Positions 1 through 64,000 of a stretch of DNA of 64,000 nt are shown in pieces (position 1 is the first letter of the stretch; every line of letters begins with the position of its first letter). The translations under genes and the position numbers were made by a program. The DNA comes from Acidobacteriota bacterium (GTDB lineage Bacteria; Acidobacteriota; UBA6911; RPQK01; JAJDTT01): the NCBI GenBank assembly GCA_965263035.1, contig OZ253580.1, forward strand, positions 960,001 through 1,024,000. Reading direction: 5' to 3'. The notes beneath the pieces were generated by a model. That model saw only the letters and a list, made by a program, of their open reading frames with translations, ran no database searches and was not told where the DNA came from.

Positions 1-1
1 G

Positions 2-436
2 GACTCCGAATATCTTGGAGCCGTAGGGCTGGGAATCGGTGTGAATGGCGATTCCCGGGTGGCCCGGCCTGGATTCGGTGTACGTGCAGGAGGTGCAGAT
101 CAACTCGTCGCCCAAGAGTTCCTCCAAGAACTCTACCGTGGCAGGAAGGGCGATCACCGACGTAGCTCGAGGCGAGTCGGTCCACTGCAGATTGGGACGG
201 CTTCGCTGATGGTCGCTGTAATCGGTCGGCCTGGTCGTGACTCTGGAGGTCTCCCGGCGGATTTCCTCCATCAGTTCCTCGCTCAGCAGATCCGGAATGA
301 CGACGAAACCCTCCAACTCGATGGAACGAATCTTCTGGGCGCGGGTCAGACCGTACCAATGGCTATCCGGGACCCGGTTCGCCCGCTCCAGACTTTCTCG
401 AGTGTTGGTGAAAGATGCGTCCATTTCTCTATCCAT
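2..436 (-). CDS. Phytanoyl-CoA dioxygenase (PhyH)-family Fe(II)/2OG dioxygenase, N-terminal part, runs off the window edge; not in the ORF track
   Basis: Hand translation from ATG at 436, which follows a GGAGG Shine-Dalgarno (SD): MDREMDASF...IELEGFVVIPDLLSEE...EFLEELLGDEL...PGIAIHTDSQPYG. It has the PhyH-like EGFVVIPDLLS segment and an HxD metal motif; the frame is open to the edge. Confidence 0.75.
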   Translation of the reverse strand, partial: MDREMDASFTNTRESLERANRVPDSHWYGLTRAQKIRSIELEGFVVIPDLLSEELMEEIRRETSRVTTRPTDYSDHQRSRPNLQWTDSPRATSVIALPATVEFLEELLGDELICTSCTYTESRPGHPGIAIHTDSQPYGSKIFGV

Positions 437-671
437 CCTCCCTCCGTTCTTCCTAGGAGCCTGCGCCATCGGACGTTCTCAAGGCGAGACGATGAGAACC
501 CATCCCTAACAACAACGTAAATACAGCCAAAATAATCGTCTCTCCCCTAATTTAGAACAAACTGTGACCCATTTTTGCCTCGGATAGGTCAATTTCCCCT
601 ACTATTTTTTCTGCGGCGCAGACTCCTAGCCACCTGAAACAGTCTCCTGTCTGTCACGTAGAGACTCGAGT

Positions 672-1559
672 TTAGAGTGGTGCTTCTGCGAGACCAATCG
701 ATTCGGGGGAGACGACAGTCAGATCTTCTCCAAAAATGACCGTGCCCTGAAAGATCTCACGAACTTCCGAGATGACCTGTTCTCGCACTCCCGGCCTGTC
801 GATCTGTCCCGTAATATGAGTCAGAACGACCGTTTTGACACCTGCGTTACGGGCCAGAGTGCCAATCATTCCAGGGCTCCCACAACCCCTCGCCATGGCC
901 TCGTTGAACTCCGTCCCCGTGAGGTAGTGGCACATGTGAATGAGAACGTCAGCACCTTCCGAAAAGGAGACCATGCGATCGGTCGGACCTGAGTCTCCAC
1001 TGTAAACCAGAACGTACTCCTCCGTTTCCAATCGATAGGCCAAGCACCGCAGATACGGCTGAGCATGGGGGACTTCAATGACCCGAACCGTCCAATTGTC
1101 TCCCCGAAATTCGGATCCAGGCTCCGCCTCGGTAATGACGGGCCGCAGCCGTTCTCTCGTCCCCGTGCCGCCGCGGGCATGGTAGAGCGCCACACTGGCT
1201 TCGTTCTTGGTCCGGGCCTCCAAATCGGAATCGAAAACCCCGTCCTTATCAAACAGGGCTTCCAGGATTCGTTGGATCGGCCGAGGACCATAAACCTTCA
1301 ACTCCGGAATCTTCCCCGCCCCCTGATCCCAGCGCTGAAGAACATAGTGCGGAAGATCAGTGCAGTGATCGTAATGCCAGTGGGTCACAAAGAGTTGAGT
1401 GACCTCGGTCGGCTGTCTCCCCGTCTCGAGAAAACGCCGGTAGGAACCGGGCCCGCAGTCGAACACAAAAACTTCTGACGGCGTTTCCACCATGTAGCCA
1501 GAACCGGCACGCTTTACCGAGGGTGTCGGCGACCCGGTACCCAGTAAAGTGATTCTCAT
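672..1559 (-). CDS. MBL-fold metallohydrolase (RNase Z/arylsulfatase-like)
   Basis: LLGTGSP, FDCG, THWHYDH (HxHxDH), YSGDS and LTHI motifs. Confidence 0.9.
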   Translation of the reverse strand: MRITLLGTGSPTPSVKRAGSGYMVETPSEVFVFDCGPGSYRRFLETGRQPTEVTQLFVTHWHYDHCTDLPHYVLQRWDQGAGKIPELKVYGPRPIQRILEALFDKDGVFDSDLEARTKNEASVALYHARGGTGTRERLRPVITEAEPGSEFRGDNWTVRVIEVPHAQPYLRCLAYRLETEEYVLVYSGDSGPTDRMVSFSEGADVLIHMCHYLTGTEFNEAMARGCGSPGMIGTLARNAGVKTVVLTHITGQIDRPGVREQVISEVREIFQGTVIFGEDLTVVSPESIGLAEAPL

Positions 1560-1865
1560 GCGGCTGCTCCCCTGCTGCTACGGACCAAGACCGGCCCTGA
1601 AAATTAGTTAGTGACGGATTTTCCCCTGGAAGATTAGCTCCTTCATGTCATAATGCAAAGATGGTACTGTATTTAATGAGAAATAAGGAACCCGCAATCA
1701 CACTGCCGTTTTCTTCCTCCCAGTTTTCCTATAAATTATCAGAGAAGTGAACCTTCTGGCCGAAGTCTTCTGGAGTGAGTCGGGGCGGGTTCCTTCCGGT
1801 ATTCTCGAACCAGACCCAAGACACTCCCGGGTTCAGTGACAGGAGTTTCCCCGAAGAGATCTGTA

Positions 1866-3026
1866 ATGTTGTTTTCTGCTGAGGAATATCAACATCGTCA
1901 GAACAGGATCCGAGGAGAATTAGAGGCTGTCCGTCTGGACGCCCTTCTGGTTAGCGGGGACGACAACATCACCTACTTTGCCGGCATCCGTTCCCTTCTG
2001 CCCCGCTTGATCCAGACCCGCCCTCTATTCGTTCTGATCCCCGTCAGCCAAGATCCGGTCGTACTGATTCACAATTCGCGAGTCGTCGACACCCGGGTCA
2101 ACTCGCCCATCTCAGAGCATAGGATTTATTCGACTTCCGAGGAAGTTCCCTACGGTTGTGCGCCCGTTGCCGAACTGACAGATCTGCTTCGAGCACGCGG
2201 TCTGGAGCGTGGCAGAATCGGCGTAGAGTTGGGTCATGACACCAGAATGGGGATGCCCGTTGGAGACTTCGAGCGGCTACGCGCGAGACTCCCGAACGCA
2301 CAATTTCGCGATGCCTCAGATCCAATTTGGAACGTGCGCATGCGAAAGTCACCCGCCGAATTGGAGTTATTGAAACGGTCTGCTGAGATCACGGGTGAAG
2401 CGCGGCAGCGGACATTCGCCCAGTTGAAGCCCGGCATGACGGATGGGCAGGTTCTGAATCTCTTCTTCCGGGAAATCCTCGAAGTGGGGGGTGACCGCCC
2501 GTCGTTCGGGTTTGTGGCGGCGGGTCCGCTGCAACCGGAAATTCCACTATTTGGAGTGCCCGCGGGCCGGCCGCTCGAAATGGGGGACCTCGTCTGTCTG
2601 GACGGAGGGTGCTGGGTGCAGGATTATAGTTGCGATTATGATCGCCTGGCCGTTCTAGGCCGCCCGAGTCACCGGCAGAAGGACCTGTACCAAAGGCTGC
2701 GTGATTTGAACGACAAAATGCTGGAATTATTTCGTCCCGGAGTGAGTACCGCCGAGGTCTACGCAGTTTATGTTGCAGAGTGTCGGCGACACAAAATTCC
2801 GAATCCAGGAGTCATTGTGGGGCATGGAATGGGTATGCTTCTCGGTGAGCCTCCCAGGGTCGCCCCCTGGGATGAAACGGTCTTTGAACCAGGAATCGTC
2901 TGTAGCAGCGAGCCCTATTTCCTGCCGGCGGATGGTCCTCTGGTCTGGGAGGACCTTTTGGTCATCACCGAATCCGGTCACGAGCTCCTGACGACGGAGA
3001 GTCCGGATCTGTTTGTGATCAATTAG
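1866..3026 (+). CDS. M24 family metallopeptidase (Xaa-Pro peptidase/creatinase-like)
   Basis: Creatinase-N-like start, RMRKSPAE linker, and metal ligands in LDGG/CDYD/GHG/SSEP/WED. ATG 1866 is preferred over GTG 1836. Confidence 0.85.
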   Translation: MLFSAEEYQHRQNRIRGELEAVRLDALLVSGDDNITYFAGIRSLLPRLIQTRPLFVLIPVSQDPVVLIHNSRVVDTRVNSPISEHRIYSTSEEVPYGCAPVAELTDLLRARGLERGRIGVELGHDTRMGMPVGDFERLRARLPNAQFRDASDPIWNVRMRKSPAELELLKRSAEITGEARQRTFAQLKPGMTDGQVLNLFFREILEVGGDRPSFGFVAAGPLQPEIPLFGVPAGRPLEMGDLVCLDGGCWVQDYSCDYDRLAVLGRPSHRQKDLYQRLRDLNDKMLELFRPGVSTAEVYAVYVAECRRHKIPNPGVIVGHGMGMLLGEPPRVAPWDETVFEPGIVCSSEPYFLPADGPLVWEDLLVITESGHELLTTESPDLFVIN

Positions 3027-3267
3027 CCCCTCGCCGAAGGTGAAGAGATAGAGACTTGTTTCGAGATTACCATGGGCGCGATTGAGGACAGAATGATCCG
3101 AAGAGGGTTCTTGAGTGGCTGCCTCGTCAGTTTTGCATCCGGATGGGCCAACCGTCGAATCGCTGACGAGCCAACCCACCGACCCATAGTCGCCGAAGCC
3201 GGCAAGCTCCTGAGAATGAATAGATGATTCGGGAGAGAGTCTCTGTTTCCCGGGAGGCAGTGCGCTT

Positions 3268-3591
3268 GTGAAAGCGAAGACGGTCCGGATTACCGTGTTG
3301 CGCAAAACCTTCAATCAGGATTTCGTCGATGCCTACACGGAGGGCTTTGAGTGGAAGCCACGTGGTTGTTGCCATGACTTCGTAGTGGGCCAGGAGTTCT
3401 TTTCGGATGGACACATGCCTGACGGCTTCAGCGATTGGGCGTGGACGGACATCCAGAAGTATGTCGTGGTTCTGGCCCGGGGAGGCAACATGGTCGGTGT
3501 CAAACCTGGGGTCTTCGTGACTTGCTGCACGGACGGTTTCAGACCCGTGTTCTTCAAATTGGAGCGGGTTGAGGAGGACGAATCGTCTTGA
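3268..3591 (+). CDS. TIGR04076-like small Cys-containing protein
   Basis: 107 aa with VRITVLRK...GQEF...PDGF.DWAW...CCTDGFRPVFFKLERV; GGAGG SD upstream. Confidence 0.8.
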   Translation: MKAKTVRITVLRKTFNQDFVDAYTEGFEWKPRGCCHDFVVGQEFFSDGHMPDGFSDWAWTDIQKYVVVLARGGNMVGVKPGVFVTCCTDGFRPVFFKLERVEEDESS

Positions 3592-3649
3592 ATGGATAGT
3601 TACGGATAATGGAATGTCTGGCATCGATATCTGAGGGAGGGACGAATCG

Positions 3650-4681
3650 ATGAGTAAAGAACCAACAGCTGCGGACCACTTCGATGTCTCCAGGCCGGCG
3701 TGCGATTCAGCTGCCCAGAAGGGAGCTTTGTGGCTGAAGGCTCAAATGCGGGGTGACGGCTCGCTGCGTCACGCTTCAAGCCTGAGTGACTACTACAAAG
3801 TCTGCTACGGTCTGGCGGTGACCGGTCACAGTGCTGCCACGGAACGAATGCTCGACTACTTCGCCGGTAGATTTCTAAAAGAAAATGGAGATCTGGACGG
3901 AACAGGCTGCCCATGGTTCGAAGATTTTCGCATCTACGCCCATGGTTGGATCATCGCAGCGGCTATGTCAAGAGGCCGGTTCGATATCGCCTATCCAATC
4001 CTGAGATTCCTCTCGACTTTCCACGATAGCCGCAGTGGCGGGTTCTTTACGACCGCTGAAGGACGAGAGCAAGGGGACGGTTCTCAAGAGATCATGACGA
4101 CGGCTATGGCTGGGATTGCGTGCGTATGGGGAGGCCGATTGGACATGGCACGGGCTACGGGGCGCTGGATGAGAAACCTCTACGACGAGCAACCTGACCT
4201 GTCGAGTCGACTCTGTTTCGTCTGGCACCCTCGTGACGGACTCGTCGTAGACTTTCCTGACGATCAGGCTCGAGAATATTGCGTATCCACGTCGGAGGTA
4301 AGTCAACGTTATTACCAGTACGGTATTGCCGTTGCGTTTCTGACCTCCTTGCATGCTGCCACCGGTGAGCAGGAATGGTTGAAACTGTCTCAACGATTCT
4401 TGGAGGCAACCCGGTATTGCGCCGAGGATGTGTACCGCCAGCCCCAGAGCGGGAAGATTGGGTGGGGGGCGGCCTGGACGTATCGGTTGACGAGAGATCC
4501 CAGGGATCGTGGTATTGCGGAGGCTGTACAGGAAGGATTACTGACTCTTCAAAGCGAGAGGGGCTGGTGGAGCGTTCTCAATGTCTACGACTACGAAATG
4601 ACGAAGAGTCCTGAACCTTCTGCCGACATCACAGGGGAGTTTGTGGCTCATCTGGGAAATATAGAACTATCCTTGCAATAA
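3650..4681 (+). CDS. Hypothetical protein, probable (alpha/alpha)-barrel (prenyltransferase/squalene-cyclase-repeat-like)
   Basis: QW-like motifs (WLKAQMRGDGS, FHDSRSGGF, LQSERGWW), helical character, GAGGGAGG SD. Confidence 0.6.
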   Translation: MSKEPTAADHFDVSRPACDSAAQKGALWLKAQMRGDGSLRHASSLSDYYKVCYGLAVTGHSAATERMLDYFAGRFLKENGDLDGTGCPWFEDFRIYAHGWIIAAAMSRGRFDIAYPILRFLSTFHDSRSGGFFTTAEGREQGDGSQEIMTTAMAGIACVWGGRLDMARATGRWMRNLYDEQPDLSSRLCFVWHPRDGLVVDFPDDQAREYCVSTSEVSQRYYQYGIAVAFLTSLHAATGEQEWLKLSQRFLEATRYCAEDVYRQPQSGKIGWGAAWTYRLTRDPRDRGIAEAVQEGLLTLQSERGWWSVLNVYDYEMTKSPEPSADITGEFVAHLGNIELSLQ

Positions 4682-4762
4682 TAGTGGCGAGTCACGCTGC
4701 CGACCACCGAAGTATCTTCTCATCTTCCCCACCTGTGATATTCGTCTGAGCCAAATTTCGGC

Positions 4763-6031
4763 TCACCGCAGGGGATTGCCACTGCGTGTCTTGACCTCGC
4801 TCGCAGAGACCGGAGAAGTTTCTTGCGGCGAGCGGGAACGGTCATTTTCAGGAGTCAGCTGTTGGAGGATCTCAAACCGCCGGAACGACAATTCCGGCCT
4901 CCCGGCATCCCGATAGGCCAAGGCCAACTGGTAGTGGGCGGATTGGGACAATGGGTCAAGTTCGAGCGCGCGGTTTAAGGCTTGGATTGCCTCTTCATAG
5001 CGTTCTTGAGCCCGATAAACTCGTCCGCGCAACAAATAGATATCCGGATCGCTCGCCCGAATCTGCTCCGCTTCTTCCAGCTCTGCCAGCACCTGTTCGA
5101 AGTAAGGCTCCCCCTTACGGAAGAGGAATCCGGCCATTGCCGTAGAGACCATCACACCAGGGGGTAGAAACTCATTCCTGGCTTGGAGGACTTGAATGGC
5201 CTTATCCACCTGTCCCAGAGATTCGTAGGCCTGAGCCAGAGGCATATAGGCCTCCGCCTGAGAAGGGTTGCGGGCGATCAATTGGCGGAGAACAGTCGTA
5301 GCCCGTTCATAGTCACCCGCAGCACTATAAGTGCGTCCAAGGTGCGACACGAGATCCGTCGAATCGGGAATCGCCTTGCATCCTCGTTCCAGAATCTCAA
5401 TGGCCTCTCGCAACTCCTGTTCATCCCGAAATAATTCAGCCAGAACCAGATAGTTTCTTTCGACCTCAGGAGCCAGTCTCACCCCCAACTGGAGATGTTC
5501 GATTGCCTTTTGCCTCTGCTTGGTGTTGAGATAACTGATCCCAGCCACAGTGGCTGCGGCCCCCTTCAGATCAGGCCTTACCGCTTCATTCATTAGGATC
5601 TCAAGAGCATGGCGAAGGGCGCCCGAGTAAGCTCCGCCCTGGCTTTGCAAAATCGCCAATTCAAGCTTGGCTTCTGGAGCGGAATGAATCTCGGCCTCGC
5701 TCCTTAAGAACTGGCCCAGCTCCAGGTGGATCGCCTTTCGAGGGAGGTTCAGCCGGGAAAGGCGACGAAGGTAGTGGCGGGCTTTTCCCTTATCGCCCCC
5801 CAGGATACTCAGCTTGACCAAGTCCGAAAGAAACAGCGGGTGGTCGGGGCTCAGGGCTAACAGCCGGCTCATAAACTGCTGAGCTGTCGAGGACTCGGCC
5901 CCTTCCATCAGAGCCGACACCACCCGATCATGGACTTCGGGCGAGTCAGCGCCGGCCATCAATACCTCCTTTAGTACGGCCAGCCCTTCCCGAGTGCGGC
6001 CCTGCGGGGAAGCCCCGCCGATTCGTCTCAA
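4763..6031 (-). CDS. Tetratricopeptide repeat (TPR) protein, probably 5'-truncated
   Basis: Multiple TPRs (e.g. IYLLRGRVYRAQERYEEAIQALNRALELDP, AHYQLALAYRDAG). It has only a TTG start without SD or signal peptide, and an in-frame stop lies at 6101-6103 upstream. Confidence 0.75.
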   Translation of the reverse strand: MRRIGGASPQGRTREGLAVLKEVLMAGADSPEVHDRVVSALMEGAESSTAQQFMSRLLALSPDHPLFLSDLVKLSILGGDKGKARHYLRRLSRLNLPRKAIHLELGQFLRSEAEIHSAPEAKLELAILQSQGGAYSGALRHALEILMNEAVRPDLKGAAATVAGISYLNTKQRQKAIEHLQLGVRLAPEVERNYLVLAELFRDEQELREAIEILERGCKAIPDSTDLVSHLGRTYSAAGDYERATTVLRQLIARNPSQAEAYMPLAQAYESLGQVDKAIQVLQARNEFLPPGVMVSTAMAGFLFRKGEPYFEQVLAELEEAEQIRASDPDIYLLRGRVYRAQERYEEAIQALNRALELDPLSQSAHYQLALAYRDAGRPELSFRRFEILQQLTPENDRSRSPQETSPVSASEVKTRSGNPLR

Positions 6032-6160
6032 TTCCAGCCCTAAAACGGGACCTCCGGATGGGACGTAGCTTGTCTGGGGAGGTCGCCAACGGGTTGCGCC
6101 CTAGAGGGTAGTTTCAGTATCGTGGCCATCATATAATTTATACATCGGAGGCGACGCGTC

Positions 6161-7342
6161 ATGAGGGCGAATAGAACAGCCGATATCATCATCATTGGTG
6201 CTGGGGTCTATGGTTGCGGTATCGCTTACAATCTGGCCAAGAACGGCGCCAAAAATGTGGTGCTTCTTGAACGTAAGGCGATATGCTCTGGCGGCACGGG
6301 GAAATCTTGCGCGGCTTCGCGCACCCACTATTCGATCCAGGCGAATCTCATCCATGCCGTCGAAAGCTTGAAGATATTCGAGAATTTCGCCGAGATTGTC
6401 GGCGGCGATGCCGGCTTTCGCCGCACAGGCTACTTGATCCTTGGCCCGGAGGAATATGGTGAACCGATGCAAGCCGTATTTCGCAGGCAAAACGAATATG
6501 GTATCGACACGACGACTGTCTCGCGTGAAGAAGCCGCGCAGATCCACCCTCTGCTCTATCTCGACGATGTTGAGGTCATCGGCTACGACACTCGCGGCGG
6601 CTACTGCGACCCCTACTTGACCACTACGTCTTACGCCTGGCGCGCTCAAGAGCTCGGGGTGACCATTGAGACCAATACTCGGGTGACCGGTATCCGCCTC
6701 AATGGGCAGGTAAAGACCGTCCAGACTCCCAGCGGCGACTTCGAAAGCTCAACTGTAGTGCTTGCCGCTGGTCCCTGGACTCACGCGGTTGGGAAAATGA
6801 TCGGCGTCGAGTTTCCTTTTGTCGTTAGCCGACACAAAGTCATCACGCTCAAGGGCGATCAACCCTACCAAATCGATTGGCCCATTGTGAAAGACTTGAC
6901 GACGCCTGACAAAATATATCTTCGATCGGACAGCGGAGGGACAGTGCTCATCGGCACGGGTGACCACGGTGACCCGATTGAGGATCCGGATTCGCTCACC
7001 GACCATGTCGATCAAGCTCACATCGCTCGTATCGGTGCCTTGATTTCCAGACGGATGCCTGAGTTTTTCGCCAAGGCAAAATGCACGGCAAGCTGGACCG
7101 GCCCTTACGATATCACCCCCGATTGGAACCCGCTTGTGGGCCCTGTACCAGGCCTGGAGGATATCTACGTTGCGGTTGGGTTCAGTGGGCACGGCTTCAA
7201 GCTGGCCCCGACAATTAGCGAAGCATTGGCTCAGAGCGTGCTTGGCCTGGAACCGCGACTGCCCATCAGCGAGTACTCCATGACACGCTTCTGCCAGGGA
7301 GAAGCGCTACACGGCGCATATGGGATTGGTTCGATTTCGTAG
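6161..7342 (+). CDS. FAD-dependent oxidoreductase, DAO/sarcosine oxidase beta-like
   Basis: IIIGAGVYG Rossmann motif, VVLAAGPW, DITPDWNPLVG, GFSGHGFKLAP. Confidence 0.92.
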   Translation: MRANRTADIIIIGAGVYGCGIAYNLAKNGAKNVVLLERKAICSGGTGKSCAASRTHYSIQANLIHAVESLKIFENFAEIVGGDAGFRRTGYLILGPEEYGEPMQAVFRRQNEYGIDTTTVSREEAAQIHPLLYLDDVEVIGYDTRGGYCDPYLTTTSYAWRAQELGVTIETNTRVTGIRLNGQVKTVQTPSGDFESSTVVLAAGPWTHAVGKMIGVEFPFVVSRHKVITLKGDQPYQIDWPIVKDLTTPDKIYLRSDSGGTVLIGTGDHGDPIEDPDSLTDHVDQAHIARIGALISRRMPEFFAKAKCTASWTGPYDITPDWNPLVGPVPGLEDIYVAVGFSGHGFKLAPTISEALAQSVLGLEPRLPISEYSMTRFCQGEALHGAYGIGSIS

Positions 7343-7359
7343 TGACGTGGAATCGTCTA

Positions 7360-7904
7360 CTAGCGGTGAGTTCTCGACTCGGTCACGGAGCTTCCTTCTT
7401 CCAGAACAATCAGTTGCCGGGGTTGGATGTTCTGAAGAGAATCGCGGACTCCGCTGGGCCAGGAAACAGTTACTTCCAGAGGGCCCTTGTACTCGCCCAA
7501 GCCAAAATGTGCCCGATAGTCACTGGCCGCAAGATAGCTTCCGGCGGACGTGACCTGGGCTAACAGGCGTTTCGGCCCGGCTTGGAGCTCCACAAGAGCT
7601 CCGAATCCGTTTCGGTTGGATTGCTTGCCGACCAGTCTTAATTGCAACCAGGGATTTCGGTTGGCCCCTCATTGCGTAGCAGTTGCGGGCTTCCACCACA
7701 TTTGCTGACCAGTACATCGAGGTCTCCATCATAGTCGTGATCGGCCCAAACCAGACCCCGGCTGACCTGAGGAACCTCCAACGCATTACCCCGCATGGAA
7801 GACACGTCCTGGAAGCGGGCGGCCACGTTCTCCAGGAGAACTCTCGGCTGCCGGAACGTTGCTCCGGTCCGAACCTTCTCGGCGTTGTCCAGGACGTGCC
7901 CGTT
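7360..7904 (-). pseudogene. C-terminal fragment of a CRTAC1-family (FG-GAP + ASPIC/UnbV) protein, frameshifted
   Basis: NGHVLDN...SRGLVWADHDYDGDLDVLV...LLRNEG, then in another frame WLQLRLVG...NRNGFGALV...SYLAASDYRAHFGLG...WPSG. One G is missing in the run at 7665-7668. Homologous to 33755-35404; the N-terminal two-thirds are absent. Confidence 0.85.
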
Positions 7905-7935
7905 TCGGAAATCACGAGCTCCCTTTCTCCAACCA

Positions 7936-9160
7936 TTATTCGTCAAAGAGGCTGACGAAGATACCACAGGGTTTCAGCCGGCCCTTCATCTTCTCGGTGT
8001 AGTAACCGTAGTAGGCACACAGGATCGTGCCGTCCTCCAGCTGCGTGGCCTGGGGATATCCAAGGTCGAAATTACCAGGCTCCCACACTCGCAGCTCCTT
8101 CATCGTTTTCAGATCCCAGTTCCTGCCTTCATCTCGACTCAAGATCGCCCGGACCGAAAAAGGGGGACGACGATGGCCTTAAACCAGCAGCAACGCTCCG
8201 CTCTGCAAACGTTTCAGGTAGGCAGAATGACCCCAGACGGGCGTCTTCACGGAACGGCTCCAGGTCAAGCCGTTGTCATGTGATTCCGTCTGGTAGAGAT
8301 AGTCCCACCGGGCATTCGGATCGTAGCGCGCCTCCGGCTTGGTGAAAGCGCGAGGCCGGTCGACGCGCAGCAGGGCCAGCACCTTCCCCTCGGGGCTGGC
8401 CAACATACCGGGCTCTTCCACCAGAATGGGTGGGGATTGGGAACTCGGGAAAAGTAGCGATAGGATCGGCCCTCGTCTTCACTGCGCAGGAAGACGGAGG
8501 CCCCGCGTGTTCCGGGTCCGCCGATGGACTAGCTGTAAGCGGATCCAGCAGCCAGCAGCGCACCGTCGGGTCCGGTCCATGGTGTGGAACTTGAAGGACG
8601 GATAGGGACCTCCGTCCGTCAAGGATACAGCATGCACCGAGGACAAATGGTTCGAGTACGGCATCGAGCCCACCTGTCCCTTCTGGATCAAGGCATAGCA
8701 GAGCACGTGGGATCTCATGAAGGTCATGGTGACCATGTTCCCGTCCTGAAGAGGCTGGCCATAGGACGCATCGATTATTCTGCCTACCGAGGGAGGGCCG
8801 TCGGTAGGCACCCAGTTATAGCCTCCGTCGTCGGAGATCGACCAGTGATGAACGGACACGGAATGATAATGGTGGTGAGTCTGTAAATTCTGGAGCTTGT
8901 CTATCTCCGCCATGCCAAAGGACAACACGATCTGTTCCGGCGTCAGGATCACCTGGGGATTGCTGGCGAAATATCCCAGGCTCCGCAGCGATGAACCGAA
9001 CGGCGGTGTGCAGTCGGCCACATCCACATTGGTGCCTGGGAGACGCCCAGAGAGTTCCTGTACCCCCGGCGGTAGCGGGACCAGGGGAGAATGCTCTGCG
9101 GCCGGCCAGCGTGGCGCCAGTGGCGGCACCCACAAAGCCTCGACGTGTGATTCGACTCAT
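7936..9160 (-). pseudogene. Tat-signal Asp-box (sialidase-like) propeller pseudogene
   Basis: MSRITRRGFVG Tat start at 9160. Asp boxes SDDGGYNW, SHDNGLTW and SRDEGRNW, plus EEPG and DLGYP, are spread over several frames with in-frame stops. Confidence 0.8.
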
Positions 9161-9194
9161 GGCAACATCACCGTTCCGGACGAGATGCGCCAGA

Positions 9195-10523
9195 TCATCG
9201 CCTCCGTACCTCGATCGGCAGAACGAAGATGCGGGTGAGATCGCCCTCGTGGGCCGGTCTTGGTTTCGCCCCGCGATCATAAACGAGAAGCAGCCGATTT
9301 GGGGAGATTTCCACCATCTCGGTATAGGCCGAGGTCTGAGTGCGTCCCTCACGGCCAGGAGTGGAGGTGTCGTACGCGTAGGAGCCGATGCGATAGGTGG
9401 CGTCAGGCGCCCATCCGTTGTGATGCTCTCTGATATCGACGCTCTGCCAGTTCTCACCACGGCGGTCGGTGGAAAGCCAGAGCCAAATACCGGGCCTGCC
9501 CGTGGAGATGACGATCGTCCCGTTGGCGATGCGCAGCATGCTGGGTTCCACGCTGTAGGCGGGGATGGGTTCCGCCCGTGTCCAGCTGCGTCCCCCATCA
9601 TTGCTGTAGGCTCGGTGCAGGTACCAGGGGAGGCCGCTGCCCACGCGAAAAACGGCCATCAGATCTCCATCCTCCAGCCGAATGACCGCCGTTTCACTGG
9701 GACCGTTGGCTCCCCTCTTGGATGACTCGGGCATAATGGAAGGGTCTGAGATGGTCGAAAAGTAGCGCCAGGTCCGCCCCCGGTCGTCGGAGACAAAGAG
9801 CAGGTTCCTCATCAATTCCTCCGGGTACGATTTGGTGCTAAGGTATCCGGTGACGAAAAGCCTGCCTTCCAGTTCATAGGCGTTGCCATCCAGTTTGGTC
9901 CGCGCAATCCAGTTGGTTCGAGGAATGGCGCTGGGAAACATATCCACGGCCCAGGGCAAGTCCACCAATTTCGTTCCAGCCGGTTCAAAGATGAGCCTGT
10001 CGCCGCCTCGTTCAAAGCGACCGTAAGGGGCATGGAGGTTGTGTCTGTCCTCGGGGTCTGCCTGATAGAAATGGGAAGGAATGGCCAGCAGGGAGCCGTC
10101 GGCTTGCGGATAGTAGATCCAAGGCTGATGATCGGGAATCATCTCGTAGCGATGTCCCCAAGTCTTGCCCCCATCCTTGGAGATCTGCAAGCCCGTGACG
10201 TAAAGCGCCTCTTCGTTCGTGTCCGCCACCAGTGAGTATGTCACCATGAGTTCCCCCGAAGGGAATTTCGCGATGGCGGGAACGGGGTGGATGAAAGCCC
10301 AGGGCCCATCCGATCCGCTCTGCCAGGCCTTCTGGGCGGTCACCTGGATGGGCCGGCCCAGGCGCACCTGCAGCCCTTCCAACTTTACGTCGGTCATATT
10401 CTCTGCTGCGAATATGTCTGAAGCATGAGTCCGCTGGGCATGGCCGCAACTGGAAACGGCGACTAGTAGCCCTAGCAGCAGCAACCGCTTCGACGATGCG
10501 TTGTAGTCATGCAATTGGTCCAT
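9195..10523 (-). CDS. Asp-box (BNR) sialidase-like beta-propeller lipoprotein
   Basis: Signal peptide with VSSC lipobox-like motif; Asp boxes SKDGGKTW, SDDRGRTW, SNDGGRSW, STDRRGENW. Confidence 0.85.
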   Translation of the reverse strand: MDQLHDYNASSKRLLLLGLLVAVSSCGHAQRTHASDIFAAENMTDVKLEGLQVRLGRPIQVTAQKAWQSGSDGPWAFIHPVPAIAKFPSGELMVTYSLVADTNEEALYVTGLQISKDGGKTWGHRYEMIPDHQPWIYYPQADGSLLAIPSHFYQADPEDRHNLHAPYGRFERGGDRLIFEPAGTKLVDLPWAVDMFPSAIPRTNWIARTKLDGNAYELEGRLFVTGYLSTKSYPEELMRNLLFVSDDRGRTWRYFSTISDPSIMPESSKRGANGPSETAVIRLEDGDLMAVFRVGSGLPWYLHRAYSNDGGRSWTRAEPIPAYSVEPSMLRIANGTIVISTGRPGIWLWLSTDRRGENWQSVDIREHHNGWAPDATYRIGSYAYDTSTPGREGRTQTSAYTEMVEISPNRLLLVYDRGAKPRPAHEGDLTRIFVLPIEVRRR

Positions 10524-10528
10524 TCTAC

Positions 10529-10560
10529 TTCCCCTCTTCCCCTCTTCCCCTCTTCCCCTC
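10529..10560. repeat. Perfect tandem octamer (TTCCCCTC)x4
   Basis: Read directly; it is GAGGGGAA x4 on the minus strand, ending 5 nt before the ATG at 10523. Confidence 0.95.
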
Positions 10561-10852
10561 GCGACTTGAGTATCTTGGTGATTGTCGAGTGCCTGAGGGT
10601 CACCTCGAAACCTCGAGCCATCCGGGATTCGAGATTGATTATGGCCTTCGTCGGCAGAATTGCATAAATTATAAGGGCAGTCGTCGGCAAGTCAAGGAAC
10701 CCACGGCGAGGCCCTCAAGGGTTTGGCTATCGTTCTCAGCGGCGAAATCAAGAACCGCTATCCTTTCGTCCTAGGCAGTGGAGAGTACAACGGCGTTGCC
10801 CGCAAAGTCATGACGAATTGAGAATTCCGTGCTTTTTTTCCGGAGAAGAACG

Positions 10853-12646
10853 ATGCACAACCGACGAAGATTCTTGAGTAAGGCAGGCGCTCTCGCTGGC
10901 TTGGTCCCCGCCTCACTCAGCCAGAGCCTGCAAGGAACTGGGCAAACCCGGACCAAAGTGAAGCCGATCAAGAGACGACGGCGACGGATTGTCTGGAACA
11001 ACGACGGCAGCGACATGCTGCAGCCGGCATACGGCGGCGGAAAATGGCCGATCCCGATGAATTCCGTACAGGATTTTCTGGAGGGTACGCTCAAATGCGT
11101 GGAAGGCACTCAGGTCGACAGCATCTTCTATTGTGCCCACGTGAACGAGCCGGACTGGGAGATTCCCGCAAGGCACATTGAGGTTCTGGGGGCGAACCCG
11201 GTCAAGCACGTGGTGGATTTTGCCCACCACAACGGAATGGAGTTTTTCTACACCATCCGTATGAATGACGTTCACGCGGGACGCTACCCGCCCAAAGCCT
11301 CTTACTGGCCGCCCTTTCGGCTCAAGCATCCGGAACTGCTAATGGGTTATATCTCCCGCGAACACTGGGAGAAGAAAGTCACGCCCTGGGTCAAGCGTTT
11401 CATGGCCATCGAAAAGGAACGTTGGGAAAAGAAGCTTTACGATCCACAAAAGACAGTGGAATTGCGCCGGCTGGCCGAGGAGGAACATCCGCTCAAGGAC
11501 GTGTTCCAGCGCGACGGGGTGGCCTCGCGTGACCTGTGGTTCTGGGCAGGTTACGACTGGGCGCTCCCTCCCGTGCGAGCTCGTTACCTGGAAGTCGTCG
11601 AAGGCGCTTGCCAACGGTACGACCTCGAGGGCGTCGAACTCGACTGGTTGAGACACACCAGGTTTTTCAAGCTGGGCGAGGAACGCCGAAACATCCCCAT
11701 CATGAACGACTTCGTTCATCAGGTGCGCCAACGTCTGGACCACTACGCCCGAGAAAGAGGCCGTCCCATTTTGCTGGCGGTAAGAACTCCCGACACGATC
11801 GATGCGAGCTTGTCGATCGGATTGGATCCGGAGACGTGGGTCCGTGAAGGCTGGGTCGATCTCGTGATGGCCGGAACAGGCCTGATGCCGTTTTCAGTTC
11901 CCATGGACGAGTGGGTCGACCTCGGGGACCGTTACCACGTCCCGGTCTACGGATGCCTGGACCGCTTGTATGCCACGTTTCGCCCCGGCCGCCCCAAATT
12001 CGACATGCGGGACCCCGACATCGAAGGAGATGACGCATCGCACTACGATTGCGTTCATGCAGCTTGTCATCGCTTTTGGGAGGAGGGTGTAGACGGCATC
12101 TACTTGTACGATTGGCACACGCATCACGGCCCCACCGATCCCCGGGATTACGGTACCGTGCCACGGGTCGGTGAGCCCGGTCCTCTGGCGCGCCGAAACA
12201 AGCTCTATCGAATCGATACGGATTATTACTACTCCAGCGGCTCCATCGGGGACAGCTGCATGCCCCCTCAGCTGCCGAGAGCTTTCACCACTCAGGCGGG
12301 TCCTTCCAGTGATCGCTTCACTTTGCGGATTGCGGACGATCCTGGAGCCGTTGTTCGCGCGACCCTGCAAACCCGGTGGAAGCGGCCCGGGGACGCCAGT
12401 CGAGCCAGTTGGCAACTGAACGGGACACCTTTGTCAGACCCCCGGCCCTTGTCTGTCAAAGGGTATGGAACATCTTACGGGTTCGGGTTTCAGGAGGAGG
12501 CCGGTTGGAGCGCATTTGAAGTCTCCCCCCAAGTCTTGACAAGAGGAGATAACAAGCTGGAGATTGTGGTCCAGCCTCCTGGCGCCGGTGACCCGGCCAA
12601 GCCCGTCGAACTTCTCGAAATCCGCCTCTCGATCGGCTATTCCTGA
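10853..12646 (+). CDS. Tat-exported putative glycoside hydrolase (DUF187/GHL10-like TIM barrel plus C-terminal beta domain), paralogue 1
   Basis: MHNRRRFL Tat signal; WNNDGSD, IRMNDVH, EGVELDWLRH, DGIYLYDW motifs. Confidence 0.75.
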   Translation: MHNRRRFLSKAGALAGLVPASLSQSLQGTGQTRTKVKPIKRRRRRIVWNNDGSDMLQPAYGGGKWPIPMNSVQDFLEGTLKCVEGTQVDSIFYCAHVNEPDWEIPARHIEVLGANPVKHVVDFAHHNGMEFFYTIRMNDVHAGRYPPKASYWPPFRLKHPELLMGYISREHWEKKVTPWVKRFMAIEKERWEKKLYDPQKTVELRRLAEEEHPLKDVFQRDGVASRDLWFWAGYDWALPPVRARYLEVVEGACQRYDLEGVELDWLRHTRFFKLGEERRNIPIMNDFVHQVRQRLDHYARERGRPILLAVRTPDTIDASLSIGLDPETWVREGWVDLVMAGTGLMPFSVPMDEWVDLGDRYHVPVYGCLDRLYATFRPGRPKFDMRDPDIEGDDASHYDCVHAACHRFWEEGVDGIYLYDWHTHHGPTDPRDYGTVPRVGEPGPLARRNKLYRIDTDYYYSSGSIGDSCMPPQLPRAFTTQAGPSSDRFTLRIADDPGAVVRATLQTRWKRPGDASRASWQLNGTPLSDPRPLSVKGYGTSYGFGFQEEAGWSAFEVSPQVLTRGDNKLEIVVQPPGAGDPAKPVELLEIRLSIGYS

Positions 12647-13000
12647 GCTTCTGTCCCAGATGCGGAACACTGAACTTGGGGAAAGGCAGTTATCGAGCGG
12701 TTGGTGACTCGTGAGAGCATTGACCGCTTGCCGCCGGTAGAGAGAGTTATGCTCAAACCCTCTTCAATTTGTGTGGCAATCCTTGTCGCCGTATCCCTGG
12801 TGTGGGCAGGGTCGCGAGATAAGGCCGTTCTCTTCGTGAATGAAATCATGACCGCCAGTGCCTTTACCAATGGGGCAATGGATGAAGATGGAGATTTTCA
12901 AGGCTGGATCGAACTCTACAACGGCGGAGAGAGTGCGATCGACCTGACTGGCTATTACCTTTCCAATGGGGATTATATCCCAAAGTCACAATTCGACCGG

Positions 13001-13180
13001 TCATTCGGTCTTGAACTTGAAGGGCCGAAGGAATGCCTTGCGGGCCTGTTGGAGAGACGATCCAGGCATATCAACCTCTTCCCTCAGTTCTTTGCGATTC
13101 GGTTGGTAGGACCGCTTGGGAAGGCGTATTGTGGCGGGTTTCTGTATCGTGTGGGCGGATCTTTGTTGACGGCGCTTCAT
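13001..13180 (-). CDS. Small basic 'SYQP' passenger protein of IS1595 copy 1 (59 aa; absent from the ORF track)
   Basis: MKRRQQRSAHTIQKPATIRLPKRSYQPNRKELREEVDMPGSSLQQARKAFLRPFKFKTE; similar in sequence and position to 15926-16141 and 16234-16416. Confidence 0.7.
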   Translation of the reverse strand: MKRRQQRSAHTIQKPATIRLPKRSYQPNRKELREEVDMPGSSLQQARKAFLRPFKFKTE

Positions 13181-13446
13181 GGGAGATCAGTCTCGCTCTT
13201 TTGCAGCCAAGGGCATTCCCCGCGAGAACCTGGGACCCCGTGTGGACACTATTCGATCCTTCCTGGGGAGGACACGTTCCTCCAGGTTTATGGCCGCCTT
13301 GGTATTCACGAAGTGGTGGTCCCGGCTGAACCTGCACGCAAAAATCTCATCACGCATCTCTTGGATCGGTTCAGGGACTCTGTTCTCGGCAGCAAGGGAT
13401 GATCTCGACAGGGTTCCTCCTTTCAGATCCAATCCAATCTGAGTAG

Positions 13447-13482
13447 AGGAACCGAGAGACTTTGGCGGGTGGCTCGGTTCCT
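13447..13482. other. Hairpin between the transposase and passenger ORFs of IS1595 copy 1
   Basis: Perfect 10-bp inverted repeat AGGAACCGAG/CTCGGTTCCT with a 16-nt spacer. Confidence 0.6.
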
Positions 13483-13519
13483 AACCTGATCTCAGTCTTA
13501 CCGATCCGGCTTTTTCAAG

Positions 13520-14515
13520 TCAACCCACTGCTGGTCTGGCTCCACTGTCCAGTCCGTTGTCTGCAATAAGTTCCGGGTACTTGATGCGCTTGCCGATCAT
13601 CCCGACAGCGACCATTCCCATCTGGTCTTCCGTGTCCGCTTCGCGGATGTTGTGACGGCCCGAGAATTCATTGACGTATTGGTGTAGGTGCTTGGGGCTC
13701 AGCTTGTGGAAGGTGCCCATGTGCGCCCTTTTCAGCATGGACCAAAAGCTCTCCACGCCATTGGTGTGAGCCTTGCCCCGGACGTATTCGCCAACTGAAT
13801 GCCGCACGGTTTCGTGGTTCGGGAGAGCGTGGTAAGTCAGGGCATCGTCCGTGTAGATCTTGGCGCCGGGTTCCATCTGCTCCATGATGAAGCGGCTCAT
13901 GGTTTCGCTCTTGACATTGGGGACAACTCTGGCAGAAACCTGCTTCGTGGGTCGGTCTTTGATGCCCGCCACAGCCGTCTTTCCCACAGATCCTCGACCT
14001 GTCAATTGCTTCCTCTTGGCCTTTGGCATGTTCTTCCGCTTACCGCCCCTATAGGTCTCATCAGCCTCTACCGGACCTTGAAACGTCCCGGTGCCGATCT
14101 CCGCGGCCTTGCGGAGCCGAGCCAGCATGAACCAAGCGGCTTTCTGGCCGATGCCCAGCTCTCGGTGCAGCTTCATGGAAGAAATGCCCTTGATGTTGGT
14201 GGTGAAGAGATAGCTGCCTACGGCCCAGACGCGATAAGGGAGCTTGGTGCTTTCCATGACCGTTCCCTTGCGGATGGAGAACATAGGCCGCTTTGGACAG
14301 TCCCGGCAACGGTGGGTCATGGTCTTGTGCTTGATGCCACTTTGGACGTTGAATGATCCGCAGTTGGGGCAGAACGGACCATCCGGCCAAACCTGCTCTT
14401 CCAGCCACTTTAAGGCCGCTTCGTCGTCCCGGAACTTGTCCGCAACTTGCAGCAGAGTGAGTCCTTTTCGGTGGGCTTTCCCAGGCGCTTTCTTCATCCC
14501 GTTTCCCTCTCTCAT
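13520..14515 (-). CDS. IS1595-family transposase (intact)
   Basis: Zn ribbon CPNCG...CRDC, HTH (SSMKLHRELG), catalytic VEADETY/IYTDD/HTNGVESFW. Confidence 0.95.
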   Translation of the reverse strand: MREGNGMKKAPGKAHRKGLTLLQVADKFRDDEAALKWLEEQVWPDGPFCPNCGSFNVQSGIKHKTMTHRCRDCPKRPMFSIRKGTVMESTKLPYRVWAVGSYLFTTNIKGISSMKLHRELGIGQKAAWFMLARLRKAAEIGTGTFQGPVEADETYRGGKRKNMPKAKRKQLTGRGSVGKTAVAGIKDRPTKQVSARVVPNVKSETMSRFIMEQMEPGAKIYTDDALTYHALPNHETVRHSVGEYVRGKAHTNGVESFWSMLKRAHMGTFHKLSPKHLHQYVNEFSGRHNIREADTEDQMGMVAVGMIGKRIKYPELIADNGLDSGARPAVG

Positions 14516-14855
14516 TGTGACTAAATAGTAACACGGAGGGGTGACAGAATCAAGCGTTTACGGAAGGAAATTGTGACTTTGGGATATAATCCCCTTTCCA
14601 ATGATCCTCAACAGCCCAGGAGGTGGAGATTCCCGGACGGCCGCGTTTCTCCTCAGGAGTTTCTGATGGTCTGGACGTCCGCCAAGAACAAGGTCGGAGC
14701 AAACGGAGAGCTGCACACCAATTTTCAACTGTCGGGTGCGGAGCCGGTTCTTCTCACCGCCCCTGACGGAAACACATTGATCGACTCGCTCCAGGCCCCG
14801 TCAGAAATCGACCGGGACGAATCCTACGGAAGACATCCTGACGGGCACGAGGATC

Positions 14856-15674
14856 TACTGTCCCTACTGCGGGGCCACCAATGTCCAGATTGGATGCAAG
14901 CATAAGACGATGCCGTTTCGTTGCCGTGAGAAGGAATGCGGAAAGCATTTCAGCATCAAGACCGGGACCTTCATGCAGTCAAGCAAGATCGGCTATCAGA
15001 ACTGGCTCTACGCCTTCTACCTGTTCGCCACGAATCTGAAGAGTGTTTCCAGCATGAAGCTCCACCGCGAGCTGGGCATCACGCAGAAGTCAGCCTGGCA
15101 CCTGGCACACCGGATTCGCCAGGCCTGGAACTTGGACCCGGAGGAGAGATTTTGGGGTCCGGTCGAGGTGGATGAGACTTGGTTTGGTGGCAAGCGGAAG
15201 AACATGCCGAAGAAGAAGCGGTCTCAGTTGAAGGGGCGCGGCCCGGTTGGGAATACCGCTGTCGTGGGCGTGAAAGACCGGAAGACCAACCGCGTGTCGG
15301 CTCAGGTTGTCGAGGACACGACCCAGGAGACACTCCAGGGATTCGTCCAGGATCGGATCGACCCGGACGCGGCGGTCTACACGGACGATTCCTCCTCCAA
15401 TGCATCGCTGGACAATCATGAGTCCGTCCGTCATTCCCAGTTGGAATACGTTCGGGGTTCGGTTCACACCAACGGCGTTGAGTCCTTCTGGTCGATGTTG
15501 AAACGGGCGTATATGGGCACCTTCCACCGGCTGTCAGAGCGTCATCTTCACCGCTACGTCGGCGAGTTCGCAGGACGCCACAATATGCGGGAACTGGGAA
15601 CGCTGGCTCAGATGTCTCTGGTCGCTGATCGGGCCATTGGGCAGCGGCTCCGGTACCAGGATTTGGTCAGTTGA
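14856..15674 (+). pseudogene. IS1595-family transposase lacking its N-terminal ~40 aa
   Basis: YCPYCG...RCREKEC, VEVDETW, VYTDD, HTNGVESFW; the start region present in copies 1 and 3 is missing. Confidence 0.85.
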
Positions 15675-15935
15675 ACCGGACTGAGGTGGCGGATTCCAGT
15701 GCCATCACATTCGTCTCGATAGACGAAATGACTACCTTCTCGGTCTTGGCATCAGGCCGAGTGAAATCCTGTTCAACGTCTGGACCAAGGTCGAGGTCTC
15801 AGAGCAACAAGCCGGGCGTCTTGTGAGGATGGCGGAAGGACGATCCGTTACCTTCAAGCTCACGAAGCGACCTGAGCAAATGCATCCGATCGAAGACCTT
15901 CCCCGCTGGGCAATAGGGCTGGAAAATGAGCAATA
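15671..15935 (+). pseudogene. Truncated cargo gene remnant of IS1595 copy 2 (possibly nuclease-like)
   Basis: TTG overlaps the transposase stop. After a frame break it reads GGGFQCHHIRLDRRNDYLLGLGIRPSEILFNVWTK...LVRMAEGRSVTFKLTKR...LENEQ*, overlapping the next ATG. The nuclease assignment is only from recalled resemblance. Confidence 0.45.
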
Positions 15936-16141
15936 GGAAGTCCACAGTTCGCAAGAATCCGAAATCCAGAACCGTAGAACTGGTCCATTCTTCTTACCAG
16001 CCGACGAAGGCGGAGAAGGAAGAGGAGTTCAATTTGAAGGTGCCGGGAGAGACCCCATTAGATCGAATGGGCAAGCTGGCGCGGGCAGTCCTCCGTCCCG
16101 TCAAACCCCGGTGGATCAGAAAGCCCAGGAACCGTCGTTAA
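15926..16141 (+). CDS. Small basic 'SYQP' passenger protein of IS1595 copy 2 (71 aa)
   Basis: TVELVHSSYQPTKAE...LARAVLRPV..RWI..PRNRR; the stop lies 8 nt before the TIR. Confidence 0.75.
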   Translation: MSNRKSTVRKNPKSRTVELVHSSYQPTKAEKEEEFNLKVPGETPLDRMGKLARAVLRPVKPRWIRKPRNRR

Positions 16142-16233
16142 TGCTTGCGTTTCGGGACTTTCGTATATAATCCCCAATAGAAGGGCACTACAAGGAAATG
16201 GGGATTATATACGAAAGTGCCGAAACCTGAGCA

Positions 16234-16416
16234 TTAACGCCGGTTCCGTGGCCGGTCTATCCATCTGATATTCACGGGCTGGACCAATGCACGGGCCAGC
16301 TCCTCGAAGTCTGCTTCCACGCGCATATCCTGTTCCAGTTCGGCCTTGGTCGGTTGGTAGGAATCCTTGACCAGTTCGATGGTGGGATGTTGGGGATTGT
16401 GTCTGGGTTTCTTCAT
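16234..16416 (-). CDS. Small basic 'SYQP' passenger protein of IS1595 copy 3 (60 aa)
   Basis: TIELVKDSYQPTKAELEQDMRVEADFEELARALVQPVNIRWIDRPRNRR; its ATG overlaps the cargo stop (ATGA). Confidence 0.75.
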   Translation of the reverse strand: MKKPRHNPQHPTIELVKDSYQPTKAELEQDMRVEADFEELARALVQPVNIRWIDRPRNRR

Positions 16417-16435
16417 GCGGCCCTCGGCATCCTAG

Positions 16436-18200
16436 CCCGGATATCTCATCAGAAAGATTGATAAAGGCCGCGTTTTCTGCTATAAGTGTTGTGTAATCAA
16501 TAACTTACAAAGCAGAAGGGACGCGACCTTATGACCGCAGAGTGTACCAGAATAAAGCTCAGATTTCAGGGCCTGGACGGACGGGATGTCGTGGGCCGGT
16601 TCGACGGCGGCGAGATCACCTCCGACGCCGGTGGCGTGCTCCTGCGCGAAGTGGAGCAGCGGACCCGGATTCTGGGTCGTCTGAGCGAATGCTTCACCGA
16701 CTATCGAGACTCGGATCGAGTCGAACACCCGGTGGAGGCGTTGATCAAACAGCGGGTGCTGGGGCTGTGCCTGGGCTACGAGGACCTCAACGACCACGAC
16801 GAGTTGTGCCGGGACCGGCTCTTGGCGCTGTTGTGTGATCGAGATGATCTGACGGGGGAGTTCCGGCGCGTGGAGTCGGATCGAGGCAAGCCGCTGGCAG
16901 GCAAGAGCACCCTGAACCGACTGGAGCGGACTCCGTTGGAGGGACCGGAGGGCGCGTACAAGAAGATCGTGGCCGACCCGGCGGGGATGGACGAGCTGCT
17001 GCTGGAGGTGTTTGTGGAAGCGCATCCGGAGCCCCCGGAGGAGGTGATCCTGGATGTAGACGCCACGGACGATCCGCTGCATGGGAAGCAGGAGGGACGG
17101 TTCTTCCACGGCTATTACAAACGCTACTGCTACCTGCCGCTGTACGTCTTCTGTGGGGAACACCTGTTGCGTGCGCGGCTGCGCACGGCGGATCGAGGCG
17201 CGGCCCACGGGGTGGTGGCGGAGTTGGAACCAATCGTGAGGCGGCTGCGTGAAGCGTGGCCCCAGGTGCGGATCACGGTTCGAGGGGACAGTGCCTTCTC
17301 CAACGACGAGTTGATGGTCTGGTGCGAGAAGGAAGGGATCGATTACGTCCTGGGGTTGGCGCAGAACGATCGGCTGAAGCGGAGGATCGCGACCCGGATG
17401 GAGACCGTCCGGCAGTTGCAGCGGGCGATCGGGAAGGCCGTGAGGCAGTTCCAGGAACTGCGCTATCAGACGCACAAGAGTTGGTCGTGCGAGCGCCGGG
17501 TGGTGGCGAAGGTGGAGCACCTGCCCCGGGGAAAGAACCCGCGATTCATCGTGACTTCGGTCCCGGTCCAGGAATGCGATGGGCGAAGATTGTACGAGGA
17601 GGTCTACTGCGCGCGGGGAGACATGGAGAATCGGATAAAGGAACAGCAGATGGGTCTGTTTGCGGACCGCACGTCGACCCGGAAGCTGGCGGGGAATCAA
17701 CTGCGGTTGTATTTCTCGGCATTCGCCTACGTGATGATGGAGACGTTGCGACGGGTGGGGCTGGCGGGGACGAAGCTGGCGCGGGCGCAGAGCTGGACCC
17801 TGCGGGTGAGATTGCTGAAGATCGGGGCACAGGTCCGGATCACCAGCCGCAAGGTCTGGTTGTCCTTTTCCGAGAGCTATCCGTATGCGGCGCTGTTGAG
17901 GACGGCTCTGACGCAAGTGCAAGCCCTCCCGCTTCGCTGTTAGCAACGGATGGAAAGAACTCTTTGGACGATGGCGACTTGGGAGTCCCCAGGATGGACT
18001 GCGCCCCGGAGTGGGCACCGGGTCGAGAGTCGTCGCTCAGAAGCGCAGGATGGGCGTCAAAAGGCTCTGGAGAAGCGCTGCATCTGGCCGTTGGTCGGCA
18101 CGTTCGAGCACGAAAACTGCCTCTTGAACTCGTATGGATAAAGAATCACCCAGACGACGGTTCAACTTCCGTTTATTGTTCTACTGATGAGAAATGCAGG
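16436..18200 (+). mobile_element. IS1380-family element, copy 1 (1765 bp)
   Basis: Imperfect TIRs CCCGGATATCTCATCAG / CCTGCATTTCTCATCAG; CTAG duplicated at 16432-16435 and 18201-18204. Confidence 0.95.
16531..17943 (+). CDS. IS1380-family transposase (intact)
   Basis: FDGGEITSDAG, GYEDLNDHD, LDVDATDDPLHGKQEG, RGDSAF, YCARGDMENRIKE. Confidence 0.95.
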   Translation: MTAECTRIKLRFQGLDGRDVVGRFDGGEITSDAGGVLLREVEQRTRILGRLSECFTDYRDSDRVEHPVEALIKQRVLGLCLGYEDLNDHDELCRDRLLALLCDRDDLTGEFRRVESDRGKPLAGKSTLNRLERTPLEGPEGAYKKIVADPAGMDELLLEVFVEAHPEPPEEVILDVDATDDPLHGKQEGRFFHGYYKRYCYLPLYVFCGEHLLRARLRTADRGAAHGVVAELEPIVRRLREAWPQVRITVRGDSAFSNDELMVWCEKEGIDYVLGLAQNDRLKRRIATRMETVRQLQRAIGKAVRQFQELRYQTHKSWSCERRVVAKVEHLPRGKNPRFIVTSVPVQECDGRRLYEEVYCARGDMENRIKEQQMGLFADRTSTRKLAGNQLRLYFSAFAYVMMETLRRVGLAGTKLARAQSWTLRVRLLKIGAQVRITSRKVWLSFSESYPYAALLRTALTQVQALPLRC

Positions 18201-18683
18201 CTAGGTTGCTTCCCCTCAAAGTAGTCTTCCGGCGTGTAGATTTGAATCTTGGGCAGGTCCATGAAGCGTCCGGCGTTGACGGCGGCATTTCTCATGCCGT
18301 TGGTCACTCTGTCTCGAAAGCAGGTGAAGATGCCGAGATCAGCTCCGGCCTGTTGACGTGCGCCGTTGAAGGCTTGGACGTGTCCGGGATTGGTAGAGCC
18401 GCCTTTGACCTGAGAAACGATGTCAATGAACCGGCCCTTGCGGATCGGGAGCCGTCCCACGCCGTCAATTCCGCCATCCCGTCTCTGGATTCGGTTCGGC
18501 TCCATACCGTCCACCAGAGCAGCAGCCCACCTCTCAAACCGGAATTTATCGATGCCGGCAAGCTCCTGAGCGTGTGTGATGGTATGGGGAAGGCCAATGT
18601 ATTGGGTGTGTTCCCAACGGATTCATCCGGGACATCCTCCCGCATGACTTCAAGGTGGTCTCCAAAGATCAGTCGATTTTCGT

Positions 18684-19634
18684 TCAACCCACCAAATCCT
18701 TGTAACGCAGCCGCTTTCCCACCATCCGGTCAGCGACCAGGGCCATTTGATCCAACGTGTCCATGCGCCTTAGGTTGTGACGTGCGGCAAACTCTCCAAC
18801 GTATCGGTCGGTGTGCTGTTCCGAGAAGTGGTGAAAGGTTCCGTGGTAACTCCGCTTCAACATGGACCAGAATGATTCGGCTCCGTTGGTGTGGCAGTTG
18901 CCTTTGACGTACTCCTGAAGAGAATGTCTGACCGTCTCGTGATGGACAAGCCGGCCGTAAGAGGTTGAATCGTCCGTGTAGATCTTGGCATCTTCTCCCA
19001 CGTGCTCCAAGACGAAACGGGAGAGGGTTTCAGACTTGGTGTCAGGGACGACTCGGGCCGACACTTGGTTGGAGGGGCGATCTTTGACGGCAGCCACGGC
19101 CGTCTTTCCAACGGCTCCACGTCCCTCCAGTTTGGCGCGTTTGGCCTTCGGCATATGCTTCCGCTTTCCGCCGAGATACGCCTCGTCAGCCTCGACCGGG
19201 CCGGAGAACAGGGCCATTCCAGTCAGGTTCAGACCTTTCCGTATCCGGTGAGCAAGGTGCCAAGCCGTCTTCTGTGTTACGTCCAGGTCACGATGCAGCT
19301 TCATGGAGGAAACGCTCTTGAGGCTGGTAGTAAGGAGGTAGGTCGCAAGCAACCAAGTCTGATAGCCGAGTTTGGAGGACTGCATAACCGTCCCGACCCG
19401 GACGCTGAACCGCTTGCCGCAATCGCGGCAACGATACGGCATGGAAGGATGCTTGGCTCCGGTCTGGACGTTGGTGGAGCCGCAATGGACGCAACAGACT
19501 TCCTCCGGCCACCGCTGCTTTATGAACCATTCCTCAGCGGCTTTATCGTCGGGAAATCTCTTGAAGAATCCGCGAAGTGAAAGTCCCTCTCGGAACGCCT
19601 TGCCGGGTGCCTTGTTCCGTGTCTCGTAACTCAT
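18684..19634 (-). CDS. IS1595-family transposase (intact), copy 3
   Basis: ATG 19634 after AGGAGG; CVHCG...CRDC, VEADEAY, IYTDD, HTNGAESFW. Confidence 0.95.
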   Translation of the reverse strand: MSYETRNKAPGKAFREGLSLRGFFKRFPDDKAAEEWFIKQRWPEEVCCVHCGSTNVQTGAKHPSMPYRCRDCGKRFSVRVGTVMQSSKLGYQTWLLATYLLTTSLKSVSSMKLHRDLDVTQKTAWHLAHRIRKGLNLTGMALFSGPVEADEAYLGGKRKHMPKAKRAKLEGRGAVGKTAVAAVKDRPSNQVSARVVPDTKSETLSRFVLEHVGEDAKIYTDDSTSYGRLVHHETVRHSLQEYVKGNCHTNGAESFWSMLKRSYHGTFHHFSEQHTDRYVGEFAARHNLRRMDTLDQMALVADRMVGKRLRYKDLVG

Positions 19635-20326
19635 TGCATCCTCCTGACTTACAAGACATATTCTATAGGAAAGTACCGGCATTATCAACCCCTACGGGCA
19701 ACTTTTTCGGCACTTTCGTATATAATCCCCAAGGAAATCCTAGCACCATTAGCACGCAGAAAGGACGAGGATAGCTGAGCAAGTTGACGAGATTCGGCGA
19801 TAATTCTTCAGCCAGCCGCAACGGCCCTCGCGAGCCCAGCCTATTGGCGGCGGTTATCCCGGGTCGACAAACCAGAATTCCGAGAGTTCTCACGCTGAAG
19901 CTGACGGCTACTTCAAATATGGAGGGCCAGTGCACCACGCCGCGGTCAGCTCCCAGAAATCTCCTCGCCTCTTCAGCCCGATATTTTGTCCCTGAGTGCC
20001 GCCGTATTTCGCGGTAACTCCCTCGTATCTGGCTCCTATCTGGCTGGTGTCTTTTTCTCTGTCCAAGACATTAACATTCGATGAATCAGCAACCTGAGTG
20101 CAGGCTCTGCGGAACGAATCTTCCAAATTTTGACCCAGCGCAGGCATATTCATGTCTCCCTGCCCTCAACCGTCTCTCGCCGGCTGCCTTTTGCCCGACC
20201 GCGCCGCGCTCCGGAAGCCAGTATGGTCAGCCCGGCTGCCCGTTTCAGAAACGTTCGTCGATTTCGCATTTCGTCCGCTCCAATCACCAGGGGAGCTTTT
20301 ACACAAGACCACGGCCAGCTCCCCGG

Positions 20327-21655
20327 TCAATCGCGCTGCACCTCGATCGGTAAAACGAAAATGCGGCTCCGTTCACCGGAATCGACGGGCGTCGGATCCC
20401 AGCCGAAGGGAGCGCGGTCGTACACCAGCAGAAGCCGGTTGGCCGAGATCTCCACGATCTCCGTGTAAGAGGTGGTCTGACCCCTTCCGCCCCTTTGGCC
20501 CTGCTGGGAAATGCGGTAGCTGGCGTCCGGAGCCCAGCGGTTGTGATGTTCGAGGATGTCGATGTCCTGCCAGGTCTGCGCACGGGCGTCGATGGAGAAC
20601 CATACACGTATACCGGGGCGGCCGCTGGAGAGCACGATGGTGTCGTTCTGGGTGCGAACCATACTCGGCTCCACGCTGAAGGGGGGGATGGGTTCCACCT
20701 GGGTCCAGGAACGGCCTCCATCGCCGCTGTAGGCCCGGCCCAGGTCCAATAAACTGCCGACTCGAAACACAGCCATGAGGTCTCCATCGGCCAGCCGGAT
20801 CATCGATGTCTCACTGGCTTCCAGGAGTTCCTGAGGCCAGGGTCGACCCTGGTAACGCGAGTCTTCAGGATCCCGCCTCCTGGCGTCAGCAGTCATCACA
20901 AAAGGATCAGCCACGGTTGAGAAGTAGCGCCATGTCCGTCCCTTATCCTCAGAAGCAAAGAGCAGGCTGATCACCTTCTCTTCCTTTCGAGGCTCCAGGT
21001 TCCCCCCGGTCCTCATGTACCCGGTGGCCAGGAGGCGATCGCCCATCTGAAGGGCATCGCCACAAAACTTCAGTCGGGCAATCCAGTTGGTTCGAGGCAT
21101 CTGGCTCGGAAACGTGCCCACCGGCCAGGGCCAGTCCACCACCCGCACGCCGGCCGGTTCTACAACAACGCTGCTCCCACCGCGTTCGAACAGGTTGTAG
21201 CTGGTGTGAAGGTTGTGTCTTTCCTCCCGCTCGGGCTGGTAGAGGTGGGCCAGGATGGCCAGTAGAGATCCCTCCCCCTGAGGTACGTAAATGGCTGGTT
21301 GAAGGTCCGTGATGAGGTCATAGCGGTGGCCCCAGTTGTGGCCGCCATTTCTGGAGATCTGAAAGGCGCGAACCGAATAGGGATTCGCGTTGGAATCCGC
21401 TGACACGGCATAGGTCACGATCAATTCGCCGGACGGAAATTTGGCCAGAGTTGGAAACCAGGCATGACCGATGGTTTGGGTCACCTGGATCGGCTGTCCC
21501 AGACGAACGGTCAGGCGCTGCAACCTCACCTTCGTCGTTTCTCCGGTGGCAAGAAGGTGGGGTTGCGGTGCAAAACCGGAAGCCCACAGCCAGGGCGCGA
21601 GGAGAAACACGATCCTTTTCCCGTACCTTGGCCTGTGATTGCACTGGTCGATCAT
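20327..21655 (-). CDS. Asp-box sialidase-like beta-propeller, secreted; paralogue of 9195-10523
   Basis: Signal peptide; SRNGGHNW, SEDKGRTW, SGDGGRSW; shares PRTNWIAR and HHN.WAPDA.YRI with 9195-10523. Confidence 0.85.
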   Translation of the reverse strand: MIDQCNHRPRYGKRIVFLLAPWLWASGFAPQPHLLATGETTKVRLQRLTVRLGQPIQVTQTIGHAWFPTLAKFPSGELIVTYAVSADSNANPYSVRAFQISRNGGHNWGHRYDLITDLQPAIYVPQGEGSLLAILAHLYQPEREERHNLHTSYNLFERGGSSVVVEPAGVRVVDWPWPVGTFPSQMPRTNWIARLKFCGDALQMGDRLLATGYMRTGGNLEPRKEEKVISLLFASEDKGRTWRYFSTVADPFVMTADARRRDPEDSRYQGRPWPQELLEASETSMIRLADGDLMAVFRVGSLLDLGRAYSGDGGRSWTQVEPIPPFSVEPSMVRTQNDTIVLSSGRPGIRVWFSIDARAQTWQDIDILEHHNRWAPDASYRISQQGQRGGRGQTTSYTEIVEISANRLLLVYDRAPFGWDPTPVDSGERSRIFVLPIEVQRD

Positions 21656-21836
21656 GATTTCCTCCCGTTCGAGAAGTCCAAGGATGAATCTTACAGCAGA
21701 GATCCAACCGGGAACAGGGCTATGGCCAGCGACACGGCTAGCCCGGATATCTCAACAGAAAGATTGATAAAGGCCGCGTATTCTGCTATAAGTGTTGTGG
21801 TATCAATAACTTACAAAGCAGAAGGGACGCGACCTT

Positions 21837-23250
21837 ATGACCGCAGAGTGTACCAGAACAAAGCTCAGATTTCAGGGCCTGGACGGACGGGACGTCGTGG
21901 GCCGGTTCGACGGCGGCGAGATCACCTCCGACGCCGGTGGCGTGCTCTTGCGTGAAGTGGAGCAGCGGACCCGGATTCTGGGTCGGCTGAGCGAATGCTT
22001 CACCGATCATCGGGATCCGGATCGGATCGAACACTCCGTCGTGGCGTTGATCAAACAGCGGGTGCTGGGGCTGTGCCTGGGCTACGAGGATCTCAACGAC
22101 CACGACGAGTTGTGCCGGGACCGGCTCCTGGCGCTACTGTGCGACCGGGACGACCTGACGGGGGAGTTCCGGCGCGTGGAGTCGGATCGAGGCAAACCGC
22201 TGGCAGGCAAGAGCACCCTGAACCGACTGGAGCGGACCCCGTTGGAGGGACCGGAGGGCGCGTACAAGAAGATCGTGGCCGACCCGGCGAGGATGGACGA
22301 GCTGCTGCTGGAGGTGTTTGTGGAAGCGCATCCGGAGCCCCCGGAGGAGGTGATCCTGGATGTAGACGCCACGGACGATCCGCTGCATGGGAAGCAGGAG
22401 GGACGGTTCTTCCACGGCTATTACAAACGCTACTGCTACCTGCCGCTGTACGTCTTCTGTGGGGAACATCTGTTGTGTGCGCGGCTGCGCACGGCGGATC
22501 GAGGCGCGGCCCACGGGGTGGTGGCGGAGTTGGAACCGATCGTGAGGCGGCTGCGTGAAGCGTGGCCCCAGGTCCGGATCACGGTTCGAGGGGACAGTGC
22601 CTTCTCCAACGACGAGTTGATGGTCTGGTGCGAGAAGGAAGGGATCGATTACGTCCTGGGGTTGGCGCAGAACGATCGGCTGAAGCGGAGGATCGCGACC
22701 CGGATGGAGACCGTCCGGAAGTTGCAGCAGGCGATGGGCAAGGCCGTGAGGCAGTTCCAGGAACTGCGCTATCAGACGCACAAGAGTTGGTCCTGCGAGC
22801 GCCGGGTGGTGGCGAAGGTGGAGCACCTGCCCCGGGGAAAGAACCCGCGGTTCATCGTGACTTCGGTGCCGGTCCAGGAATGCGAAGGGCGAAGATTGTA
22901 CGAGGAGGTCTACTGCGCGCGGGGAGAGCATGGAGAATCGGATAAAGGAACAGCAGATGGGTCTGTTTGCGGACCGCACGTCGACCCGGAAGCTGGCGGG
23001 GAATCAACTGCGGTTGTATTTCTCGGCATTCGCCTACGTGATGATGGAGACGTTGCGACGGGTGGGGCTGGCGGGGACGAAGCTGGCGCGGGCGCAGAGC
23101 TGGACCCTGCGGGTGAGATTGCTGAAGATCGGGGCACAGGTCCGGATCACCAGCCGCAAGGTCTGGTTGTCCTTTTCCGAGAGCTATCCGTATGCGGCGC
23201 TGTTGAGGACGGCTCTGACGCAAGTGCAAGCCCTCCCGCTTCGCTGTTAG
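21837..23250 (+). pseudogene. IS1380 transposase with a +1 frameshift
   Basis: GGAGAGCATG versus GGAGACATG in copy 1 (extra G at about 22928) splits YCARGD/MENRIKE. Confidence 0.85.
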
Positions 23251-23494
23251 CAACGGATGGAAAGAACTCTTTGGACGATGGCGACTTGGGAGTCCCCAGG
23301 ATGGACTGCGCCCCGGAGTGGGCACCGGGTCGAGAGTCGTCGCTCAGAAGCGCAGGATGGGCGTCAAAAGGCTCTGGAGAAGCGCTGCATCTGGCCGTTG
23401 GTCGGCACGTTCGAGCACGAAAACTGCCTCTTGAACTCGTATGGATAAAGAATCACCCAGACGACGGTTCAACTTCCGTTTATTGTTCTACTGA

Positions 23495-25492
23495 GTAGAG
23501 TCGAGGAGAGGCGCGACGGCCGTAGGTGGTAGGGAGTCGCTGTTGCCGGCGGCTTTCGCCCTCATGCCGGTGCCTCAATCTCCACCGTGACCCCGTTTCC
23601 TCTCCCCGCTCATCGAACCGGACGTGCGCTACTAACGCATCCGGCTCTCGGACGAGATCATACGCGCGCCCACGGAAAGCTGGCCGTTCGCGGACCAAGA
23701 CGAGTGAGCTCCCACTCCTTCCAGAGTCGCTTGTCCGGGAAGCGCACCGTCTTCCCGGCCCTCACCTTGTGCTTGCGGCTCAGCCACTGGCGCAGCCGCC
23801 GGGTCGCGTGCCGATCGATCGTCGCATAAGCGGGACTCACCTGACCCAACGAGAAGTAGTTCGCCCAACCGTTCAGAAGCCGGTTGAGGCGTCCCACGAC
23901 TCGCTCGGGTTCCAGGAGTCCATAGCGTCTCTCGGTCAACGCGCTCACCCTGCGGCAGAGGCTCTGAACGCTCGCCGGGCTCGGGCGCGTCCCAATGTAG
24001 GCTCGCCCCGTATCCCGGCGGTAGTTGCGCCCAATCCGGTAGCCGAGGAACTCCAGCGGTTCCTCCGGCACCCGCACCTCTCGGGTCTTCTCCGCGTTCA
24101 ACGCCAGCTTCAGACGCTTCACCAAATCCTCGACCGCCGTCCGCATGATCGCGGCCGGAGCTTGGCCCAGGACCACAAAGTCGTCTGCGTAGTTGACGAT
24201 TTCCGCCTTGAAGCGCCGAGCGTAGCCCAGTCCCTTCCAGCCCAGAATGAAGCGTCGCATGTACAAGTTGCTCAGCAGCGGTGAGATGGGCGCCCCTTGC
24301 GGGGTCCCTTTCCTCTCTTGCCGCGCCCGGGTCGTTCGGCGTCGTCCGCCGCAGCCGTCCTCTTCCTCCACCGCCATCTCCAACCAAACCTTGATCCAAC
24401 CCACCACCCGCCCATCACTGATGCGGCGGGCCACGGACTTGATCAGTTGGGCATGGGGGATCTGGCCGAAGTAGTCCGTCAGGTCGGCGTCCACCACCTC
24501 GCGGTGGCCCCGGTTCAGCAGTCGGTGCACGTGCTTGACGGCATCGCCCGCGCTCCGGCCCGGCCGATAGGCATATTGTTCCGGGGCCAGATCGGCTTCG
24601 AAGATCGGCGACAACACCAACATTGCCGCCGTCTGCGCCACCCGATCCCGCACACACGGAATGCCCAAAGGCCGGAACTTCCCGCGTTGCTTCTTCGGGA
24701 TCAGAACCTGCCGCACCGCGTTGGGCCGGTAGGTCCCTTCCTTCAGGTCCCGCGCCAGTTCCCCGAGCCACCCGTCCACCCCCGACGACTCGATGTCGGC
24801 GATCGCCTCCCCGTCCACCCCGGCCGACCCGCCGTTGCGGCGGACCTCCTGCCAGGCCACACGGAGCACGTCCAACCGCCACACCTTGTCGCACAGCGAG
24901 TAGAACCGGAAGCCCGGAGCCTCCTTCGATGCTCGCATGGAGCGTCTTCCGGAGTCTCTGAACTTTCTCTGAAGCTACTAGGTTCTCACCAGTCTTCACG
25001 TCCTTTTCCCCGTCCAACGCGGTTCTCGAACCAAGGCCCCTTCCCTCCACCGGCGTTACCCGGCTTCTCCAGTACTACGGGCCTCTCCGCCACCCCGACG
25101 GCCCAGGCTGGCCCTCACGGGTTCCCGGTTGACGCGTGCCACGCCACCGGCGGGGCTTCCCGTGTTGCTGCTGTCTCCCTCTTGTCCACATGCCACCGCC
25201 ATTACCCCGGCGGAACCGGCCGGTGCTTCCGTCGCTCGCTTCCCGGCCGCTGGCAGCCTTCGTGCGTTTCTCAGGCGGGTCGGCTTCCGCATTACCCGTT
25301 TCGAGGCCTGCTCAGCGTTCGCTCAAGCTACGGCCTGCGGACTCGCTGAGTCGCCTAAAGCGACCCTTTGACATCGGAGTGCTTCAGTCCATATCGTTGC
25401 CTCCATGAACCGCTCCGACTGCTACCGGCTGGAGCGACAGTTGCCGGGCGGGTTTCGCACCCGCTGGGAGAAAGCGCCTTTCCACGGCGCAC
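23495..25492 (-). mobile_element. Group II intron (1998 nt)
   Basis: 5' end GTGCG at 25492; domain V GAGCCGGATGCGTTAGTAGCGCACGTCCGGTTC; long domain VI ending CTCGACTCTAC at 23495; RT ORF inside; removing it rejoins the IS1380 TIR. Confidence 0.93.
23658..24999 (-). CDS. ltrA: Group II intron reverse transcriptase/maturase without endonuclease domain; frameshift near the N-terminus
   Basis: RPLGIPCVRDRVAQ, DADLTDYF, GTPQGAPISPLLSN, YADD, FLGY, GWANYF. The natural start GTG 24999 (MKTGENL...KVQRLRKTLHA) is out of frame with the RT body at about 24933. Confidence 0.85.
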
Positions 25493-25505
25493 TGAGATAT
25501 CCGGG

Positions 25506-26027
25506 CTAGGTTCGCCCGCCGTCATCGGAGACAGACAGCAAGCTGCTCATCAGTTCCTGAGGGTAGGCTTTCGTACTGATGTATCCGGTGGCGAAAAGCC
25601 GGCCTTCCCGTTCGAAGGCGCTGCCGTCCAGTTTGACCCGCGCGATCCAGTTTGTCCGCGGTATCGGGCTGGGAAACATATCCACGGCCCAGGGCAGGTC
25701 CATCATTCGAGTTCCAGCCGGTTCCATGACCACCCGATTCCCTTCCCGCTCAAAGCGGGAGTAGGTCGCATGCAGGTTGTGCCGGTCCTCCGGATCCGCC
25801 TGGTAGAAGTGGGAAGGTATGGCCAATAGGGAACCGTCGTCCCGTGGGAGGTAGATCCAGGGTTGATGGTCGGGGATCAGGTCGTTTCGATGCCCCCAGC
25901 TCCTACCCCCGTCCCTGGAGATCTGGAAGGCTGTAAGGTAAGTCGGATTTTCGTTGGTGTCGGCCACCAGCGAGTAGGTCACCATCAGCTCTCCGGTGGG
26001 GAATCTTGCCCGGATTCTCCGATCCAC
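25506..26027 (-). pseudogene. Fragment of an Asp-box propeller (close paralogue of 9195-10523), N-terminally deleted and cut at the IS1380 end
   Basis: ELMVTYSLVADTNE...PDHQPWIY...FYQADPEDRHNLHA...PRTNWIAR...SDDGGRT*; no signal peptide and no C-terminal half. Confidence 0.85.
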
Positions 26028-26061
26028 CGGGCCTCGGCGCCTTTTCCCTTGCCCCTCGGCT

Positions 26062-27870
26062 CTAGGCGCCTGAGACAAGCGAGACACGGACCTGCAGCAA
26101 CTCAACGGGCACGGAGGGCTCCCCTCCCCGTCGAGGATCGACCGTCAGCTCCAAGGCGTTGTTCCCTTTTCTCAGAGTAAGCGGATCCACTTTGAAGCTC
26201 AGCCAGCCGGCTTCTTTTTGAAAACCCAGGCCGTACCCAGCTTCCGTGTACTGCCTGCTGGTTTCCGGGGAAATGTACCCTTTCGGTGAAGACGGTTGCG
26301 GATTGGAGATCGGCCGGCCGTTGAGTTTCCAGGTGGCCCGTCCCCCGTCGGTTGCGTCTTTCCATTGGGTCAGCACGGTCGCTGTCGCCACGGAATCAGG
26401 CTCATCAACGATGGTCAAGGCGAACCGCACGCTATTCGACCCCGACTGGGTGGTCAACACCCGGGGCAACTGGCCGGGTATATTCCGCGTCTTGGAAGGC
26501 CGATCCGGGTCGATGGCATAGAGCTTGTTCTTGCCTACGAGGGCCTTTGGGTCCCCTACACGAGGCACCGTACCGTAGTCTTTTGGATCGGTGGGGCCGT
26601 GATGGGTATGCCAATCAAAGAGGTAGATTCCGTCTACTCCCTCTTCCCAAAACCGGTGGGAGGCTGCATCAACCGCGGTGTAGTCAGAGGCGACATCGTC
26701 TTCCAGCTCGGGATCGCGATGGTCAAACTTGGGCCGCCCGGTGCGAAAAGGTTGCACGAGACGGTCGAGACAGCCGTAGACCTGGATACCGTATCGATGT
26801 CCGAGTCGGACCCACTCTTGGATAGGGATGGAATAAGGCATCAGTCCGGAACCGCCTATGATGAGATCCACCCAGTGGTTGCGAGCCCAGGTCTCCGGGT
26901 CCAGTCCGGCCGACAGGCTCAGCTGGATGCTGTCCGGAGGGCGGACGGCGAGTAGAATCGGATGTCCTCGCCTTTCCCCGAAGTGGTCCAGTGTCTGACG
27001 GACCTGATGAACGAAGTCGTTCATGATGGGCGTGTTCCGGCGCTGCTCCCCGAGCTTGAAGAACATGCTGTGCCGGCACCAGTCGAGTTCCACTCCATCC
27101 AGGTCATAGCGGCGGCAGGCTCCTTCCACCACCTCCAGGTATCGGGCCCGGACCTCGGGGAGCGCATAGTTGTAGCCCGCCCAGAAGCGGGCGTCGCGAG
27201 AAGCCATTCCGTTGCGTTTGATGACGTCTGCCAGCGGATGATCTTCCTCGGCCTGACGGCGCAACTCGACGATCTCTTGGGGGTCGTAAAGGTCCTGTTT
27301 CTTCTCGATTTCACTGTAGCGTTGAATCCAGGGCAGGGTTTTCTTTTCCCAGTGTTCCCTCGAAATAAAACCCAACATCAGTTCAGGATGTTTGAGCCTG
27401 AATGGGGGCCAGTAGGAGGCCTTTGGAGGGAACAGGGAGGCGTGGATGTCATTCATTCGAATGGAGTAAAAAAACTCCATTCCATTCTGGCGCGCGAAGT
27501 CGACTGCATGCCTGACGGGATTCGGACCCAGGACTTCGATGTGTTCTTGTGGGAACTCCCAGTCGGGCTCGTTGACATGGGCACAGTAGAAAATGCTGGC
27601 TACTTCCGTCCCCTTCACATAGCTGAGCGTGTTCGCCAGGAACTTGCCGGGTGATTTCAGGGGATTCGGCCACTTACCGCCTGCGTAGGCGGGCTGCAGC
27701 ATGTCACTGCCGTCGTTGTTCCAAAGAACGGGACGCTTTCGCCGCCTGGCCTTCGCTCTCTTAGCAGCCGGACTGGAGCCCAGAACGGCAGGGGCGCCGC
27801 CGTGGGCAGAAACGGAGGAAAGCCAAGTTGCGGCAGTCATTTGTTTCAGAAACGTTCGCCGATTCTTCAT
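26062..27870 (-). CDS. Tat-exported DUF187/GHL10-like putative glycoside hydrolase, paralogue 2
   Basis: MKNRRTFL Tat signal; WNNDGSD, IRMNDIH, DGVELDWCRH, DGIYLFDWHTHHGP. Confidence 0.75.
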   Translation of the reverse strand: MKNRRTFLKQMTAATWLSSVSAHGGAPAVLGSSPAAKRAKARRRKRPVLWNNDGSDMLQPAYAGGKWPNPLKSPGKFLANTLSYVKGTEVASIFYCAHVNEPDWEFPQEHIEVLGPNPVRHAVDFARQNGMEFFYSIRMNDIHASLFPPKASYWPPFRLKHPELMLGFISREHWEKKTLPWIQRYSEIEKKQDLYDPQEIVELRRQAEEDHPLADVIKRNGMASRDARFWAGYNYALPEVRARYLEVVEGACRRYDLDGVELDWCRHSMFFKLGEQRRNTPIMNDFVHQVRQTLDHFGERRGHPILLAVRPPDSIQLSLSAGLDPETWARNHWVDLIIGGSGLMPYSIPIQEWVRLGHRYGIQVYGCLDRLVQPFRTGRPKFDHRDPELEDDVASDYTAVDAASHRFWEEGVDGIYLFDWHTHHGPTDPKDYGTVPRVGDPKALVGKNKLYAIDPDRPSKTRNIPGQLPRVLTTQSGSNSVRFALTIVDEPDSVATATVLTQWKDATDGGRATWKLNGRPISNPQPSSPKGYISPETSRQYTEAGYGLGFQKEAGWLSFKVDPLTLRKGNNALELTVDPRRGGEPSVPVELLQVRVSLVSGA

Positions 27871-28232
27871 GGTTCGTTCTCCTGTTTGCTTGACTACTGC
27901 ACCAGGCAAGAGCGTCTCTAAAGAGCATGCTCCGTGATACCGTGACCCGTCAACGCGTTTCTTCCGGCGACGGTCAAGCTCTTACCAGCGCGGAGATCAA
28001 GATGACGAAGAGATTACTTGGCACGGCCGCCTATTTGCTGATGCTGTGCCTGCAGGGTAACTGCCGGAGCTGGCGGACTGGGGCAACGGCTGTGGCGAGC
28101 AATCCATGCAGAGGATGCCCAACGGGGATCTAATCGGAAGTTCCGGGAAGTGTTCCCCCTAAAATCAAGCTAAGTGGTTGATTTCCTTGCGGAAACAGCT
28201 TTGAGTCAGCTCATATATGTTCCCATGTACTA

Positions 28233-29382
28233 GTGTAGTGTCCCGTTAGTTCGTGTATAATAATAGGCGGTTCCTCATTCAGAAAGGAGACTGCCTATGC
28301 CCCGCGGACGCAAACTTCCCCCCTTGGTACTCAGCGACGAGCAGCGACATCAACTCCAGGGAGTCGCCCGTTCCACCAGTCTGCCTCACGGCTTGGTCCT
28401 GCGAGCCCGCATGATCCTGGCCAGTGCCGAGGGCCTCACCAACCGGGCAGTGGCCGAACGGGTCGGGGCTTCGCCCCAAGCCGTCGGCAAGTGGCGTCGA
28501 CGCTTCCTCGAACTCGGCGTTCAGGGCTTGCATGACGAGCTTCGTCCCGGTCGTCCCCGCAGCTACGACGACGAGAAGGTCGCCCAGGTGATCAGCCGCG
28601 CTCTGCAGCAGAAGCCGGCCAACGCCGAGAACTGGAGCGTGCGCTTGATGGGCGCCGCCGAGGGCGTCTCCAAGACCACCGTGCAGCGCTGGTTCTCGCT
28701 TTTTGGCATCAAGCCTCATCTGGCCCAGACCTTCAAGCTCTCCAACGACCCCTTCTTCATCGAGAAGGTCCGAGATATCGTGGGACTTTACCTCCATCCC
28801 CCCGACCACGCCATGGTGCTGTGCGTCGACGAGAAGTCTCAAATCCAGGCCCTGGACCGGACCCAACGGGCCCTGCCCCTGGGTCTCGGGTACGTTCAAG
28901 GATATACGCACGATTACATCCGCCACGGCACCACCACCCTTTTCGCGGCCCTGGATGCCGCCACGGGTCGCGTGATCGCTCAATGCAAGAAGCGCCACCG
29001 CCACCAGGACTTCCTGGCCTTTCTGAGGTTGATCGACCGGGAAGTGCCGCCCGATCTGGACCTCCACTTGGTCGTCGACAACTATGCCACGCACAAGCAT
29101 CCACGGGTCCGGGCCTGGATTGCCAAGCGGCCACGCTACCACTTACACTTCACCCCCACCTACGCCTCCTGGCTCAACCAAGTGGAGCGCTGGTTCGGTT
29201 TGATCACACAGCGAGCGATCAAGCGCACCTCGTTCCGCAACGTGAGACACTTGGTGAAGACGATTGAGGAATTCACCCATCGATACAACCAAGAGGCGAA
29301 ACCCTTCGTGTGGGCCGCCACAGCCCAATCCATCCTGGACAAGCTAGCACGATTATCTACTCGTATTTCCAGGACACCACAC
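28233..29382 (+). mobile_element. IS630-family element
   Basis: TIRs GTGTAGTGTCC / GGACACCACAC; TA duplication within CTAG (28231-28232, 29383-29384). Confidence 0.9.
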
Positions 29383-29385
29383 TAG
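28297..29385 (+). CDS. IS630-family transposase (intact)
   Basis: HTH N-terminus, CVDEK, YIRHGT, VVDNYATH, TPTYASWLNQVERWF; the stop codon uses the target TA. Confidence 0.95.
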   Translation: MPRGRKLPPLVLSDEQRHQLQGVARSTSLPHGLVLRARMILASAEGLTNRAVAERVGASPQAVGKWRRRFLELGVQGLHDELRPGRPRSYDDEKVAQVISRALQQKPANAENWSVRLMGAAEGVSKTTVQRWFSLFGIKPHLAQTFKLSNDPFFIEKVRDIVGLYLHPPDHAMVLCVDEKSQIQALDRTQRALPLGLGYVQGYTHDYIRHGTTTLFAALDAATGRVIAQCKKRHRHQDFLAFLRLIDREVPPDLDLHLVVDNYATHKHPRVRAWIAKRPRYHLHFTPTYASWLNQVERWFGLITQRAIKRTSFRNVRHLVKTIEEFTHRYNQEAKPFVWAATAQSILDKLARLSTRISRTPH

Positions 29386-29434
29386 AATGTATATTCTGTT
29401 GTATTGAATAGGTATATGGTCTCTAACTATTGCC

Positions 29435-31165
29435 ATGTACATCGACACCGTCCCCAATCGAAACTCCCGCCCCGCCATCCTCCTGCGCGAAGGCTGGCGC
29501 GAGGGTAAACGCGTCCGCAAAACCACCATCGCCAACCTCACCAACTAGCCTCAGGACAAGATCGAGCGACTCCGTCTCGTCCTCAAGAACGTCCCTCTCG
29601 TTCACCCCGATGAGCTCTTCGTGATCGAACGCTCCCTGCCCCATGGCCATGTCGAGATGGTCCTCAAAGCCATCCGCCGCCTGAAGCTCCCCGCTCTGAT
29701 CGATCCCAAGCCCTCGCGCCAGCGCGACTTGGTGCTGGCCATGATTGTTCAGCGCTTGCTGCATCCCGCCTCCAAGCTCGCCACCACGCGGCTCTGGCAC
29801 ACCACCACCCTGGCGTCGGAACTCTCCGTGGAAGACGCCGATGAGGACGACCTGTACGGGGCCATGGACTGGTTGCTCCAACGTCAGAATCGGATCGAGA
29901 AGAAACTGGCCCGGCGACATCTGGCCGAAGGGGATCACGTCCTTTATGACGTCTCCAGCAGCTTCTACGAAGGGCACACCTGTACCTTGGCGCAGTTCGA
30001 CCATAGCCGGGACGGCAAGCGCGGCCGGCCCATCATCGTCTACGGGGTGATGGCGGATGCGGCGGGACGGCCGGTGGCCGTCCAAGCCTATCCCGGCAAT
30101 ACGGGGGATCCGGGCACCGTGCCGGATCAAGTCGAGAAGGTACGCCAGCGCTTCGGGTTGAAGCGGGTGGTGCTGGTGGGGGACCGCGGCCTGATGACCG
30201 AGACTCAGATCAAGCATTTGAAGCGCCATCCGGGACTGGGTTGGATCTCGGCCCTGCGCCATACGGCGATCCGCGAACTGGTGGAAACCAAAGCGGTTCA
30301 GCTCTCGATCTTTGACGAGCGTCACTTGGCGGAGATCCGGACCGAGGCCTACCCGGGCGAACGGCTCGTCGTCTGCCACAACCCGATGCTGGGGGAGTAT
30401 CGGCGCCGCAAACACGAGGTCCTGTTGGCGGCCACGGAAGAGGAGCTGGCCAAGATCGCCCGGGAGGTGGCCCGGCGCACCAAGACGCCCTTGCTGGCTC
30501 CCCAGATCGCCGAGAAGGTGGGCCGGGTCAAGAACCGGTACAAAGTGGCCAAGCACTTCGAGATGGTGATCGAAGACGGGCGCTTCGAGTACGCCCGGCG
30601 CAACGAGGCCATCGCCCGGGAGGCGCAACTGGACGGGTTCTACATCCTGCGCACCAGCGAACCCGACGAGCGGCTGAAGACGGCCGATGTGGTGCGTAGC
30701 TACAAGAACCTGACGAACGTGGAGCGGGCCTTCCGCTCTCTGAAGACCGTGGACTTGCAGATCCGTCCCATCCGTCATCGGGCGGAGACGCGGGTGCGGT
30801 CGCACCTGTTCCTGTGCCTGTTGTCCTACTACGTTCAGTGGCATCTGCGCCGGGCCCTGGCCCCGTTGTTGTTCGATGACGAGGACCTGGATGCACACCG
30901 CGCTCGACGGGACCCGGTGCTGGCGGCCCAGCCGTCGGCATCGGCCAAACGGAAAAAGACGAAGCGGCAAACCGAGGACGGATTGCAGATCCAGAGCTTC
31001 GCCACACTGATGGCGGAGATGGCGACACGCGCCCGTCACCAATGCCGAACCGCCTCGGACCCGGACGGTCCGAGGCTGCAACGACTGACGGAACCGACGA
31101 CGCCGCAGCGACGGGCGATGGAGCTGATCCAGACGTTCCCAGTGACGACCAAAGCAGCTTCGTGA
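29435..31165 (+). pseudogene. IS1634-family transposase with a premature stop
   Basis: MYIDTVPNRNSRPAILLREGWREG...NLTN*PQ (TAG 29546-29548, where W is expected); LYDVSSSFYEG, VGDRG, YKNLTNVERAFRSLK. Confidence 0.88.
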
Positions 31166-31789
31166 CTTATCCTTTTATAATCAAGGAGTTATCTTGTCTC
31201 TGTGTCTGGAACTTCGGTCTAATGTGCGTCATGCGTACCCGGATGGCGGGCAACACGCTGGGAAGGCGTCCCTTGACGAAGGTGACGCATTCGCTGGCCG
31301 CCGCGCGCTCCTCGGATAACGGCTACACCTGGAGCAGGCCGGAGGCGATAGCGCCCTTCAGCGTCACGCCCCACTTGCGCACCTTGGATAACGGCACCGT
31401 TGCAGTCGTGTACGGGAGGCCAGGCGAGCATGTTCGCGCTTCGGCGGACAGCGGAAAGACCTGGAGCGAAGCCTTTCCGCTGGTGGGCCCCACGGAGGCC
31501 CAGCTGATGACCGAGTCCGGAGAAGAGCGTATGGCCCTGAGCCACACCGGACACGGCTCCGCCCAAACCAGGGTCAGCAGCTGAAGCAATATGGATGTGG
31601 TCGTCACCGGTCCCGACCGGTTTGTCGTTTCTTATTCTGACTTCCAGTACAGGGATAGGGAGGACTGGAAGCGAAAGGCCATCAAGGTATAGCAGAAGTG
31701 ATCGTCGAGACGCCAAAGCAGAGACGCCTGCGACAGATACAGTGTACGCGAGTTCGCCTCAAACCCGACGGTTCCACTCTGCCACGCCT

Positions 31790-33241
31790 TCAGGCATCGA
31801 TTTTGGCGCGCCAGTGCACGGACTTCCGAACGGTCAGCTCGCGCAAAAATTCGATCCCGTGGCCGATGCCCAGGCCGCTGCCTTTGAAGGGTTCGGCGGG
31901 GGCACCGGGGGCCTGGCCGCGCTCGGTGTTGATCTTGATCATGCCGGCCTTCAGTTTCTCGATGGCGGCCATGGCTCGCGACGCGCTTTCGGTGCAGACG
32001 ATGGCCGAGAGCCCGTACTCGGTTGCATTGGCCCGTTCGATGGCCTCCTCGAAAGAATCTACCTTCACCACCGGGGCCACCGGACCAAACGTTTCCTCAT
32101 ACATCAGGGCCGTATCGTCCGTGACGTTGGCCAGCACCGTGGGGGGATAAAAGAAACCGGGCCGATCGAGCCTGCCTCCCCCTGCCAGCACCTCAGCTCC
32201 CGCTTGGACCGCGCTGTCGACGTGCTGTTGGACCCTTGAGAGCTGAGTCTCGTCGATCATCGGGCCCATCTCGGTCGAGGGATCCAACCCCGGCCCCACT
32301 TTGAGAGACTTGGCCGCGTCGACCAAGTTTTCGACGAAGGCGTCCCGCACGGAAGACTGGACGTAGATCCTTTCCGTCGAAGTGCAGATCTGTCCGCTGT
32401 TGGCAAAGGAGCAGCGTGCGGCCAGCCGCGCCACCGCACCGGGATCCACTGTATCGTCGACGATAAAGGCATCCTTGCCCCCGAGCTCCAGGATGACTTT
32501 CAGCACCCGCTCTCCGGCGATGCGGCCGATATGGCGACCTACCTGGAGGCTTCCGATGAAGCAGACGATGTCCACGTCCGGGTGGCGGACGATCGGCTCT
32601 CCCATGGTTGGACCGTCGCCATTCAGGTGATTGACGGCCCCAGGAGGCAGGTGATCGAAGACCCGCTCGAAAAGGAGCTGGGTGGCGAGAGGGGTCTTCT
32701 CCGAACTTTTCAGCACCACCGTGTTGCCGACCATCAGGTTGCACACCGCCAGCTCCACGGAGGCGATCACGGGAAAGTTCCAGACACTGATACAGGCGGC
32801 CACGCCCCGTGGCTCCCAACGTTGGAAGACCAGATCACCAGCCTGCGAACCCAGGTGGCGCGAGTCCAGGTAGATTCCAATCTCCGCCACTTGGTTGGTC
32901 AGGCCCACGGAAGCGTCAAGCTCGCCGTAGGACTCGGCCAGGGGCTTGCCGTTTTCTCGAGTCAGCAGACGCGCCACTTCATCCCGGCAGGCCTGCATCT
33001 TGCGAGCGGCCTCCCGAAGCTGGACCGCGCGCGCGGGCGGAGAAAGGGCCCCCCATTCCCGGCCCGCCTCCACGGCTGCCTCTACTGCAGCCGCTGCATC
33101 CGCTGGATCACCACGCGGCACGTCTACGATATGATCCAAATTCGAGGGATCGCGAATGGGCAGGGTTTCGGTCCCATGGGAAGGCACCGAACGCCCGCCG
33201 ATCCACTGAGTCTGGGCTGTGGCCACCGCTGTTGTTTCCAT
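31790..33241 (-). CDS. NAD(P)-dependent aldehyde dehydrogenase
   Basis: WNFP, KSSEKTP, ILELGGKD, NSGQICTS, EETFGPV. Confidence 0.95.
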   Translation of the reverse strand: METTAVATAQTQWIGGRSVPSHGTETLPIRDPSNLDHIVDVPRGDPADAAAAVEAAVEAGREWGALSPPARAVQLREAARKMQACRDEVARLLTRENGKPLAESYGELDASVGLTNQVAEIGIYLDSRHLGSQAGDLVFQRWEPRGVAACISVWNFPVIASVELAVCNLMVGNTVVLKSSEKTPLATQLLFERVFDHLPPGAVNHLNGDGPTMGEPIVRHPDVDIVCFIGSLQVGRHIGRIAGERVLKVILELGGKDAFIVDDTVDPGAVARLAARCSFANSGQICTSTERIYVQSSVRDAFVENLVDAAKSLKVGPGLDPSTEMGPMIDETQLSRVQQHVDSAVQAGAEVLAGGGRLDRPGFFYPPTVLANVTDDTALMYEETFGPVAPVVKVDSFEEAIERANATEYGLSAIVCTESASRAMAAIEKLKAGMIKINTERGQAPGAPAEPFKGSGLGIGHGIEFLRELTVRKSVHWRAKIDA

Positions 33242-33309
33242 AAGAACTCCGTCGGGACGGCTTGGAGATTGACTCCGGCTGACGCGCCGGCTGACGTACT
33301 TTGGTATGA

Positions 33310-33318
33310 ATTATAACA
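33310..33318 (-). promoter_or_regulatory. Candidate extended -10 promoter (TGnTATAAT) for the aldehyde dehydrogenase
   Basis: TGTTATAAT on the minus strand, about 70 nt upstream of ATG 33241. Confidence 0.45.
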
Positions 33319-33554
33319 CCGGCATTGAATGAGTCCGCAACTTTGTCAGAACGGTGTGAGGACGGCCTGGCTTACTGCCGAATGGTCCGGGTTGAATGAA
33401 AAGCTTGAGGAACGAGAAAGTGCATCCAAGAATCTCATCCCGCCTTCTGGCCAGCTGCTGTCTGTCCTCGACCGAGTCCTTTGAGCTTTAGGAAGAGATC
33501 TTTCGACAGCTGATTCGGGGCCAGATCGAGCGCGGCCACAACAATCTCTATCTT

Positions 33555-33642
33555 TTCGGCACTTCGCTTGTTCGGTGTTCTGCGGTTCGGTAGTTCGATA
33601 TTCGAAATTAAGCATTTAGCGTTCGACATTCGACCTTATTCC
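33555..33642. repeat. Degenerate 7-8 nt tandem array (TTCGnnn consensus)
   Basis: ttcggcac ttcgcttg ttcggtg ttctgcgg ttcggtag ttcgata ttcgaaa ttaagca tttagcg ttcgaca ttcgacc ttattcc. Confidence 0.7.
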
Positions 33643-33754
33643 ACTTTTCCAGTGGCAACCCCTTGCTGTCCCCGACACCTCGCTCGCGATTCAGGCTTCC
33701 CTGCACGGGAAGTCTCTATCCGGAATGATCCAGCGCAACAGGGTTGCAGGATGG

Positions 33755-35404
33755 TCACTCCTCCGGTTCGGTAACGTCCAGGATCTGGTTTGGCAGGAGG
33801 TTCCGCAGAGTTTGCTGAATCCCCGAAGGCCACTGGATCTCCACACTTTCAATCCGCTCAGCCTGTCCCAAGCCGAAATGGACCCGAGGGTCGTTCGCGG
33901 ATTGGTAGCTGGAAGCGCTGCCCACGGTCCAATACTGGGTCAGGCTGCCGGCGCTCAGCTTGATTCGCGCCCCCACGCCGAATCGATTGCTCTTCCGGCC
34001 CAAGAGCCGCAGCAGAATCCAATTCCTTTGGTTGCCGCCCTGGTTCAACAGAAGGCTGGGACGCCCGTTCAGATTCGACACCACGATATCCTGGTCGCCG
34101 TCGTTGTCGAAGTCTCCGAAGGCGGCACCACGGCTCACCAGCGGAGTCTGAAAAATCGTTCCGCTGCTGGGCGAGACGTTTTCGAATGCGCCGTTGGCCA
34201 GATTCCGGAACAGAAGGGGCGCCTGGGCGTATCCCACGTGGCCCAGGTACAGAGAGACGTTGTCCATCACATGGCTGTTGGCCGTGAAGATGTCTTTCCA
34301 GCCGTCGTTGTCGTAGTCGAAAAAACGCGTTCCCCAGCCTGTGTACGCCAGCGTCATCTGGGCGATGCCGGTGGAAAAGCGCACATCGGTAAAGCTCCCA
34401 TTCCCGTTGTTCTCGAAGACGACGTACGTGTCACCGGTCAGGGTGGTAATGATCAGATCGGGATAGCCGTCATTGTTATAATCCTGAAAATCGACTCCCA
34501 TTCCTCCAAAGGTGTCTCCGTCGCTGTTGTAGGCCACCCCGGCGGCCAGAGCGACTTCAGAAAAGCTTCCGTCTCGGTTGTTCTTGAACAAAAGGCAGGG
34601 GCTGCGATCGTTCGCCACGTAGATGTCGATCCATCCGTCGAGGTCGTAATCGGCGAAAGCGACCCCTAAACCTTTGCCCTGCGACTCTCCTATGCCCGAG
34701 GGAGCGGACACATCCGTGAAGGTACCATCACCGTTGTTGCGATACAGCAGGTCGGAGATCCCGCCAAAGCGGTCCGGAATGCAGAAGCTGCGGTAGCCAG
34801 GTCCGGGCTTGCCACAGTAGGGATTGTTGTCGAAATCCCAATCCAGATATCGGACCACATACAGGTCCAGATCACCGTCCCGGTCGTAGTCCAGGAAGGC
34901 GGCACTGCTGGACCAAAGCTGCCCGGCGACCCTAGCCCCGGCCGTGACATCGGTAAAGCGCCCGATCCCCTCGTTCCGGTACAGGGAATTGCGGCCAAAG
35001 CGTGTCACATAGACATCCAGGTCCCCGTCGTTGTCGTAATCACCCGTTGCCACCCCCATCCCGTATCCGCGTCCCGCCATTCCGGCGGAAACCGTGACAT
35101 CCTGGAAGCCTTCCCCGTTGAGGTTGCGGTAGAGACGATCCGCGTAAACGCCGCTCTTGGGCATCGAAATAGCTTCCGCCGAAGTGGCTCGCTGGAGGGG
35201 AAATCCATTGACCAGGAAAAGGTCCAGAAATCCATCCGAATCAAAGTCGAGCACGCCGACACCCCCACCCATGGTTTCGATCAGGAATTTGTGCTCGGTT
35301 GGAGATGCCCGCTGCCTGAAGCTCACACCCCAGGTCACGCCCGCCTCCTGGTAGACCACCGGACGGGCGTCCACGGTGCCGCCCAGGAGGACAGCCGTCA
35401 TCAA
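33755..35404 (-). CDS. CRTAC1-family protein (FG-GAP repeats plus ASPIC/UnbV)
   Basis: IETMGGGV, repeated DYDNDGDLD-type motifs, C-terminal SYQSANDPRVHFGLG...WPSG. Confidence 0.92.
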   Translation of the reverse strand: MMTAVLLGGTVDARPVVYQEAGVTWGVSFRQRASPTEHKFLIETMGGGVGVLDFDSDGFLDLFLVNGFPLQRATSAEAISMPKSGVYADRLYRNLNGEGFQDVTVSAGMAGRGYGMGVATGDYDNDGDLDVYVTRFGRNSLYRNEGIGRFTDVTAGARVAGQLWSSSAAFLDYDRDGDLDLYVVRYLDWDFDNNPYCGKPGPGYRSFCIPDRFGGISDLLYRNNGDGTFTDVSAPSGIGESQGKGLGVAFADYDLDGWIDIYVANDRSPCLLFKNNRDGSFSEVALAAGVAYNSDGDTFGGMGVDFQDYNNDGYPDLIITTLTGDTYVVFENNGNGSFTDVRFSTGIAQMTLAYTGWGTRFFDYDNDGWKDIFTANSHVMDNVSLYLGHVGYAQAPLLFRNLANGAFENVSPSSGTIFQTPLVSRGAAFGDFDNDGDQDIVVSNLNGRPSLLLNQGGNQRNWILLRLLGRKSNRFGVGARIKLSAGSLTQYWTVGSASSYQSANDPRVHFGLGQAERIESVEIQWPSGIQQTLRNLLPNQILDVTEPEE

Positions 35405-35417
35405 AAGGATGGGAACT

Positions 35418-37034
35418 TTATCTTTCTCGATGTTTCAACTCTCTGAAAATCCGCAGTGCCTTCTCGGCTTCCTCTTTCCGGCCGAGTTTCCGGTAGGTGG
35501 CGGACAGCTTGTAGTGTAGGGAAGCATCGGCGGGAGTGATCTCAAGCGCCTTTCGAAGGTGACCCAAAGACTTCTGGTACTGTCCCTGAGCCGCGTAGAG
35601 TCGCTCCAGTCCCAGGTGCGCATCCACCATCCTGGGGTCAAGATCCAAGGCCTTCAGGAAATGTCCTTCGGCCTGCTCGACCTTTCCCTTCATGAACAGG
35701 ATGTCCCCGATCTGATAGACCGCCAGCGAGTGGCCCGGGTGGGCTTTGAGGCCCTCTTGAAGCGCCGGGAGCGCATCGTCATAGCGCCGTAGCCTCCACT
35801 GCAGTTCCCCGATCGCGAGCTGAAGACGCCGGAGCGAAGGTCTGAGCGAGAAGGCTGCCCGATACTTTTGGATGGCTCCCTCCAGATCGCCCAGCTCCTC
35901 GTAGGATTCGGCCTTCAGAATATGGTCCCAATAGGGATCGGGTCCTGCCTGCAGGGTGAAGCTGGTCAAAAGGGACAGGATCTGATAACCCTCCGCCAGC
36001 AAATAGAACTCCTCGGCCGAAGCGGAGTTGGAACTGTGCAACATATGTGCCCGCGCCCGGTAACGCTCGACTTCTTCCCCGATGGCTTCAGCCGGGGGAG
36101 CATCCAGAAACCGGATGACACCGTCAATCAGGTCATCTTCGGGCCCACTGGCAAGCAGTGAGGCGACTCCGGAGACCCGCTCGTTCAGCCATCGGATCCT
36201 CTGCTGGAGCCGCTTTTCCTGAGGCCGTTTTTTCAGGGCCCGAGTATACTCCTCTCGGGCTATTTTCCAATTCTGTGTGGTGATGTGGAAGTGCGCCCGC
36301 GCCAAATGGGCGTAGAATGAATTCGGGAACTTCTGCTCGAGATCACTGTGAAATCGCCTTGCTAGATGAGCGTAACACCGGTTCAGATGGTAGCTGATCT
36401 CCCCGTCCTGCTCCTCGGCGGCCAGCGCCTCTTCCAGGTGAGGCACCGCGTCAAGAAAACTGGATCGCGCCTGGTAGACGTACCCCAGATAGCGATGAAC
36501 CTGGGGGTCAGGCTTCAAGGCCAGAGCCTTCTTGAGCGGTCGCAGTGCATCCTCGTAGCGGCCGCTCTCAAAGAACAAAATGCCCAGGTATAAGTGCGGA
36601 CCCGGGAGCCCTGGCTTCAGCCGGGCTGCCCTTCCAAAAGCGCCCAGCGCCTGCTTCTTCTGCCCCAGCAGGCGGTAGAGGTAGCCCAGGCTAGCGTGCA
36701 CTTCGGCAATGTCGGAGCGCAAGGCAGCCAGCCGCTCGTAGTTATCGGCCGCCCTCCGATAATCCCCGGCCTGCTGGGCTTCATAGGCTTGCCGGTGGAG
36801 CCGGGCGAGATCGCTTTCCCCCTGGTTCCCCAGCCCGGCCAGTCCGACGGTAATGCATAACAGGATCAGGGCAGCGGAACCGATGAATCCCTTCACGCCA
36901 GCCACCGCAGGGCGTGGACGCCCCGCTGGGAATCCAGGGTGCCGACACCGCCTTTGCGCGGCGAAATCCACTCGGTCACTGTGCAATGCCGCCCGTTCCA
37001 ACGTGGACCCGTCACGCAAGTTTGTTCTTGACAT
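35418..37034 (-). CDS. Tetratricopeptide repeat protein upstream of CRTAC1
   Basis: Hydrophobic signal/anchor segment and many TPRs; exact start uncertain. Confidence 0.85.
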   Translation of the reverse strand: MSRTNLRDGSTLERAALHSDRVDFAAQRRCRHPGFPAGRPRPAVAGVKGFIGSAALILLCITVGLAGLGNQGESDLARLHRQAYEAQQAGDYRRAADNYERLAALRSDIAEVHASLGYLYRLLGQKKQALGAFGRAARLKPGLPGPHLYLGILFFESGRYEDALRPLKKALALKPDPQVHRYLGYVYQARSSFLDAVPHLEEALAAEEQDGEISYHLNRCYAHLARRFHSDLEQKFPNSFYAHLARAHFHITTQNWKIAREEYTRALKKRPQEKRLQQRIRWLNERVSGVASLLASGPEDDLIDGVIRFLDAPPAEAIGEEVERYRARAHMLHSSNSASAEEFYLLAEGYQILSLLTSFTLQAGPDPYWDHILKAESYEELGDLEGAIQKYRAAFSLRPSLRRLQLAIGELQWRLRRYDDALPALQEGLKAHPGHSLAVYQIGDILFMKGKVEQAEGHFLKALDLDPRMVDAHLGLERLYAAQGQYQKSLGHLRKALEITPADASLHYKLSATYRKLGRKEEAEKALRIFRELKHRER

Positions 37035-37350
37035 ACCTCCTGGCTTGCGTGCATAGTAGAGGGTAATTATGGGTCTGTTAAATTCCTACGATCCGATCCT
37101 GATCAACTCGCTTGATTATCGCTCACTTCCACAGCTTTTCCGACGCTCTCTCAGGACTTCCCGCCGACCAGCGAAACAGCGGTCGAAACTCACCACACGA
37201 AGCTCATTATACACAGTGTTTCAGTCGGCCTTCAACCGCGGTTAGGTCCACAGCTCAGGGGCGGAGATGTGCGATTTTTTGGAATGCCTGATTAGATAAA
37301 TTATAAGGTTGAGGTTGCATCCCAGCGTGTAAACATTGGAGGTTAAAATC

Positions 37351-40300
37351 ATGAACCGCGGAAGACTTTCGATCCTTCTTTCAGGGGTAGCGGTAGTGTA
37401 CCTGTGCGGGTCTGCTCTTTTGGGCCAAACCAGCCAGACTATTGTGGGAACGGTCCAGGACACCGGGGGTGGACTGATTCCTGGAGTGAGCGTAACGGCC
37501 CGCCATCTGCTCACCAATGACCAGCGCGAGGCCGTTACCAACGACACGGGTGACTACCAGGTCATCCGCTTGAACCGCGTGGGCCTTTACGAAGTACGAG
37601 CCGAGATGCCGGGTTTCAAGGTTGCCGTGGCCCCGGACATTTTAATCACGACCGGGCAGACCGTGCGGGTGGACCTGGTCCTGGAAGTGGGCGAGATCAG
37701 CGACTCGGTGACAGTGCAGGGGGCTGCACCCCTGGTGCGCTCCGAGACCTCGTCTCTGGAGACGGTGGTTCAAAACCGTGAAATCCTGGACCTGCCGCTT
37801 TATGGGCGAAACTTCCTGGAGTTGACGGGTCTGACGGCCGGTGTGTCGACGAAAGCTCCGGCGGGGATCGGATATCAGCAGACCAATCTCGTGGCGGGCG
37901 GCGCCCGCGCTCGAGACAACGATTACCGGATCGACGGCTTTCGAAGCATGGCCAACTATAACGCGGACATGACGGTCAAGCCGCCGATCGACGCCATCGA
38001 GGAGTTTCAGCTGATCCGCCATCAGTATTCGGCTGAATACGGCCGCGCCATGGGGGCGGTGGTGGAGCTGAGAACCAAATCAGGCACCAACGAGTTTCAT
38101 GGAAGCGTCTACGAATTCGCGCGCCGGGGAAGATGGTCCGCCGTCCCGGCTTTCGCCCGCACGAAACCCGAGTACAAGGAAGATCAATATGGGGGAAGCA
38201 TCGGGGGACCCGTCTGGTTGCCCGGGCTTTACGACGGCCGCGACCGGAGCTTTTTCTTCCTGGCCTACGAGAAGTTCAAGAGTCCGAGCGAGAAAGTCGC
38301 TCGCTTCTATACGCTGCCCGATGCGGAGCGAGCCGGGGACTTCTCCCAGTCACTCTGGGGCACTTCGCCCATCGATCCGCTCACCGGTGAGCCTTTCCCC
38401 AATGGCATCATCCCGCGGTCGCGGATGGGTTTGGGAACCCAGAAGATGTTGGGCATCGTGCCGGGGCCCAACCAGGACCTGGACGGGACCGTCAACTGGA
38501 CCGGCAATTTTCCCTTCGACCGGGAGTATCCGAACTGGGTGCTTCGAGGGGATCACGAACTCGCCGAAAACCATACCCTGTTCTCCTCAGTAATGTGGAC
38601 GCAGGACCAGCAGCTGATCTCCCCCGCACTCGACTGTGGCGTCGGTTGCGACCGGATCAGCGACGTCAATCAGGATGCCGGGAACACCGCGACCGTAGTC
38701 GGCTACACCTGGGCCATGAGTCCGAGCTTGGTCCTGGAGACTAGGGCCGGTTATACGTGGTCCAACTCTTACAAGTTTCTGGGCACGGACCTGTCCAAGA
38801 ATTGGTCGAAGGAGCTGGGTTTTTCCCACCATCCTCCCGATGACCAAGGCCATCTATTTGGTGCGCCCCGAGTGACCGTGAGCGGGTTCGGCGCGGGTCC
38901 CACACCGGGAGCCGCCACCTTCTTCGGCCACTTCTCCGGCGGCAACCTGACCCGTTCGGAGGAAGCCTACAATCTGACCAATATCATCAGCGTGACCCAT
39001 GGCGACCACTACGTCAAAGTCGGTGTGGACATCCTCCACGACCGCGCCCGGGTGCTGGCAACCAACGGCGCTGCCGGAATGTACTGGATCGGCTACGCCC
39101 AAATCACTGGAAACCGCAGTGCGGACTTTTTCATGGGCGAATACAGCATAGGGGGCTTCCAGTTCATTCCGAGGTGGTCGGGAGCCAAGAGAAGCCAGAC
39201 CAGCTGGTTCATTCATGACGATTGGAAAGTCATTCCCAACCTGACCTTGAACCTGGGAGTTCGTTACGACTACTCCCCACCTTATACGTCGTTGCAAGAT
39301 CGGATCATCCACTACGATCTGGTCGACGACATCGTCGTCTACCCGAGCGCCCTGGAAGCACAGTTGTCGCCGAAACAAACGGCTTCCTTGAAGTTTCCCC
39401 ACCGCTTCACGGGTCCCTCCACCACCTTTCTTGGCGCCGACAAGCTGGACTTCTCGCCGCGTGTGGGACTGGCCTATCGGCCCTTTGGCGGAAGCGACAT
39501 GGTGGTTCGCGCAGGTTATGGCGTCTTCTACGGCAGCCCCATGGGGTACGCGGTGGCTCGCAACTGGCAGGCGGCACCGTGGCAGGCTTGGCTAAACTAC
39601 GGCGTCTGGGGAGGCAAGCCACCATTCCCCAGACGCTTCGCCGATGTCCAACCCGAACTGGGGACGGAAGAGTATTACATCCCGGGAAATATCCGAGTAC
39701 CGGAAGCCGGCTGGCAGAACGCCTATACTCAGCATTGGAATTTCACGATCCAGAAGGAGATCGCGCGTGACATGGCCTTGGAGGTCGTCTACGCGGGTGC
39801 CCGCGGCGCGCACCTCGACTTCGAACACCCGGGCCGTTTGTTCGCACCCATTTACGGCCGGGACGACTTCGCGCTCGGAACCAACCTTAGACTCAATACC
39901 AGCGGTGCCGACAGCCGCTACAACTCCATGCAGGTGATACTCCAGAAGCGTTTCAGCCGGGGCCTTGCCTTCCGCGCCAATTACACCTGGGGCAAGTTGA
40001 TGAACGACACTCCCGAGCGTTTCGACGCCGCGGCGAACAGCACCGTGGCCCATCTGTATCGCAAGGATCAAGAGTGGGGACTCGGTCAAGCCAATCTGCG
40101 GCACAACGTCAACTTTTCAGGAATCTTTGAGCTGCCCTTCGGCCGGAACCGGCGCTGGGGCTCAAGCTGGAACCGGGGACTCGACGCCGTGCTGGGAGGT
40201 TGGAGACTGAGCCACATCTTTGACGCCAACTCGGGAGGCCCGATAAACGTCCATTGGGGCCCCTTTCTCCGGCCCGACTTGGCCTCTACGAAAAAAGAAG

Positions 40301-40623
40301 CCAACCTGCCCAAGTCAGCGCGATCACGTTCCCAATGGTTTGACACCGCAGCCTTTGTGGCACCACCCCCGGGGCGGCAGGGCAATGTGCCTCGAAACGT
40401 CATCGAGGGACCTAACTACGCGAACCTGGATCTGGGCATCGGTAAGATTTTCACAGTCCACGAAGAGCACCGCGTCGAGTTTCGCGTGGAGATGTTCAAT
40501 GCCACCAACCACCCCAACTTCTACGGAGGATCCACCGTCGATGTCACCCAGCCCAGCGCCACCCGGCTGCTGAGTGCCTGGCCGATGCGCCGAGTCCAGA
40601 TCGGTGTGAGGTACTCATTCTGA
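37351..40623 (+). CDS. TonB-dependent receptor (Oar-like, carboxypeptidase-regulatory-like N-domain)
   Basis: GTVQDTGGGLIPGVSVT, LPLYGRNF, TKSGTNEFHGS, LTLNLGVRYD, C-terminal RRVQIGVRYSF; GGAGG SD. Confidence 0.95.
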   Translation: MNRGRLSILLSGVAVVYLCGSALLGQTSQTIVGTVQDTGGGLIPGVSVTARHLLTNDQREAVTNDTGDYQVIRLNRVGLYEVRAEMPGFKVAVAPDILITTGQTVRVDLVLEVGEISDSVTVQGAAPLVRSETSSLETVVQNREILDLPLYGRNFLELTGLTAGVSTKAPAGIGYQQTNLVAGGARARDNDYRIDGFRSMANYNADMTVKPPIDAIEEFQLIRHQYSAEYGRAMGAVVELRTKSGTNEFHGSVYEFARRGRWSAVPAFARTKPEYKEDQYGGSIGGPVWLPGLYDGRDRSFFFLAYEKFKSPSEKVARFYTLPDAERAGDFSQSLWGTSPIDPLTGEPFPNGIIPRSRMGLGTQKMLGIVPGPNQDLDGTVNWTGNFPFDREYPNWVLRGDHELAENHTLFSSVMWTQDQQLISPALDCGVGCDRISDVNQDAGNTATVVGYTWAMSPSLVLETRAGYTWSNSYKFLGTDLSKNWSKELGFSHHPPDDQGHLFGAPRVTVSGFGAGPTPGAATFFGHFSGGNLTRSEEAYNLTNIISVTHGDHYVKVGVDILHDRARVLATNGAAGMYWIGYAQITGNRSADFFMGEYSIGGFQFIPRWSGAKRSQTSWFIHDDWKVIPNLTLNLGVRYDYSPPYTSLQDRIIHYDLVDDIVVYPSALEAQLSPKQTASLKFPHRFTGPSTTFLGADKLDFSPRVGLAYRPFGGSDMVVRAGYGVFYGSPMGYAVARNWQAAPWQAWLNYGVWGGKPPFPRRFADVQPELGTEEYYIPGNIRVPEAGWQNAYTQHWNFTIQKEIARDMALEVVYAGARGAHLDFEHPGRLFAPIYGRDDFALGTNLRLNTSGADSRYNSMQVILQKRFSRGLAFRANYTWGKLMNDTPERFDAAANSTVAHLYRKDQEWGLGQANLRHNVNFSGIFELPFGRNRRWGSSWNRGLDAVLGGWRLSHIFDANSGGPINVHWGPFLRPDLASTKKEANLPKSARSRSQWFDTAAFVAPPPGRQGNVPRNVIEGPNYANLDLGIGKIFTVHEEHRVEFRVEMFNATNHPNFYGGSTVDVTQPSATRLLSAWPMRRVQIGVRYSF

Positions 40624-40684
40624 TCTGATGCGGCCTCCAGGACGAGTTCCTCCCCACCATTGACGTTGGTGATAGATCCGGATC

Positions 40685-40722
40685 GGGTGGGGCGAGTGAG
40701 CGGCTCGCCCCACCCTTTTTTT
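40685..40722 (+). terminator. Rho-independent terminator after the TonB-dependent receptor gene
   Basis: 12-bp stem GGGTGGGGCGAG/CTCGCCCCACCC, 7-nt loop, T7 tail. Confidence 0.9.
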
Positions 40723-40787
40723 CGACCAATTCCTTCCGCGGCGGCAGGAAAACAGTCCCGGCTGAAGACTCAGAAAACAGCGGGCGA

Positions 40788-42044
40788 TTGAGTCCAGGCA
40801 AACACATATCATCGATGCAAACCCACCCCGGTTGGCGCGCAACCACGCTTGTCTCTCTTCTGATGCTCACCGCGATTCCGCTGTACGGCGAACGCTTTCA
40901 ACTAAAGGGATTGGAAGGAGAGATCAGCCTTCCAGCGGTGGTCGCGCGGGATAAGGGATTTCTCTGGCGGCCCACGCTGGCCAATCTGGGTGGGGGCGAA
41001 CTGGTGATGGCCATCAACGTCCAATCAGACATCTACCAGCCCTTCAACGTCATGCATCTGACTCGCAGCACGGATCGCGGACATAGCTGGGGCAGACGCT
41101 GGCCGGTCGCGCAGGCGGGTTGGGTGGCGGGTTGGGCCAGGAAGGGTGAGGCGTTTTTTCTTCCTTACGACGCGGTTTACTTCCTGGACAGCGAGCACAA
41201 GGATTTCACAGGTTCTTTGATCGTGCTACGTGCCCGCTCGAATCAGGTGGTGACGGAACTGGGAGCGGTGCGTGTCACCGGCGTTCCTCGCCGGATTCAC
41301 CAGATGACTTATGGTCAGCCCTACATGTACTTCTGGGGCAACGTCATTACTTTGGCCGATGGCACCCTGGCCACAACGATTTTTGGGGGCTGGGCCGGAG
41401 ATCCTCCGCGCCATCCCAAGACCACCTCTCCCCGGCTGAGTTTGATGATGGTCCGATCGGCCGACGGAGGGAGAGAGTGGTCGGTACAGGGGCTGGTGGC
41501 CCGCGGTGAAGACGTCCCTCAGGGGGCGGAGGGTGCCGCCGAAGCCTCGCTGGCGAAGCTCGAAAACGGGGATCTGCTTTGCGTATTTCGAGTGGGTGTT
41601 CCCTCTCCTTATCACCGCAGCGTCAGCCGCGATCATGGCCGGACCTGGAGCCGTCCTAAAGCATTGCCGGAAGGGACGGGCTCGGTCAACCCGCGCCTGA
41701 CGCGTCTTTCCAACGGCGTCCTCGCGTTAGCCGGAGGGCGGCCCGGACTTTTTCTCTGGCTCTGTTCGGATGGCCGGGGAGAGCAGTGGCACTCCATCGA
41801 CCTGCAGGCGCACCACAACCGGAATCACCCGGCCAAGCCGATTGATCCAGGCGGAGCTCCCCGCACCAGCTCGGCCTATATGGACATGATCGAGCTGGAA
41901 CCCAGCATGATTTTCCTGGTTTACGATCGTATCCCCGGGGGTTGGAAGGGTGTTCCGGGGGACTCCCCGGAGTGGAATGAAATCTACGCTGTTCGAATCA
42001 AGGTGAGTCGTGCGGCTCGAGTAGAGTCAGAAGGGACACGTTGA
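40788..42044 (+). CDS. Asp-box sialidase-like beta-propeller, secreted
   Basis: Signal peptide; STDRGHSW, SADGGREW, SRDHGRTW; the start may be ATG 40815. Confidence 0.85.
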   Translation: MSPGKHISSMQTHPGWRATTLVSLLMLTAIPLYGERFQLKGLEGEISLPAVVARDKGFLWRPTLANLGGGELVMAINVQSDIYQPFNVMHLTRSTDRGHSWGRRWPVAQAGWVAGWARKGEAFFLPYDAVYFLDSEHKDFTGSLIVLRARSNQVVTELGAVRVTGVPRRIHQMTYGQPYMYFWGNVITLADGTLATTIFGGWAGDPPRHPKTTSPRLSLMMVRSADGGREWSVQGLVARGEDVPQGAEGAAEASLAKLENGDLLCVFRVGVPSPYHRSVSRDHGRTWSRPKALPEGTGSVNPRLTRLSNGVLALAGGRPGLFLWLCSDGRGEQWHSIDLQAHHNRNHPAKPIDPGGAPRTSSAYMDMIELEPSMIFLVYDRIPGGWKGVPGDSPEWNEIYAVRIKVSRAARVESEGTR

Positions 42045-42089
42045 TGATCCAGCCTTCTCTGCGATGTCGGTGACGTGCCGACCCTTCAC

Positions 42090-43475
42090 TTACATTACGA
42101 CCACTTCTCTCACTTTGATCGCCTTGCGCCGCCGGCCCTGGCCGTCCAGATGGCGGAAGTCCGAATACGCGACCAGGAAACGATCCGCACCGGTGATGAC
42201 GACGTCAGTGTTGCTGCAGCTGATTTTCCCGCTCAAGTCCCACCGATCCTCAGGGGACATCGCCAGCAGCTCCGCCTCGGCTGGCCCCACCAGGGAGAGA
42301 GCGCCGCTCCAAGTCCGGCCGCTGTCCGCCGAGGCCCGGACGTGCACTCCGGGTCGGCCGTAGACCACCGCCACCGCCCCGTTTTCCAGCCGGCGAAGAT
42401 GCGGAGTGACACTGAACGCAGCCAGCCGGCGGGGGGGCGTCCAGGTGCGGCCGCCATCGGAAGAGCGCGCCGCCGCCAGATAGTTACTGGCCCTGGGATC
42501 GCCACCCAGTTGCGTCCGCATGACGCACAGCAAGTCACCACTGGGCATGCGCTCGATCGATTGCTCACCACAGCCGTATCCGAAGGTCGCCAGGCCGGCC
42601 TGGTCGGCAATGGTCCCACGGACTTGCCAGCTTCGCCCTCCATCGCTCGAGGCCAGGCACTGAACCCGAAAAAATGTCCTTGCAAAGCGTGGATCTTGCG
42701 TCGAGTGGGCCCAGAGAAGAGTGCCGTCCGCCAGAGCCAGGACCACCTTGGGCCAGTCCGGCGGTCGGAAAATACTGCCAGTCTGATAATAAGGGCTGAC
42801 TCTCACCACTCGTGGCAAATCATGCCACTCCCCGGCGGCATCTTTCGCCTCGACCAGGACACCCAACAGCATGTCCGAAGGCTCAACGGTGCCGTACTCG
42901 TTTTGCCAGGGAGCGTCGCGTCCGGCACGTGCTGTCAGGGGAAATCGACGGATCCGCTGGGGGAGATCGGCGTAGCGATAGTAGGAGAAAACCTGGACAT
43001 CCCAGGCGTCTCGAAAGGTCATGACCGGGTTCAAACCCAGTTCGTCAAGGGAGATCTCTTCTCGATTCCGGTGACCGTAGCTGGAGTAATGATAGACGTA
43101 CTTCTCAGTACCGAAGGCGACCTGCTCTCCGGTCGGCAGCGTCACGATATCGGGCGAGAAATCAACTTGATCCTCGGGGATCGGCTGCCAGGACTGGCCC
43201 TCATCCCGGGAGACGAAAAGCTTTGTCGGCTGATGTACGCCGACTTCCGCATCTTCCCCCACGTTCATCGCCAAGTAGATCTGGCCGCCACGGCCCCGCC
43301 ACATATCGGGGAATTGGTAAAAACCCCAGCGCTTTTCGCCGGGCGGGCTCACGGCCACGATCACCGGCTCGCCGAGCGTCACTTCCGGAACGGCGGAAAC
43401 TCTTTCCGATTCCCCTGCGTCCTGCGTGCAACTGCCCAAAGCGCACAGGAGAATCAGGACACCCGTTTTTGCCAC
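42090..43475 (-). CDS. Asp-box beta-propeller lipoprotein (SCSNT subfamily)
   Basis: GTG start with LGSC lipobox; SRDEGQSW, SSDGGRSW, SSDGGRTW, SADSGRTW; paralogue of 58894-60348. Confidence 0.85.
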   Translation of the reverse strand: MAKTGVLILLCALGSCTQDAGESERVSAVPEVTLGEPVIVAVSPPGEKRWGFYQFPDMWRGRGGQIYLAMNVGEDAEVGVHQPTKLFVSRDEGQSWQPIPEDQVDFSPDIVTLPTGEQVAFGTEKYVYHYSSYGHRNREEISLDELGLNPVMTFRDAWDVQVFSYYRYADLPQRIRRFPLTARAGRDAPWQNEYGTVEPSDMLLGVLVEAKDAAGEWHDLPRVVRVSPYYQTGSIFRPPDWPKVVLALADGTLLWAHSTQDPRFARTFFRVQCLASSDGGRSWQVRGTIADQAGLATFGYGCGEQSIERMPSGDLLCVMRTQLGGDPRASNYLAAARSSDGGRTWTPPRRLAAFSVTPHLRRLENGAVAVVYGRPGVHVRASADSGRTWSGALSLVGPAEAELLAMSPEDRWDLSGKISCSNTDVVITGADRFLVAYSDFRHLDGQGRRRKAIKVREVVVM

Positions 43476-43634
43476 CTCTTTGCCCCTTGCTCCTCTGTAC
43501 TCGGTTTCCAACGCCGGAAGCGGTCCGCTCAACTCTTCTCTCCCATCCTCATCGGAGGGCCGGCAGGCCCACCCTCAGTCCGGCAATTCGGCAAAGCAGC
43601 TTCCCGCTTCTCGCACGCCAAGCGTGAGGGGCAT

Positions 43635-44065
43635 CGGGTTTTCACCCGGGATAACCGTTCCATCGACGATTTCCAAGGCCTCGCGAATCGCCCGTTCGCG
43701 AACGCCCCCTGGGCAATCAGCCATCCCTTCTGATTCTAACCCTGTAAGGGTTGGGGCCTCTCCTTTCGGGGGGGTGCGCGATGGCGGCGTGGTTCTCGCG
43801 TCCCGCAGCACCTACAGGGATGGCTTCTCGATCCTTCCCCCTAGCCCAGGGTTCGGAAGCCCTGGGCTATAAAACACAAACCCGTTGGGGTCGGCTTCCC
43901 TCCTTGATTCACAGCTCAAGGCGTCGGCACCACCTCCACCGATCTTCTCTCAGCGTCCCCAGACTTGCTCTTGGATTGCACAACTTGATCGGTTTGTGAA
44001 CTTTGCGCCGACCATGGAGCCCTGGATGTACCCGCGCCCATGGAGGCAGGGAAGGAAAAGCATGG
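43635..44065 (-). other. Cluster of inverted repeats (REP-like or structured RNA candidate)
   Basis: Perfect stems 43719-43728/43816-43825 and 43842-43851/43860-43869; GAAA-loop hairpins on the minus strand; 12-bp palindrome at 43693-43704. Confidence 0.5.
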
Positions 44066-44079
44066 GAGGCGATCCACCT

Positions 44080-45732
44080 TCAGGGGCGGGACGCCCACTG
44101 CGGCAAAGCCTTCACCTGAAACTCCTCCTCTGCCTCGACCTCCTGTCCCTTGATCCGGTCCCGGACCTGGACGGACAGCCGGAAGCGACCCGGTTTCAAA
44201 TCCTGCAGAGGGAGGCCCTTGATCAACACCAGCCGTTGCGGGGAGAAGAGCTGGATGGACTCACCCGCCTCGTCCACCCTCTCCAACAGCGTCTCCGCAC
44301 CGCGGGTGATCCTGTAGCTCGCCCGGATCAAGGGCTCCTGTGTGCTCTGGTCTACGCCCACGTTGTAGACCTGCAGATAGACGCCCAGGGGTCCCGGAGC
44401 CAGGAAGTCCCTGTCGAGCCGGGGCCGGATCTTCACGTCTCCGAGCACGAACATCTCATGCCTGGGGATCTCCTGTAGCGGCGAGATCTTGTCGGAGAGA
44501 ATCAGGGAGCTGGCCCTCAGATCCTCCCCTCCATAGCGTGGGGGGACGATGGCCTGACGCACCCATCCCATGCGCCCACTGTGCAGATCTTTGACCACCA
44601 AGTCCAATCGGTAGCGCATCTTCCCGTTCAGGGTCAGGATCTTCTGGTAGTTGGAACTGGACTCCAGTTTCCGGGGAAGGACCTCAGGACGGTAGGACTG
44701 GAAGAGCTCGTCATCGAACTCTTCCACAATTCGCTTGGTGATACTGGTGACGATTCCGTAGACCGCGATCCTGGCCACATGGGAGCCGTTTTCCTGAGCG
44801 AAGCTCAACTCCCGATTGTCCAGCTCCAGCGTGACCGGGACCAGAACCTGCTCGTCGTTGAGTTTAAAGCAGTCCTGCTGGAAGCGGACCGGAAGCGTCT
44901 GGTACCTTACCTTTATATCGACCAGTTCTTTCAGGTCCCGATACTTGATCTCCCGAGGAGCCTGGATCCTGGCATAGGTTTCGTAGCGGGCAAATGGACT
45001 GTCCTTGGCCCGGCGCGTCATCAGAGGATAGGACTCGCGGTTGCCCGGAGAGAAGAACGGACGCTGGGCCTTGGTGGTCAGTCCCAGTTCCTCGGCCACC
45101 GTCAGACCGGCGCCGGGCACGCGCAGAAGGGCGTCCTTCTCTTCGGGATAAAGGCTGAGCCGATACTCGCCGGTGAGGGTGACATCAACGAACTCCAGCT
45201 CCAGGTCCTGTCCCAGGCCCGGGATGTGCAGGTAGCGCCAGACTTCGTAGGGAAAGGTGTTGGTGGAGCCCCCTCCTTCGTGCATGGGACGGCGGTACAT
45301 GCCCCCGGAGGGGTGGGACTCCACGTCGTCCGGCGCGCCGTGGATCACGTAGATCCGCCCCCGGTCCGTCTGCCAACCCGGCCTGCCGCTGCCGAACCTC
45401 TCGTTGACGAAGGCGAGGCGCCGGTAGTGCTCTTCCTTGACCTCGTTGGCGCTCGTTCTCATGTCCGGGTCCCGCCGGTACCAGAACTGCTGGATGAACT
45501 TCTCCTTCTCCTCGGGTGTGGTCAGACGCTGGAAGACATCCCTCTCCTCTTCCGTGATGATGTAGACCACGTCTTCCCTGAGCCATTTTCGGAAATAATC
45601 TTCTCTTTCCTCCCGCCGGGCGGCTTCCTCCCCCTCCTGGACCAGCGTGCGTCCCCAGGACGGGACGGCAGCCAGCCAGAAGACGGACACAGCAGCAACC
45701 AGCAGGAAGTTAGAGAGAGGCTTCGTCGCCAT
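44080..45732 (-). CDS. GWxTD domain-containing protein
   Basis: Signal peptide; KWLREDVVYIIT.EE, FWYRRDP, EEHYRR, PGWQTDRGRIYVIHG. Confidence 0.92.
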   Translation of the reverse strand: MATKPLSNFLLVAAVSVFWLAAVPSWGRTLVQEGEEAARREEREDYFRKWLREDVVYIITEEERDVFQRLTTPEEKEKFIQQFWYRRDPDMRTSANEVKEEHYRRLAFVNERFGSGRPGWQTDRGRIYVIHGAPDDVESHPSGGMYRRPMHEGGGSTNTFPYEVWRYLHIPGLGQDLELEFVDVTLTGEYRLSLYPEEKDALLRVPGAGLTVAEELGLTTKAQRPFFSPGNRESYPLMTRRAKDSPFARYETYARIQAPREIKYRDLKELVDIKVRYQTLPVRFQQDCFKLNDEQVLVPVTLELDNRELSFAQENGSHVARIAVYGIVTSITKRIVEEFDDELFQSYRPEVLPRKLESSSNYQKILTLNGKMRYRLDLVVKDLHSGRMGWVRQAIVPPRYGGEDLRASSLILSDKISPLQEIPRHEMFVLGDVKIRPRLDRDFLAPGPLGVYLQVYNVGVDQSTQEPLIRASYRITRGAETLLERVDEAGESIQLFSPQRLVLIKGLPLQDLKPGRFRLSVQVRDRIKGQEVEAEEEFQVKALPQWASRP

Positions 45733-45839
45733 TCTTCCTCCCACAAGAAGAGATCCGAGATGTGGGAATCGAGTTGTGGACATCTTACCCCAGTGGGGAG
45801 TCCATGTCACCGTGAACCGTCGTCCGGAAGCGGCGGCGG

Positions 45840-46838
45840 TTACCCCTCCTGGCTCAGGTCGATCGGATTGGACCAGGCACGGCCGTCCTCGCCATCCCAC
45901 AGCTCGACCCTGACGTAACAGCCTACGACTCGAGGCCGCTGCCAGTAGCCCCGATCCAAAAATCGCTCGGTCATCTCTGCAACCTTGCCGGGAGTGGCCA
46001 GGGCCGAAAGCGGTGCCCGGGCCTCCTTGAGGTAGCCACCCGACGGCGCCACCCGACGGACACCCAGCCAGGGTGATGAGGCGAACCAGACCGAACGAAC
46101 GGGCGTGGTCTTCACCCGGATCTCGCCGTCCCCTACTGTGATCTCCTCGATTCGAGGTCCCGTCGTGGAGTAGAAGCGGCCCTGCCGGATGGCCTCCAAG
46201 ATTTCGGCGGAAGTCCGAGTCCGAGCCCAGACCATGATCCAGGCTTCCGCCTGATCACGGAAAGGCTGCCGGCCCAGGGGAGCAAAGGTCAGCTCGGGAC
46301 GGACTCCGCTGTGGCGATCGTCACTGGCCACGCCCCAGAGCTTACGCCCCCCGGCCAGCAATTCGTCCCACTGGGCTGTGGAATCTCCACGGCGCCCGTT
46401 CCAGTGGTTAGGTGCATTGAAGATCTCGATTCCCACGAGACCACTCAATCGGGAGATGGCGGCGGAAGAAACACCACTGAGGGAGGGATGGGAGAGGAAG
46501 GGGACTCCACCTTGCTGCAGCACTTCATCGATGACTCGCTGCGGGCTTGCCATTTGGCTCGCCATCCGGCGGATTCCCAGGGCCAGGACCTCGGCCGGAA
46601 AGGTCTCCTGCCATGAGACCCCGATCTCGGCACCCGGCAGGACGAGGATCTCGCGGGATGGGTGCCCGCTGACATCGGTGACCAAGTTGTGGTCGGTGAC
46701 GAAAAGGAAATCATACTCCTGGCGAGCGTACCACTCCGCCAGTTCGCTTAGGCTGAAGAGACCGTCCGAATTGGTGGTGTGACTGTGGACGTTGCCCCGG
46801 TACCACTGGCCTGAGCCCTCAATTAGATGAATCGGCAT
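45840..46838 (-). CDS. PHP-domain metallohydrolase (CehA/McbA-like)
   Basis: WYRGNVHSHTTNSDG, FVTDHN, SHP, IEIFN, ASDDRH, GRFYSTTGP, AWSNPI. Confidence 0.88.
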   Translation of the reverse strand: MPIHLIEGSGQWYRGNVHSHTTNSDGLFSLSELAEWYARQEYDFLFVTDHNLVTDVSGHPSREILVLPGAEIGVSWQETFPAEVLALGIRRMASQMASPQRVIDEVLQQGGVPFLSHPSLSGVSSAAISRLSGLVGIEIFNAPNHWNGRRGDSTAQWDELLAGGRKLWGVASDDRHSGVRPELTFAPLGRQPFRDQAEAWIMVWARTRTSAEILEAIRQGRFYSTTGPRIEEITVGDGEIRVKTTPVRSVWFASSPWLGVRRVAPSGGYLKEARAPLSALATPGKVAEMTERFLDRGYWQRPRVVGCYVRVELWDGEDGRAWSNPIDLSQEG

Positions 46839-47128
46839 TTCCTAAAACCACCTGCTTCCGAGCTGCCAACCCTTCCCGGCTTGACTTGGTTTCTCAGGCG
46901 CAACCTCCTCCGAGATGGTCCGGCCTAACGCTGCGGGCTCAACCCGCCGCCACCTTCTGAGGCCTCTTCCCGGGTCGGCGGCAGGTGGGGATGTTGCTGC
47001 TGCAAAGGATTATTTACTATTGAGGACGCGCGGCACAAGTGGCGGGGCGCGGTTGAGGTGGCCTCCAGCGCCGGTGGGTACAGGGCCGGGCCCACCCCGC
47101 TGCCCGTAGCTGAGCAAAACAGCTACCG

Positions 47129-47275
47129 GTCTGCTTGGCGGGCCTGGTTGTGGCCGCCATGTCCAGTCTCGATTCCGGCATCAACTCCATCTCCAACGTC
47201 TTCATCGTGGATTTTCTGGGCCGCTACCGGAAGCGCCCTCCCAGCCAGCGTCACGAAGTCTCCACGGATCGCTAA
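47129..47275 (+). pseudogene. Remnant (~150 bp) of a sodium:solute symporter gene
   Basis: Hand translation VCLAGLVVAAMSSLDSGINSISNVFIVDFLGRYRK; AAMSSLDSGINS...VDF is a characteristic SSS-family helix motif; no start codon. Confidence 0.7.
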
Positions 47276-47397
47276 GCGAGCGCCCGGAGCGGGCAAGATT
47301 TTGCTCTCCGTGAGTGCAACTGGCTGGACAATCGTCGCCTGCAGTCCCCCTCCGAAAAGCCTGCAACCTGCGACGTGCAACTCTTCCAAGTTTCAGC

Positions 47398-48543
47398 TCA
47401 GTCCCCTTCCAGCCTCAACCGACAGTACCGCGCATGGGTGTCGCCGGACTGCGTGCACCAGAAGCTGGCCATAAGCTCATTCGCGGTCAGGCCGATGATC
47501 TGGGGAGCCCCGTAGGCGATGACGTCATGACTGCTGGGATATCGGTCGGTCCGGGGAACGCCCAGCGCCTCCTTGCCGTAGGCGTCCCAGACCACCACCG
47601 GATCCTGGCTCCAGGTCTCTCCCCCATCCTCGGAGAAGATGAGCTTGATGCCGGGTTGGTCCGTGTTCTCCCGGTGAGAATAGACCAAAACCAGCCGACC
47701 CGCGCCCATCTCTACCAGCCCACTGGTCTGTCCCAGGATTTTCGACGCTCGAGGACGGCTCCAGTTCCGCCCCGACGCGTCCAGCGAGGTCACGAAATGG
47801 AGATCGAAGAACTGGGTCATTTGCAGGTTTCCGGTCCAGAGAGAGCCCAACAGCCGCCCATTGGACAAGCGGATGAAGCTCCCGTGGGAATAGGAGCGGT
47901 CTACGGCGGTCCCATCGGCCACGTCCACCCAGTCGCCCCAACTCTTTCCGGCGTCGCTGGAGAAAAGGGCGAAGGTCTTATTCAGGTGAGGGCCGGCATT
48001 GTCGTAGGACTTCCAGGTCTCGAAGATCTGCATCCAGTTCCCGTCTTCCAGTTCGATGGCGGGACCGTCGGCCGCCGGCTCCAGTCCGGAAGGCAGGGAC
48101 GGCAAGCTGGCCGGCGGCGCGTCGGACCAGGTCCTGCCCCCGTCGAAGGAGCGGAGATAGAGGGTTTGGCAGTGGCTGATGCCACCAGTTTCCTGGTTGA
48201 AATAGAAATGGTCCGGGTCGGAATGCTCCGCTCGATTCACCTTCATCACCAAGCTGCCGTCGTGGAGCGCCGTGATCTGGGCGCCCCGGTAATTGTAGTG
48301 GCTGTCGTCGCGGGAGCCGTCGCGAATGGGACCCTCGTGGTCCCACGTCTTTCCTCCGTCGCTCGACCGGAGCTGGTGAATCATCCCGTCGCGGGAGTAC
48401 ATGGCCTGGCCATGCCGGAAGACGCAGATCAATTCCTCCCCCGAGAGCGGCTGCACGAAAGGAGCGTAGGCGATGACGGCTCGGTGACCCGGATGGGGGT
48501 TACGGTACAGGACACCTTGATCCAAGATTCTGAGAGCATTCAT
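47398..48543 (-). CDS. Asp-box sialidase-like beta-propeller without signal peptide
   Basis: SSDGGKTW, SFDGGRTW, SSDAGKSW, SEDGGETW. Confidence 0.85.
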   Translation of the reverse strand: MNALRILDQGVLYRNPHPGHRAVIAYAPFVQPLSGEELICVFRHGQAMYSRDGMIHQLRSSDGGKTWDHEGPIRDGSRDDSHYNYRGAQITALHDGSLVMKVNRAEHSDPDHFYFNQETGGISHCQTLYLRSFDGGRTWSDAPPASLPSLPSGLEPAADGPAIELEDGNWMQIFETWKSYDNAGPHLNKTFALFSSDAGKSWGDWVDVADGTAVDRSYSHGSFIRLSNGRLLGSLWTGNLQMTQFFDLHFVTSLDASGRNWSRPRASKILGQTSGLVEMGAGRLVLVYSHRENTDQPGIKLIFSEDGGETWSQDPVVVWDAYGKEALGVPRTDRYPSSHDVIAYGAPQIIGLTANELMASFWCTQSGDTHARYCRLRLEGD

Positions 48544-48643
48544 GGTGGTCTTAATTACCTCATCTTGATCTCGCCGTTACTGGCCGGGGAACCCTTCGCC
48601 GGCCAGTACCGGGTTTGTGAGTAGGCGGTCAGGGGATATGACA

Positions 48644-50497
48644 TCAACTGTAGCCGATTCGGATACGAACATCTACGATCTGTACGGGCATGGTGGGGTC
48701 ACCCTGCATGGGAGGCTCGACACTCACCCGAAGCGTGTTCGTGCCCTTTTTCAAGTTCTGCGGATCGATCTTGAATTCAACCCAGCCTGCTTCATCTACC
48801 CAACCGATGCCGTACCCTCCGTAGCGTTTGACGTTCGCTTCTGCGGGCTCGGAAAGGGAGATCCCGTTGAGCTCCCACTTGAATCGCCGGGGGTCCGTTC
48901 CCTCGGCCCGCTCAAGGTCCCAACTCGCAATGGCCGGAGGGCGCGTCGAATCGGCGGTACTGTATTGGGCTTGCACAAAAACTTCCGACGCGCGGGTTGG
49001 ATCATCGGCGATCTTCAACTGGAAGGCGGCGTCTGCCGGACCCGACTGGGTGGTAAAAGCCCGGGGGAGCTGGCTGGCCAAGCACCCGTCGGCCAGGCAG
49101 CCGAGCCGGGCGTAGCCGGGGTCAATCCGGTAGAGCTTGTTCCGCCGGACCAATGCTTTCGAGTCTTCTATCGAAGGCATCCTGCCGTAATCTGCGGGGT
49201 TGGTGGGGCCGTGGTGAGTGTGCCAGTCATAGAGACAGATGCCGTCGGCCCCCGCCTCCCAGAAGCGGTAGCTGGCGGCGTCAACGGCTTCGTAGTTGGA
49301 AGCCAAGCCTCCTTCCATTTCAGGGTCCCGAACGTCCCACTTGGGCCGTCCGGTCTGAAATGGTACGTAAATGCGATCCAGACATCCGTAAACAGGGATG
49401 TCATAGCGGTGGCCCAGGGCGACCCATTCTTCGATTGGTATCGTGAACGGCATCCCGCCGGAGCCAGCCAGCAGAAGATCGATCCACCCTTTCCGAGCCC
49501 ACGTCTCCGGGTCCAAACCCAGAGACAGCGAAAGCTCCAGCGAATCGGGCGTGCGCCCGCTGGCTAACAAGACGGGTCGGCCGCGCCGTTCTCCATAGTA
49601 ATCCAGACGCTGGCGCACCTGGTGGACAAAGTCATTCATCACGGAAACATTGCGCCGTTCCTGCCCTACCTTGAAGAAACCGTAATGACGGGCCCAGTCC
49701 AATTCCACACCGTCCAGGTCATAGCGCTCGCAGGCGCCTTCAATCACTCGCAGGTAACGGGCCCTGACTTCGGCACGAGCCCAATCATAACCGCCCCAGA
49801 ACCACAGATCGCGCGAAGCCACGCCCTCTCGTTGAAAAACGTCCTTCAGAGGGTGCACTGCTTCCGATTGCCTGAGAAGCTGCCGCTCCTTCTCGGGGTC
49901 ATACAGCTTCGTCTTCCAACGCTGTTCCTCGATGGGCATGAATCGATTCAGCCAGGGGACAATCTTTTCCTCCCAGTGGGTTCGTGAGATATAGCCAAGT
50001 AAGAGCTCAGGATTGGCCAACTTGAAGGAGGACCAGTATCCGGCTTTCGGAGCGTAGCGCGAGCAGTGCACATCGTTCATGCGTATGGAGTAAAAGAACT
50101 CCTTCTGATGTTTACGGGCGAAGTCGACTACATGCTGGACCGGATTCGGCCCCAGCACTTCAATGTATTTTTTCGGGAACTCCCAATCCGGCTCATTAGT
50201 GTGGGCGCAATAGAGGATGGTCTCGACGGACGTGCCTTGCAGGAATCCTAAAGTACCGCCCCAGAACTGCTCGACCGATTCCAGCGGAATGGGCCATTTT
50301 CCGCCAGCGTAAGCAATGGACTGGATGTCACTGCCATCGTTGTTCCAGATGATAGGGCGCCTTTGCTGTCTCGCCTTCGTTCTCTTGCGAACGATCTCCG
50401 GCTGCAAAAATCGACTCCCTCGAGCTCCCGGTAAAGGCGTAGAGGCCCAAAGACCAACCCCCCCGATTCCCTTCAGAAAGGCCCTTCGATTTTTCAT
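48644..50497 (-). CDS. Tat-exported DUF187/GHL10-like putative glycoside hydrolase, paralogue 3
   Basis: MKNRRAFL Tat signal; WNNDGSD, IRMNDVH, DGVELDWARH, DGICLYDWHTHHGP; GGAGG SD. Confidence 0.75.
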   Translation of the reverse strand: MKNRRAFLKGIGGVGLWASTPLPGARGSRFLQPEIVRKRTKARQQRRPIIWNNDGSDIQSIAYAGGKWPIPLESVEQFWGGTLGFLQGTSVETILYCAHTNEPDWEFPKKYIEVLGPNPVQHVVDFARKHQKEFFYSIRMNDVHCSRYAPKAGYWSSFKLANPELLLGYISRTHWEEKIVPWLNRFMPIEEQRWKTKLYDPEKERQLLRQSEAVHPLKDVFQREGVASRDLWFWGGYDWARAEVRARYLRVIEGACERYDLDGVELDWARHYGFFKVGQERRNVSVMNDFVHQVRQRLDYYGERRGRPVLLASGRTPDSLELSLSLGLDPETWARKGWIDLLLAGSGGMPFTIPIEEWVALGHRYDIPVYGCLDRIYVPFQTGRPKWDVRDPEMEGGLASNYEAVDAASYRFWEAGADGICLYDWHTHHGPTNPADYGRMPSIEDSKALVRRNKLYRIDPGYARLGCLADGCLASQLPRAFTTQSGPADAAFQLKIADDPTRASEVFVQAQYSTADSTRPPAIASWDLERAEGTDPRRFKWELNGISLSEPAEANVKRYGGYGIGWVDEAGWVEFKIDPQNLKKGTNTLRVSVEPPMQGDPTMPVQIVDVRIRIGYS

Positions 50498-51163
50498 CCT
50501 TACCTCCCTTTCCTAGATCTTCGACATTAGGCCGTAATTTCTTACGCGGGGAGCGCGATAATCACGCAAGAATTTCTCCTTAATACCACCGCGTGCGCGC
50601 GACCGAAAACGTAGCGGGGACTCCGTGTAAGGGACACATTCGCGCTGAAGGTGAGCATGACCAGCGAGGGCGCGGCCAGCGCGGTCTGCACCCGGGTGTC
50701 ATTCGCAAACAATTGTAAGTGTCTGAAGAGCAGGTCATTTTCGCCATATGCTCAGCGACCCGGTGAGTAATTCGGGTAAGGGCGCTTCAGCTTCCCCTCT
50801 GGCTGCAGCATCGAGGAATGAGCGAATCTGTTCCAATGATACGCCGTCGTCGATATTCTGGCACTCGGGCCCGGTGGGCGGTCAGCAATTTGGTCAATTC
50901 AGGATGCGCCACGGTGTGGGAGCCTTCCTCACAGCCAGCACCCGTCAAGTCTACGACCCGCCGCCAGCCAACGTCGGAGTTGCCACTCGCGCTCACTTGA
51001 CTCTATGCAAATGTCCGAACGGTCGATCCCGGGCCTGTCCCAGTACTGTCTTGAAGCAACGAATCCGCTTCAGAACGATTTATTGTGAGGCAACTCGGCC
51101 CATTCTTTCTTCCAAGTCCGACCAGCATAATTTCCCACAGCTATGACGATCTGACTTCCTTTT

Positions 51164-51813
51164 TTGTCCGAGCCTCGATCCTTCCGGCGATGGCAATTCC
51201 CCCGAGCCTGGAGGGGGGCTGTCCCGTTGTTCGACAACCTGGGTACCCATCACCACCCTGTCCCCACGACATCACCCATGGCGCAACGCCATTTTGACCA
51301 GGGCCGCTGTCTCTATCACGCCTTCAATAGCGTCGAAGCTCTCCGGTCATTGCAGCAGGCGGCTCGGTTGGACCCGAGTTCTGCCATGGCCTATTGGGGT
51401 ATCGCCTTGGCCCTGGGCCCAACTATCAATATGCCCCTGACTCGGCAGGGAGATGTTGTCGCCTACCGGGCGATCCGGTTGGCAAAATCGGTTTCAAGCG
51501 CTGCCAGACGGGACAGGATGGAGGAAGCGATCCACCACCTTAAAGAGGCGGTTCGGTATGATGAGCCTCCGGCGTGGTATTTCCCCTGCGCCAAGCCTTG
51601 GGGGCAGTTCTTCTGGTGGCCGGCCGCGCGAAGGATGCAGAGCAGGTTTACCGGGACGATCTTGGGAAGCATCCCCGCAATGGCTGGTCTCTGTTTGGAC
51701 TGAAAGAGTGCCTGCGAGTCCAACAAAAGGATGAGGAAGCCGCCGTAGTGGAAGTGAAGTTCTGCAGGGCCTGGGCTTGCGCCGATGTGACGATTGAGGC
51801 ATCGCGATTCTGA
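51164..51813 (+). pseudogene. TPR protein pseudogene (large internal deletion and frameshift)
   Basis: The N-terminal motif PLFDNLGTHHHPV.TTSPMAQRHFDQG...AMAYWGIALALGP is joined directly to the C-terminal YDEPPAWYFP, then a frame change into RQALGAVLL...HPRNGWSLFGL...ASRF. Confidence 0.7.
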
Positions 51814-52024
51814 AGTCTTCGTCTCATCCTCCAAAAAATCCGCTCGCACCCAGAGAGATCTTGCGCCGTCTATTTCGACTCCAAAAGGGATGAATGCTGA
51901 GATGAGACATCCCTCCCTGTATGCCCTGCGCGATCTCTAAACGATGCAACGCAAGAAGATCCGGACGACAGCGGTGGAAACTGAATTCTGCTATAAATAA
52001 TCACATGGATAGAGGACGTAATCG

Positions 52025-52804
52025 ATGCCCCGATATTTGCAAATCTTTTTCATCACGGTCATGACTGCAACCTGGCTGGCTGGTGAGGTGATCTACCGTG
52101 AAACCTTTGACCAAGGGAACGGCTCCACGGGACCTCAGCAAGGTTGGACGGTGGGCAAGAATACGGAAATCAACCGAGGGCCTGAGACTTGGCACAAAAA
52201 CATTTTGGGGTACATGGGTTGGGGAGCGCCGCTGGAATGGATCCCGCAGGGGGGCCGATCAGGAGGCTATGCTACCTCCTCATCACCCTGGTACTTCGAC
52301 GATAACCACGGAGAATTCTATTGGTTTCATATCGTCCTCCGGGTTCGGCAAACAGGAGATATCGGGATTCAGGGCAGAGATCTTCGTAACGCCCGGGTAG
52401 AGCTCTCGCTAAGGGGGCGCGACTTGGCCCTAAACGACTTGAAACTGTATTTTTGGATTCAGGGAGAGGGCGGACGCAGTGGCTACTATACGAAGCCCGC
52501 CTTGGTGAACTGGGCCCTGACATCCGAGCCTCTGGAGGATGCCCTCCGCGATGGTCAATGGAACGACGTTTCCTTTCAGCTGACCCCCGACGAATCTCGA
52601 TGGAGCCAATTGGGTTTGATCAATGGAGGTCTGGCCAAGAAGATCCGGGTCATTCAGAGTCGAACCATGGCGGACGGATTTCTCGAAGGGATCCTCGCCG
52701 GCAAGCACTGGAACTTTGGCTTTCTGCTCTGCGGAGTCGATCCTCGAGACCTCCCGCAGGGCAAGATTGACATTGACGAGTTTAGAATCGTCTCACCCGA
52801 GTAG
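52025..52804 (+). CDS. Secreted protein of unknown family ('SPWYFDDNHG'), paralogue A
   Basis: GAGGA SD, signal peptide; full-length similarity to 57122-57907 and 57948-58838. Confidence 0.85.
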   Translation: MPRYLQIFFITVMTATWLAGEVIYRETFDQGNGSTGPQQGWTVGKNTEINRGPETWHKNILGYMGWGAPLEWIPQGGRSGGYATSSSPWYFDDNHGEFYWFHIVLRVRQTGDIGIQGRDLRNARVELSLRGRDLALNDLKLYFWIQGEGGRSGYYTKPALVNWALTSEPLEDALRDGQWNDVSFQLTPDESRWSQLGLINGGLAKKIRVIQSRTMADGFLEGILAGKHWNFGFLLCGVDPRDLPQGKIDIDEFRIVSPE

Positions 52805-52891
52805 AGTCCGTCCAGGACTCAGTGGAGCCTGAGGAACCGGCCGCGTCGACCAATTGGGCCTCCCCCATGGTCAATGCGAGCTCTTCTTTCG

Positions 52892-54628
52892 CTATATCCC
52901 TCGAGCTTCGGAGATGCGAAAAACATCCACGCCCGTCCGGATGCGGTTGGTTGTGGGATCAACCATTATGCCCAAAGGCCTGGCAAAGCCGGAATCCAGA
53001 GACGGAGACTCTTCCACGACTTCGACTTCGTGTCCCATCCTGACCAATCCTTCCCGGCACTCAGAATCCAGCCTCAAGTCGGTAAGGGTGACTGCTTCCG
53101 AGGCATCCACGCGAGGAGAGGCTATGGCCTGCTGAAGGCTCATCTGCCGGTCCACGAGGTTCAGCACGATTTGGGTGTTGCAACTGATGATCCTTCTTCC
53201 GCCGACAGCGCCCAGGCTGGCGAAGGGTTTTTTCTCTTTGAGCAGCAAGAGTGGCACCATATTGTTGAGCCCCCGTTTGAAGCCGGCAATTGAGTTGGCC
53301 GATCCTGGAAGTGGGTTGAAGACCACCATCCCGCTGCTAAAGAGGAGCCCGGTCCCGGACGTGATGACCCGGGAGCCAAACCGACTGACGGCCGTCTGTG
53401 TGCAGGAAACCATGTTTCGCTGCCTGTCAACCGCGGAAAAGTGAGTCGTGCACTGGTCTTCCTGCGGAGGGGAAGGTGGAGGATCCTCCAGAACGGGCGT
53501 TCCTTCTTGATAGCGCCAGGGCCGGTGCAGAGCCCTGTCGGCAAACGTGACCCAGGGTTGATCCGAAGCGTGCGCAAAAGCCGTTTGTGCAGGACTGATC
53601 AGCCGGGCAACGTCCCGGGCGTAGTCAGTAGACAAAAGGGCTTTTTCCGGTACCGGGACAAAGTCAGGATCTCCGAGAAAACGGTATCGGTCGGCGAAAG
53701 CGTTGCGAGCGGACTCAATCACAAGATGAAGGTATTCGGTAGAATTGTGCTCCAAGCCAGCTAAATCAAAATTCTCGAGAATCTTCAGGGCTTGCAGAGT
53801 AGTCGTACATCCACTGGGTCCGGGCATTCCCAGGATCTCACAATTCCGGTACCGGATTGTCACGGGCTCTGTCGCCACGACTTCGTAACGACCGAAGTCT
53901 TCCGCCGTGAGCAGACCGCCATTTTTCTTCATATCCGCTTCAACGGTGTGCGGCAGTTCTCCGCGATACAGGCCTCTTGCACCTTGACGGGAAATCAGTC
54001 GCAGAACCTGGCCCAGATCGGCTTGCACCACACGATCCACGCCGCTGACCGGAGGATATCCATTGCGCAGAAAGATCCGAGCGGGACTCCCGTATTTCAC
54101 AAAATCTGCCATAGTTTCGGCAATCTGCTGCGTCGTCAGCCAGTTGGCGACAAACCCCTGCTCGGCGTAGTGAATCGCCGGCTCCAGAAGTCGTTGTAGA
54201 GGAAGGCTTCCATACAACTGATGCGCTCGACACAGGCCTGCAGTCACGCCGGGGACACCGATCGCCTTGTAGCCGGAGACATTGGCTCGATTTTCAACCT
54301 CGAAAAGCCCGTTTCCCTCTCGGGTCCGGCCGATTACCCGGTACATCTCGGGAGTGGCTGCCATCGGGGCACGATGGCTGAAATCGAGGGCCAGGCTGGC
54401 TTGGTGCTCGGCCATGTGAACGAGCATCTGCCCGTGACCGGCGATGGAGGAGGCCCAGGGCTCCACCACGGCCAGGCAAAAGCCCACGGCAACCGTAGCG
54501 TCGACGGCGTTCCCACCTTCAGAAAGGGTTTGGACCCCGACCTCGGAAGCCAAGGGATGGGAGGTCACGACCGCTCCAAATTCCGATACGACCTCATCCT
54601 TAATGGGTCGCCAGATACTGCGTTTCAC
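52892..54628 (-). CDS. ggt: Gamma-glutamyltransferase-family (Ntn) amidohydrolase
   Basis: GGNAVDA, IGVPG, FADRYRFLGDPDF, autocleavage CTTHFSAVD; no signal peptide. Confidence 0.88.
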   Translation of the reverse strand: MKRSIWRPIKDEVVSEFGAVVTSHPLASEVGVQTLSEGGNAVDATVAVGFCLAVVEPWASSIAGHGQMLVHMAEHQASLALDFSHRAPMAATPEMYRVIGRTREGNGLFEVENRANVSGYKAIGVPGVTAGLCRAHQLYGSLPLQRLLEPAIHYAEQGFVANWLTTQQIAETMADFVKYGSPARIFLRNGYPPVSGVDRVVQADLGQVLRLISRQGARGLYRGELPHTVEADMKKNGGLLTAEDFGRYEVVATEPVTIRYRNCEILGMPGPSGCTTTLQALKILENFDLAGLEHNSTEYLHLVIESARNAFADRYRFLGDPDFVPVPEKALLSTDYARDVARLISPAQTAFAHASDQPWVTFADRALHRPWRYQEGTPVLEDPPPSPPQEDQCTTHFSAVDRQRNMVSCTQTAVSRFGSRVITSGTGLLFSSGMVVFNPLPGSANSIAGFKRGLNNMVPLLLLKEKKPFASLGAVGGRRIISCNTQIVLNLVDRQMSLQQAIASPRVDASEAVTLTDLRLDSECREGLVRMGHEVEVVEESPSLDSGFARPLGIMVDPTTNRIRTGVDVFRISEARGI

Positions 54629-54824
54629 CCCAGTTCCCTTGGCCTCGCGACGTTGACGCGCATCCTGCTCACTCCAGCGAAAGATCTTGCAGCTCGTGGC
54701 AAAGAGTCGTCACGGCATTCGACCGGGTCCGCCTCACGGCGGACGGCGTTACTCCCGGGTCACAAACGATCGAGTATGCCCTCTCGTCGGGCCTTGTCCG
54801 GCGGGTGCGGCCCCCGTCTCGGCG

Positions 54825-55646
54825 CTACGCGGGACTTTCACCACGGGACGGTTCACCCTGCGCGTCCGAGGCGGCCGATTCGCGCGCGTATGCCCTCAGT
54901 CTTTCCAGGTCCGCCCTAAGGCCGGCAATGCCCTGAATAATCAGGCCACCGATCACAATGAACCGGTACCCGGCATCATAGGCTTTCTTGCCGGCTTCAA
55001 ATCCTCTCAAGGTGATGCCGCTGGCTTTTCCGCAACGTGCGGCCCGGCGGGGAAATTCTTCCAGGAAGCCTTGAATCTCGGGATGCTCCACTTGGCCGAT
55101 ATGACCCAGGGCCGCGGTAATGTCCAAAGGGCCGGCAAAAAGCACGTCGACGCCCTTGACGGCAGCAATCTCCTCCAGGTTGTCGATCGCTTCGCGGCTC
55201 TCAATCTGCACGATCACACACGTCTCCTGATTGGCCGCCGGCAGATAATCTTCATAGGACACGTCCATGAAGAAAGTCCACCAGGGAGAGACGCCACGCG
55301 AGCCCTCGGGTGGATATTTGGCATATTGAACAGCCCGGCGGGCCTCTTCGGCATTGTTGATTTGGGGCAACATCACCCCCGCAGCACCGACATCGAGAGC
55401 CTTCTTGATCAGCTGCGGATCCAGTCCGGCCACCCGCACGATCGGAACACAACCCTTCATCCGGCAAAGCACCGGAATCCATGGGATATCGGTGGCGTCA
55501 TAGGGTCGATGTTCCGTGTCGATCCAGAGAAAGTCGATGCCCGTGTCCACAGTCAGTTTGGCGATGAAATCGGACCGGTCGGGGAGTCCCGCTCCCCAGG
55601 CAGCCTTACCCTCGGCCAAAAGAGTCTTTACTTTGTTCTCAAACAT
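54825..55646 (-). CDS. HpcH/HpaI-family class II pyruvate aldolase
   Basis: WIDTEH, PIVRV, ALDVGAAGVMLP, YPPEGSRG, VQIES, FAGPLD. Confidence 0.92.
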   Translation of the reverse strand: MFENKVKTLLAEGKAAWGAGLPDRSDFIAKLTVDTGIDFLWIDTEHRPYDATDIPWIPVLCRMKGCVPIVRVAGLDPQLIKKALDVGAAGVMLPQINNAEEARRAVQYAKYPPEGSRGVSPWWTFFMDVSYEDYLPAANQETCVIVQIESREAIDNLEEIAAVKGVDVLFAGPLDITAALGHIGQVEHPEIQGFLEEFPRRAARCGKASGITLRGFEAGKKAYDAGYRFIVIGGLIIQGIAGLRADLERLRAYARESAASDAQGEPSRGESPA

Positions 55647-56077
55647 GGTTTCGTCCCGGCCCGGCTATAGTTGATGACTCCGATCATAAGGAAACCGCCG
55701 TCTGGCAGGATAATAGATTGAATCACGCCGGGTATCGTGACTCGCACAGTTCCTCCAAAGTGTTGCATATTGTAGTGGCGGCCCCAACGGTGATCAACAC
55801 ATAGTGAATCTTACTTTGCTCTCATATCCGGCTCGAAGTGGCGGTAAGACGCGGTGAAATGACGCCTTATCCCCTTCACTTCGGGAATGGATTCAGGCAA
55901 GTATGCCCATCAGAGAGTTCTCTTCCTTATATGGCACGTAAATCATGGGCTGATATTCCGGCAGCACCACGTAGCGACGTACCGATTATGCCCCTCGGTC
56001 ATTTAGCTTTACCCACTCCATCTTATAATTTATACTCACTGGGAGAAGCTTATCAAGAACCGAGGAGTCGGATTCTC

Positions 56078-56677
56078 ATGGTTGAATCAGAACAGGCCAA
56101 ACCCGTACAGATCAACCCAGGCCGGCTGTTGTGGTCGGGCGAACACTGGATTAACGGCCTCCAGTCTCCGGAAGGCGAGATTCCCAGCGCCTGGGTGAGC
56201 CTCTTCCACACGCGCTACAGTCCAGCCGGTGAAGGTAATACCGCCCAGATCATCATTCGGGCGGATCGCCAGCTGAGCCTGATATGTGTCGATGACCCGG
56301 AGGTGGGGAGGTTTGCCCAAGACAACTTCCTGATGCGAAGCAGCTTCCAGGATCCGAAGGCTCCCATTGTGCGAGCTCGTTTCTTTCGTGAAGGAGATAT
56401 TCGAAAGGACCCGGCCTGGGTCATCGAAACCGACAAGCACCGAATCGTGGCCCGATGGTGGGTCACGGCGCCACCGGTTATCGCCCACGGCACCTTTCGC
56501 CCAGGCACCGAACATTTCACTCTTTTGTACTTCAGCTCGCAGGCCTCGGTCGAAGTCGACGGTCAGCCGATTCCGGGAAAGCCGTTCTTAAGAAACATCT
56601 GGAAGCCTCACCTGCCAGGAGTTCGCAGCTCTTGCGTTTTTGCGCTGGCCGAGACCTTGATCGAGCTACCTGGTTGA
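56078..56677 (+). CDS. Hypothetical protein (199 aa)
   Basis: GAGGAG SD before ATG 56078; globular-looking sequence (NPG.LLWSGEHW...SLFHTRYSPAGEG...SSCVFALAET). Confidence 0.65.
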   Translation: MVESEQAKPVQINPGRLLWSGEHWINGLQSPEGEIPSAWVSLFHTRYSPAGEGNTAQIIIRADRQLSLICVDDPEVGRFAQDNFLMRSSFQDPKAPIVRARFFREGDIRKDPAWVIETDKHRIVARWWVTAPPVIAHGTFRPGTEHFTLLYFSSQASVEVDGQPIPGKPFLRNIWKPHLPGVRSSCVFALAETLIELPG

Positions 56678-57121
56678 GCGAGCTACCCCACGTTGCCAGA
56701 CTACGAGGGTTTTCTAATCTCCTGTTCCTAGGGTCATGACACTTTGTCCGCAGCCCGTGGAATCGTACCATCGCCTGCCTTCCCACGAGGTGATGGAGAA
56801 CATACGCCCCGTTACCATATCGAGGTACGGGTACGGCTTTCCCGTCCGCCGTCGCGAGCTTAATCTGCTCCCTTGCGGCCTCAACTTCCCTACCGGGAAG
56901 AAGACGATATGCAGCATGTCGTAGTGCCGGCATTGGCGGCACGTGATCAGGGACTTTCGACCGTTTTTCGGCGCTTTGACGCGCGGTCTGGGATGCCACT
57001 TCACCCCGGCTTTGTTGCACCCGGGGCGAGGGGAGCTTTCTCTTGTTCAAAGGTAGTATCGCACCGGGGACCCGGGCTTGAGCGGGCACGACCAAGTTTT
57101 TCGAACCAATAGGAGGGAAAG

Positions 57122-57907
57122 ATGAGACGAGTGAGCAAACACCCCGTATGGTTGGGGCTTTTCCTGCTAATCACGCTCAATTTGTCGGCGGAAGTCGTTT
57201 TCCGTGAAAGTTTTGATCAGGGAGCGGGAGGGTGGACCACTGGGAAAAACAAGACGCATACCCGGGGAGAGATCTGGCACCGCAATATCCTTGGCTATTA
57301 CGGCGAGCCTGTGTCTCTGAAGTGGAGCCCAAGCGGCGGACGCTCCGGAGGATACGCCACCGCCGAGTCACCCTGGTACTTTGACGATAACCACGGTGAA
57401 TTCGGCTGGTTGTACCTCGTCTTCGGCAAGCGCACGGGCTGGTCCACGTACCCGGTGGACGAAAAGGCGCCGGCGACTGGCAAAGACGTACGAAATGCCA
57501 CGGTTCGCGTCTCTCTGCGGGGGAGAGATATGCAGCTGAAGGGAACCAGGTTCTACTATTGGAATCAGGCTCCTCCCGCGACAGGTCCCTGGGTCTACCG
57601 ATGCTGGGCTTTGACCTCCGCTCCTCTCGAGGGTTACTTGACAGATGGAAATTGGCACGACGTCAGCTTCAAACTCGATCCCCATGAAAGCAAATGGAGC
57701 TACATGGGGTTGATCAACGGTGGGCTGCGAAAGCGGATTCGCGTGATTCAAAGTCTTTCCTTTGGGCAAGGGACGTTGGAGGAGGTGCTGGGCGACGGCA
57801 AACTTTACAACTGGGGCTTTATTCTCGTGGATGTGGATCCCCTGGATCCTCCTTCCGGAAAGATCGACATCGATCAATTCAGCATCACCCTCAGCGGCGA
57901 GGAGTGA
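57122..57907 (+). CDS. Secreted protein of unknown family ('SPWYFDDNHG'), paralogue B
   Basis: AGGAGG SD, signal peptide ending LSA; shared motifs with A and C. Confidence 0.85.
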   Translation: MRRVSKHPVWLGLFLLITLNLSAEVVFRESFDQGAGGWTTGKNKTHTRGEIWHRNILGYYGEPVSLKWSPSGGRSGGYATAESPWYFDDNHGEFGWLYLVFGKRTGWSTYPVDEKAPATGKDVRNATVRVSLRGRDMQLKGTRFYYWNQAPPATGPWVYRCWALTSAPLEGYLTDGNWHDVSFKLDPHESKWSYMGLINGGLRKRIRVIQSLSFGQGTLEEVLGDGKLYNWGFILVDVDPLDPPSGKIDIDQFSITLSGEE

Positions 57908-57947
57908 GGAGCGCAACTTTACGCTCCGGTCAGATAGGTGGATAAGG

Positions 57948-58838
57948 ATGAAAAATATGACCAAGAAAATAAGACTCGAGATTTTCTTCACATTTATGTG
58001 CTATTCCGTGGCCGGACTGGCGGCAGGTGCAAAGCCGGCATCGGGTGACGTCGTGGCTGCGCACAGCTTTGACCGGGGACCGGAAGCCTGGCACACGGGC
58101 AAAGACAAGACCCATACCCGCGGCGTCACTTGGCACCGCAATATCCTGGGTTTCTACGGAGAGCCGGTTTTCCTGAAATGGAGTGAGAGGGGAGGCCGTT
58201 CGGAGGGGTTCGCCTATTCCGAGTCGCCCTGGTACTTCGATGACAATCATGGTCATTTCGGCTGGCTACACCTGCTCGCCAACCGATACACGGAGCCTGA
58301 GAAGCAGGGAAGACCCGGAAGTCCGAGTCCCGTGGTGGGTCAAGACCTGCGCAATGCCGTCGTCAGAGTGTCCCTTCGCGGGCGGGACGTTGAGCTAAAG
58401 GGCACCAGACTATACTTTTGGCTCGGCGGAAGTGCTCCTCCCATCAGGGCTGTCTCTCCAGCAGATCAGCGGCCCAGACCCACCGTCAGATCTTCTCAGC
58501 GGGAGGCACACCGGTGGTGGGCACTGACCTCGGTTCCACTGGAAGCCTACTTGACGGATGGTAAGTGGCACGATGTGGAGTTCCAATTGGAACCCGACGA
58601 GCGTAAGTGGACCTATTTAGGCTTAATAAACGGTGGTCTGCGAAAGAAGATTCAGGTTCGACAAAGTCTCAGTTTTGGAGACGGATCACTGCCACATGTT
58701 CTGGGCAACGGTAAACTTTACGTTTTCGGATTTATTCTGGTTGAAGTGGATCCTTTGGATCAGCCGACGGGCATGATTGATATGGACGAATTCAGAATCG
58801 CCACATTTCCTTCCAATCCTCCGCTGCCGGAACCATGA
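57948..58838 (+). CDS. Secreted protein of unknown family ('SPWYFDDNHG'), paralogue C
   Basis: Signal peptide from ATG 57948 (or 57957); tandem duplicate of B with longer loops. Confidence 0.85.
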   Translation: MKNMTKKIRLEIFFTFMCYSVAGLAAGAKPASGDVVAAHSFDRGPEAWHTGKDKTHTRGVTWHRNILGFYGEPVFLKWSERGGRSEGFAYSESPWYFDDNHGHFGWLHLLANRYTEPEKQGRPGSPSPVVGQDLRNAVVRVSLRGRDVELKGTRLYFWLGGSAPPIRAVSPADQRPRPTVRSSQREAHRWWALTSVPLEAYLTDGKWHDVEFQLEPDERKWTYLGLINGGLRKKIQVRQSLSFGDGSLPHVLGNGKLYVFGFILVEVDPLDQPTGMIDMDEFRIATFPSNPPLPEP

Positions 58839-58893
58839 CGGAAAAACGTGCTTTAGCCTGCCTGCCCGAGCATTTTCATTGGAGGTTGAGACC

Positions 58894-60348
58894 ATGAAAC
58901 GAACCTTTGCCGCGAGCTTGCTCCTCCTCTCGGTTCTGTGCAACTGCCGGACCGGTGTGGAAACCACAGAGAAGGAGCCAACCATCCGGAACCCCCGCGT
59001 CACGCTGGGTCCGCCGGTCGTAGTCTTGCTGGGTCCGCCAGGCGACCTGCGTTGGGGTTACTACGCTTTTCCTGACATGTGGCGAGCCCCGGGTGGAGAG
59101 CTGTACTTGGCCGTAAACGTGGGTGAGGACGCCAACGATGTGGGGGAACACCTGCCCACCCAATTCTTCGTCTCCCAGGACGAGGGAGAGTCCTGGCTGC
59201 CGATACTGGAAGCTCAGGTGGACTTCTCTCCGGATATCATTGCCCTGCCGAGTGGAGAGCACGTGGCCTTCGGCACTGAGAAATATGTCTATCATTATTC
59301 GACCTACGGTCCTCGCCCGCGCGAATTCCACAGCCTCGATGAACTCGGTCTCAAACTCGTCTTCACAACCGAAAAACCTGGTCTGATTGCGGCTCATTTT
59401 CGTTACGCAGATCTGCCTGAAAGCCTGACTCGGATCCCCGTTAAGCGCCGTAGAGGGCCAAATAGTCCCTGGCAGTATGATTACGCTCATTTTGACTCGT
59501 CAGACTTGCTGCTGCGCACGCCGATCGGTACCCCAAACGCCAAAGGAGATTGGCAAGAAATAGCGCCTATGATCTCAACGACGCCGCGGGATGCAGCCTC
59601 CGTCCTGTGGCCGGACCGGTTGGTCGTACTGCAGGACGGCACGCTCCTGTGGCCGCTCGCCAGCCAGGACCCACACCTTCAGAGAATGTTCTTTCGCGTC
59701 CAATGTGTCGCTTCCAGCGACGGCGGGCGGACGTGGGGAATCCGCGGCACGATTGCCGACCAGCCGGAACTGGCTGACTGGGGCTACGGCTGTGGCGAGC
59801 AGTCGATGCAGAGGATGCCCAATGGCGAATTGCTCTGTGTCATGCGCACTGAGATGGAGGGCAACAACCTGGGAACCCGTCCCTTGACGAAGTCGACACA
59901 TACGCTTGTGGCCACACGCTCATCGGACAACGGCCACACTTGGAGCAGGCCCGAGGCCATTGCGCCTTTCAGCGTGACGCCCCATCTGCGAACCCTTGAG
60001 AACGGGACCGTGGCGGTGGTGTACGGGAGGCCGGGCGTGCATGTCCGAGCGTCGGCGGACAGTGGTCAGACTTGGGGTAAGGCTCTTCCGGTCGTGGGCC
60101 CCGACGAGCTCCATCTGCTGGCTCGGTCAGTGGAAGAGCGCATAGCCCTGCGCCACGCCGGACACGGCTCGGCCCAGACCAAGGTCATCAGCTGCAGCAA
60201 TACGGATGTGATCGTCACCGGACCCGACCGGTTCATCGTTGCGTATTCCGACTTTCAGTACAGGGATGAGCAGGGTCGGCAGCGAAAGGCGATCAAGGTC
60301 AGGCAAGTGATCGTCGAGATGCCAATTTGGAACACCAGCTACCGATAA
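58894..60348 (+). CDS. Asp-box beta-propeller lipoprotein (SCSNT subfamily)
   Basis: GGAGG SD, signal peptide with LCNC; SQDEGESW, SSDGGRTW, SSDNGHTW, SADSGQTW. Confidence 0.85.
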   Translation: MKRTFAASLLLLSVLCNCRTGVETTEKEPTIRNPRVTLGPPVVVLLGPPGDLRWGYYAFPDMWRAPGGELYLAVNVGEDANDVGEHLPTQFFVSQDEGESWLPILEAQVDFSPDIIALPSGEHVAFGTEKYVYHYSTYGPRPREFHSLDELGLKLVFTTEKPGLIAAHFRYADLPESLTRIPVKRRRGPNSPWQYDYAHFDSSDLLLRTPIGTPNAKGDWQEIAPMISTTPRDAASVLWPDRLVVLQDGTLLWPLASQDPHLQRMFFRVQCVASSDGGRTWGIRGTIADQPELADWGYGCGEQSMQRMPNGELLCVMRTEMEGNNLGTRPLTKSTHTLVATRSSDNGHTWSRPEAIAPFSVTPHLRTLENGTVAVVYGRPGVHVRASADSGQTWGKALPVVGPDELHLLARSVEERIALRHAGHGSAQTKVISCSNTDVIVTGPDRFIVAYSDFQYRDEQGRQRKAIKVRQVIVEMPIWNTSYR

Positions 60349-60475
60349 GCACATGGCCCTGCGGCGAGCCGCGTTTGCAGGAACGGCTGCCCTGCTCTTT
60401 CGTCGATCGTGATTTCGTCAACTGACCCGTGATCTTCTCATACCAGCGGAAGCGTCTGGCTCCGTTCCCTCCGTA

Positions 60476-61900
60476 TCAAGTGGGTCCGCCTATGGGTAGG
60501 AGTTCGACGCCTTCTCCCTCCTCGGGTTTCTTGATGCGAAACCGGACCGAAGTCACTTCGGCTCCATGGGGGCCGAATTTGTTCTTGAAGCCTTCCCGCT
60601 GGCCGACCATGAAGATGGAACCGTCCTCCACAACGCAGGCGCTGGGGTAGTAGGACTTGGGATCACACTTGAATCCGCGTCCCGGCGCCGGTTTCACCCA
60701 GGTCTTCCCATTGTCTCGGCTGTAGATCACTTCTCCGTTGTTCGGCACCTGAGGATCGTCGCTGCTGAGTTTGTGCCGGCCCCCAAAGACCACGACCGAT
60801 ACGCCGTCGGGTGTCACCACCAGTTCACCCCTCCGGTACAACTTGGGGCCGCGATACTCGCTTCCAAAGTTGGGATCCTCGATGATGGGGTCTGTCAGGA
60901 GCAGACGCGGCGGCGACCAAGTGCGCCCGTCGTCGTAGGACTGAAACCAGGCCGACGTCGGTCGGCAGGGGAAGGCCAGGCTGCCGTCCGGCAAGTAGGC
61001 GGCCGTGCCCTCATCCGCATCCCAGTCATTGCTGCCAACTACCGACACGGTAGACCAGGTGAGGCCCTTATCCTCAGAGCGCATGAGAACCATGAACCAG
61101 CGAGGATCTTCGGTGGGCCATCCTTTGCCCCCGGGAATGCATGAGCCGGCGGCGAATAGCAGCAGCGCGCCGTCCTTACCCTCGAACATGCTGTAGGGGG
61201 CGTCCATATCGAAGGGTCCCACGAACTGCGTCACCTCCTTCCAGGTGTGGCCATCGTCGTCGCTTCGAAAGATCAGGGTCTTGGACTGCCGGTTGGCCAT
61301 GATCCGGGCGAACTCAAGGGGCGTCGCGGGCATCCGGTTCCAGTAGCCCCAATGGGGTTTCAGCCGGACTCCCGCAATCATCGTTCCGTCACTCAACTGC
61401 ACCACGTCACCGACGTAGTAGGCGCCAGGCACCATCGGAAACGAGCGGGGCCGGCTCCAGGTCTTCCCCTGGTCCCGGCTGCGGATCCACATCATCCTTC
61501 CGCCCTCCGGCGCTTCCCATTCCAAGAGCCATTCTCGATCCGACCGTCTCAAGCGCTCCCAGGCCTCAGGAGGCATGTCCCAGGGGGTGGGCCAGGAAGC
61601 GTGCCAATATCCGGCTGAGAAGGTCACGAACAGGTCCCCATTCTGCAGCCTGCACACCGTCGGCCACCCGCAGTAACCGCCAAACCCGCGGAAGGGCTCC
61701 GGCGGGTTGACGTCGGGGGAGACGATGATCTTTCGATACTTCTCGAAATCCACTCGGGGCCCATCACCCGTGATCAGTGCCTCAACCGGTGGAATGGAAG
61801 CCGCGGCGGACTTCTTCTCGCCGGCTCTGACAAGACTGGTGGTCGCCAAAGCGGTTGCTGAAGCGGACAGATATTGCCGGCGGGTCAATTGGACAGCCAT
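60476..61900 (-). CDS. Tat-exported Asp-box sialidase-like beta-propeller
   Basis: LTRRQYL Tat signal; SRDQGKTW, SDDDGHTW, SEDKGLTW, SYDDGRTW, SRDNGKTW. Confidence 0.85.
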   Translation of the reverse strand: MAVQLTRRQYLSASATALATTSLVRAGEKKSAAASIPPVEALITGDGPRVDFEKYRKIIVSPDVNPPEPFRGFGGYCGWPTVCRLQNGDLFVTFSAGYWHASWPTPWDMPPEAWERLRRSDREWLLEWEAPEGGRMMWIRSRDQGKTWSRPRSFPMVPGAYYVGDVVQLSDGTMIAGVRLKPHWGYWNRMPATPLEFARIMANRQSKTLIFRSDDDGHTWKEVTQFVGPFDMDAPYSMFEGKDGALLLFAAGSCIPGGKGWPTEDPRWFMVLMRSEDKGLTWSTVSVVGSNDWDADEGTAAYLPDGSLAFPCRPTSAWFQSYDDGRTWSPPRLLLTDPIIEDPNFGSEYRGPKLYRRGELVVTPDGVSVVVFGGRHKLSSDDPQVPNNGEVIYSRDNGKTWVKPAPGRGFKCDPKSYYPSACVVEDGSIFMVGQREGFKNKFGPHGAEVTSVRFRIKKPEEGEGVELLPIGGPT

Positions 61901-62419
61901 CTCTTAGCCTCCTCGTGGTGCCGATTTGAAACAAAAGGACCCAGCCCGATTCATTCCTAGGGTGGGCTTAAGATCTTTATAACATATAAGATTCCCCTTG
62001 CCGATCCACCGCCTCCACGACCTCCGAACCGTAGATCCGTCGCCGTCCTCCCCACCACTGCCCTCGAACGTCTCCCTGCAGTACCACCCCGGATCTGATC
62101 CTCACTTGCCGCCCTGGCTGGCGAAGCTGCCAAGCCCATAGTGGCGACGGCAGTTCGTCGGCTCCACGAACCCGTCCAGAATTCTCCCCAATTGTTACTT
62201 GAGTCAACGAATCCGTTTCAGGACGATTCCATGAGAGTCAACTCGCTGATAGCATTGAGAGCTATCGCAACCTGACTCACGGCCGGATTCGGCGAGGTTA
62301 CCGCGACAAGGATGTTGCCATAGTTCCGGGGGGCAACCCTCTCCGAGTGATCGGTGAGGTTCGGGAACAATATTTGACAATTTCCAGGAAGCCGAGGTGG
62401 CGAGCAATGAGGAGGATCC

Positions 62420-64000
62420 GTGTCTATCGACGGTCTGACTGACAGGACTGAAGCGGGGAACGAGCTTCGTTCCCTCCGGCCGGTCGTCATGGGGACCGAG
62501 CACATGGTCGTAGCCGGGCACTATCTGGCAGCACAGGCCGGAATGCAGATCTTGGAGGAGGGAGGCAACGCGGTTGACGCGGGTGTGGCTGCAGGCATCG
62601 TTCTCGGTGTCGTGCAGAGTGACCTCGTAAGCGTCGCCGGCGTCGCCCCTATTATTCTGTTCCTGGCTGACCAGCGGGAGGTGGTGACCATCAGCGGTCT
62701 CGGCGTTTGGCCCCAGGCCGCCAGCGTGGACCTGTTTCGGAGGGAGTACGGGGGACGAATCCCGGAAGGGCTGTTGCGCACGGTCGTGCCAGCCGCCCCG
62801 GACGCCTGGATTACGGCGCTGGAGAGGTACGGGCGCATGAGTTTTGGGCAGGTGGCCCGGTCAGCCATCCGGTTCGCTTCCCATGGTTTCCCAATGCACT
62901 CGTTCATGAGCAACCGGATTAGCGAAGCGGCGGAGGACTACCGGCGTTGGGAGAGCAGCGCCCAGGTATTTCTCCCTGACGGCCGTCCCCCAAAACCTGG
63001 AGAAATATTTATCCAGAGCGATTTAGGATCCGTTCTCCAGTATATGGTTGAGGAGGAACGGAGCGCATCACGCCGTGGACGGCAGGCAGGATTGCAAGCG
63101 GCACGAAATGCCTTTTACAGGGGAGACATAGCGGCAAGAATCATCCAATACCACCACGAGAATGGTGGACTCCTCTCCGCTCAGGACCTTTCCGACTTTC
63201 GGGTGAGAATCGAGCCGCCCGAGCGAATCAGCTTCCAAGACACTGAGATCTATGCTTGTGGACCATGGTGTCAGGGTCCGACTCTGCTCCAGACCCTCGG
63301 GCTGCTGGAAGCCTATGACCTGAAGTCATTGGGGCACAATTCGGCGTCGTATGTGCACACTTTGACCGAGGCCCTCAAATTGGCATTCGCTGACCGTGAA
63401 CAATTTTACGGTGATCCCCGTCATGTCAAAGTGCCCATGGCCGGACTCCTTTCGAAGCGTAACGCCAACCAACGGAAGGGGCTCATCAACCCACACCAAG
63501 CGTGGGTAGAGATGCCCCCGCCCAGCCGACTGGGCCCGGCCGGTGAGCCGCCACACGGTTCGTCCCTGGGACTGGGGAACTCTTCCGGCGAAGCTGGAAA
63601 TCCAAAGCGGCCTGGCTGGGACACGAGCTACGTCTGCGTCGTTGATCGCGATGGAAACGCCTTTTCGGCCACTCCGAGCGACGTGTCCTACGACACACCG
63701 ATCATTCCGGGAACCGGCTTGGCGGTCTCTTCGCGCGGCTCGCAGTCGCGTGTGGACCCGAGTCACCCGGCTTGTCTCGCTCCCGGGAAAAGACCGCGCC
63801 TGACGCCCAACCCCGCCTTGGCATTGCGGAACGGCGACCTTTTCATGCCATTTGGTACGCCGGGCGGGGATGTGCAGCCACAGGCCATGCTTCAGGTCTT
63901 CCTCAATGTTCTCATTTTCGGCATGGATCCCCAGCAGGCGGTCGAAGCGCCCCGTTTTGCTTCCTACAGTTTTCCCAGCTCTTTCGCTCCACATTCCTGT
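62420..64000 (+). CDS. Gamma-glutamyltransferase-family (Ntn) amidohydrolase, runs off the window end; not in the ORF track
   Basis: Hand translation from GTG 62420 after GAGGAGG: RPVVMG...GHYLAAQAG...GGNAVDAGVA...AFADREQFYGDP...GDTSYVCVVDRDGN...PGKRPRLTPNP...GTPGGDVQPQ. Confidence 0.88.
   Translation, partial: MSIDGLTDRTEAGNELRSLRPVVMGTEHMVVAGHYLAAQAGMQILEEGGNAVDAGVAAGIVLGVVQSDLVSVAGVAPIILFLADQREVVTISGLGVWPQAASVDLFRREYGGRIPEGLLRTVVPAAPDAWITALERYGRMSFGQVARSAIRFASHGFPMHSFMSNRISEAAEDYRRWESSAQVFLPDGRPPKPGEIFIQSDLGSVLQYMVEEERSASRRGRQAGLQAARNAFYRGDIAARIIQYHHENGGLLSAQDLSDFRVRIEPPERISFQDTEIYACGPWCQGPTLLQTLGLLEAYDLKSLGHNSASYVHTLTEALKLAFADREQFYGDPRHVKVPMAGLLSKRNANQRKGLINPHQAWVEMPPPSRLGPAGEPPHGSSLGLGNSSGEAGNPKRPGWDTSYVCVVDRDGNAFSATPSDVSYDTPIIPGTGLAVSSRGSQSRVDPSHPACLAPGKRPRLTPNPALALRNGDLFMPFGTPGGDVQPQAMLQVFLNVLIFGMDPQQAVEAPRFASYSFPSSFAPHSC

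What the first reader, a model, noticed from the sequence alone, without database searches (positions are those of the whole stretch)
12968..19730. Three divergent IS1595 elements share a fixed layout: transposase, variable cargo slot, conserved small 'SYQP' ORF abutting the right TIR
Seen: each element ends with a 59-71 aa ORF, co-oriented with the transposase, whose stop is 7-8 nt from the TIR (13001-13180, 15926-16141, 16234-16416). The shared pattern is a basic N-terminus, then T(I/V).L...SYQP..(K/A)E..E....., then (L/Q)AR(A/K)...(R/Q)P. The transposases and TIRs are clearly diverged and the cargo differs, yet all three small ORFs are intact, while the cargo in copies 2 and 3 is broken. 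Established: some IS1595-family members carry passenger genes. Inference: this ORF is a dedicated second component of the element (transposition regulator, targeting factor, or antitoxin/anti-restriction partner of the cargo), not random cargo. I know of no description of it.
Basis: partly seen in the sequence, partly recalled or inferred. Interest (0 to 1): 0.8.

Follow-up and report, generated by a model that had tools for sequence, protein, structure and literature searches.

The report
Small transposase partner in IS1595 elements
Three copies of a jumping gene each end with a tiny conserved gene whose protein is predicted to bind the element's own transposase, which points to an undescribed second component of an insertion-sequence group that often carries restriction-modification genes.

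Summary
The window holds three diverged IS1595-family elements. Each ends with an intact 59-71 aa 'SYQP' ORF, co-oriented with the transposase, whose stop lies 7-8 nt from the right TIR.

The ORF belongs to a large unannotated family: 457 clusters in one search and 607 representatives in another, with no hit in Pfam, NCBIfam, PHROGs, PADLOC or PDB. In 80 loci from about 31 public genomes, 70 have a co-oriented IS1595 transposase upstream and 71 have a TIR-like end just after the stop.

Between related elements, DNA homology runs up to the transposase stop and resumes inside the small ORF, while the interior differs. Of 15 cargo-bearing loci I chose by eye, 13 carry restriction-modification genes. 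Cargo-less elements keep the ORF.

Selection acts on the protein: pN&lt;pS in 98% of 1326 pairs, and invariant residues use 2-5 synonymous codons.

A co-fold places the peptide on the transposase's Zn-ribbon/HTH module (score 0.82, best control 0.02).

Best reading: a dedicated transposase-binding accessory protein. Whether it activates or inhibits is unresolved. This is a new variant of a known kind. I found no description in print, and could not check ISfinder.

The parts
12968..14594 (-). Element 1: complete IS1595-family element (1627 bp), inserted in a lamin-tail-domain gene. 8-bp duplication TTTCCAAT at 12960-12967 and 14595-14602.
   Evidence: TIR pair I8; sequence; genome-wide TIR list; the LTD halves flank it
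13001..13180 (-). Small ORF sm1 (59 aa). Divergent SYQP subfamily without the RWID...RNRR tail. Stop lies 7 nt from the TIR.
   Evidence: profile hit E 6.6e-14; 76% identical copy at G000 2908887-2909036
13181..13519 (-). Slot of element 1 (about 340 nt). Holds an 81-aa ORF (13187-13432) with no family match.
13520..14515 (-). Transposase 1 (331 aa): Zn ribbon plus DDE_Tnp_IS1595.
14849..16175 (+). Element 2: lacks its first 205 nt, so it has no left TIR and no first ~45 transposase codons. 96% identical to an intact 1531-bp copy at G000 4568193-4569723.
14910..15674 (+). Transposase 2, N-terminally truncated ORF (254 aa).
15926..16141 (+). Small ORF sm2 (71 aa). Stop lies 8 nt from the right TIR (16150-16175).
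16200..19730 (-). Element 3: complete ends (27-nt perfect TIRs) and duplication AAGGAAAT. It is a 1762-bp element (8 copies in the genome) plus an IS1380-family insertion.
   Evidence: (I9)
16234..16416 (-). Small ORF sm3 (60 aa). Identical in all 8 genomic copies. Stop lies 8 nt from the TIR (16200-16225).
   Evidence: AF2 model pLDDT 88.5; co-fold partner
16436..18200 (+). IS1380-family element inserted in the slot of element 3, 19 nt upstream of the sm3 start. Transposase ORF at 16531-17943.
   Evidence: NF033539 E 7.8e-116; PF13701; breakpoints with a 4-nt overlap of the two alignments; its TIRs are pair I13
18173..18514 (-). Cargo remnant of element 3: Mrr-type restriction-endonuclease domain. 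It aligns to the C-terminal part of a methylase-Mrr fusion.
   Evidence: Pfam NA-iREase1 1.2e-7 and Mrr_cat 9.5e-5; aligns to residues 434-545 of the 563-aa cargo protein of L054, E 2e-11
18684..19688 (-). Transposase 3 (334 aa). Predicted Zn ribbon about 66-95, three-helix HTH 109-153, DDE domain from about 165.

Best explanation
The SYQP ORF encodes a dedicated accessory protein of a clade of IS1595-family insertion sequences. By recall only, the TIR start GGGGATTAT fits the ISNwi1 subgroup of ISfinder.

Proposed layout and expression: the element is one co-oriented gene string, left TIR - transposase - variable slot - SYQP gene - right TIR. Where cargo is present, genes are often joined by overlapping stop and start codons. 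This suggests, but does not show, that transposase and SYQP protein are made together.

Proposed action: the ~60-aa protein folds into a small beta-alpha-alpha-beta unit. Its acidic helical core docks on the N-terminal Zn-ribbon/helix-turn-helix module of the transposase. Its Lys/Arg-rich N- and C-terminal tails stay outside the confident interface.

I favour the reading that it is a positive subunit of the working transposase, which helps the DNA-binding module recognise or hold the AT-rich terminal repeats.

Shown: the linkage, the modular layout, protein-level selection and co-divergence with the transposase.
Predicted: the fold and the binding.
Inferred: co-expression, the direction of the effect, and DNA contact by the tails.
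For: 1. Family: 457 clusters at E<=0.01 and 607 representatives at E<=0.001 among 1.84 billion. Nearly all are 45-160 aa and unannotated.

2. Linkage: of 80 loci from about 31 public genomes, 70 have a co-oriented IS1595 transposase within 6 kb upstream. 71 have a TIR-like end within 150 nt after the stop. 64 have both and 3 have neither. In a separate phylum sample, 21 of 26 loci show a transposase and/or a TIR within 1.5-kb flanks.

3. Core, not cargo: elements with only about 92-104 nt between transposase and ORF exist in several copies (L081, L083, L091, L092, L094). Between related elements (70-88% nt identity), homology ends near the transposase stop and resumes 0-72 nt inside the small ORF in 6 of 7 pairs tested. 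The seventh pair (L017/L069) shares its cargo.

4. Co-divergence: Mantel r 0.50 across 26 elements, with 0 of 2000 permutations as high.

5. Selection: pN<pS in 98.3% of 1326 pairs. Median dN/dS is 0.40 for the 545 pairs with dS 0.15-1.5. Invariant L, V, P and R use 4-5 codons.

6. Coupling: 20 of 54 unique ORFs start with a 4-nt overlap on an upstream ORF of >=80 aa, and 7 more start within 0-15 nt.

7. Fold: AF2 pLDDT 88.5.

8. Binding: co-fold score 0.82, best of 3 controls 0.02.
- The mark was reached by 58 of 80 solved complexes and 2 of 110 mismatched pairs. These counts hold only roughly, because my own alignments were used.
- The runs agree in >=72% of contacts, and partner pLDDT is >=75.
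- The interface covers transposase residues 35-36, 55-59, 67 and 96-158, and small-protein residues 11-50.
- This maps onto the helices 48-59, 109-121, 128-135 and 139-153 of the transposase model.

9. No like complex is solved. The best fold hits of the transposase are retroviral integrases and ISCth4 at E>=3.1e-4 and TM<=0.30. The PDB sequence search gave nothing below E 0.4.
Against: - Binding is a prediction, not a measurement, and the alignments were my own.
- The interface includes conserved residues of the third HTH helix (139-153). That fits masking of the DNA-binding surface, which would mean inhibition, as well as it fits co-operation.
- The ORF is not universal in the transposase clade. 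By my reading of the tables, about 12 of about 22 sampled genomes with close transposases (E<=1e-113) have no SYQP hit. Several of those carry another small terminal ORF whose homology to SYQP is weak (hhalign probability 29.6%).
- Exceptions to 'abuts the TIR' exist. In G000 2907203-2913185 about 1.7 kb follows the ORF, and 6 of 80 loci have no recognisable TIR within 75 nt.
- Small TnpB-only elements with similar TIRs and 8-bp duplications lack both genes. If the protein is needed, it must therefore work in trans.
- No expression data settle anything.
Confidence: 0.4

Rival explanations
1. Same partner, opposite sign. The SYQP protein is a built-in inhibitor. Its acidic helices cover the DNA-binding HTH of the transposase and keep transposition low, perhaps until the small protein is degraded or diluted.
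For: - The co-fold interface includes the third HTH helix and the linker 146-158, with conserved Q139, W143, H147, R148 and R150.
- The contacting part of the peptide (residues 26-37) is rich in Glu and Asp.
- By established knowledge, self-limiting regulators are common in insertion sequences, for example IS1 InsA and the Tn5 inhibitor.
Against: - Tight coupling in one gene string would suggest roughly equal amounts of transposase and small protein. For a tight inhibitor that would silence the element, yet SYQP elements reach 8 copies in this genome and 20 or more loci in one MAG.
- The free basic tails have no role in this model.
Confidence: 0.27
2. The ORF serves the cargo and not transposition. 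It would be a controller, an anti-restriction factor or an antitoxin-like partner of the restriction-modification genes that usually fill the slot.
For: - 16 of 20 slot ORFs, from 13 of 15 loci that I picked by eye among the 27 representatives, have methylase or restriction-endonuclease domains of at least five architectures.
- The ORF is often translationally coupled to the last cargo gene.
Against: - Elements with no cargo, or only remnants, keep an intact ORF and multiply.
- One protein would have to serve unrelated enzymes (HNH, Mrr, NotI-like, SacI-like, type IIG).
- It has no HTH or known controller, antitoxin or defence family match.
- It always comes after the endonuclease gene, not before it.
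- It diverges with the transposase while the cargo is swapped.
Confidence: 0.1
3. A small nucleic-acid-binding protein with a role unrelated to the transposase. For example, it could act on host DNA or RNA, or shield the element's end from outside transcription.
For: - Strongly basic termini: pI 9.4-11.5 in three of the four local variants.
- Position next to the TIR.
- No known fold.
Against: The co-fold with its controls and the co-divergence point to the transposase. Nothing else supports a host-directed role.
Confidence: 0.08
4. Not a functional protein. The open frame would be kept by constraints on the DNA of the element's end.
For: The ORF lies in the last ~220 nt of the element, where transposase-binding sites could lie.
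Against: - pN<pS in 98.3% of 1326 pairs.
- Invariant residues are encoded by 2-5 synonymous codons.
- 607 diverged representatives keep the frame.
- Elements with similar TIRs but no such sequence have inserted with 8-bp duplications.
- The fold model is confident.
Confidence: 0.03

Closest known systems
IS1595-family elements with passenger genes ('ISNwi1+' and transporter IS of ISfinder; Siguier, Gagnevin and Chandler 2009)
   Same: Same transposase family, 8-bp duplications, TIRs starting GGGGATTAT, and extra genes between transposase and right end, including methylases.
   Different: I know of no record that one small terminal gene is constant while the rest varies, or that it binds the transposase. 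The subgroup consensus and size ranges are recalled from ISfinder. The 2009 paper was not seen. I saw only its citation for 'RM systems and solitary M genes flanked by IS' in passages of PMC2853133.
Transposon-like restriction-modification units (Furuta, Abe and Kobayashi 2010, PMC2853133; passages read)
   Same: R-M genes inside inverted repeats with 8-bp duplications. Their N. gonorrhoeae unit has 26-bp repeats, a type IIG gene and a COG3677 transposase-like gene.
   Different: That paper left the mover open and mentions no small conserved terminal ORF in the passages I read. Here the transposase, the ends and a constant accessory gene are defined across many cargo types.
IS1 InsA and IS911/IS3 OrfA (small regulators encoded by insertion sequences)
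   Same: Small element-encoded proteins that act on transposase DNA binding or on the ends and tune transposition. IS1 is the family held to be closest to IS1595 (from the title of the 2009 paper).
   Different: InsA and OrfA share the N-terminal DNA-binding domain of the transposase and are read from its 5' part. SYQP is a separate 3'-terminal gene with no similarity to the transposase, and it is predicted to bind that domain rather than copy it.
Two-component transposition systems (IS21 IstA/IstB, Mu A/B, Tn7 TnsB/TnsC)
   Same: A second element-encoded protein binds the transposase and is needed for, or steers, transposition.
   Different: Those partners are AAA+ ATPases of 250 aa or more that bind target DNA. 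SYQP is about 60 aa with no nucleotide-binding motif.
Controller (C) proteins of restriction-modification systems
   Same: Small proteins encoded with R-M genes.
   Different: C proteins are HTH proteins encoded upstream of the endonuclease gene and occur only with R-M systems. SYQP has no HTH match, is always the last gene, and persists without R-M genes.

Membership tests
IS1595 family of insertion sequences | Transposase with N-terminal Zn ribbon and DDE_Tnp_IS1595 catalytic domain | tested here: met
   PF12762 E 1.5e-37 to 1.8e-36 for all three. PF12760 matches transposases 1 and 3; transposase 2 lacks its N-terminus. NF033547 E 1e-50 to 1.1e-52.
IS1595 family of insertion sequences | Terminal inverted repeats and 8-bp target duplication | tested here: met
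   Pairs I8 and I9. TTTCCAAT and AAGGAAAT flank elements 1 and 3. Other genomic copies also have 8-bp duplications.
ISNwi1 subgroup (ISfinder) | TIR consensus beginning ggnnatTAT and a DDE(K) signature | tested here: inconclusive
   The ends begin GGGGATTAT. D168, D239, E271 and K278 are invariant in the alignment. The subgroup definition is recalled, not checked against ISfinder.
IS with passenger genes (transporter IS) | Genes unrelated to transposition inside the TIRs | tested here: met
   Methylase or endonuclease domains in 16 of 20 slot ORFs tested. An Mrr remnant lies in element 3.
R-M controller (C) protein | HTH DNA-binding domain, gene upstream of the endonuclease gene, found only with R-M systems | tested here: not met
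   No Pfam or NCBIfam match. Always the last gene. Present in cargo-less elements.
Type II antitoxin | Constant adjacent toxin partner and a known antitoxin fold or family | tested here: not met
   The upstream neighbour varies. No family or fold match.
IS1 InsA / IS3 OrfA type regulator | Shares the transposase's N-terminal DNA-binding domain and is read from the 5' part of the transposase region | tested here: not met
   It is a separate gene at the 3' end. The family profile's best 150 hits among 1.84 billion proteins show no transposase. Two longer hits that I read are read-through fusions.
Transposase-binding accessory subunit (functional class, not a sequence family) | Physical complex with the element's transposase | tested here: inconclusive
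   Co-fold score 0.82 against a best control of 0.02. This supports binding but does not show it.

The most novel reading that the evidence does not exclude
The SYQP protein is an obligate second subunit of an IS1595 transposase, and the 'bookend' layout is a cargo platform. The two genes needed for movement sit at opposite ends of one gene string, often joined by overlapping stop and start codons. Anything recombined between them is then expressed and moved with the element, and in practice this is mostly whole restriction-modification systems of many types. That would make this clade a modular shuttle for R-M systems, driven by a two-component DDE transposase of a kind not described for the IS1/IS1595 lineage.
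Probability: 0.3. Interest if true: 0.8.

Novelty: new variant of a known kind. Interest (0 to 1): 0.62.

Why it matters
As far as I know, IS1595-family elements are treated as one-gene insertion sequences, some with passengers, and I know of no biochemical study or solved structure (none turned up). A constant, selected, transposase-binding small protein would change how these elements are annotated, since ORFs of about 60 aa are routinely missed. It would also change how their transposition is reconstituted.

The sharp transposase-slot-small-gene modularity gives a concrete vehicle for the long-noted mobility of restriction-modification systems. It also gives a simple marker for finding such cargo in metagenomes: the YQP peptide next to a GGGGATTAT-type end.

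The question is directly testable with a standard transposition assay with and without the ORF.

Tried and rejected
Family and fold look-ups that found nothing for the small ORF:
- Pfam and NCBIfam, PADLOC and PHROGs.
- PDB by sequence: best E 0.42.
- PDB by fold: best E 3.1.
- ESM Atlas: only 'hypothetical protein' clusters.
- tblastn against 72,556 plasmids: no match.

A ribbon-helix-helix reading, which I guessed from the sequence, was not borne out. The AF2 model has a second strand pairing with the first, not an RHH dimer motif. Homodimerisation was not tested.

An N-terminal methylase remnant in element 3, seen by eye, has no statistical support.

Homology between the SYQP family and a second class of small terminal ORFs stays weak: hhalign probability 29.6%, E 5.7e-4 over 18 columns.

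RNA evidence:
- Eight metatranscriptome runs from two studies hold 59-83% of the sampled words of the 1762-bp element.
- Their contigs cover the small ORF: X1 record 1, X5 record 15, X8 records 22 and 23.
- These are assembled contigs of RNA libraries that may hold DNA. They show presence only, not transcription, strand or level.

Literature:
- Five searches found no paper on a small terminal ORF of IS1595 elements.
- The 2014 FEMS review was not held.
- The 2009 IS1595 paper and ISfinder/TnPedia could not be read, so 'not described' rests on these searches and on recall.
- Supplements were not opened. Those of PMC2853133 may list further IS1595-borne R-M units.

Source names for the family could therefore be checked only through, which shows none.

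Counts read by eye: the number of genomes behind the 80 loci (about 31) is my count of the record names. The figure of about 12 of about 22 genomes with close transposases but no SYQP hit is my reading of the tables.

Unpublished genomes: the tally of 101 of 401 genomes includes three genomes flagged as unpublished (G024, G049, G152). No other claim rests on them.

Full report
WHAT IS THERE

The window (G000:C1:960001-1024000) holds three IS1595-family elements between 12968 and 19730.

Element 1 (12968-14594, minus strand, 1627 bp):
- It has 26-29 nt TIRs (I8).
- An 8-bp duplication TTTCCAAT flanks it.
- It splits a lamin-tail-domain gene, whose two halves match LTD positions 4-43 and 49-106.

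Element 2 (14849-16175, plus strand):
- It is a copy that lacks its first 205 nt.

Element 3 (16200-19730, minus strand):
- It has perfect 27-nt TIRs (I9) and the duplication AAGGAAAT.
- It equals a 1762-bp element present eight times in the genome, plus an IS1380-family insertion at 16436-18200.

The three transposases match PF12762 and NF033547 and are 57-64% identical.

Each element ends with a small ORF co-oriented with the transposase, at 13001-13180, 15926-16141 and 16234-16416. The stops lie 7, 8 and 8 nt from the TIR.

THE SMALL ORF IS A REAL PROTEIN FAMILY

Size and annotation:
- A profile of four local variants found 457 protein clusters at E<=0.01. None has a Pfam domain or a source name.
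- A 109-sequence profile found 607 representatives at E<=0.001 and 102 at E<=1e-10 among 1.84 billion proteins. Nearly all are 45-160 aa.
- The longer hits that I read are read-through fusions with methylase or transposase fragments.
- Y, Q and P are invariant. T, E, L, V, T, K, E, E, P, R, W, I, P, R and R are at least 90% conserved.

Selection:
- Among 52 unique sequences, pN<pS in 98.3% of 1326 pairs.
- Median dN/dS is 0.40 for the 545 pairs with dS 0.15-1.5. Synonymous sites are near saturation, so this is an upper estimate.
- Invariant Leu, Val, Pro and Arg use 4-5 codons, and Tyr and Gln use 2.
- Conservation therefore acts on the protein, not on the DNA of the end.

LINKAGE TO THE ELEMENT

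A scan of one genome per GTDB species with the pattern [VI]ELV[KR]x[STD]YQP gave 104 stretches, of which 95 were confirmed and 80 kept. By my count of record names they come from about 31 MAGs. Most are Acidobacteriota, with single Binatia, Alpha- and Gammaproteobacteria and two unclassified.

Of the 80 loci:
- 70 have a co-oriented IS1595 transposase within 6 kb upstream, with gaps of 9-4950 nt.
- 71 have a TIR-like end (two or fewer mismatches to the 11-mer) within 150 nt after the stop.
- 64 have both and 3 have neither.
- By eye, three more have variant TIRs, and six have none within 75 nt (L017, L049, L071, L075, L078, L082).
- The ten loci without a transposase look truncated or broken by other insertions.

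In an even sample of the phylum:
- 14 of 401 genomes, including the window's own, have the ORF.
- 101 of 401 have a transposase hit at E<=1e-20. This tally includes three genomes flagged unpublished: G024, G049 and G152.
- Among 26 loci of that sample, which include diverged subfamilies, 21 show a transposase and/or a TIR within 1.5-kb flanks. Five show neither.

In the window's genome:
- 14 of 17 transposase loci carry the ORF.
- Two more carry a different small terminal ORF.

THE SLOT

What fills it:
- I picked the long co-oriented slot ORFs of 15 loci, by eye, out of the 27 representatives listed.
- 16 of 20 ORFs, from 13 of the 15 loci, have restriction-modification domains.
- The architectures are: N6_N4 methylase fused to HNH; N6_N4 methylase fused to Mrr; D12 methylase with a NotI-like endonuclease; D12 methylase with a SacI-like endonuclease; single-chain type IIG enzymes; and lone methylases.
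- Other slots hold unknown genes or secondary insertions.
- The 113-aa ORF of element 3 aligns to the C-terminal Mrr part of such a fusion (E 2e-11), so it is a deletion remnant.

Sharp boundaries:
- Seven pairs of elements were compared, at 70-88% nt identity in the shared parts.
- In six pairs, homology runs from the left end to near the transposase stop and resumes 0-72 nt inside the small ORF. The interiors are unrelated.
- The seventh pair shares its cargo.

Other points:
- Elements with only about 92-104 nt between the two genes exist in several copies.
- Transposase and small-protein distances correlate: Mantel r 0.50 across 26 elements, with 0 of 2000 permutations as high.
- The small gene therefore belongs to the backbone and the cargo does not.
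- 20 of 54 unique small ORFs begin with a 4-nt overlap on an upstream ORF of 80 aa or more, and 7 more begin within 0-15 nt. This suggests one gene string read together.

WHAT IT DOES

Fold:
- AlphaFold2 with 109 sequences gives a confident small fold: pLDDT 88.5, strand 12-16, helix 24-28, helix 37-45, strand 49-53.
- No solved look-alike exists.

Co-fold of transposase 3 with its small protein:
- Score 0.82, against a best control of 0.02 among three controls.
- The mark was reached by 58 of 80 solved complexes and 2 of 110 mismatched pairs. These counts hold only roughly, because my own alignments were used.
- The runs agree in at least 72% of contacts, and partner pLDDT is at least 75.
- The tool's verdict is that the model supports binding but does not show it.

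Interface:
- On the transposase it covers residues 35-36, 55-59, 67 and 96-158.
- In the transposase model (pLDDT 77.9) these are the N-terminal helix 48-59, the edge of the Zn ribbon, and the three helices 109-121, 128-135 and 139-153 that precede the DDE domain.
- On the small protein it covers residues 11-50. The basic tails (1-10 and 51-60) lie outside the confident contacts.

No IS1595 structure is solved. The best fold hits are retroviral integrases and ISCth4 at E>=3.1e-4 and TM<=0.30. The pass is therefore not a memory of a known complex.

Direction of the effect:
- I read the protein as a transposase-binding accessory factor.
- Equal co-production and free basic tails favour a positive subunit that helps end binding.
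- Contacts with the third HTH helix and the acidic contact surface keep an inhibitor reading alive.
- A cargo-related role is unlikely, because cargo-less elements keep the gene, the cargo types are unrelated, and no controller or antitoxin feature is present.

LIMITS AND EXCEPTIONS

- By my reading, about 12 of about 22 sampled genomes with close transposases lack a SYQP hit.
- In 16 such loci that I fetched, several carry another small basic ORF at the same place, with a shared helix motif. Its homology to SYQP is only suggested: probability 29.6%.
- In one 5983-bp relative of element 1, without a duplication, about 1.7 kb follows the small ORF.
- RNA-library contigs from two studies cover the ORF but prove no transcription.

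COMPARISON WITH WHAT IS KNOWN

- IS1595 elements with passenger genes are known. By recall, ISfinder calls them 'ISNwi1+'. Passages of PMC2853133 cite the 2009 family paper for IS-flanked R-M and methylase genes.
- That paper also describes transposon-like R-M units with 8-bp duplications.
- What I did not find in five literature searches is the constant small terminal gene, or any partner protein of an IS1595 transposase.
- ISfinder and the 2009 paper could not be read, so prior mention there cannot be excluded.

VERDICT

This is a real, widespread, selected backbone gene of an IS1595 clade, predicted to bind the transposase. It is a new variant of a known kind. Interest is 0.62.

Noticed in passing
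Outside the window: G000:C1:1310799-1312042 (locus L142), 1946003-1947246 and 2600571-2601949: Elements of 1244-1379 bp consist of a single TnpB-like gene (391 aa; Pfam Cas12f1-like_TNB 5.9e-26 and OrfB_IS605 3.2e-18). They are bounded by IS1595-type TIRs (GGGGATTATAT / GGGGCTTATAT...) and flanked by 8-bp duplications (ATATTCAT, TATTTTAT, AAACGAAT). This looks like TnpB carried in a non-autonomous IS1595 derivative that is moved in trans, an association I do not know from the literature.
   Followed up: partly
G000:C1:54343-55686 (L141:77-235, minus strand); loci L126, L129, L130, L131, L136, L138: Related IS1595 elements without a SYQP gene often carry a different 42-57 aa basic ORF at the same terminal position, sharing an 'ATPEEVAR'-like helix. 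The profile comparison with SYQP is weak (probability 29.6%). A terminal small ORF may therefore be general in this clade.
   Followed up: partly
window 16436-18200: An IS1380-family element (470-aa transposase, NF033539 E 7.8e-116) is inserted in the slot of element 3, 19 nt upstream of the small ORF. It cuts the small ORF off from the transposase and cargo remnant upstream. The two flanking alignments overlap by 4 nt, which suggests a 4-bp duplication.
   Followed up: yes
window 12701-12967 and 14595-14848: A lamin-tail-domain gene is split by element 1 and then cut off by the truncated element 2. Three elements and a fourth IS are nested within 7 kb, so this is an insertion hot spot or a tolerated dead gene.
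   Followed up: partly
G000:C1:2907203-2913185 (L143): A 5983-bp relative of element 1 (transposase 88% identical) has no target duplication. It holds opposite-strand ORFs in the slot, one with a HIRAN domain (4.3e-8). Three unknown ORFs (122, 206 and 130 aa) lie between the small ORF and the TIR, which is an exception to the fixed layout.
   Followed up: partly
L004:1-1900 (the 1762-bp element type of element 3): Near-identical copies of this element occur in public runs labelled sponge metagenome and in several coded organisms (18 runs in 8 studies). The host is therefore probably a sponge-associated acidobacterium.
   Followed up: no
window 10829-12646: A 605-aa ORF just upstream has an N-terminal twin-arginine-like signal (RRRFLSKAGALAGL). 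It was not examined further.
   Followed up: no

What the first reader, a model, noticed from the sequence alone, without database searches (positions are those of the whole stretch)
23495..25492. Group II intron homing into the terminal inverted repeat of IS1380
Seen: the intron sits exactly 13 nt inside the IS end, antisense to the transposase. A candidate EBS1, TGAGAAA (25267-25273, minus strand, in domain I), is the perfect complement of TTTCTCA, the sequence preceding the equivalent junction in the intron-free right TIR of copy 1 (18188-18194). Established: group II introns often home into IS elements (e.g. RmInt1 in ISRm2011-2) through EBS-IBS pairing. Inference: this intron targets the non-coding end rather than the transposase ORF, so both TIRs of every copy are potential sites and copy 1 is an empty target. 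The intron could hitch-hike on or immobilise the IS.
Basis: partly seen in the sequence, partly recalled or inferred. Interest (0 to 1): 0.7.

Follow-up and report, generated by a model that had tools for sequence, protein, structure and literature searches.

The report
Group II intron in IS1380 end
A mobile self-splicing intron sits 13 bases inside the end of a jumping gene (an IS1380-family element), guided there by RNA-DNA base pairing; this way of living has been described before for a different intron, so it is a solid new example and not a new principle.

Summary
Confirmed. Window 25492->23495 (minus strand) is a 1998-nt group II intron: GTGCG 5' end, Rfam D1-D4 and D5-D6 matches, and an intact 426-aa RT/maturase with no endonuclease domain. 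It lies exactly 13 nt inside the right terminal inverted repeat of an IS1380-family element, antisense to the transposase. The IS tip was fixed from 4-bp target duplications in 16 genomic copies.

The proposed EBS1, TGAGAAA, is correct. Across 58 intron/site rows from relatives (22 distinct EBS1 7-mers), this loop covaries with the last 6-7 nt of the 5' exon: 86% of cells paired, against 34-41% for slid controls.

The genome holds four 99%-identical intron copies. Three sit at the same position in three different IS1380 copies. One is an ectopic look-alike site upstream of the 23S rRNA gene.

Twelve canonical right ends, including window copy 1, are empty perfect targets. All 14 canonical left ends are also empty.

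Related introns sit 12-13 nt inside MITE ends or in a TrwC relaxase gene. TAG/TAA is enriched at -16/-15.

IS inverted repeats as intron targets are already published (RmInt2 in ISRm17). This RT is only 32% identical to RmInt2. It is a new member of a known kind. Splicing, hitch-hiking and IS immobilisation remain untested.

The parts
23495..25492 (-). Group II intron, 1998 nt (GTGCGCC...TCGACTCTAC)
   Evidence: Sequence. RF02003 scores 90.5 bits against a gathering score of 49 at 25466-25323. RF00029 scores 35.1 bits, E 1.2e-4, at 23649-23495. The boundaries match those of the relatives.
23658..24938 (-). Intron-encoded reverse transcriptase/maturase, 426 aa, intact, no endonuclease domain
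   Evidence: PF00078 RVT_1 115 bits and PF08388 GIIM 58 bits, with nothing else. TIGR04416 scores 316.8 against a cut-off of 300. The YADD motif is readable.
25267..25273 (-). EBS1, TGAGAAA (intron positions 220-226)
   Evidence: It covaries with exon positions -1 to -7 in 58 rows: 86% of cells paired, and 93-100% at -1 to -5 with 4-6 pair types each. RNAalifold predicts the same pairing independently.
25294..25298 (-). Candidate EBS2, CGGGT (intron positions 195-199). Pairs with GCCCG at exon -14..-10, which is the last base of the target duplication plus the first four bases of the IS.
   Evidence: Duplex search. Covariation is weaker, 53-59% of cells paired in a fixed register, with one strongly covarying pair at 47 of 58.
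23495..23649 (-). Domains V and VI. D6 is unusually long (about 115 nt). The candidate branch A at 23501 lies 7 nt from the 3' end.
   Evidence: RF00029 match covering model positions 1-77 with a large insertion in D6. MFE fold. The branch A is inferred, not shown.
25493..25505 (-). Terminal 13 bp of IS1380 copy 2 (CCCGGATATCTCA read on the minus strand). This is the proximal 5' exon and carries IBS2 and IBS1.
   Evidence: It is the inverted repeat of the left end 21742-21754 (I10). The tip was defined from the target duplications.
25506..25509 (.). CTAG target-site duplication, right side of copy 2 (the partner is 21738-21741)
21742..23494 (+). Body of IS1380-family copy 2 up to the intron. 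The transposase frame is broken by one extra base near 22928, so ORF 21837-23498 reads through out of frame.
   Evidence: PF13701 matches only profile positions 4-332 of 435. A 1-nt spacing shift separates the repeat families. Alignment difference at IS position 1187.
16436..18200 (+). IS1380-family copy 1, 1765 bp, without an intron. Transposase at 16531-17943 (470 aa, intact). CTAG duplications at 16432-16435 and 18201-18204.
   Evidence: NF033539 scores 387 bits against a cut-off of 180. PF13701 scores 494 bits. Ends.
18188..18200 (-). Empty target: right end of copy 1 (CCTGCATTTCTCA on the minus strand). IBS1 TTTCTCA pairs 7 of 7 with EBS1. The insertion point would be between 18188 and 18187.
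16436..16448 (+). Left end of copy 1 (CCCGGATATCTCA|TCAG). It is identical to the 5' exon, and to the first four 3'-exon bases, of the window intron. It is unoccupied.
   Evidence: (I7)

Best explanation
An endonuclease-less, IIB-like bacterial group II intron retrohomed into the right terminal inverted repeat of an IS1380-family insertion sequence, on the strand antisense to the transposase.

How the target is read:
- EBS1 (TGAGAAA) pairs with IS positions 7-13.
- EBS2 (CGGGT) pairs with the last base of the 4-bp target duplication plus IS positions 1-4.
- A distal TA(G/A) at about -16..-14 coincides with the CTAG-type duplication that this IS makes. It is probably read by the intron protein.

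The whole RNA-read part of the target is therefore the 13-bp IS tip. A good site is created each time the IS inserts.

Because the protein has no endonuclease, insertion most likely occurs by reverse splicing into the lagging-strand template at a replication fork, as shown for RmInt1.

What is shown: the anatomy, the pairings, and repeated independent insertions at the same site.
What is inferred: the protein's reading of TAG, the replication-fork route, current splicing and mobility, and any effect on the IS.
For: Intron identity.

IS family and tip: NF033539 scores 387 bits. In 14 of 16 copies the 4-bp flanks are identical on both sides.

Repeated homing:
- The own genome holds four full-length-equivalent copies at 99% identity.
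- Three sit at the same position, 13 nt from the right tip, in IS copies that are 97%, 99% and 94% identical to copy 1 and carry different tip sequences. The fourth is not in an IS.
- A 91%-RT relative in another genome sits at the same position, antisense to an 87-93% identical transposase.

EBS1:
- 67 rows gave 55 distinct intron/site pairs with 22 distinct EBS1 7-mers. The mean is 6.0 of 7 paired, against 3.1 of 7 when an EBS1 is matched to the sites of other lineages.
- Over all 19 pairs of the structure tested (the EBS1 and EBS2 helices and two local stems), 85.1% of cells are paired, against 67.3% in shuffles (0 of 500 reach it) and 34-41% when slid.
- RNAalifold finds the pairing unprompted.
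- The stem closing the EBS1 loop covaries: GC 50, AU 4, UA 2, GU 2.

Distal motif: 26 of 51 site families have TAG or TAA starting at -17..-15. Only 6 such hits fall at the other 15 start positions.

Orientation: five of five copies or fragments away from the terminus point the same way as the replication fork inferred from GC skew.

Precedent for the mechanism: RmInt1 has IBS2 at -9..-13 and a critical T-15, and inserts into the lagging-strand template (PMC4075523 passages; PMC8914252 abstract as listed).
Against: - At this locus IBS1 is TATCTCA, with one clash at -6.
- All own-genome copies lack 2 of the 4 base pairs of the stem that closes the EBS1 loop in relatives (alignment).
- Occupancy is low: 12 of 13 canonical right ends and all 14 canonical left ends are empty.
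- Only two of the four copies (the window copy and c3) keep an intact RT. The copy near the 23S gene has a 1-nt deletion and c4 is split by a 2225-bp insertion.
- EBS2 pairing is only 53-59% in any fixed register.
- No EBS3 was identified. The first 3'-exon base is T, T, A or C for the same intron.
- The orientation test has n = 5, and the origin is inferred from a weak GC skew.
- The favourable-orientation count among IS copies is not significant. By my count, 3 of 3 occupied copies fall among 11 of 16 favourable ones, p about 0.29.
Confidence: 0.88

Rival explanations
1. The IS-intron association spread by transposition of an IS+intron composite (hitch-hiking), not by repeated homing. The displaced 13-bp tip would still serve as the right end.
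For: The 13-bp tip stays intact beyond the intron in all three IS-intron units, and each unit is flanked by CTAG-type 4-mers. From memory, with no call behind it: ISEcp1, an IS1380-family member, can use displaced right-end-like sequences.
Against: The intron copies are 99% identical, while their host IS copies are 97%, 99% and 94% identical to copy 1. The host tips also differ: CCCGGATATCTCA, CCTGCATTTCTCA, CCCCCATTTCTCA. One copy is outside any IS. No two loci share the same composite. The CTAG flanks are uninformative because CTAG is the usual target.
Confidence: 0.07
2. The window junction is not a simple insertion into this IS's original right end. The 13-nt 5' exon would come from a left end, for example through recombination between an intron in a left end and one in a right end.
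For: Copy 2 is identical to copy 1 over the 571 nt before the intron. It then differs at 3 of the 13 nt beyond the intron, and those 3 changes make the tip identical to the left end. A truncated, 91%-identical intron also abuts a left-type tip, CCGGGATATCTCA.
Against: No intron sits in any of the 14 canonical left ends, and no reciprocal product (right-type tip | intron | left interior) exists in the genome. An alternative fits equally well: copy 2 was a divergent IS with symmetric ends (45 differences in its first 1187 nt), and its interior was later converted by canonical copies up to the intron, which blocks conversion of the tip (inference).
Confidence: 0.2
3. The window copy is a fossil. 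It homed in the past but no longer splices or moves, and it simply inactivates a dead IS.
For: The host transposase is frameshifted. The stem closing the EBS1 loop is weakened in all own-genome copies. There is a -6 mismatch with its exon. Two of four copies have broken RT genes.
Against: The RT ORF of the window copy is intact, with YADD and the maturase domain. The four copies are 99% identical at different sites, which indicates recent movement with this same loop stem. Between the window copy and the others, positions 30 and 44 changed together (C-G to T-A), keeping a D1 stem.
Confidence: 0.25

Closest known systems
RmInt2, class D group II intron of Sinorhizobium meliloti GR4, which targets the inverted repeats of ISRm17 (PMC4615759; PMC5894124; passages read)
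   Same: - An endonuclease-less intron whose natural sites are the inverted repeats of an insertion sequence.
- Recognition by EBS1, EBS2 and distal positions read by the protein.
- Several copies per genome.
- The idea that two inverted ends give one site on each replication strand.
   Different: - The RT is only 32% identical to RmInt2, so this is a different lineage.
- The IS is of the IS1380 family. My tblastn of the transposase found nothing in the 1.5-kb flanks of four RmInt2 loci. I did not establish the family of ISRm17.
- Here only right ends are occupied.
- I could not see Fig. S1 of PMC4615759, so I cannot compare the distance of the RmInt2 site from the IS tip.
RmInt1 in ISRm2011-2 (class D; PMC4075523 passages; PMC5894124 passages)
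   Same: - An endonuclease-less intron living in an IS.
- Same layout of the target: IBS2 at -9..-13, IBS1 at -1..-7, and a critical distal T at -15. Here the values are -10..-14, -1..-7 and T-16/A-15.
- Preference for the lagging-strand template.
   Different: - RmInt1 sits in ISRm2011-2. That this site lies inside the IS and not at its tip is my recollection; no passage that I read states it.
- The RT is 32% identical.
Group IIE/IIF introns (PMC3753933, passages read)
   Same: - A small ribozyme: about 717 nt here without the ORF, against 450-700 nt reported.
- No endonuclease domain.
- A clear covarying EBS2.
- The paper notes long, highly structured D6 stems in IIF introns, and D6 here is about 115 nt.
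- The RT is closer to the class E remnant S.me.I4 (38% over residues 67-288) than to class D.
   Different: No labelled IIE or IIF reference sequence was available to me, so class membership is not established. The best plasmid-borne relatives are only 45-55% identical and carry no class label.
IStrons (group I intron fused to an IS; PMC4227781, abstract only)
   Same: An intimate pairing of a self-splicing intron with a DNA transposon.
   Different: An IStron is a single chimeric element in which the IS provides mobility. Here two autonomous elements are nested, and the intron arrives by its own retrohoming.

Membership tests
Bacterial ORF-containing group II intron | 5' GUGYG and conserved domain I-IV ribozyme core | tested here: met
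   GTGCG at 25492-25488. RF02003 scores 90.5 bits against a gathering score of 49.
Bacterial ORF-containing group II intron | Domain V hairpin and domain VI with a bulged branch A near the 3' end | tested here: inconclusive
   RF00029 matches full length (1-77) and ends at 23495, but at 35.1 bits, below its gathering score of 40 (E 1.2e-4), because D6 carries a large insertion. The branch A at 23501 is inferred from the fold.
Bacterial ORF-containing group II intron | Intron-encoded protein with RT and maturase (X) domains in domain IV | tested here: met
   RVT_1 and GIIM. TIGR04416 scores 316.8 against a cut-off of 300.
Bacterial ORF-containing group II intron | EBS1-IBS1 pairing with the 5' exon | tested here: met
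Bacterial ORF-containing group II intron | Self-splicing / lariat formation | not testable with these tools
   Only assembled contigs of RNA runs could be laid, and no contig joined 23494 to 25493. This says nothing either way.
Endonuclease-less intron lineages (classes C, D, E, F and kin) | No D/En domain after the maturase domain | tested here: met
   The protein ends at residue 426, with GIIM at 324-392 and no further Pfam or NCBIfam domain.
Class D (RmInt1/RmInt2 group) | RT clusters with class D proteins, including their class-specific C-terminal signature | tested here: not met
   32% identity to RmInt1 (6 loci) and RmInt2 (4 loci) over residues 14-395, while unlabelled plasmid relatives reach 45-55%. 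No tree with a labelled reference set was built.
Class C (IIC) | No EBS2; sites after terminator hairpins or attC | tested here: not met
   A covarying EBS2 is present, and the sites are IS or MITE tips and a relaxase gene.
IS1380 family | Transposase of the IS1380 equivalog family | tested here: met
   NF033539 scores 387.1 bits against a cut-off of 180; PF13701 scores 494 bits.
IS1380 family | Short terminal inverted repeats starting CC and 4-5 bp target duplication (family features recalled from ISfinder, not from a call) | tested here: met
   The ends are CCCGG... and CCTGC..., matching at 14 of 17 positions. There is a 4-bp duplication in 14 of 16 copies.
IR-targeting introns in the manner of RmInt2 | Intron copies lie within the inverted repeats of an IS | tested here: met
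   Three IS copies here plus L031.
IR-targeting introns in the manner of RmInt2 | Both the left and the right repeat are used | tested here: not met
   None of the 14 canonical left ends and neither variant left end is occupied in this genome. In a related lineage both ends of a MITE are used: 7 of 10 loci at one end, 2 at the other, and 1 with an unrelated 3' flank.

The most novel reading that the evidence does not exclude
This is not one intron in one IS. It may be a widespread intron clade (RT 70-91% identical, found in Acidobacteriota, Proteobacteria, Spirochaetia and other MAGs) whose target architecture is tuned to the junction that TAG-preferring inverted-repeat transposons create when they insert. 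A protein-read TA(G/A) would fall on the target duplication, EBS2 on the first 3-4 bases of the element, and EBS1 on bases 6-13. Lineages then retarget by EBS changes from one IS or MITE family to another, so the clade tracks transposon tips. By splitting the tip from the rest of the end, the intron may act as a natural brake on those transposons, or as a passenger of them.
Probability: 0.35. Interest if true: 0.65.

Novelty: new member of a known kind. Interest (0 to 1): 0.45.

Why it matters
The finding gives a second, evolutionarily independent case of a group II intron that lives in transposon inverted repeats. It also comes with an unusually rich natural retargeting series: 22 EBS1 variants on one conserved scaffold. 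That series is useful for learning the targeting rules of an endonuclease-less intron outside class D.

If the clade-wide reading holds, it shows how one selfish element can specialise on the insertion junctions of another. That bears on how introns persist without harming the host, and on whether they restrain or ride on IS elements and MITEs.

It changes no principle. IS-resident introns, and specifically IR-targeting introns, are already in print.

Tried and rejected
- Single-sequence MFE folding of the 5' 560 nt. It placed most of TGAGAAA in a loop, but such a fold of a large ribozyme is not trustworthy. I relied on comparative data instead.

- Internal IBS1 mimic. Three own-genome copies read TTTCTCA at intron positions 21-27. 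This region (ATTCCTCAG) is conserved whatever the EBS1 is, so I rejected it as coincidence.

- EBS3/IBS3. The first 3'-exon base varies (T, T, A, C) for the same intron, and I found no partner. Left open.

- EBS2. A column-by-column scan gave one strong pair only. Two fixed registers gave 58.6% and 53.4% pairing. The register appears to shift by one base between lineages that sit 12 or 13 nt from the tip.

- IS1380 in relatives. tblastn of the window transposase against the 80 related loci hit only L031.

- Ungapped TIR-plus-duplication test. It confirmed a matching duplication in 7 of the 10 loci of one MITE group. It missed the second MITE group, whose repeat has a 1-nt indel; that group was seen by eye. 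It gave nothing clear for the other sites.

- ORFs downstream of other sites. They were not transposases, except an IS256-type one in L033.

- Class assignment. I compared the RT with RmInt1, RmInt2 and the S.me.I4 remnant and with plasmid records. I read passages of PMC3552965, PMC3753933 and PMC4424553. The class stays unresolved between E-like and F-like.

- Expression and splicing. One search for runs and one laying of contigs from three RNA runs and one other run.
  - No contig joined 23494 to 25493.
  - Contigs that leave the IS at 23494 continue into the canonical intron-free tip of other IS copies.
  - Contigs on the flank stop at 25505/25506, the repeat boundary.
  - None of this speaks for or against splicing.

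- Promoter and terminator scan of 25300-26300. No minus-strand promoter-like site and no terminator-like site. The ORFs upstream on the minus strand have no Pfam family. Read-through transcription of the intron is therefore only a possibility.

- Literature. Searches found no paper on a group II intron in IS1380 ends or in MITE ends. One search returned only the RmInt2 paper. The Thiomargarita paper concerns a group I intron and a MITE.

Supplements were not requested; Fig. S1 of PMC4615759 and the supplementary tables of PMC7306698 may hold IR positions and intron-in-transposase lists that I could not see.
Full report
WHAT IS THERE

On the minus strand, window 25492->23495 is a 1998-nt group II intron.
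- It begins GTGCGCC and ends TCGACTCTAC.
- Rfam's group-II-D1D4-4 model matches 25466-25323 at 90.5 bits, against a gathering score of 49.
- The D5-D6 model RF00029 matches 23649-23495 over its full length and ends exactly at the proposed 3' end. It scores 35.1 bits, just under its gathering score of 40 (E 1.2e-4), because D6 carries a roughly 100-nt insertion.
- Domain IV holds an intact 426-aa ORF (24938-23658) with RVT_1 and the group II maturase domain and nothing after it. It passes NCBI's group II RT/maturase equivalog model, 316.8 against 300.
- A bulged A seven bases from the 3' end (23501) is the likely branch point (fold; inference).

THE HOST ELEMENT AND THE '13 NT'

The window holds two copies of an IS1380-family element.
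- Copy 1 (16436-18200) encodes an intact 470-aa transposase: NF033539 at 387 bits against a cut-off of 180, and PF13701.
- Copy 2 (21742-23494, plus 25493-25505) is the one that carries the intron. Its transposase is frameshifted by one extra base near 22928.

The genome in which the window lies holds 14 copies at 97-100% identity and two variant copies at 93-94%; the other 8 of the 24 matches are fragments. I lined up both ends of all 16.
- In 14 of them the four bases on the two sides are identical.
- In four of these the flanks are not CTAG (ATAG twice, CTAA, TTAG). This fixes the true tips at CCCGGATATCTCA (left) and CCTGCATTTCTCA (right, read inward).

IS THE EBS1 REAL?

A scan of one genome per species with the RT protein returned 169 relatives, of which the best 80 were kept. 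Their RTs are 70-91% identical and they come from Acidobacteriota, Proteobacteria, Spirochaetia and other MAGs. The 5' boundary could be placed in 66 of the 80 loci, all starting GTGCGCCG. The 3' boundary could be placed in 69, all ending CGACTCTAC.

Aligned, domain I shows a conserved frame, GACCCGCC-[7 variable bases]-ACG-GGGAAGGC. The variable 7-mer is where TGAGAAA sits.
- I dropped three tandem or odd rows (L091, L096, L098). That left 67 rows, which gave 55 distinct intron/site pairs with 22 different 7-mers.
- On average 6.0 of 7 positions pair with the last 7 exon bases. The figure is 3.1 of 7 when a 7-mer is matched with the sites of other lineages.
- On a 58-row alignment (A1) the IBS1-EBS1 helix is 86% paired. 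Positions -1 to -5 are 93-100% paired with 4-6 pair types each, position -6 is 74% paired and position -7 is 50% paired.
- Over all 19 pairs of the structure tested (this helix, the EBS2 helix and two local stems), 85.1% of cells are paired, against 67.3% in shuffles (0 of 500 reach it) and 34-41% when slid by 1-3 columns.
- RNAalifold, given the same alignment with no hint, pairs exon columns 15-20 with the same loop.
- The loop is closed by a 4-bp stem whose inner pair covaries: GC 50, AU 4, UA 2, GU 2.

A CANDIDATE EBS2

CGGGT (25298-25294) can pair with GCCCG at -14..-10. That is the last base of the duplication plus the first four bases of the IS. Its covariation is weaker, at 53-59% of cells in a fixed register, with one pair at 47 of 58. 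The register seems to differ by one base between lineages.

REPEATED HOMING, NOT ONE ACCIDENT

The own genome has four full-length-equivalent intron copies at 99% identity, a 322-nt fragment at 91% and a 110-nt fragment at 85%. Their 5' exons are:

| Copy | 5' exon |
|---|---|
| window | CTAG-CCCGGATATCTCA |
| c4 | CTAG-CCTGCATTTCTCA |
| c3 | CTAA-CCCCCATTTCTCA |
| c2 | GTTA-CCTGTATTTCTCA |
| fragment | CTAG-CCGGGATATCTCA |

- The window copy, c4 and c3 sit at the same position in three different IS copies, which are 97%, 99% and 94% identical to copy 1.
- For c3 the true 3' exon is seen only after a second IS1380-family element. That element inserted one base before the intron's 3' end, with a CTCTA duplication.
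- c2 is not in an IS. It lies 163 nt upstream of the only 23S rRNA gene hit in the genome, on the same strand. The site merely resembles the IS tip.
- A 91%-RT relative in another genome (L031) sits at CTAG-CCGAAATTTCTCA, antisense to an 87-93% identical transposase.

The intron copies are more alike than their host IS copies, and the host tips differ. These are therefore separate homing events, not copies of one composite.

EMPTY SITES AND THE TWO ENDS

A pattern search of the genome found 58 tip-like 13-mers.
- Of 13 canonical right ends (CCTGCATTTCTCA|TCAGTAGAAC), 12 are empty, including window copy 1 at 18188-18200.
- All 14 canonical left ends are empty. This holds although the left end plus its first four inner bases is identical to the 5' exon and first four 3'-exon bases of the window intron.
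- It is seen in a related lineage (next section).

AN ODDITY OF THE WINDOW COPY

Copy 2 differs from copy 1 at 45 positions in its first 1187 nt and at none in the next 571 nt up to the intron. It then differs at 3 of the 13 nt beyond the intron, and those three changes make the tip identical to the left end. Two readings fit:
- a divergent IS with symmetric ends, whose interior was later converted by canonical copies as far as the intron;
- recombination with an intron that once sat in a left end.

I cannot decide between them.

THE WIDER CLADE

In relatives the same scaffold carries other EBS1 and EBS2 sequences and sits in other places.

- MITE group 1 (10 loci from three genomes). The intron lies 12 nt inside the inverted repeat of MITEs of roughly 70-220 bp (CAGCCCGTGGTG...CCACGGGCTG).
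  - A matching 4-bp duplication is present in 7 of the 10 loci.
  - Both ends of the MITE are used: 7 loci at one end, 2 at the other, and 1 (L107) with an unrelated 3' flank.
  - One of these genomes holds 57 uninterrupted copies of the site, against 1 for the reversed control pattern.
- MITE group 2 (6 loci). The intron lies 12-13 nt inside GGACAGTGATCGA...TCGTCACTGTCC MITEs flanked by TTAG.
- Relaxase lineage. The intron lies antisense in the 5' part of a TrwC relaxase gene (L056: PF08751, 275 bits).
- The remaining sites are unresolved.

Across 51 site families, 26 have TAG or TAA starting at -17..-15 (16 at -16, 9 at -15, 1 at -17). Only 6 such hits fall at the other 15 possible start positions. 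The motif also appears at the relaxase sites. It is therefore probably read by the intron protein and is not merely the footprint of transposon duplications (inference).

HOW IT MOST LIKELY WORKS

The protein has no endonuclease. The best-studied such intron, RmInt1, reverse-splices into the lagging-strand template at replication forks (PMC8914252 abstract as listed; PMC4075523 passages). Its target layout is like the one found here: IBS2 at -9..-13, IBS1 at -1..-7 and a critical T-15.

Cumulative GC skew puts the origin near 2.85 Mb and the terminus near 5.8 Mb. On that basis the window copy, c3, c4 and both fragments (5 of 5) point the way the fork moves. c2 lies at the terminus and is uninformative. 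This is a small sample on a weak skew.

Whether the window copy is transcribed is unknown. No terminator-like or minus-strand promoter-like site lies just upstream, and the upstream ORFs have no known family.

WHAT IS KNOWN

Introns living in mobile elements are common (PMC7306698, passages). The specific strategy of using IS inverted repeats is published for RmInt2 in ISRm17. The authors point out that the two repeats double the number of sites and put one on each replication strand (PMC4615759 and PMC5894124, passages).

The present RT is 32% identical to RmInt1 and to RmInt2, and 38% identical to a class E remnant on the same plasmids. The best plasmid-borne relatives are 45-55% identical. 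It is therefore not class D. The small ribozyme and the long structured D6 recall the description of IIF introns (PMC3753933, passage), but I could not place it in a class. My searches found no paper on IS1380 ends or MITE ends as group II intron targets.

VERDICT

- The finding is a new member of a known kind. It has a worthwhile extension, a clade that appears to track the tips of TAG-duplicating transposons, which is suggestive but not established.
- Splicing, present mobility and any effect on the IS are untested.

Noticed in passing
Own genome, L002:1501-3497 (outside the window); the 23S rRNA gene starts at L002:3661: One intron copy (c2) sits 163 nt upstream of the only 23S rRNA gene hit in the genome, on the same strand. 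The non-IS site (GTTA-CCTGTATTTCTCA) pairs with EBS2 and its flanks over 10 bp and with EBS1 over 7 bp. No 16S rRNA or tRNA was found in the 2.5 kb upstream. Its RT has a 1-nt deletion at intron position 562. If transcribed with the rRNA, this copy could be a very active source of ribozyme RNA.
   Followed up: partly
Own genome, L125 (2001 nt directly after intron copy c3): A second, distinct IS1380-family element (490-aa transposase, NF033539 at 234 bits; ends CCCAGATTATTCAT) inserted one base before the 3' end of intron copy c3, duplicating CTCTA. The nesting is an IS inside an intron inside an IS.
   Followed up: partly
Own genome, L124 (2225 nt inside intron copy c4, at intron position 1206/1207): A 2225-bp insertion with imperfect inverted ends splits the RT gene of copy c4. 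Its 412-aa and 292-aa ORFs match no Pfam family, and the 412-aa ORF matches no NCBIfam family.
   Followed up: partly
window 14910-19731: IS1380 copy 1 lies between perfect 27-nt inverted repeats (16199-16225 and 19705-19731) that enclose an IS1595-type transposase (18684-19688, minus strand, PF12762). A second IS1595-type ORF is at 14910-15674, with a related repeat at 16150-16177. Copy 1 seems to be nested in an IS1595-family element, in a patch rich in ISs.
   Followed up: partly
window 25020-25524 versus 23700-25019: In three metatranscriptome runs the summed contig word depth over the intron's 5' ribozyme part is about 250-19,500 (X15, X16) and 170-1,000 (X17). Over most of the ORF it is about 13-140 (X15), 0-136 (X16) and 0-14 (X17). 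In the unlabelled run X1 the contrast is only about 5-fold. Contig depths sum related introns and cannot rank parts of a gene, so this is only a hint that the folded D1-D3 RNA accumulates.
   Followed up: no
L056-L061 and L102 (Alphaproteobacteria MAG): A sister lineage of the intron (EBS1 ATGAATA) is inserted antisense near the 5' end of a TrwC relaxase gene, at sites that also carry TAG at -16.
   Followed up: partly
L096:664-1528 and L098:2074-2938: An 865-nt, apparently ORF-less, intron of the same family ends one base before the 5' end of a full-length intron. The two seem to sit one base apart in the same target (…TTGTCGTTGATC|mini-intron|A|intron). L091 shows an intron whose 5' exon is the 3' end of another intron, a tandem arrangement.
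   Followed up: no
Own genome, e.g. 1762107(+)/1762235(-), 1124123, 1345145, 3062710, 4519026, 6034166: Seven unoccupied CCCGCATTTCTCA tips follow the pattern of the IS end with a perfect IBS1. Two of them face each other about 140 bp apart, like a MITE. Only one is preceded by CTAG. This is compatible with the distal TAG or the 3' exon mattering for homing.
   Followed up: no
window 23653-24487: In two RNA runs of one study, one contig each skips 833 nt inside the RT gene. The flanks on the short side are only 18-23 nt, so this may be an ORF-deleted intron variant or an assembly artefact.
   Followed up: no
window 25506-25508: The TAG of the right-hand CTAG duplication is the stop codon of a 199-aa minus-strand ORF (25506-26105) that has no Pfam family. 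If that ORF is a real gene, the IS inserted at its stop codon, and read-through would transcribe the intron.
   Followed up: partly
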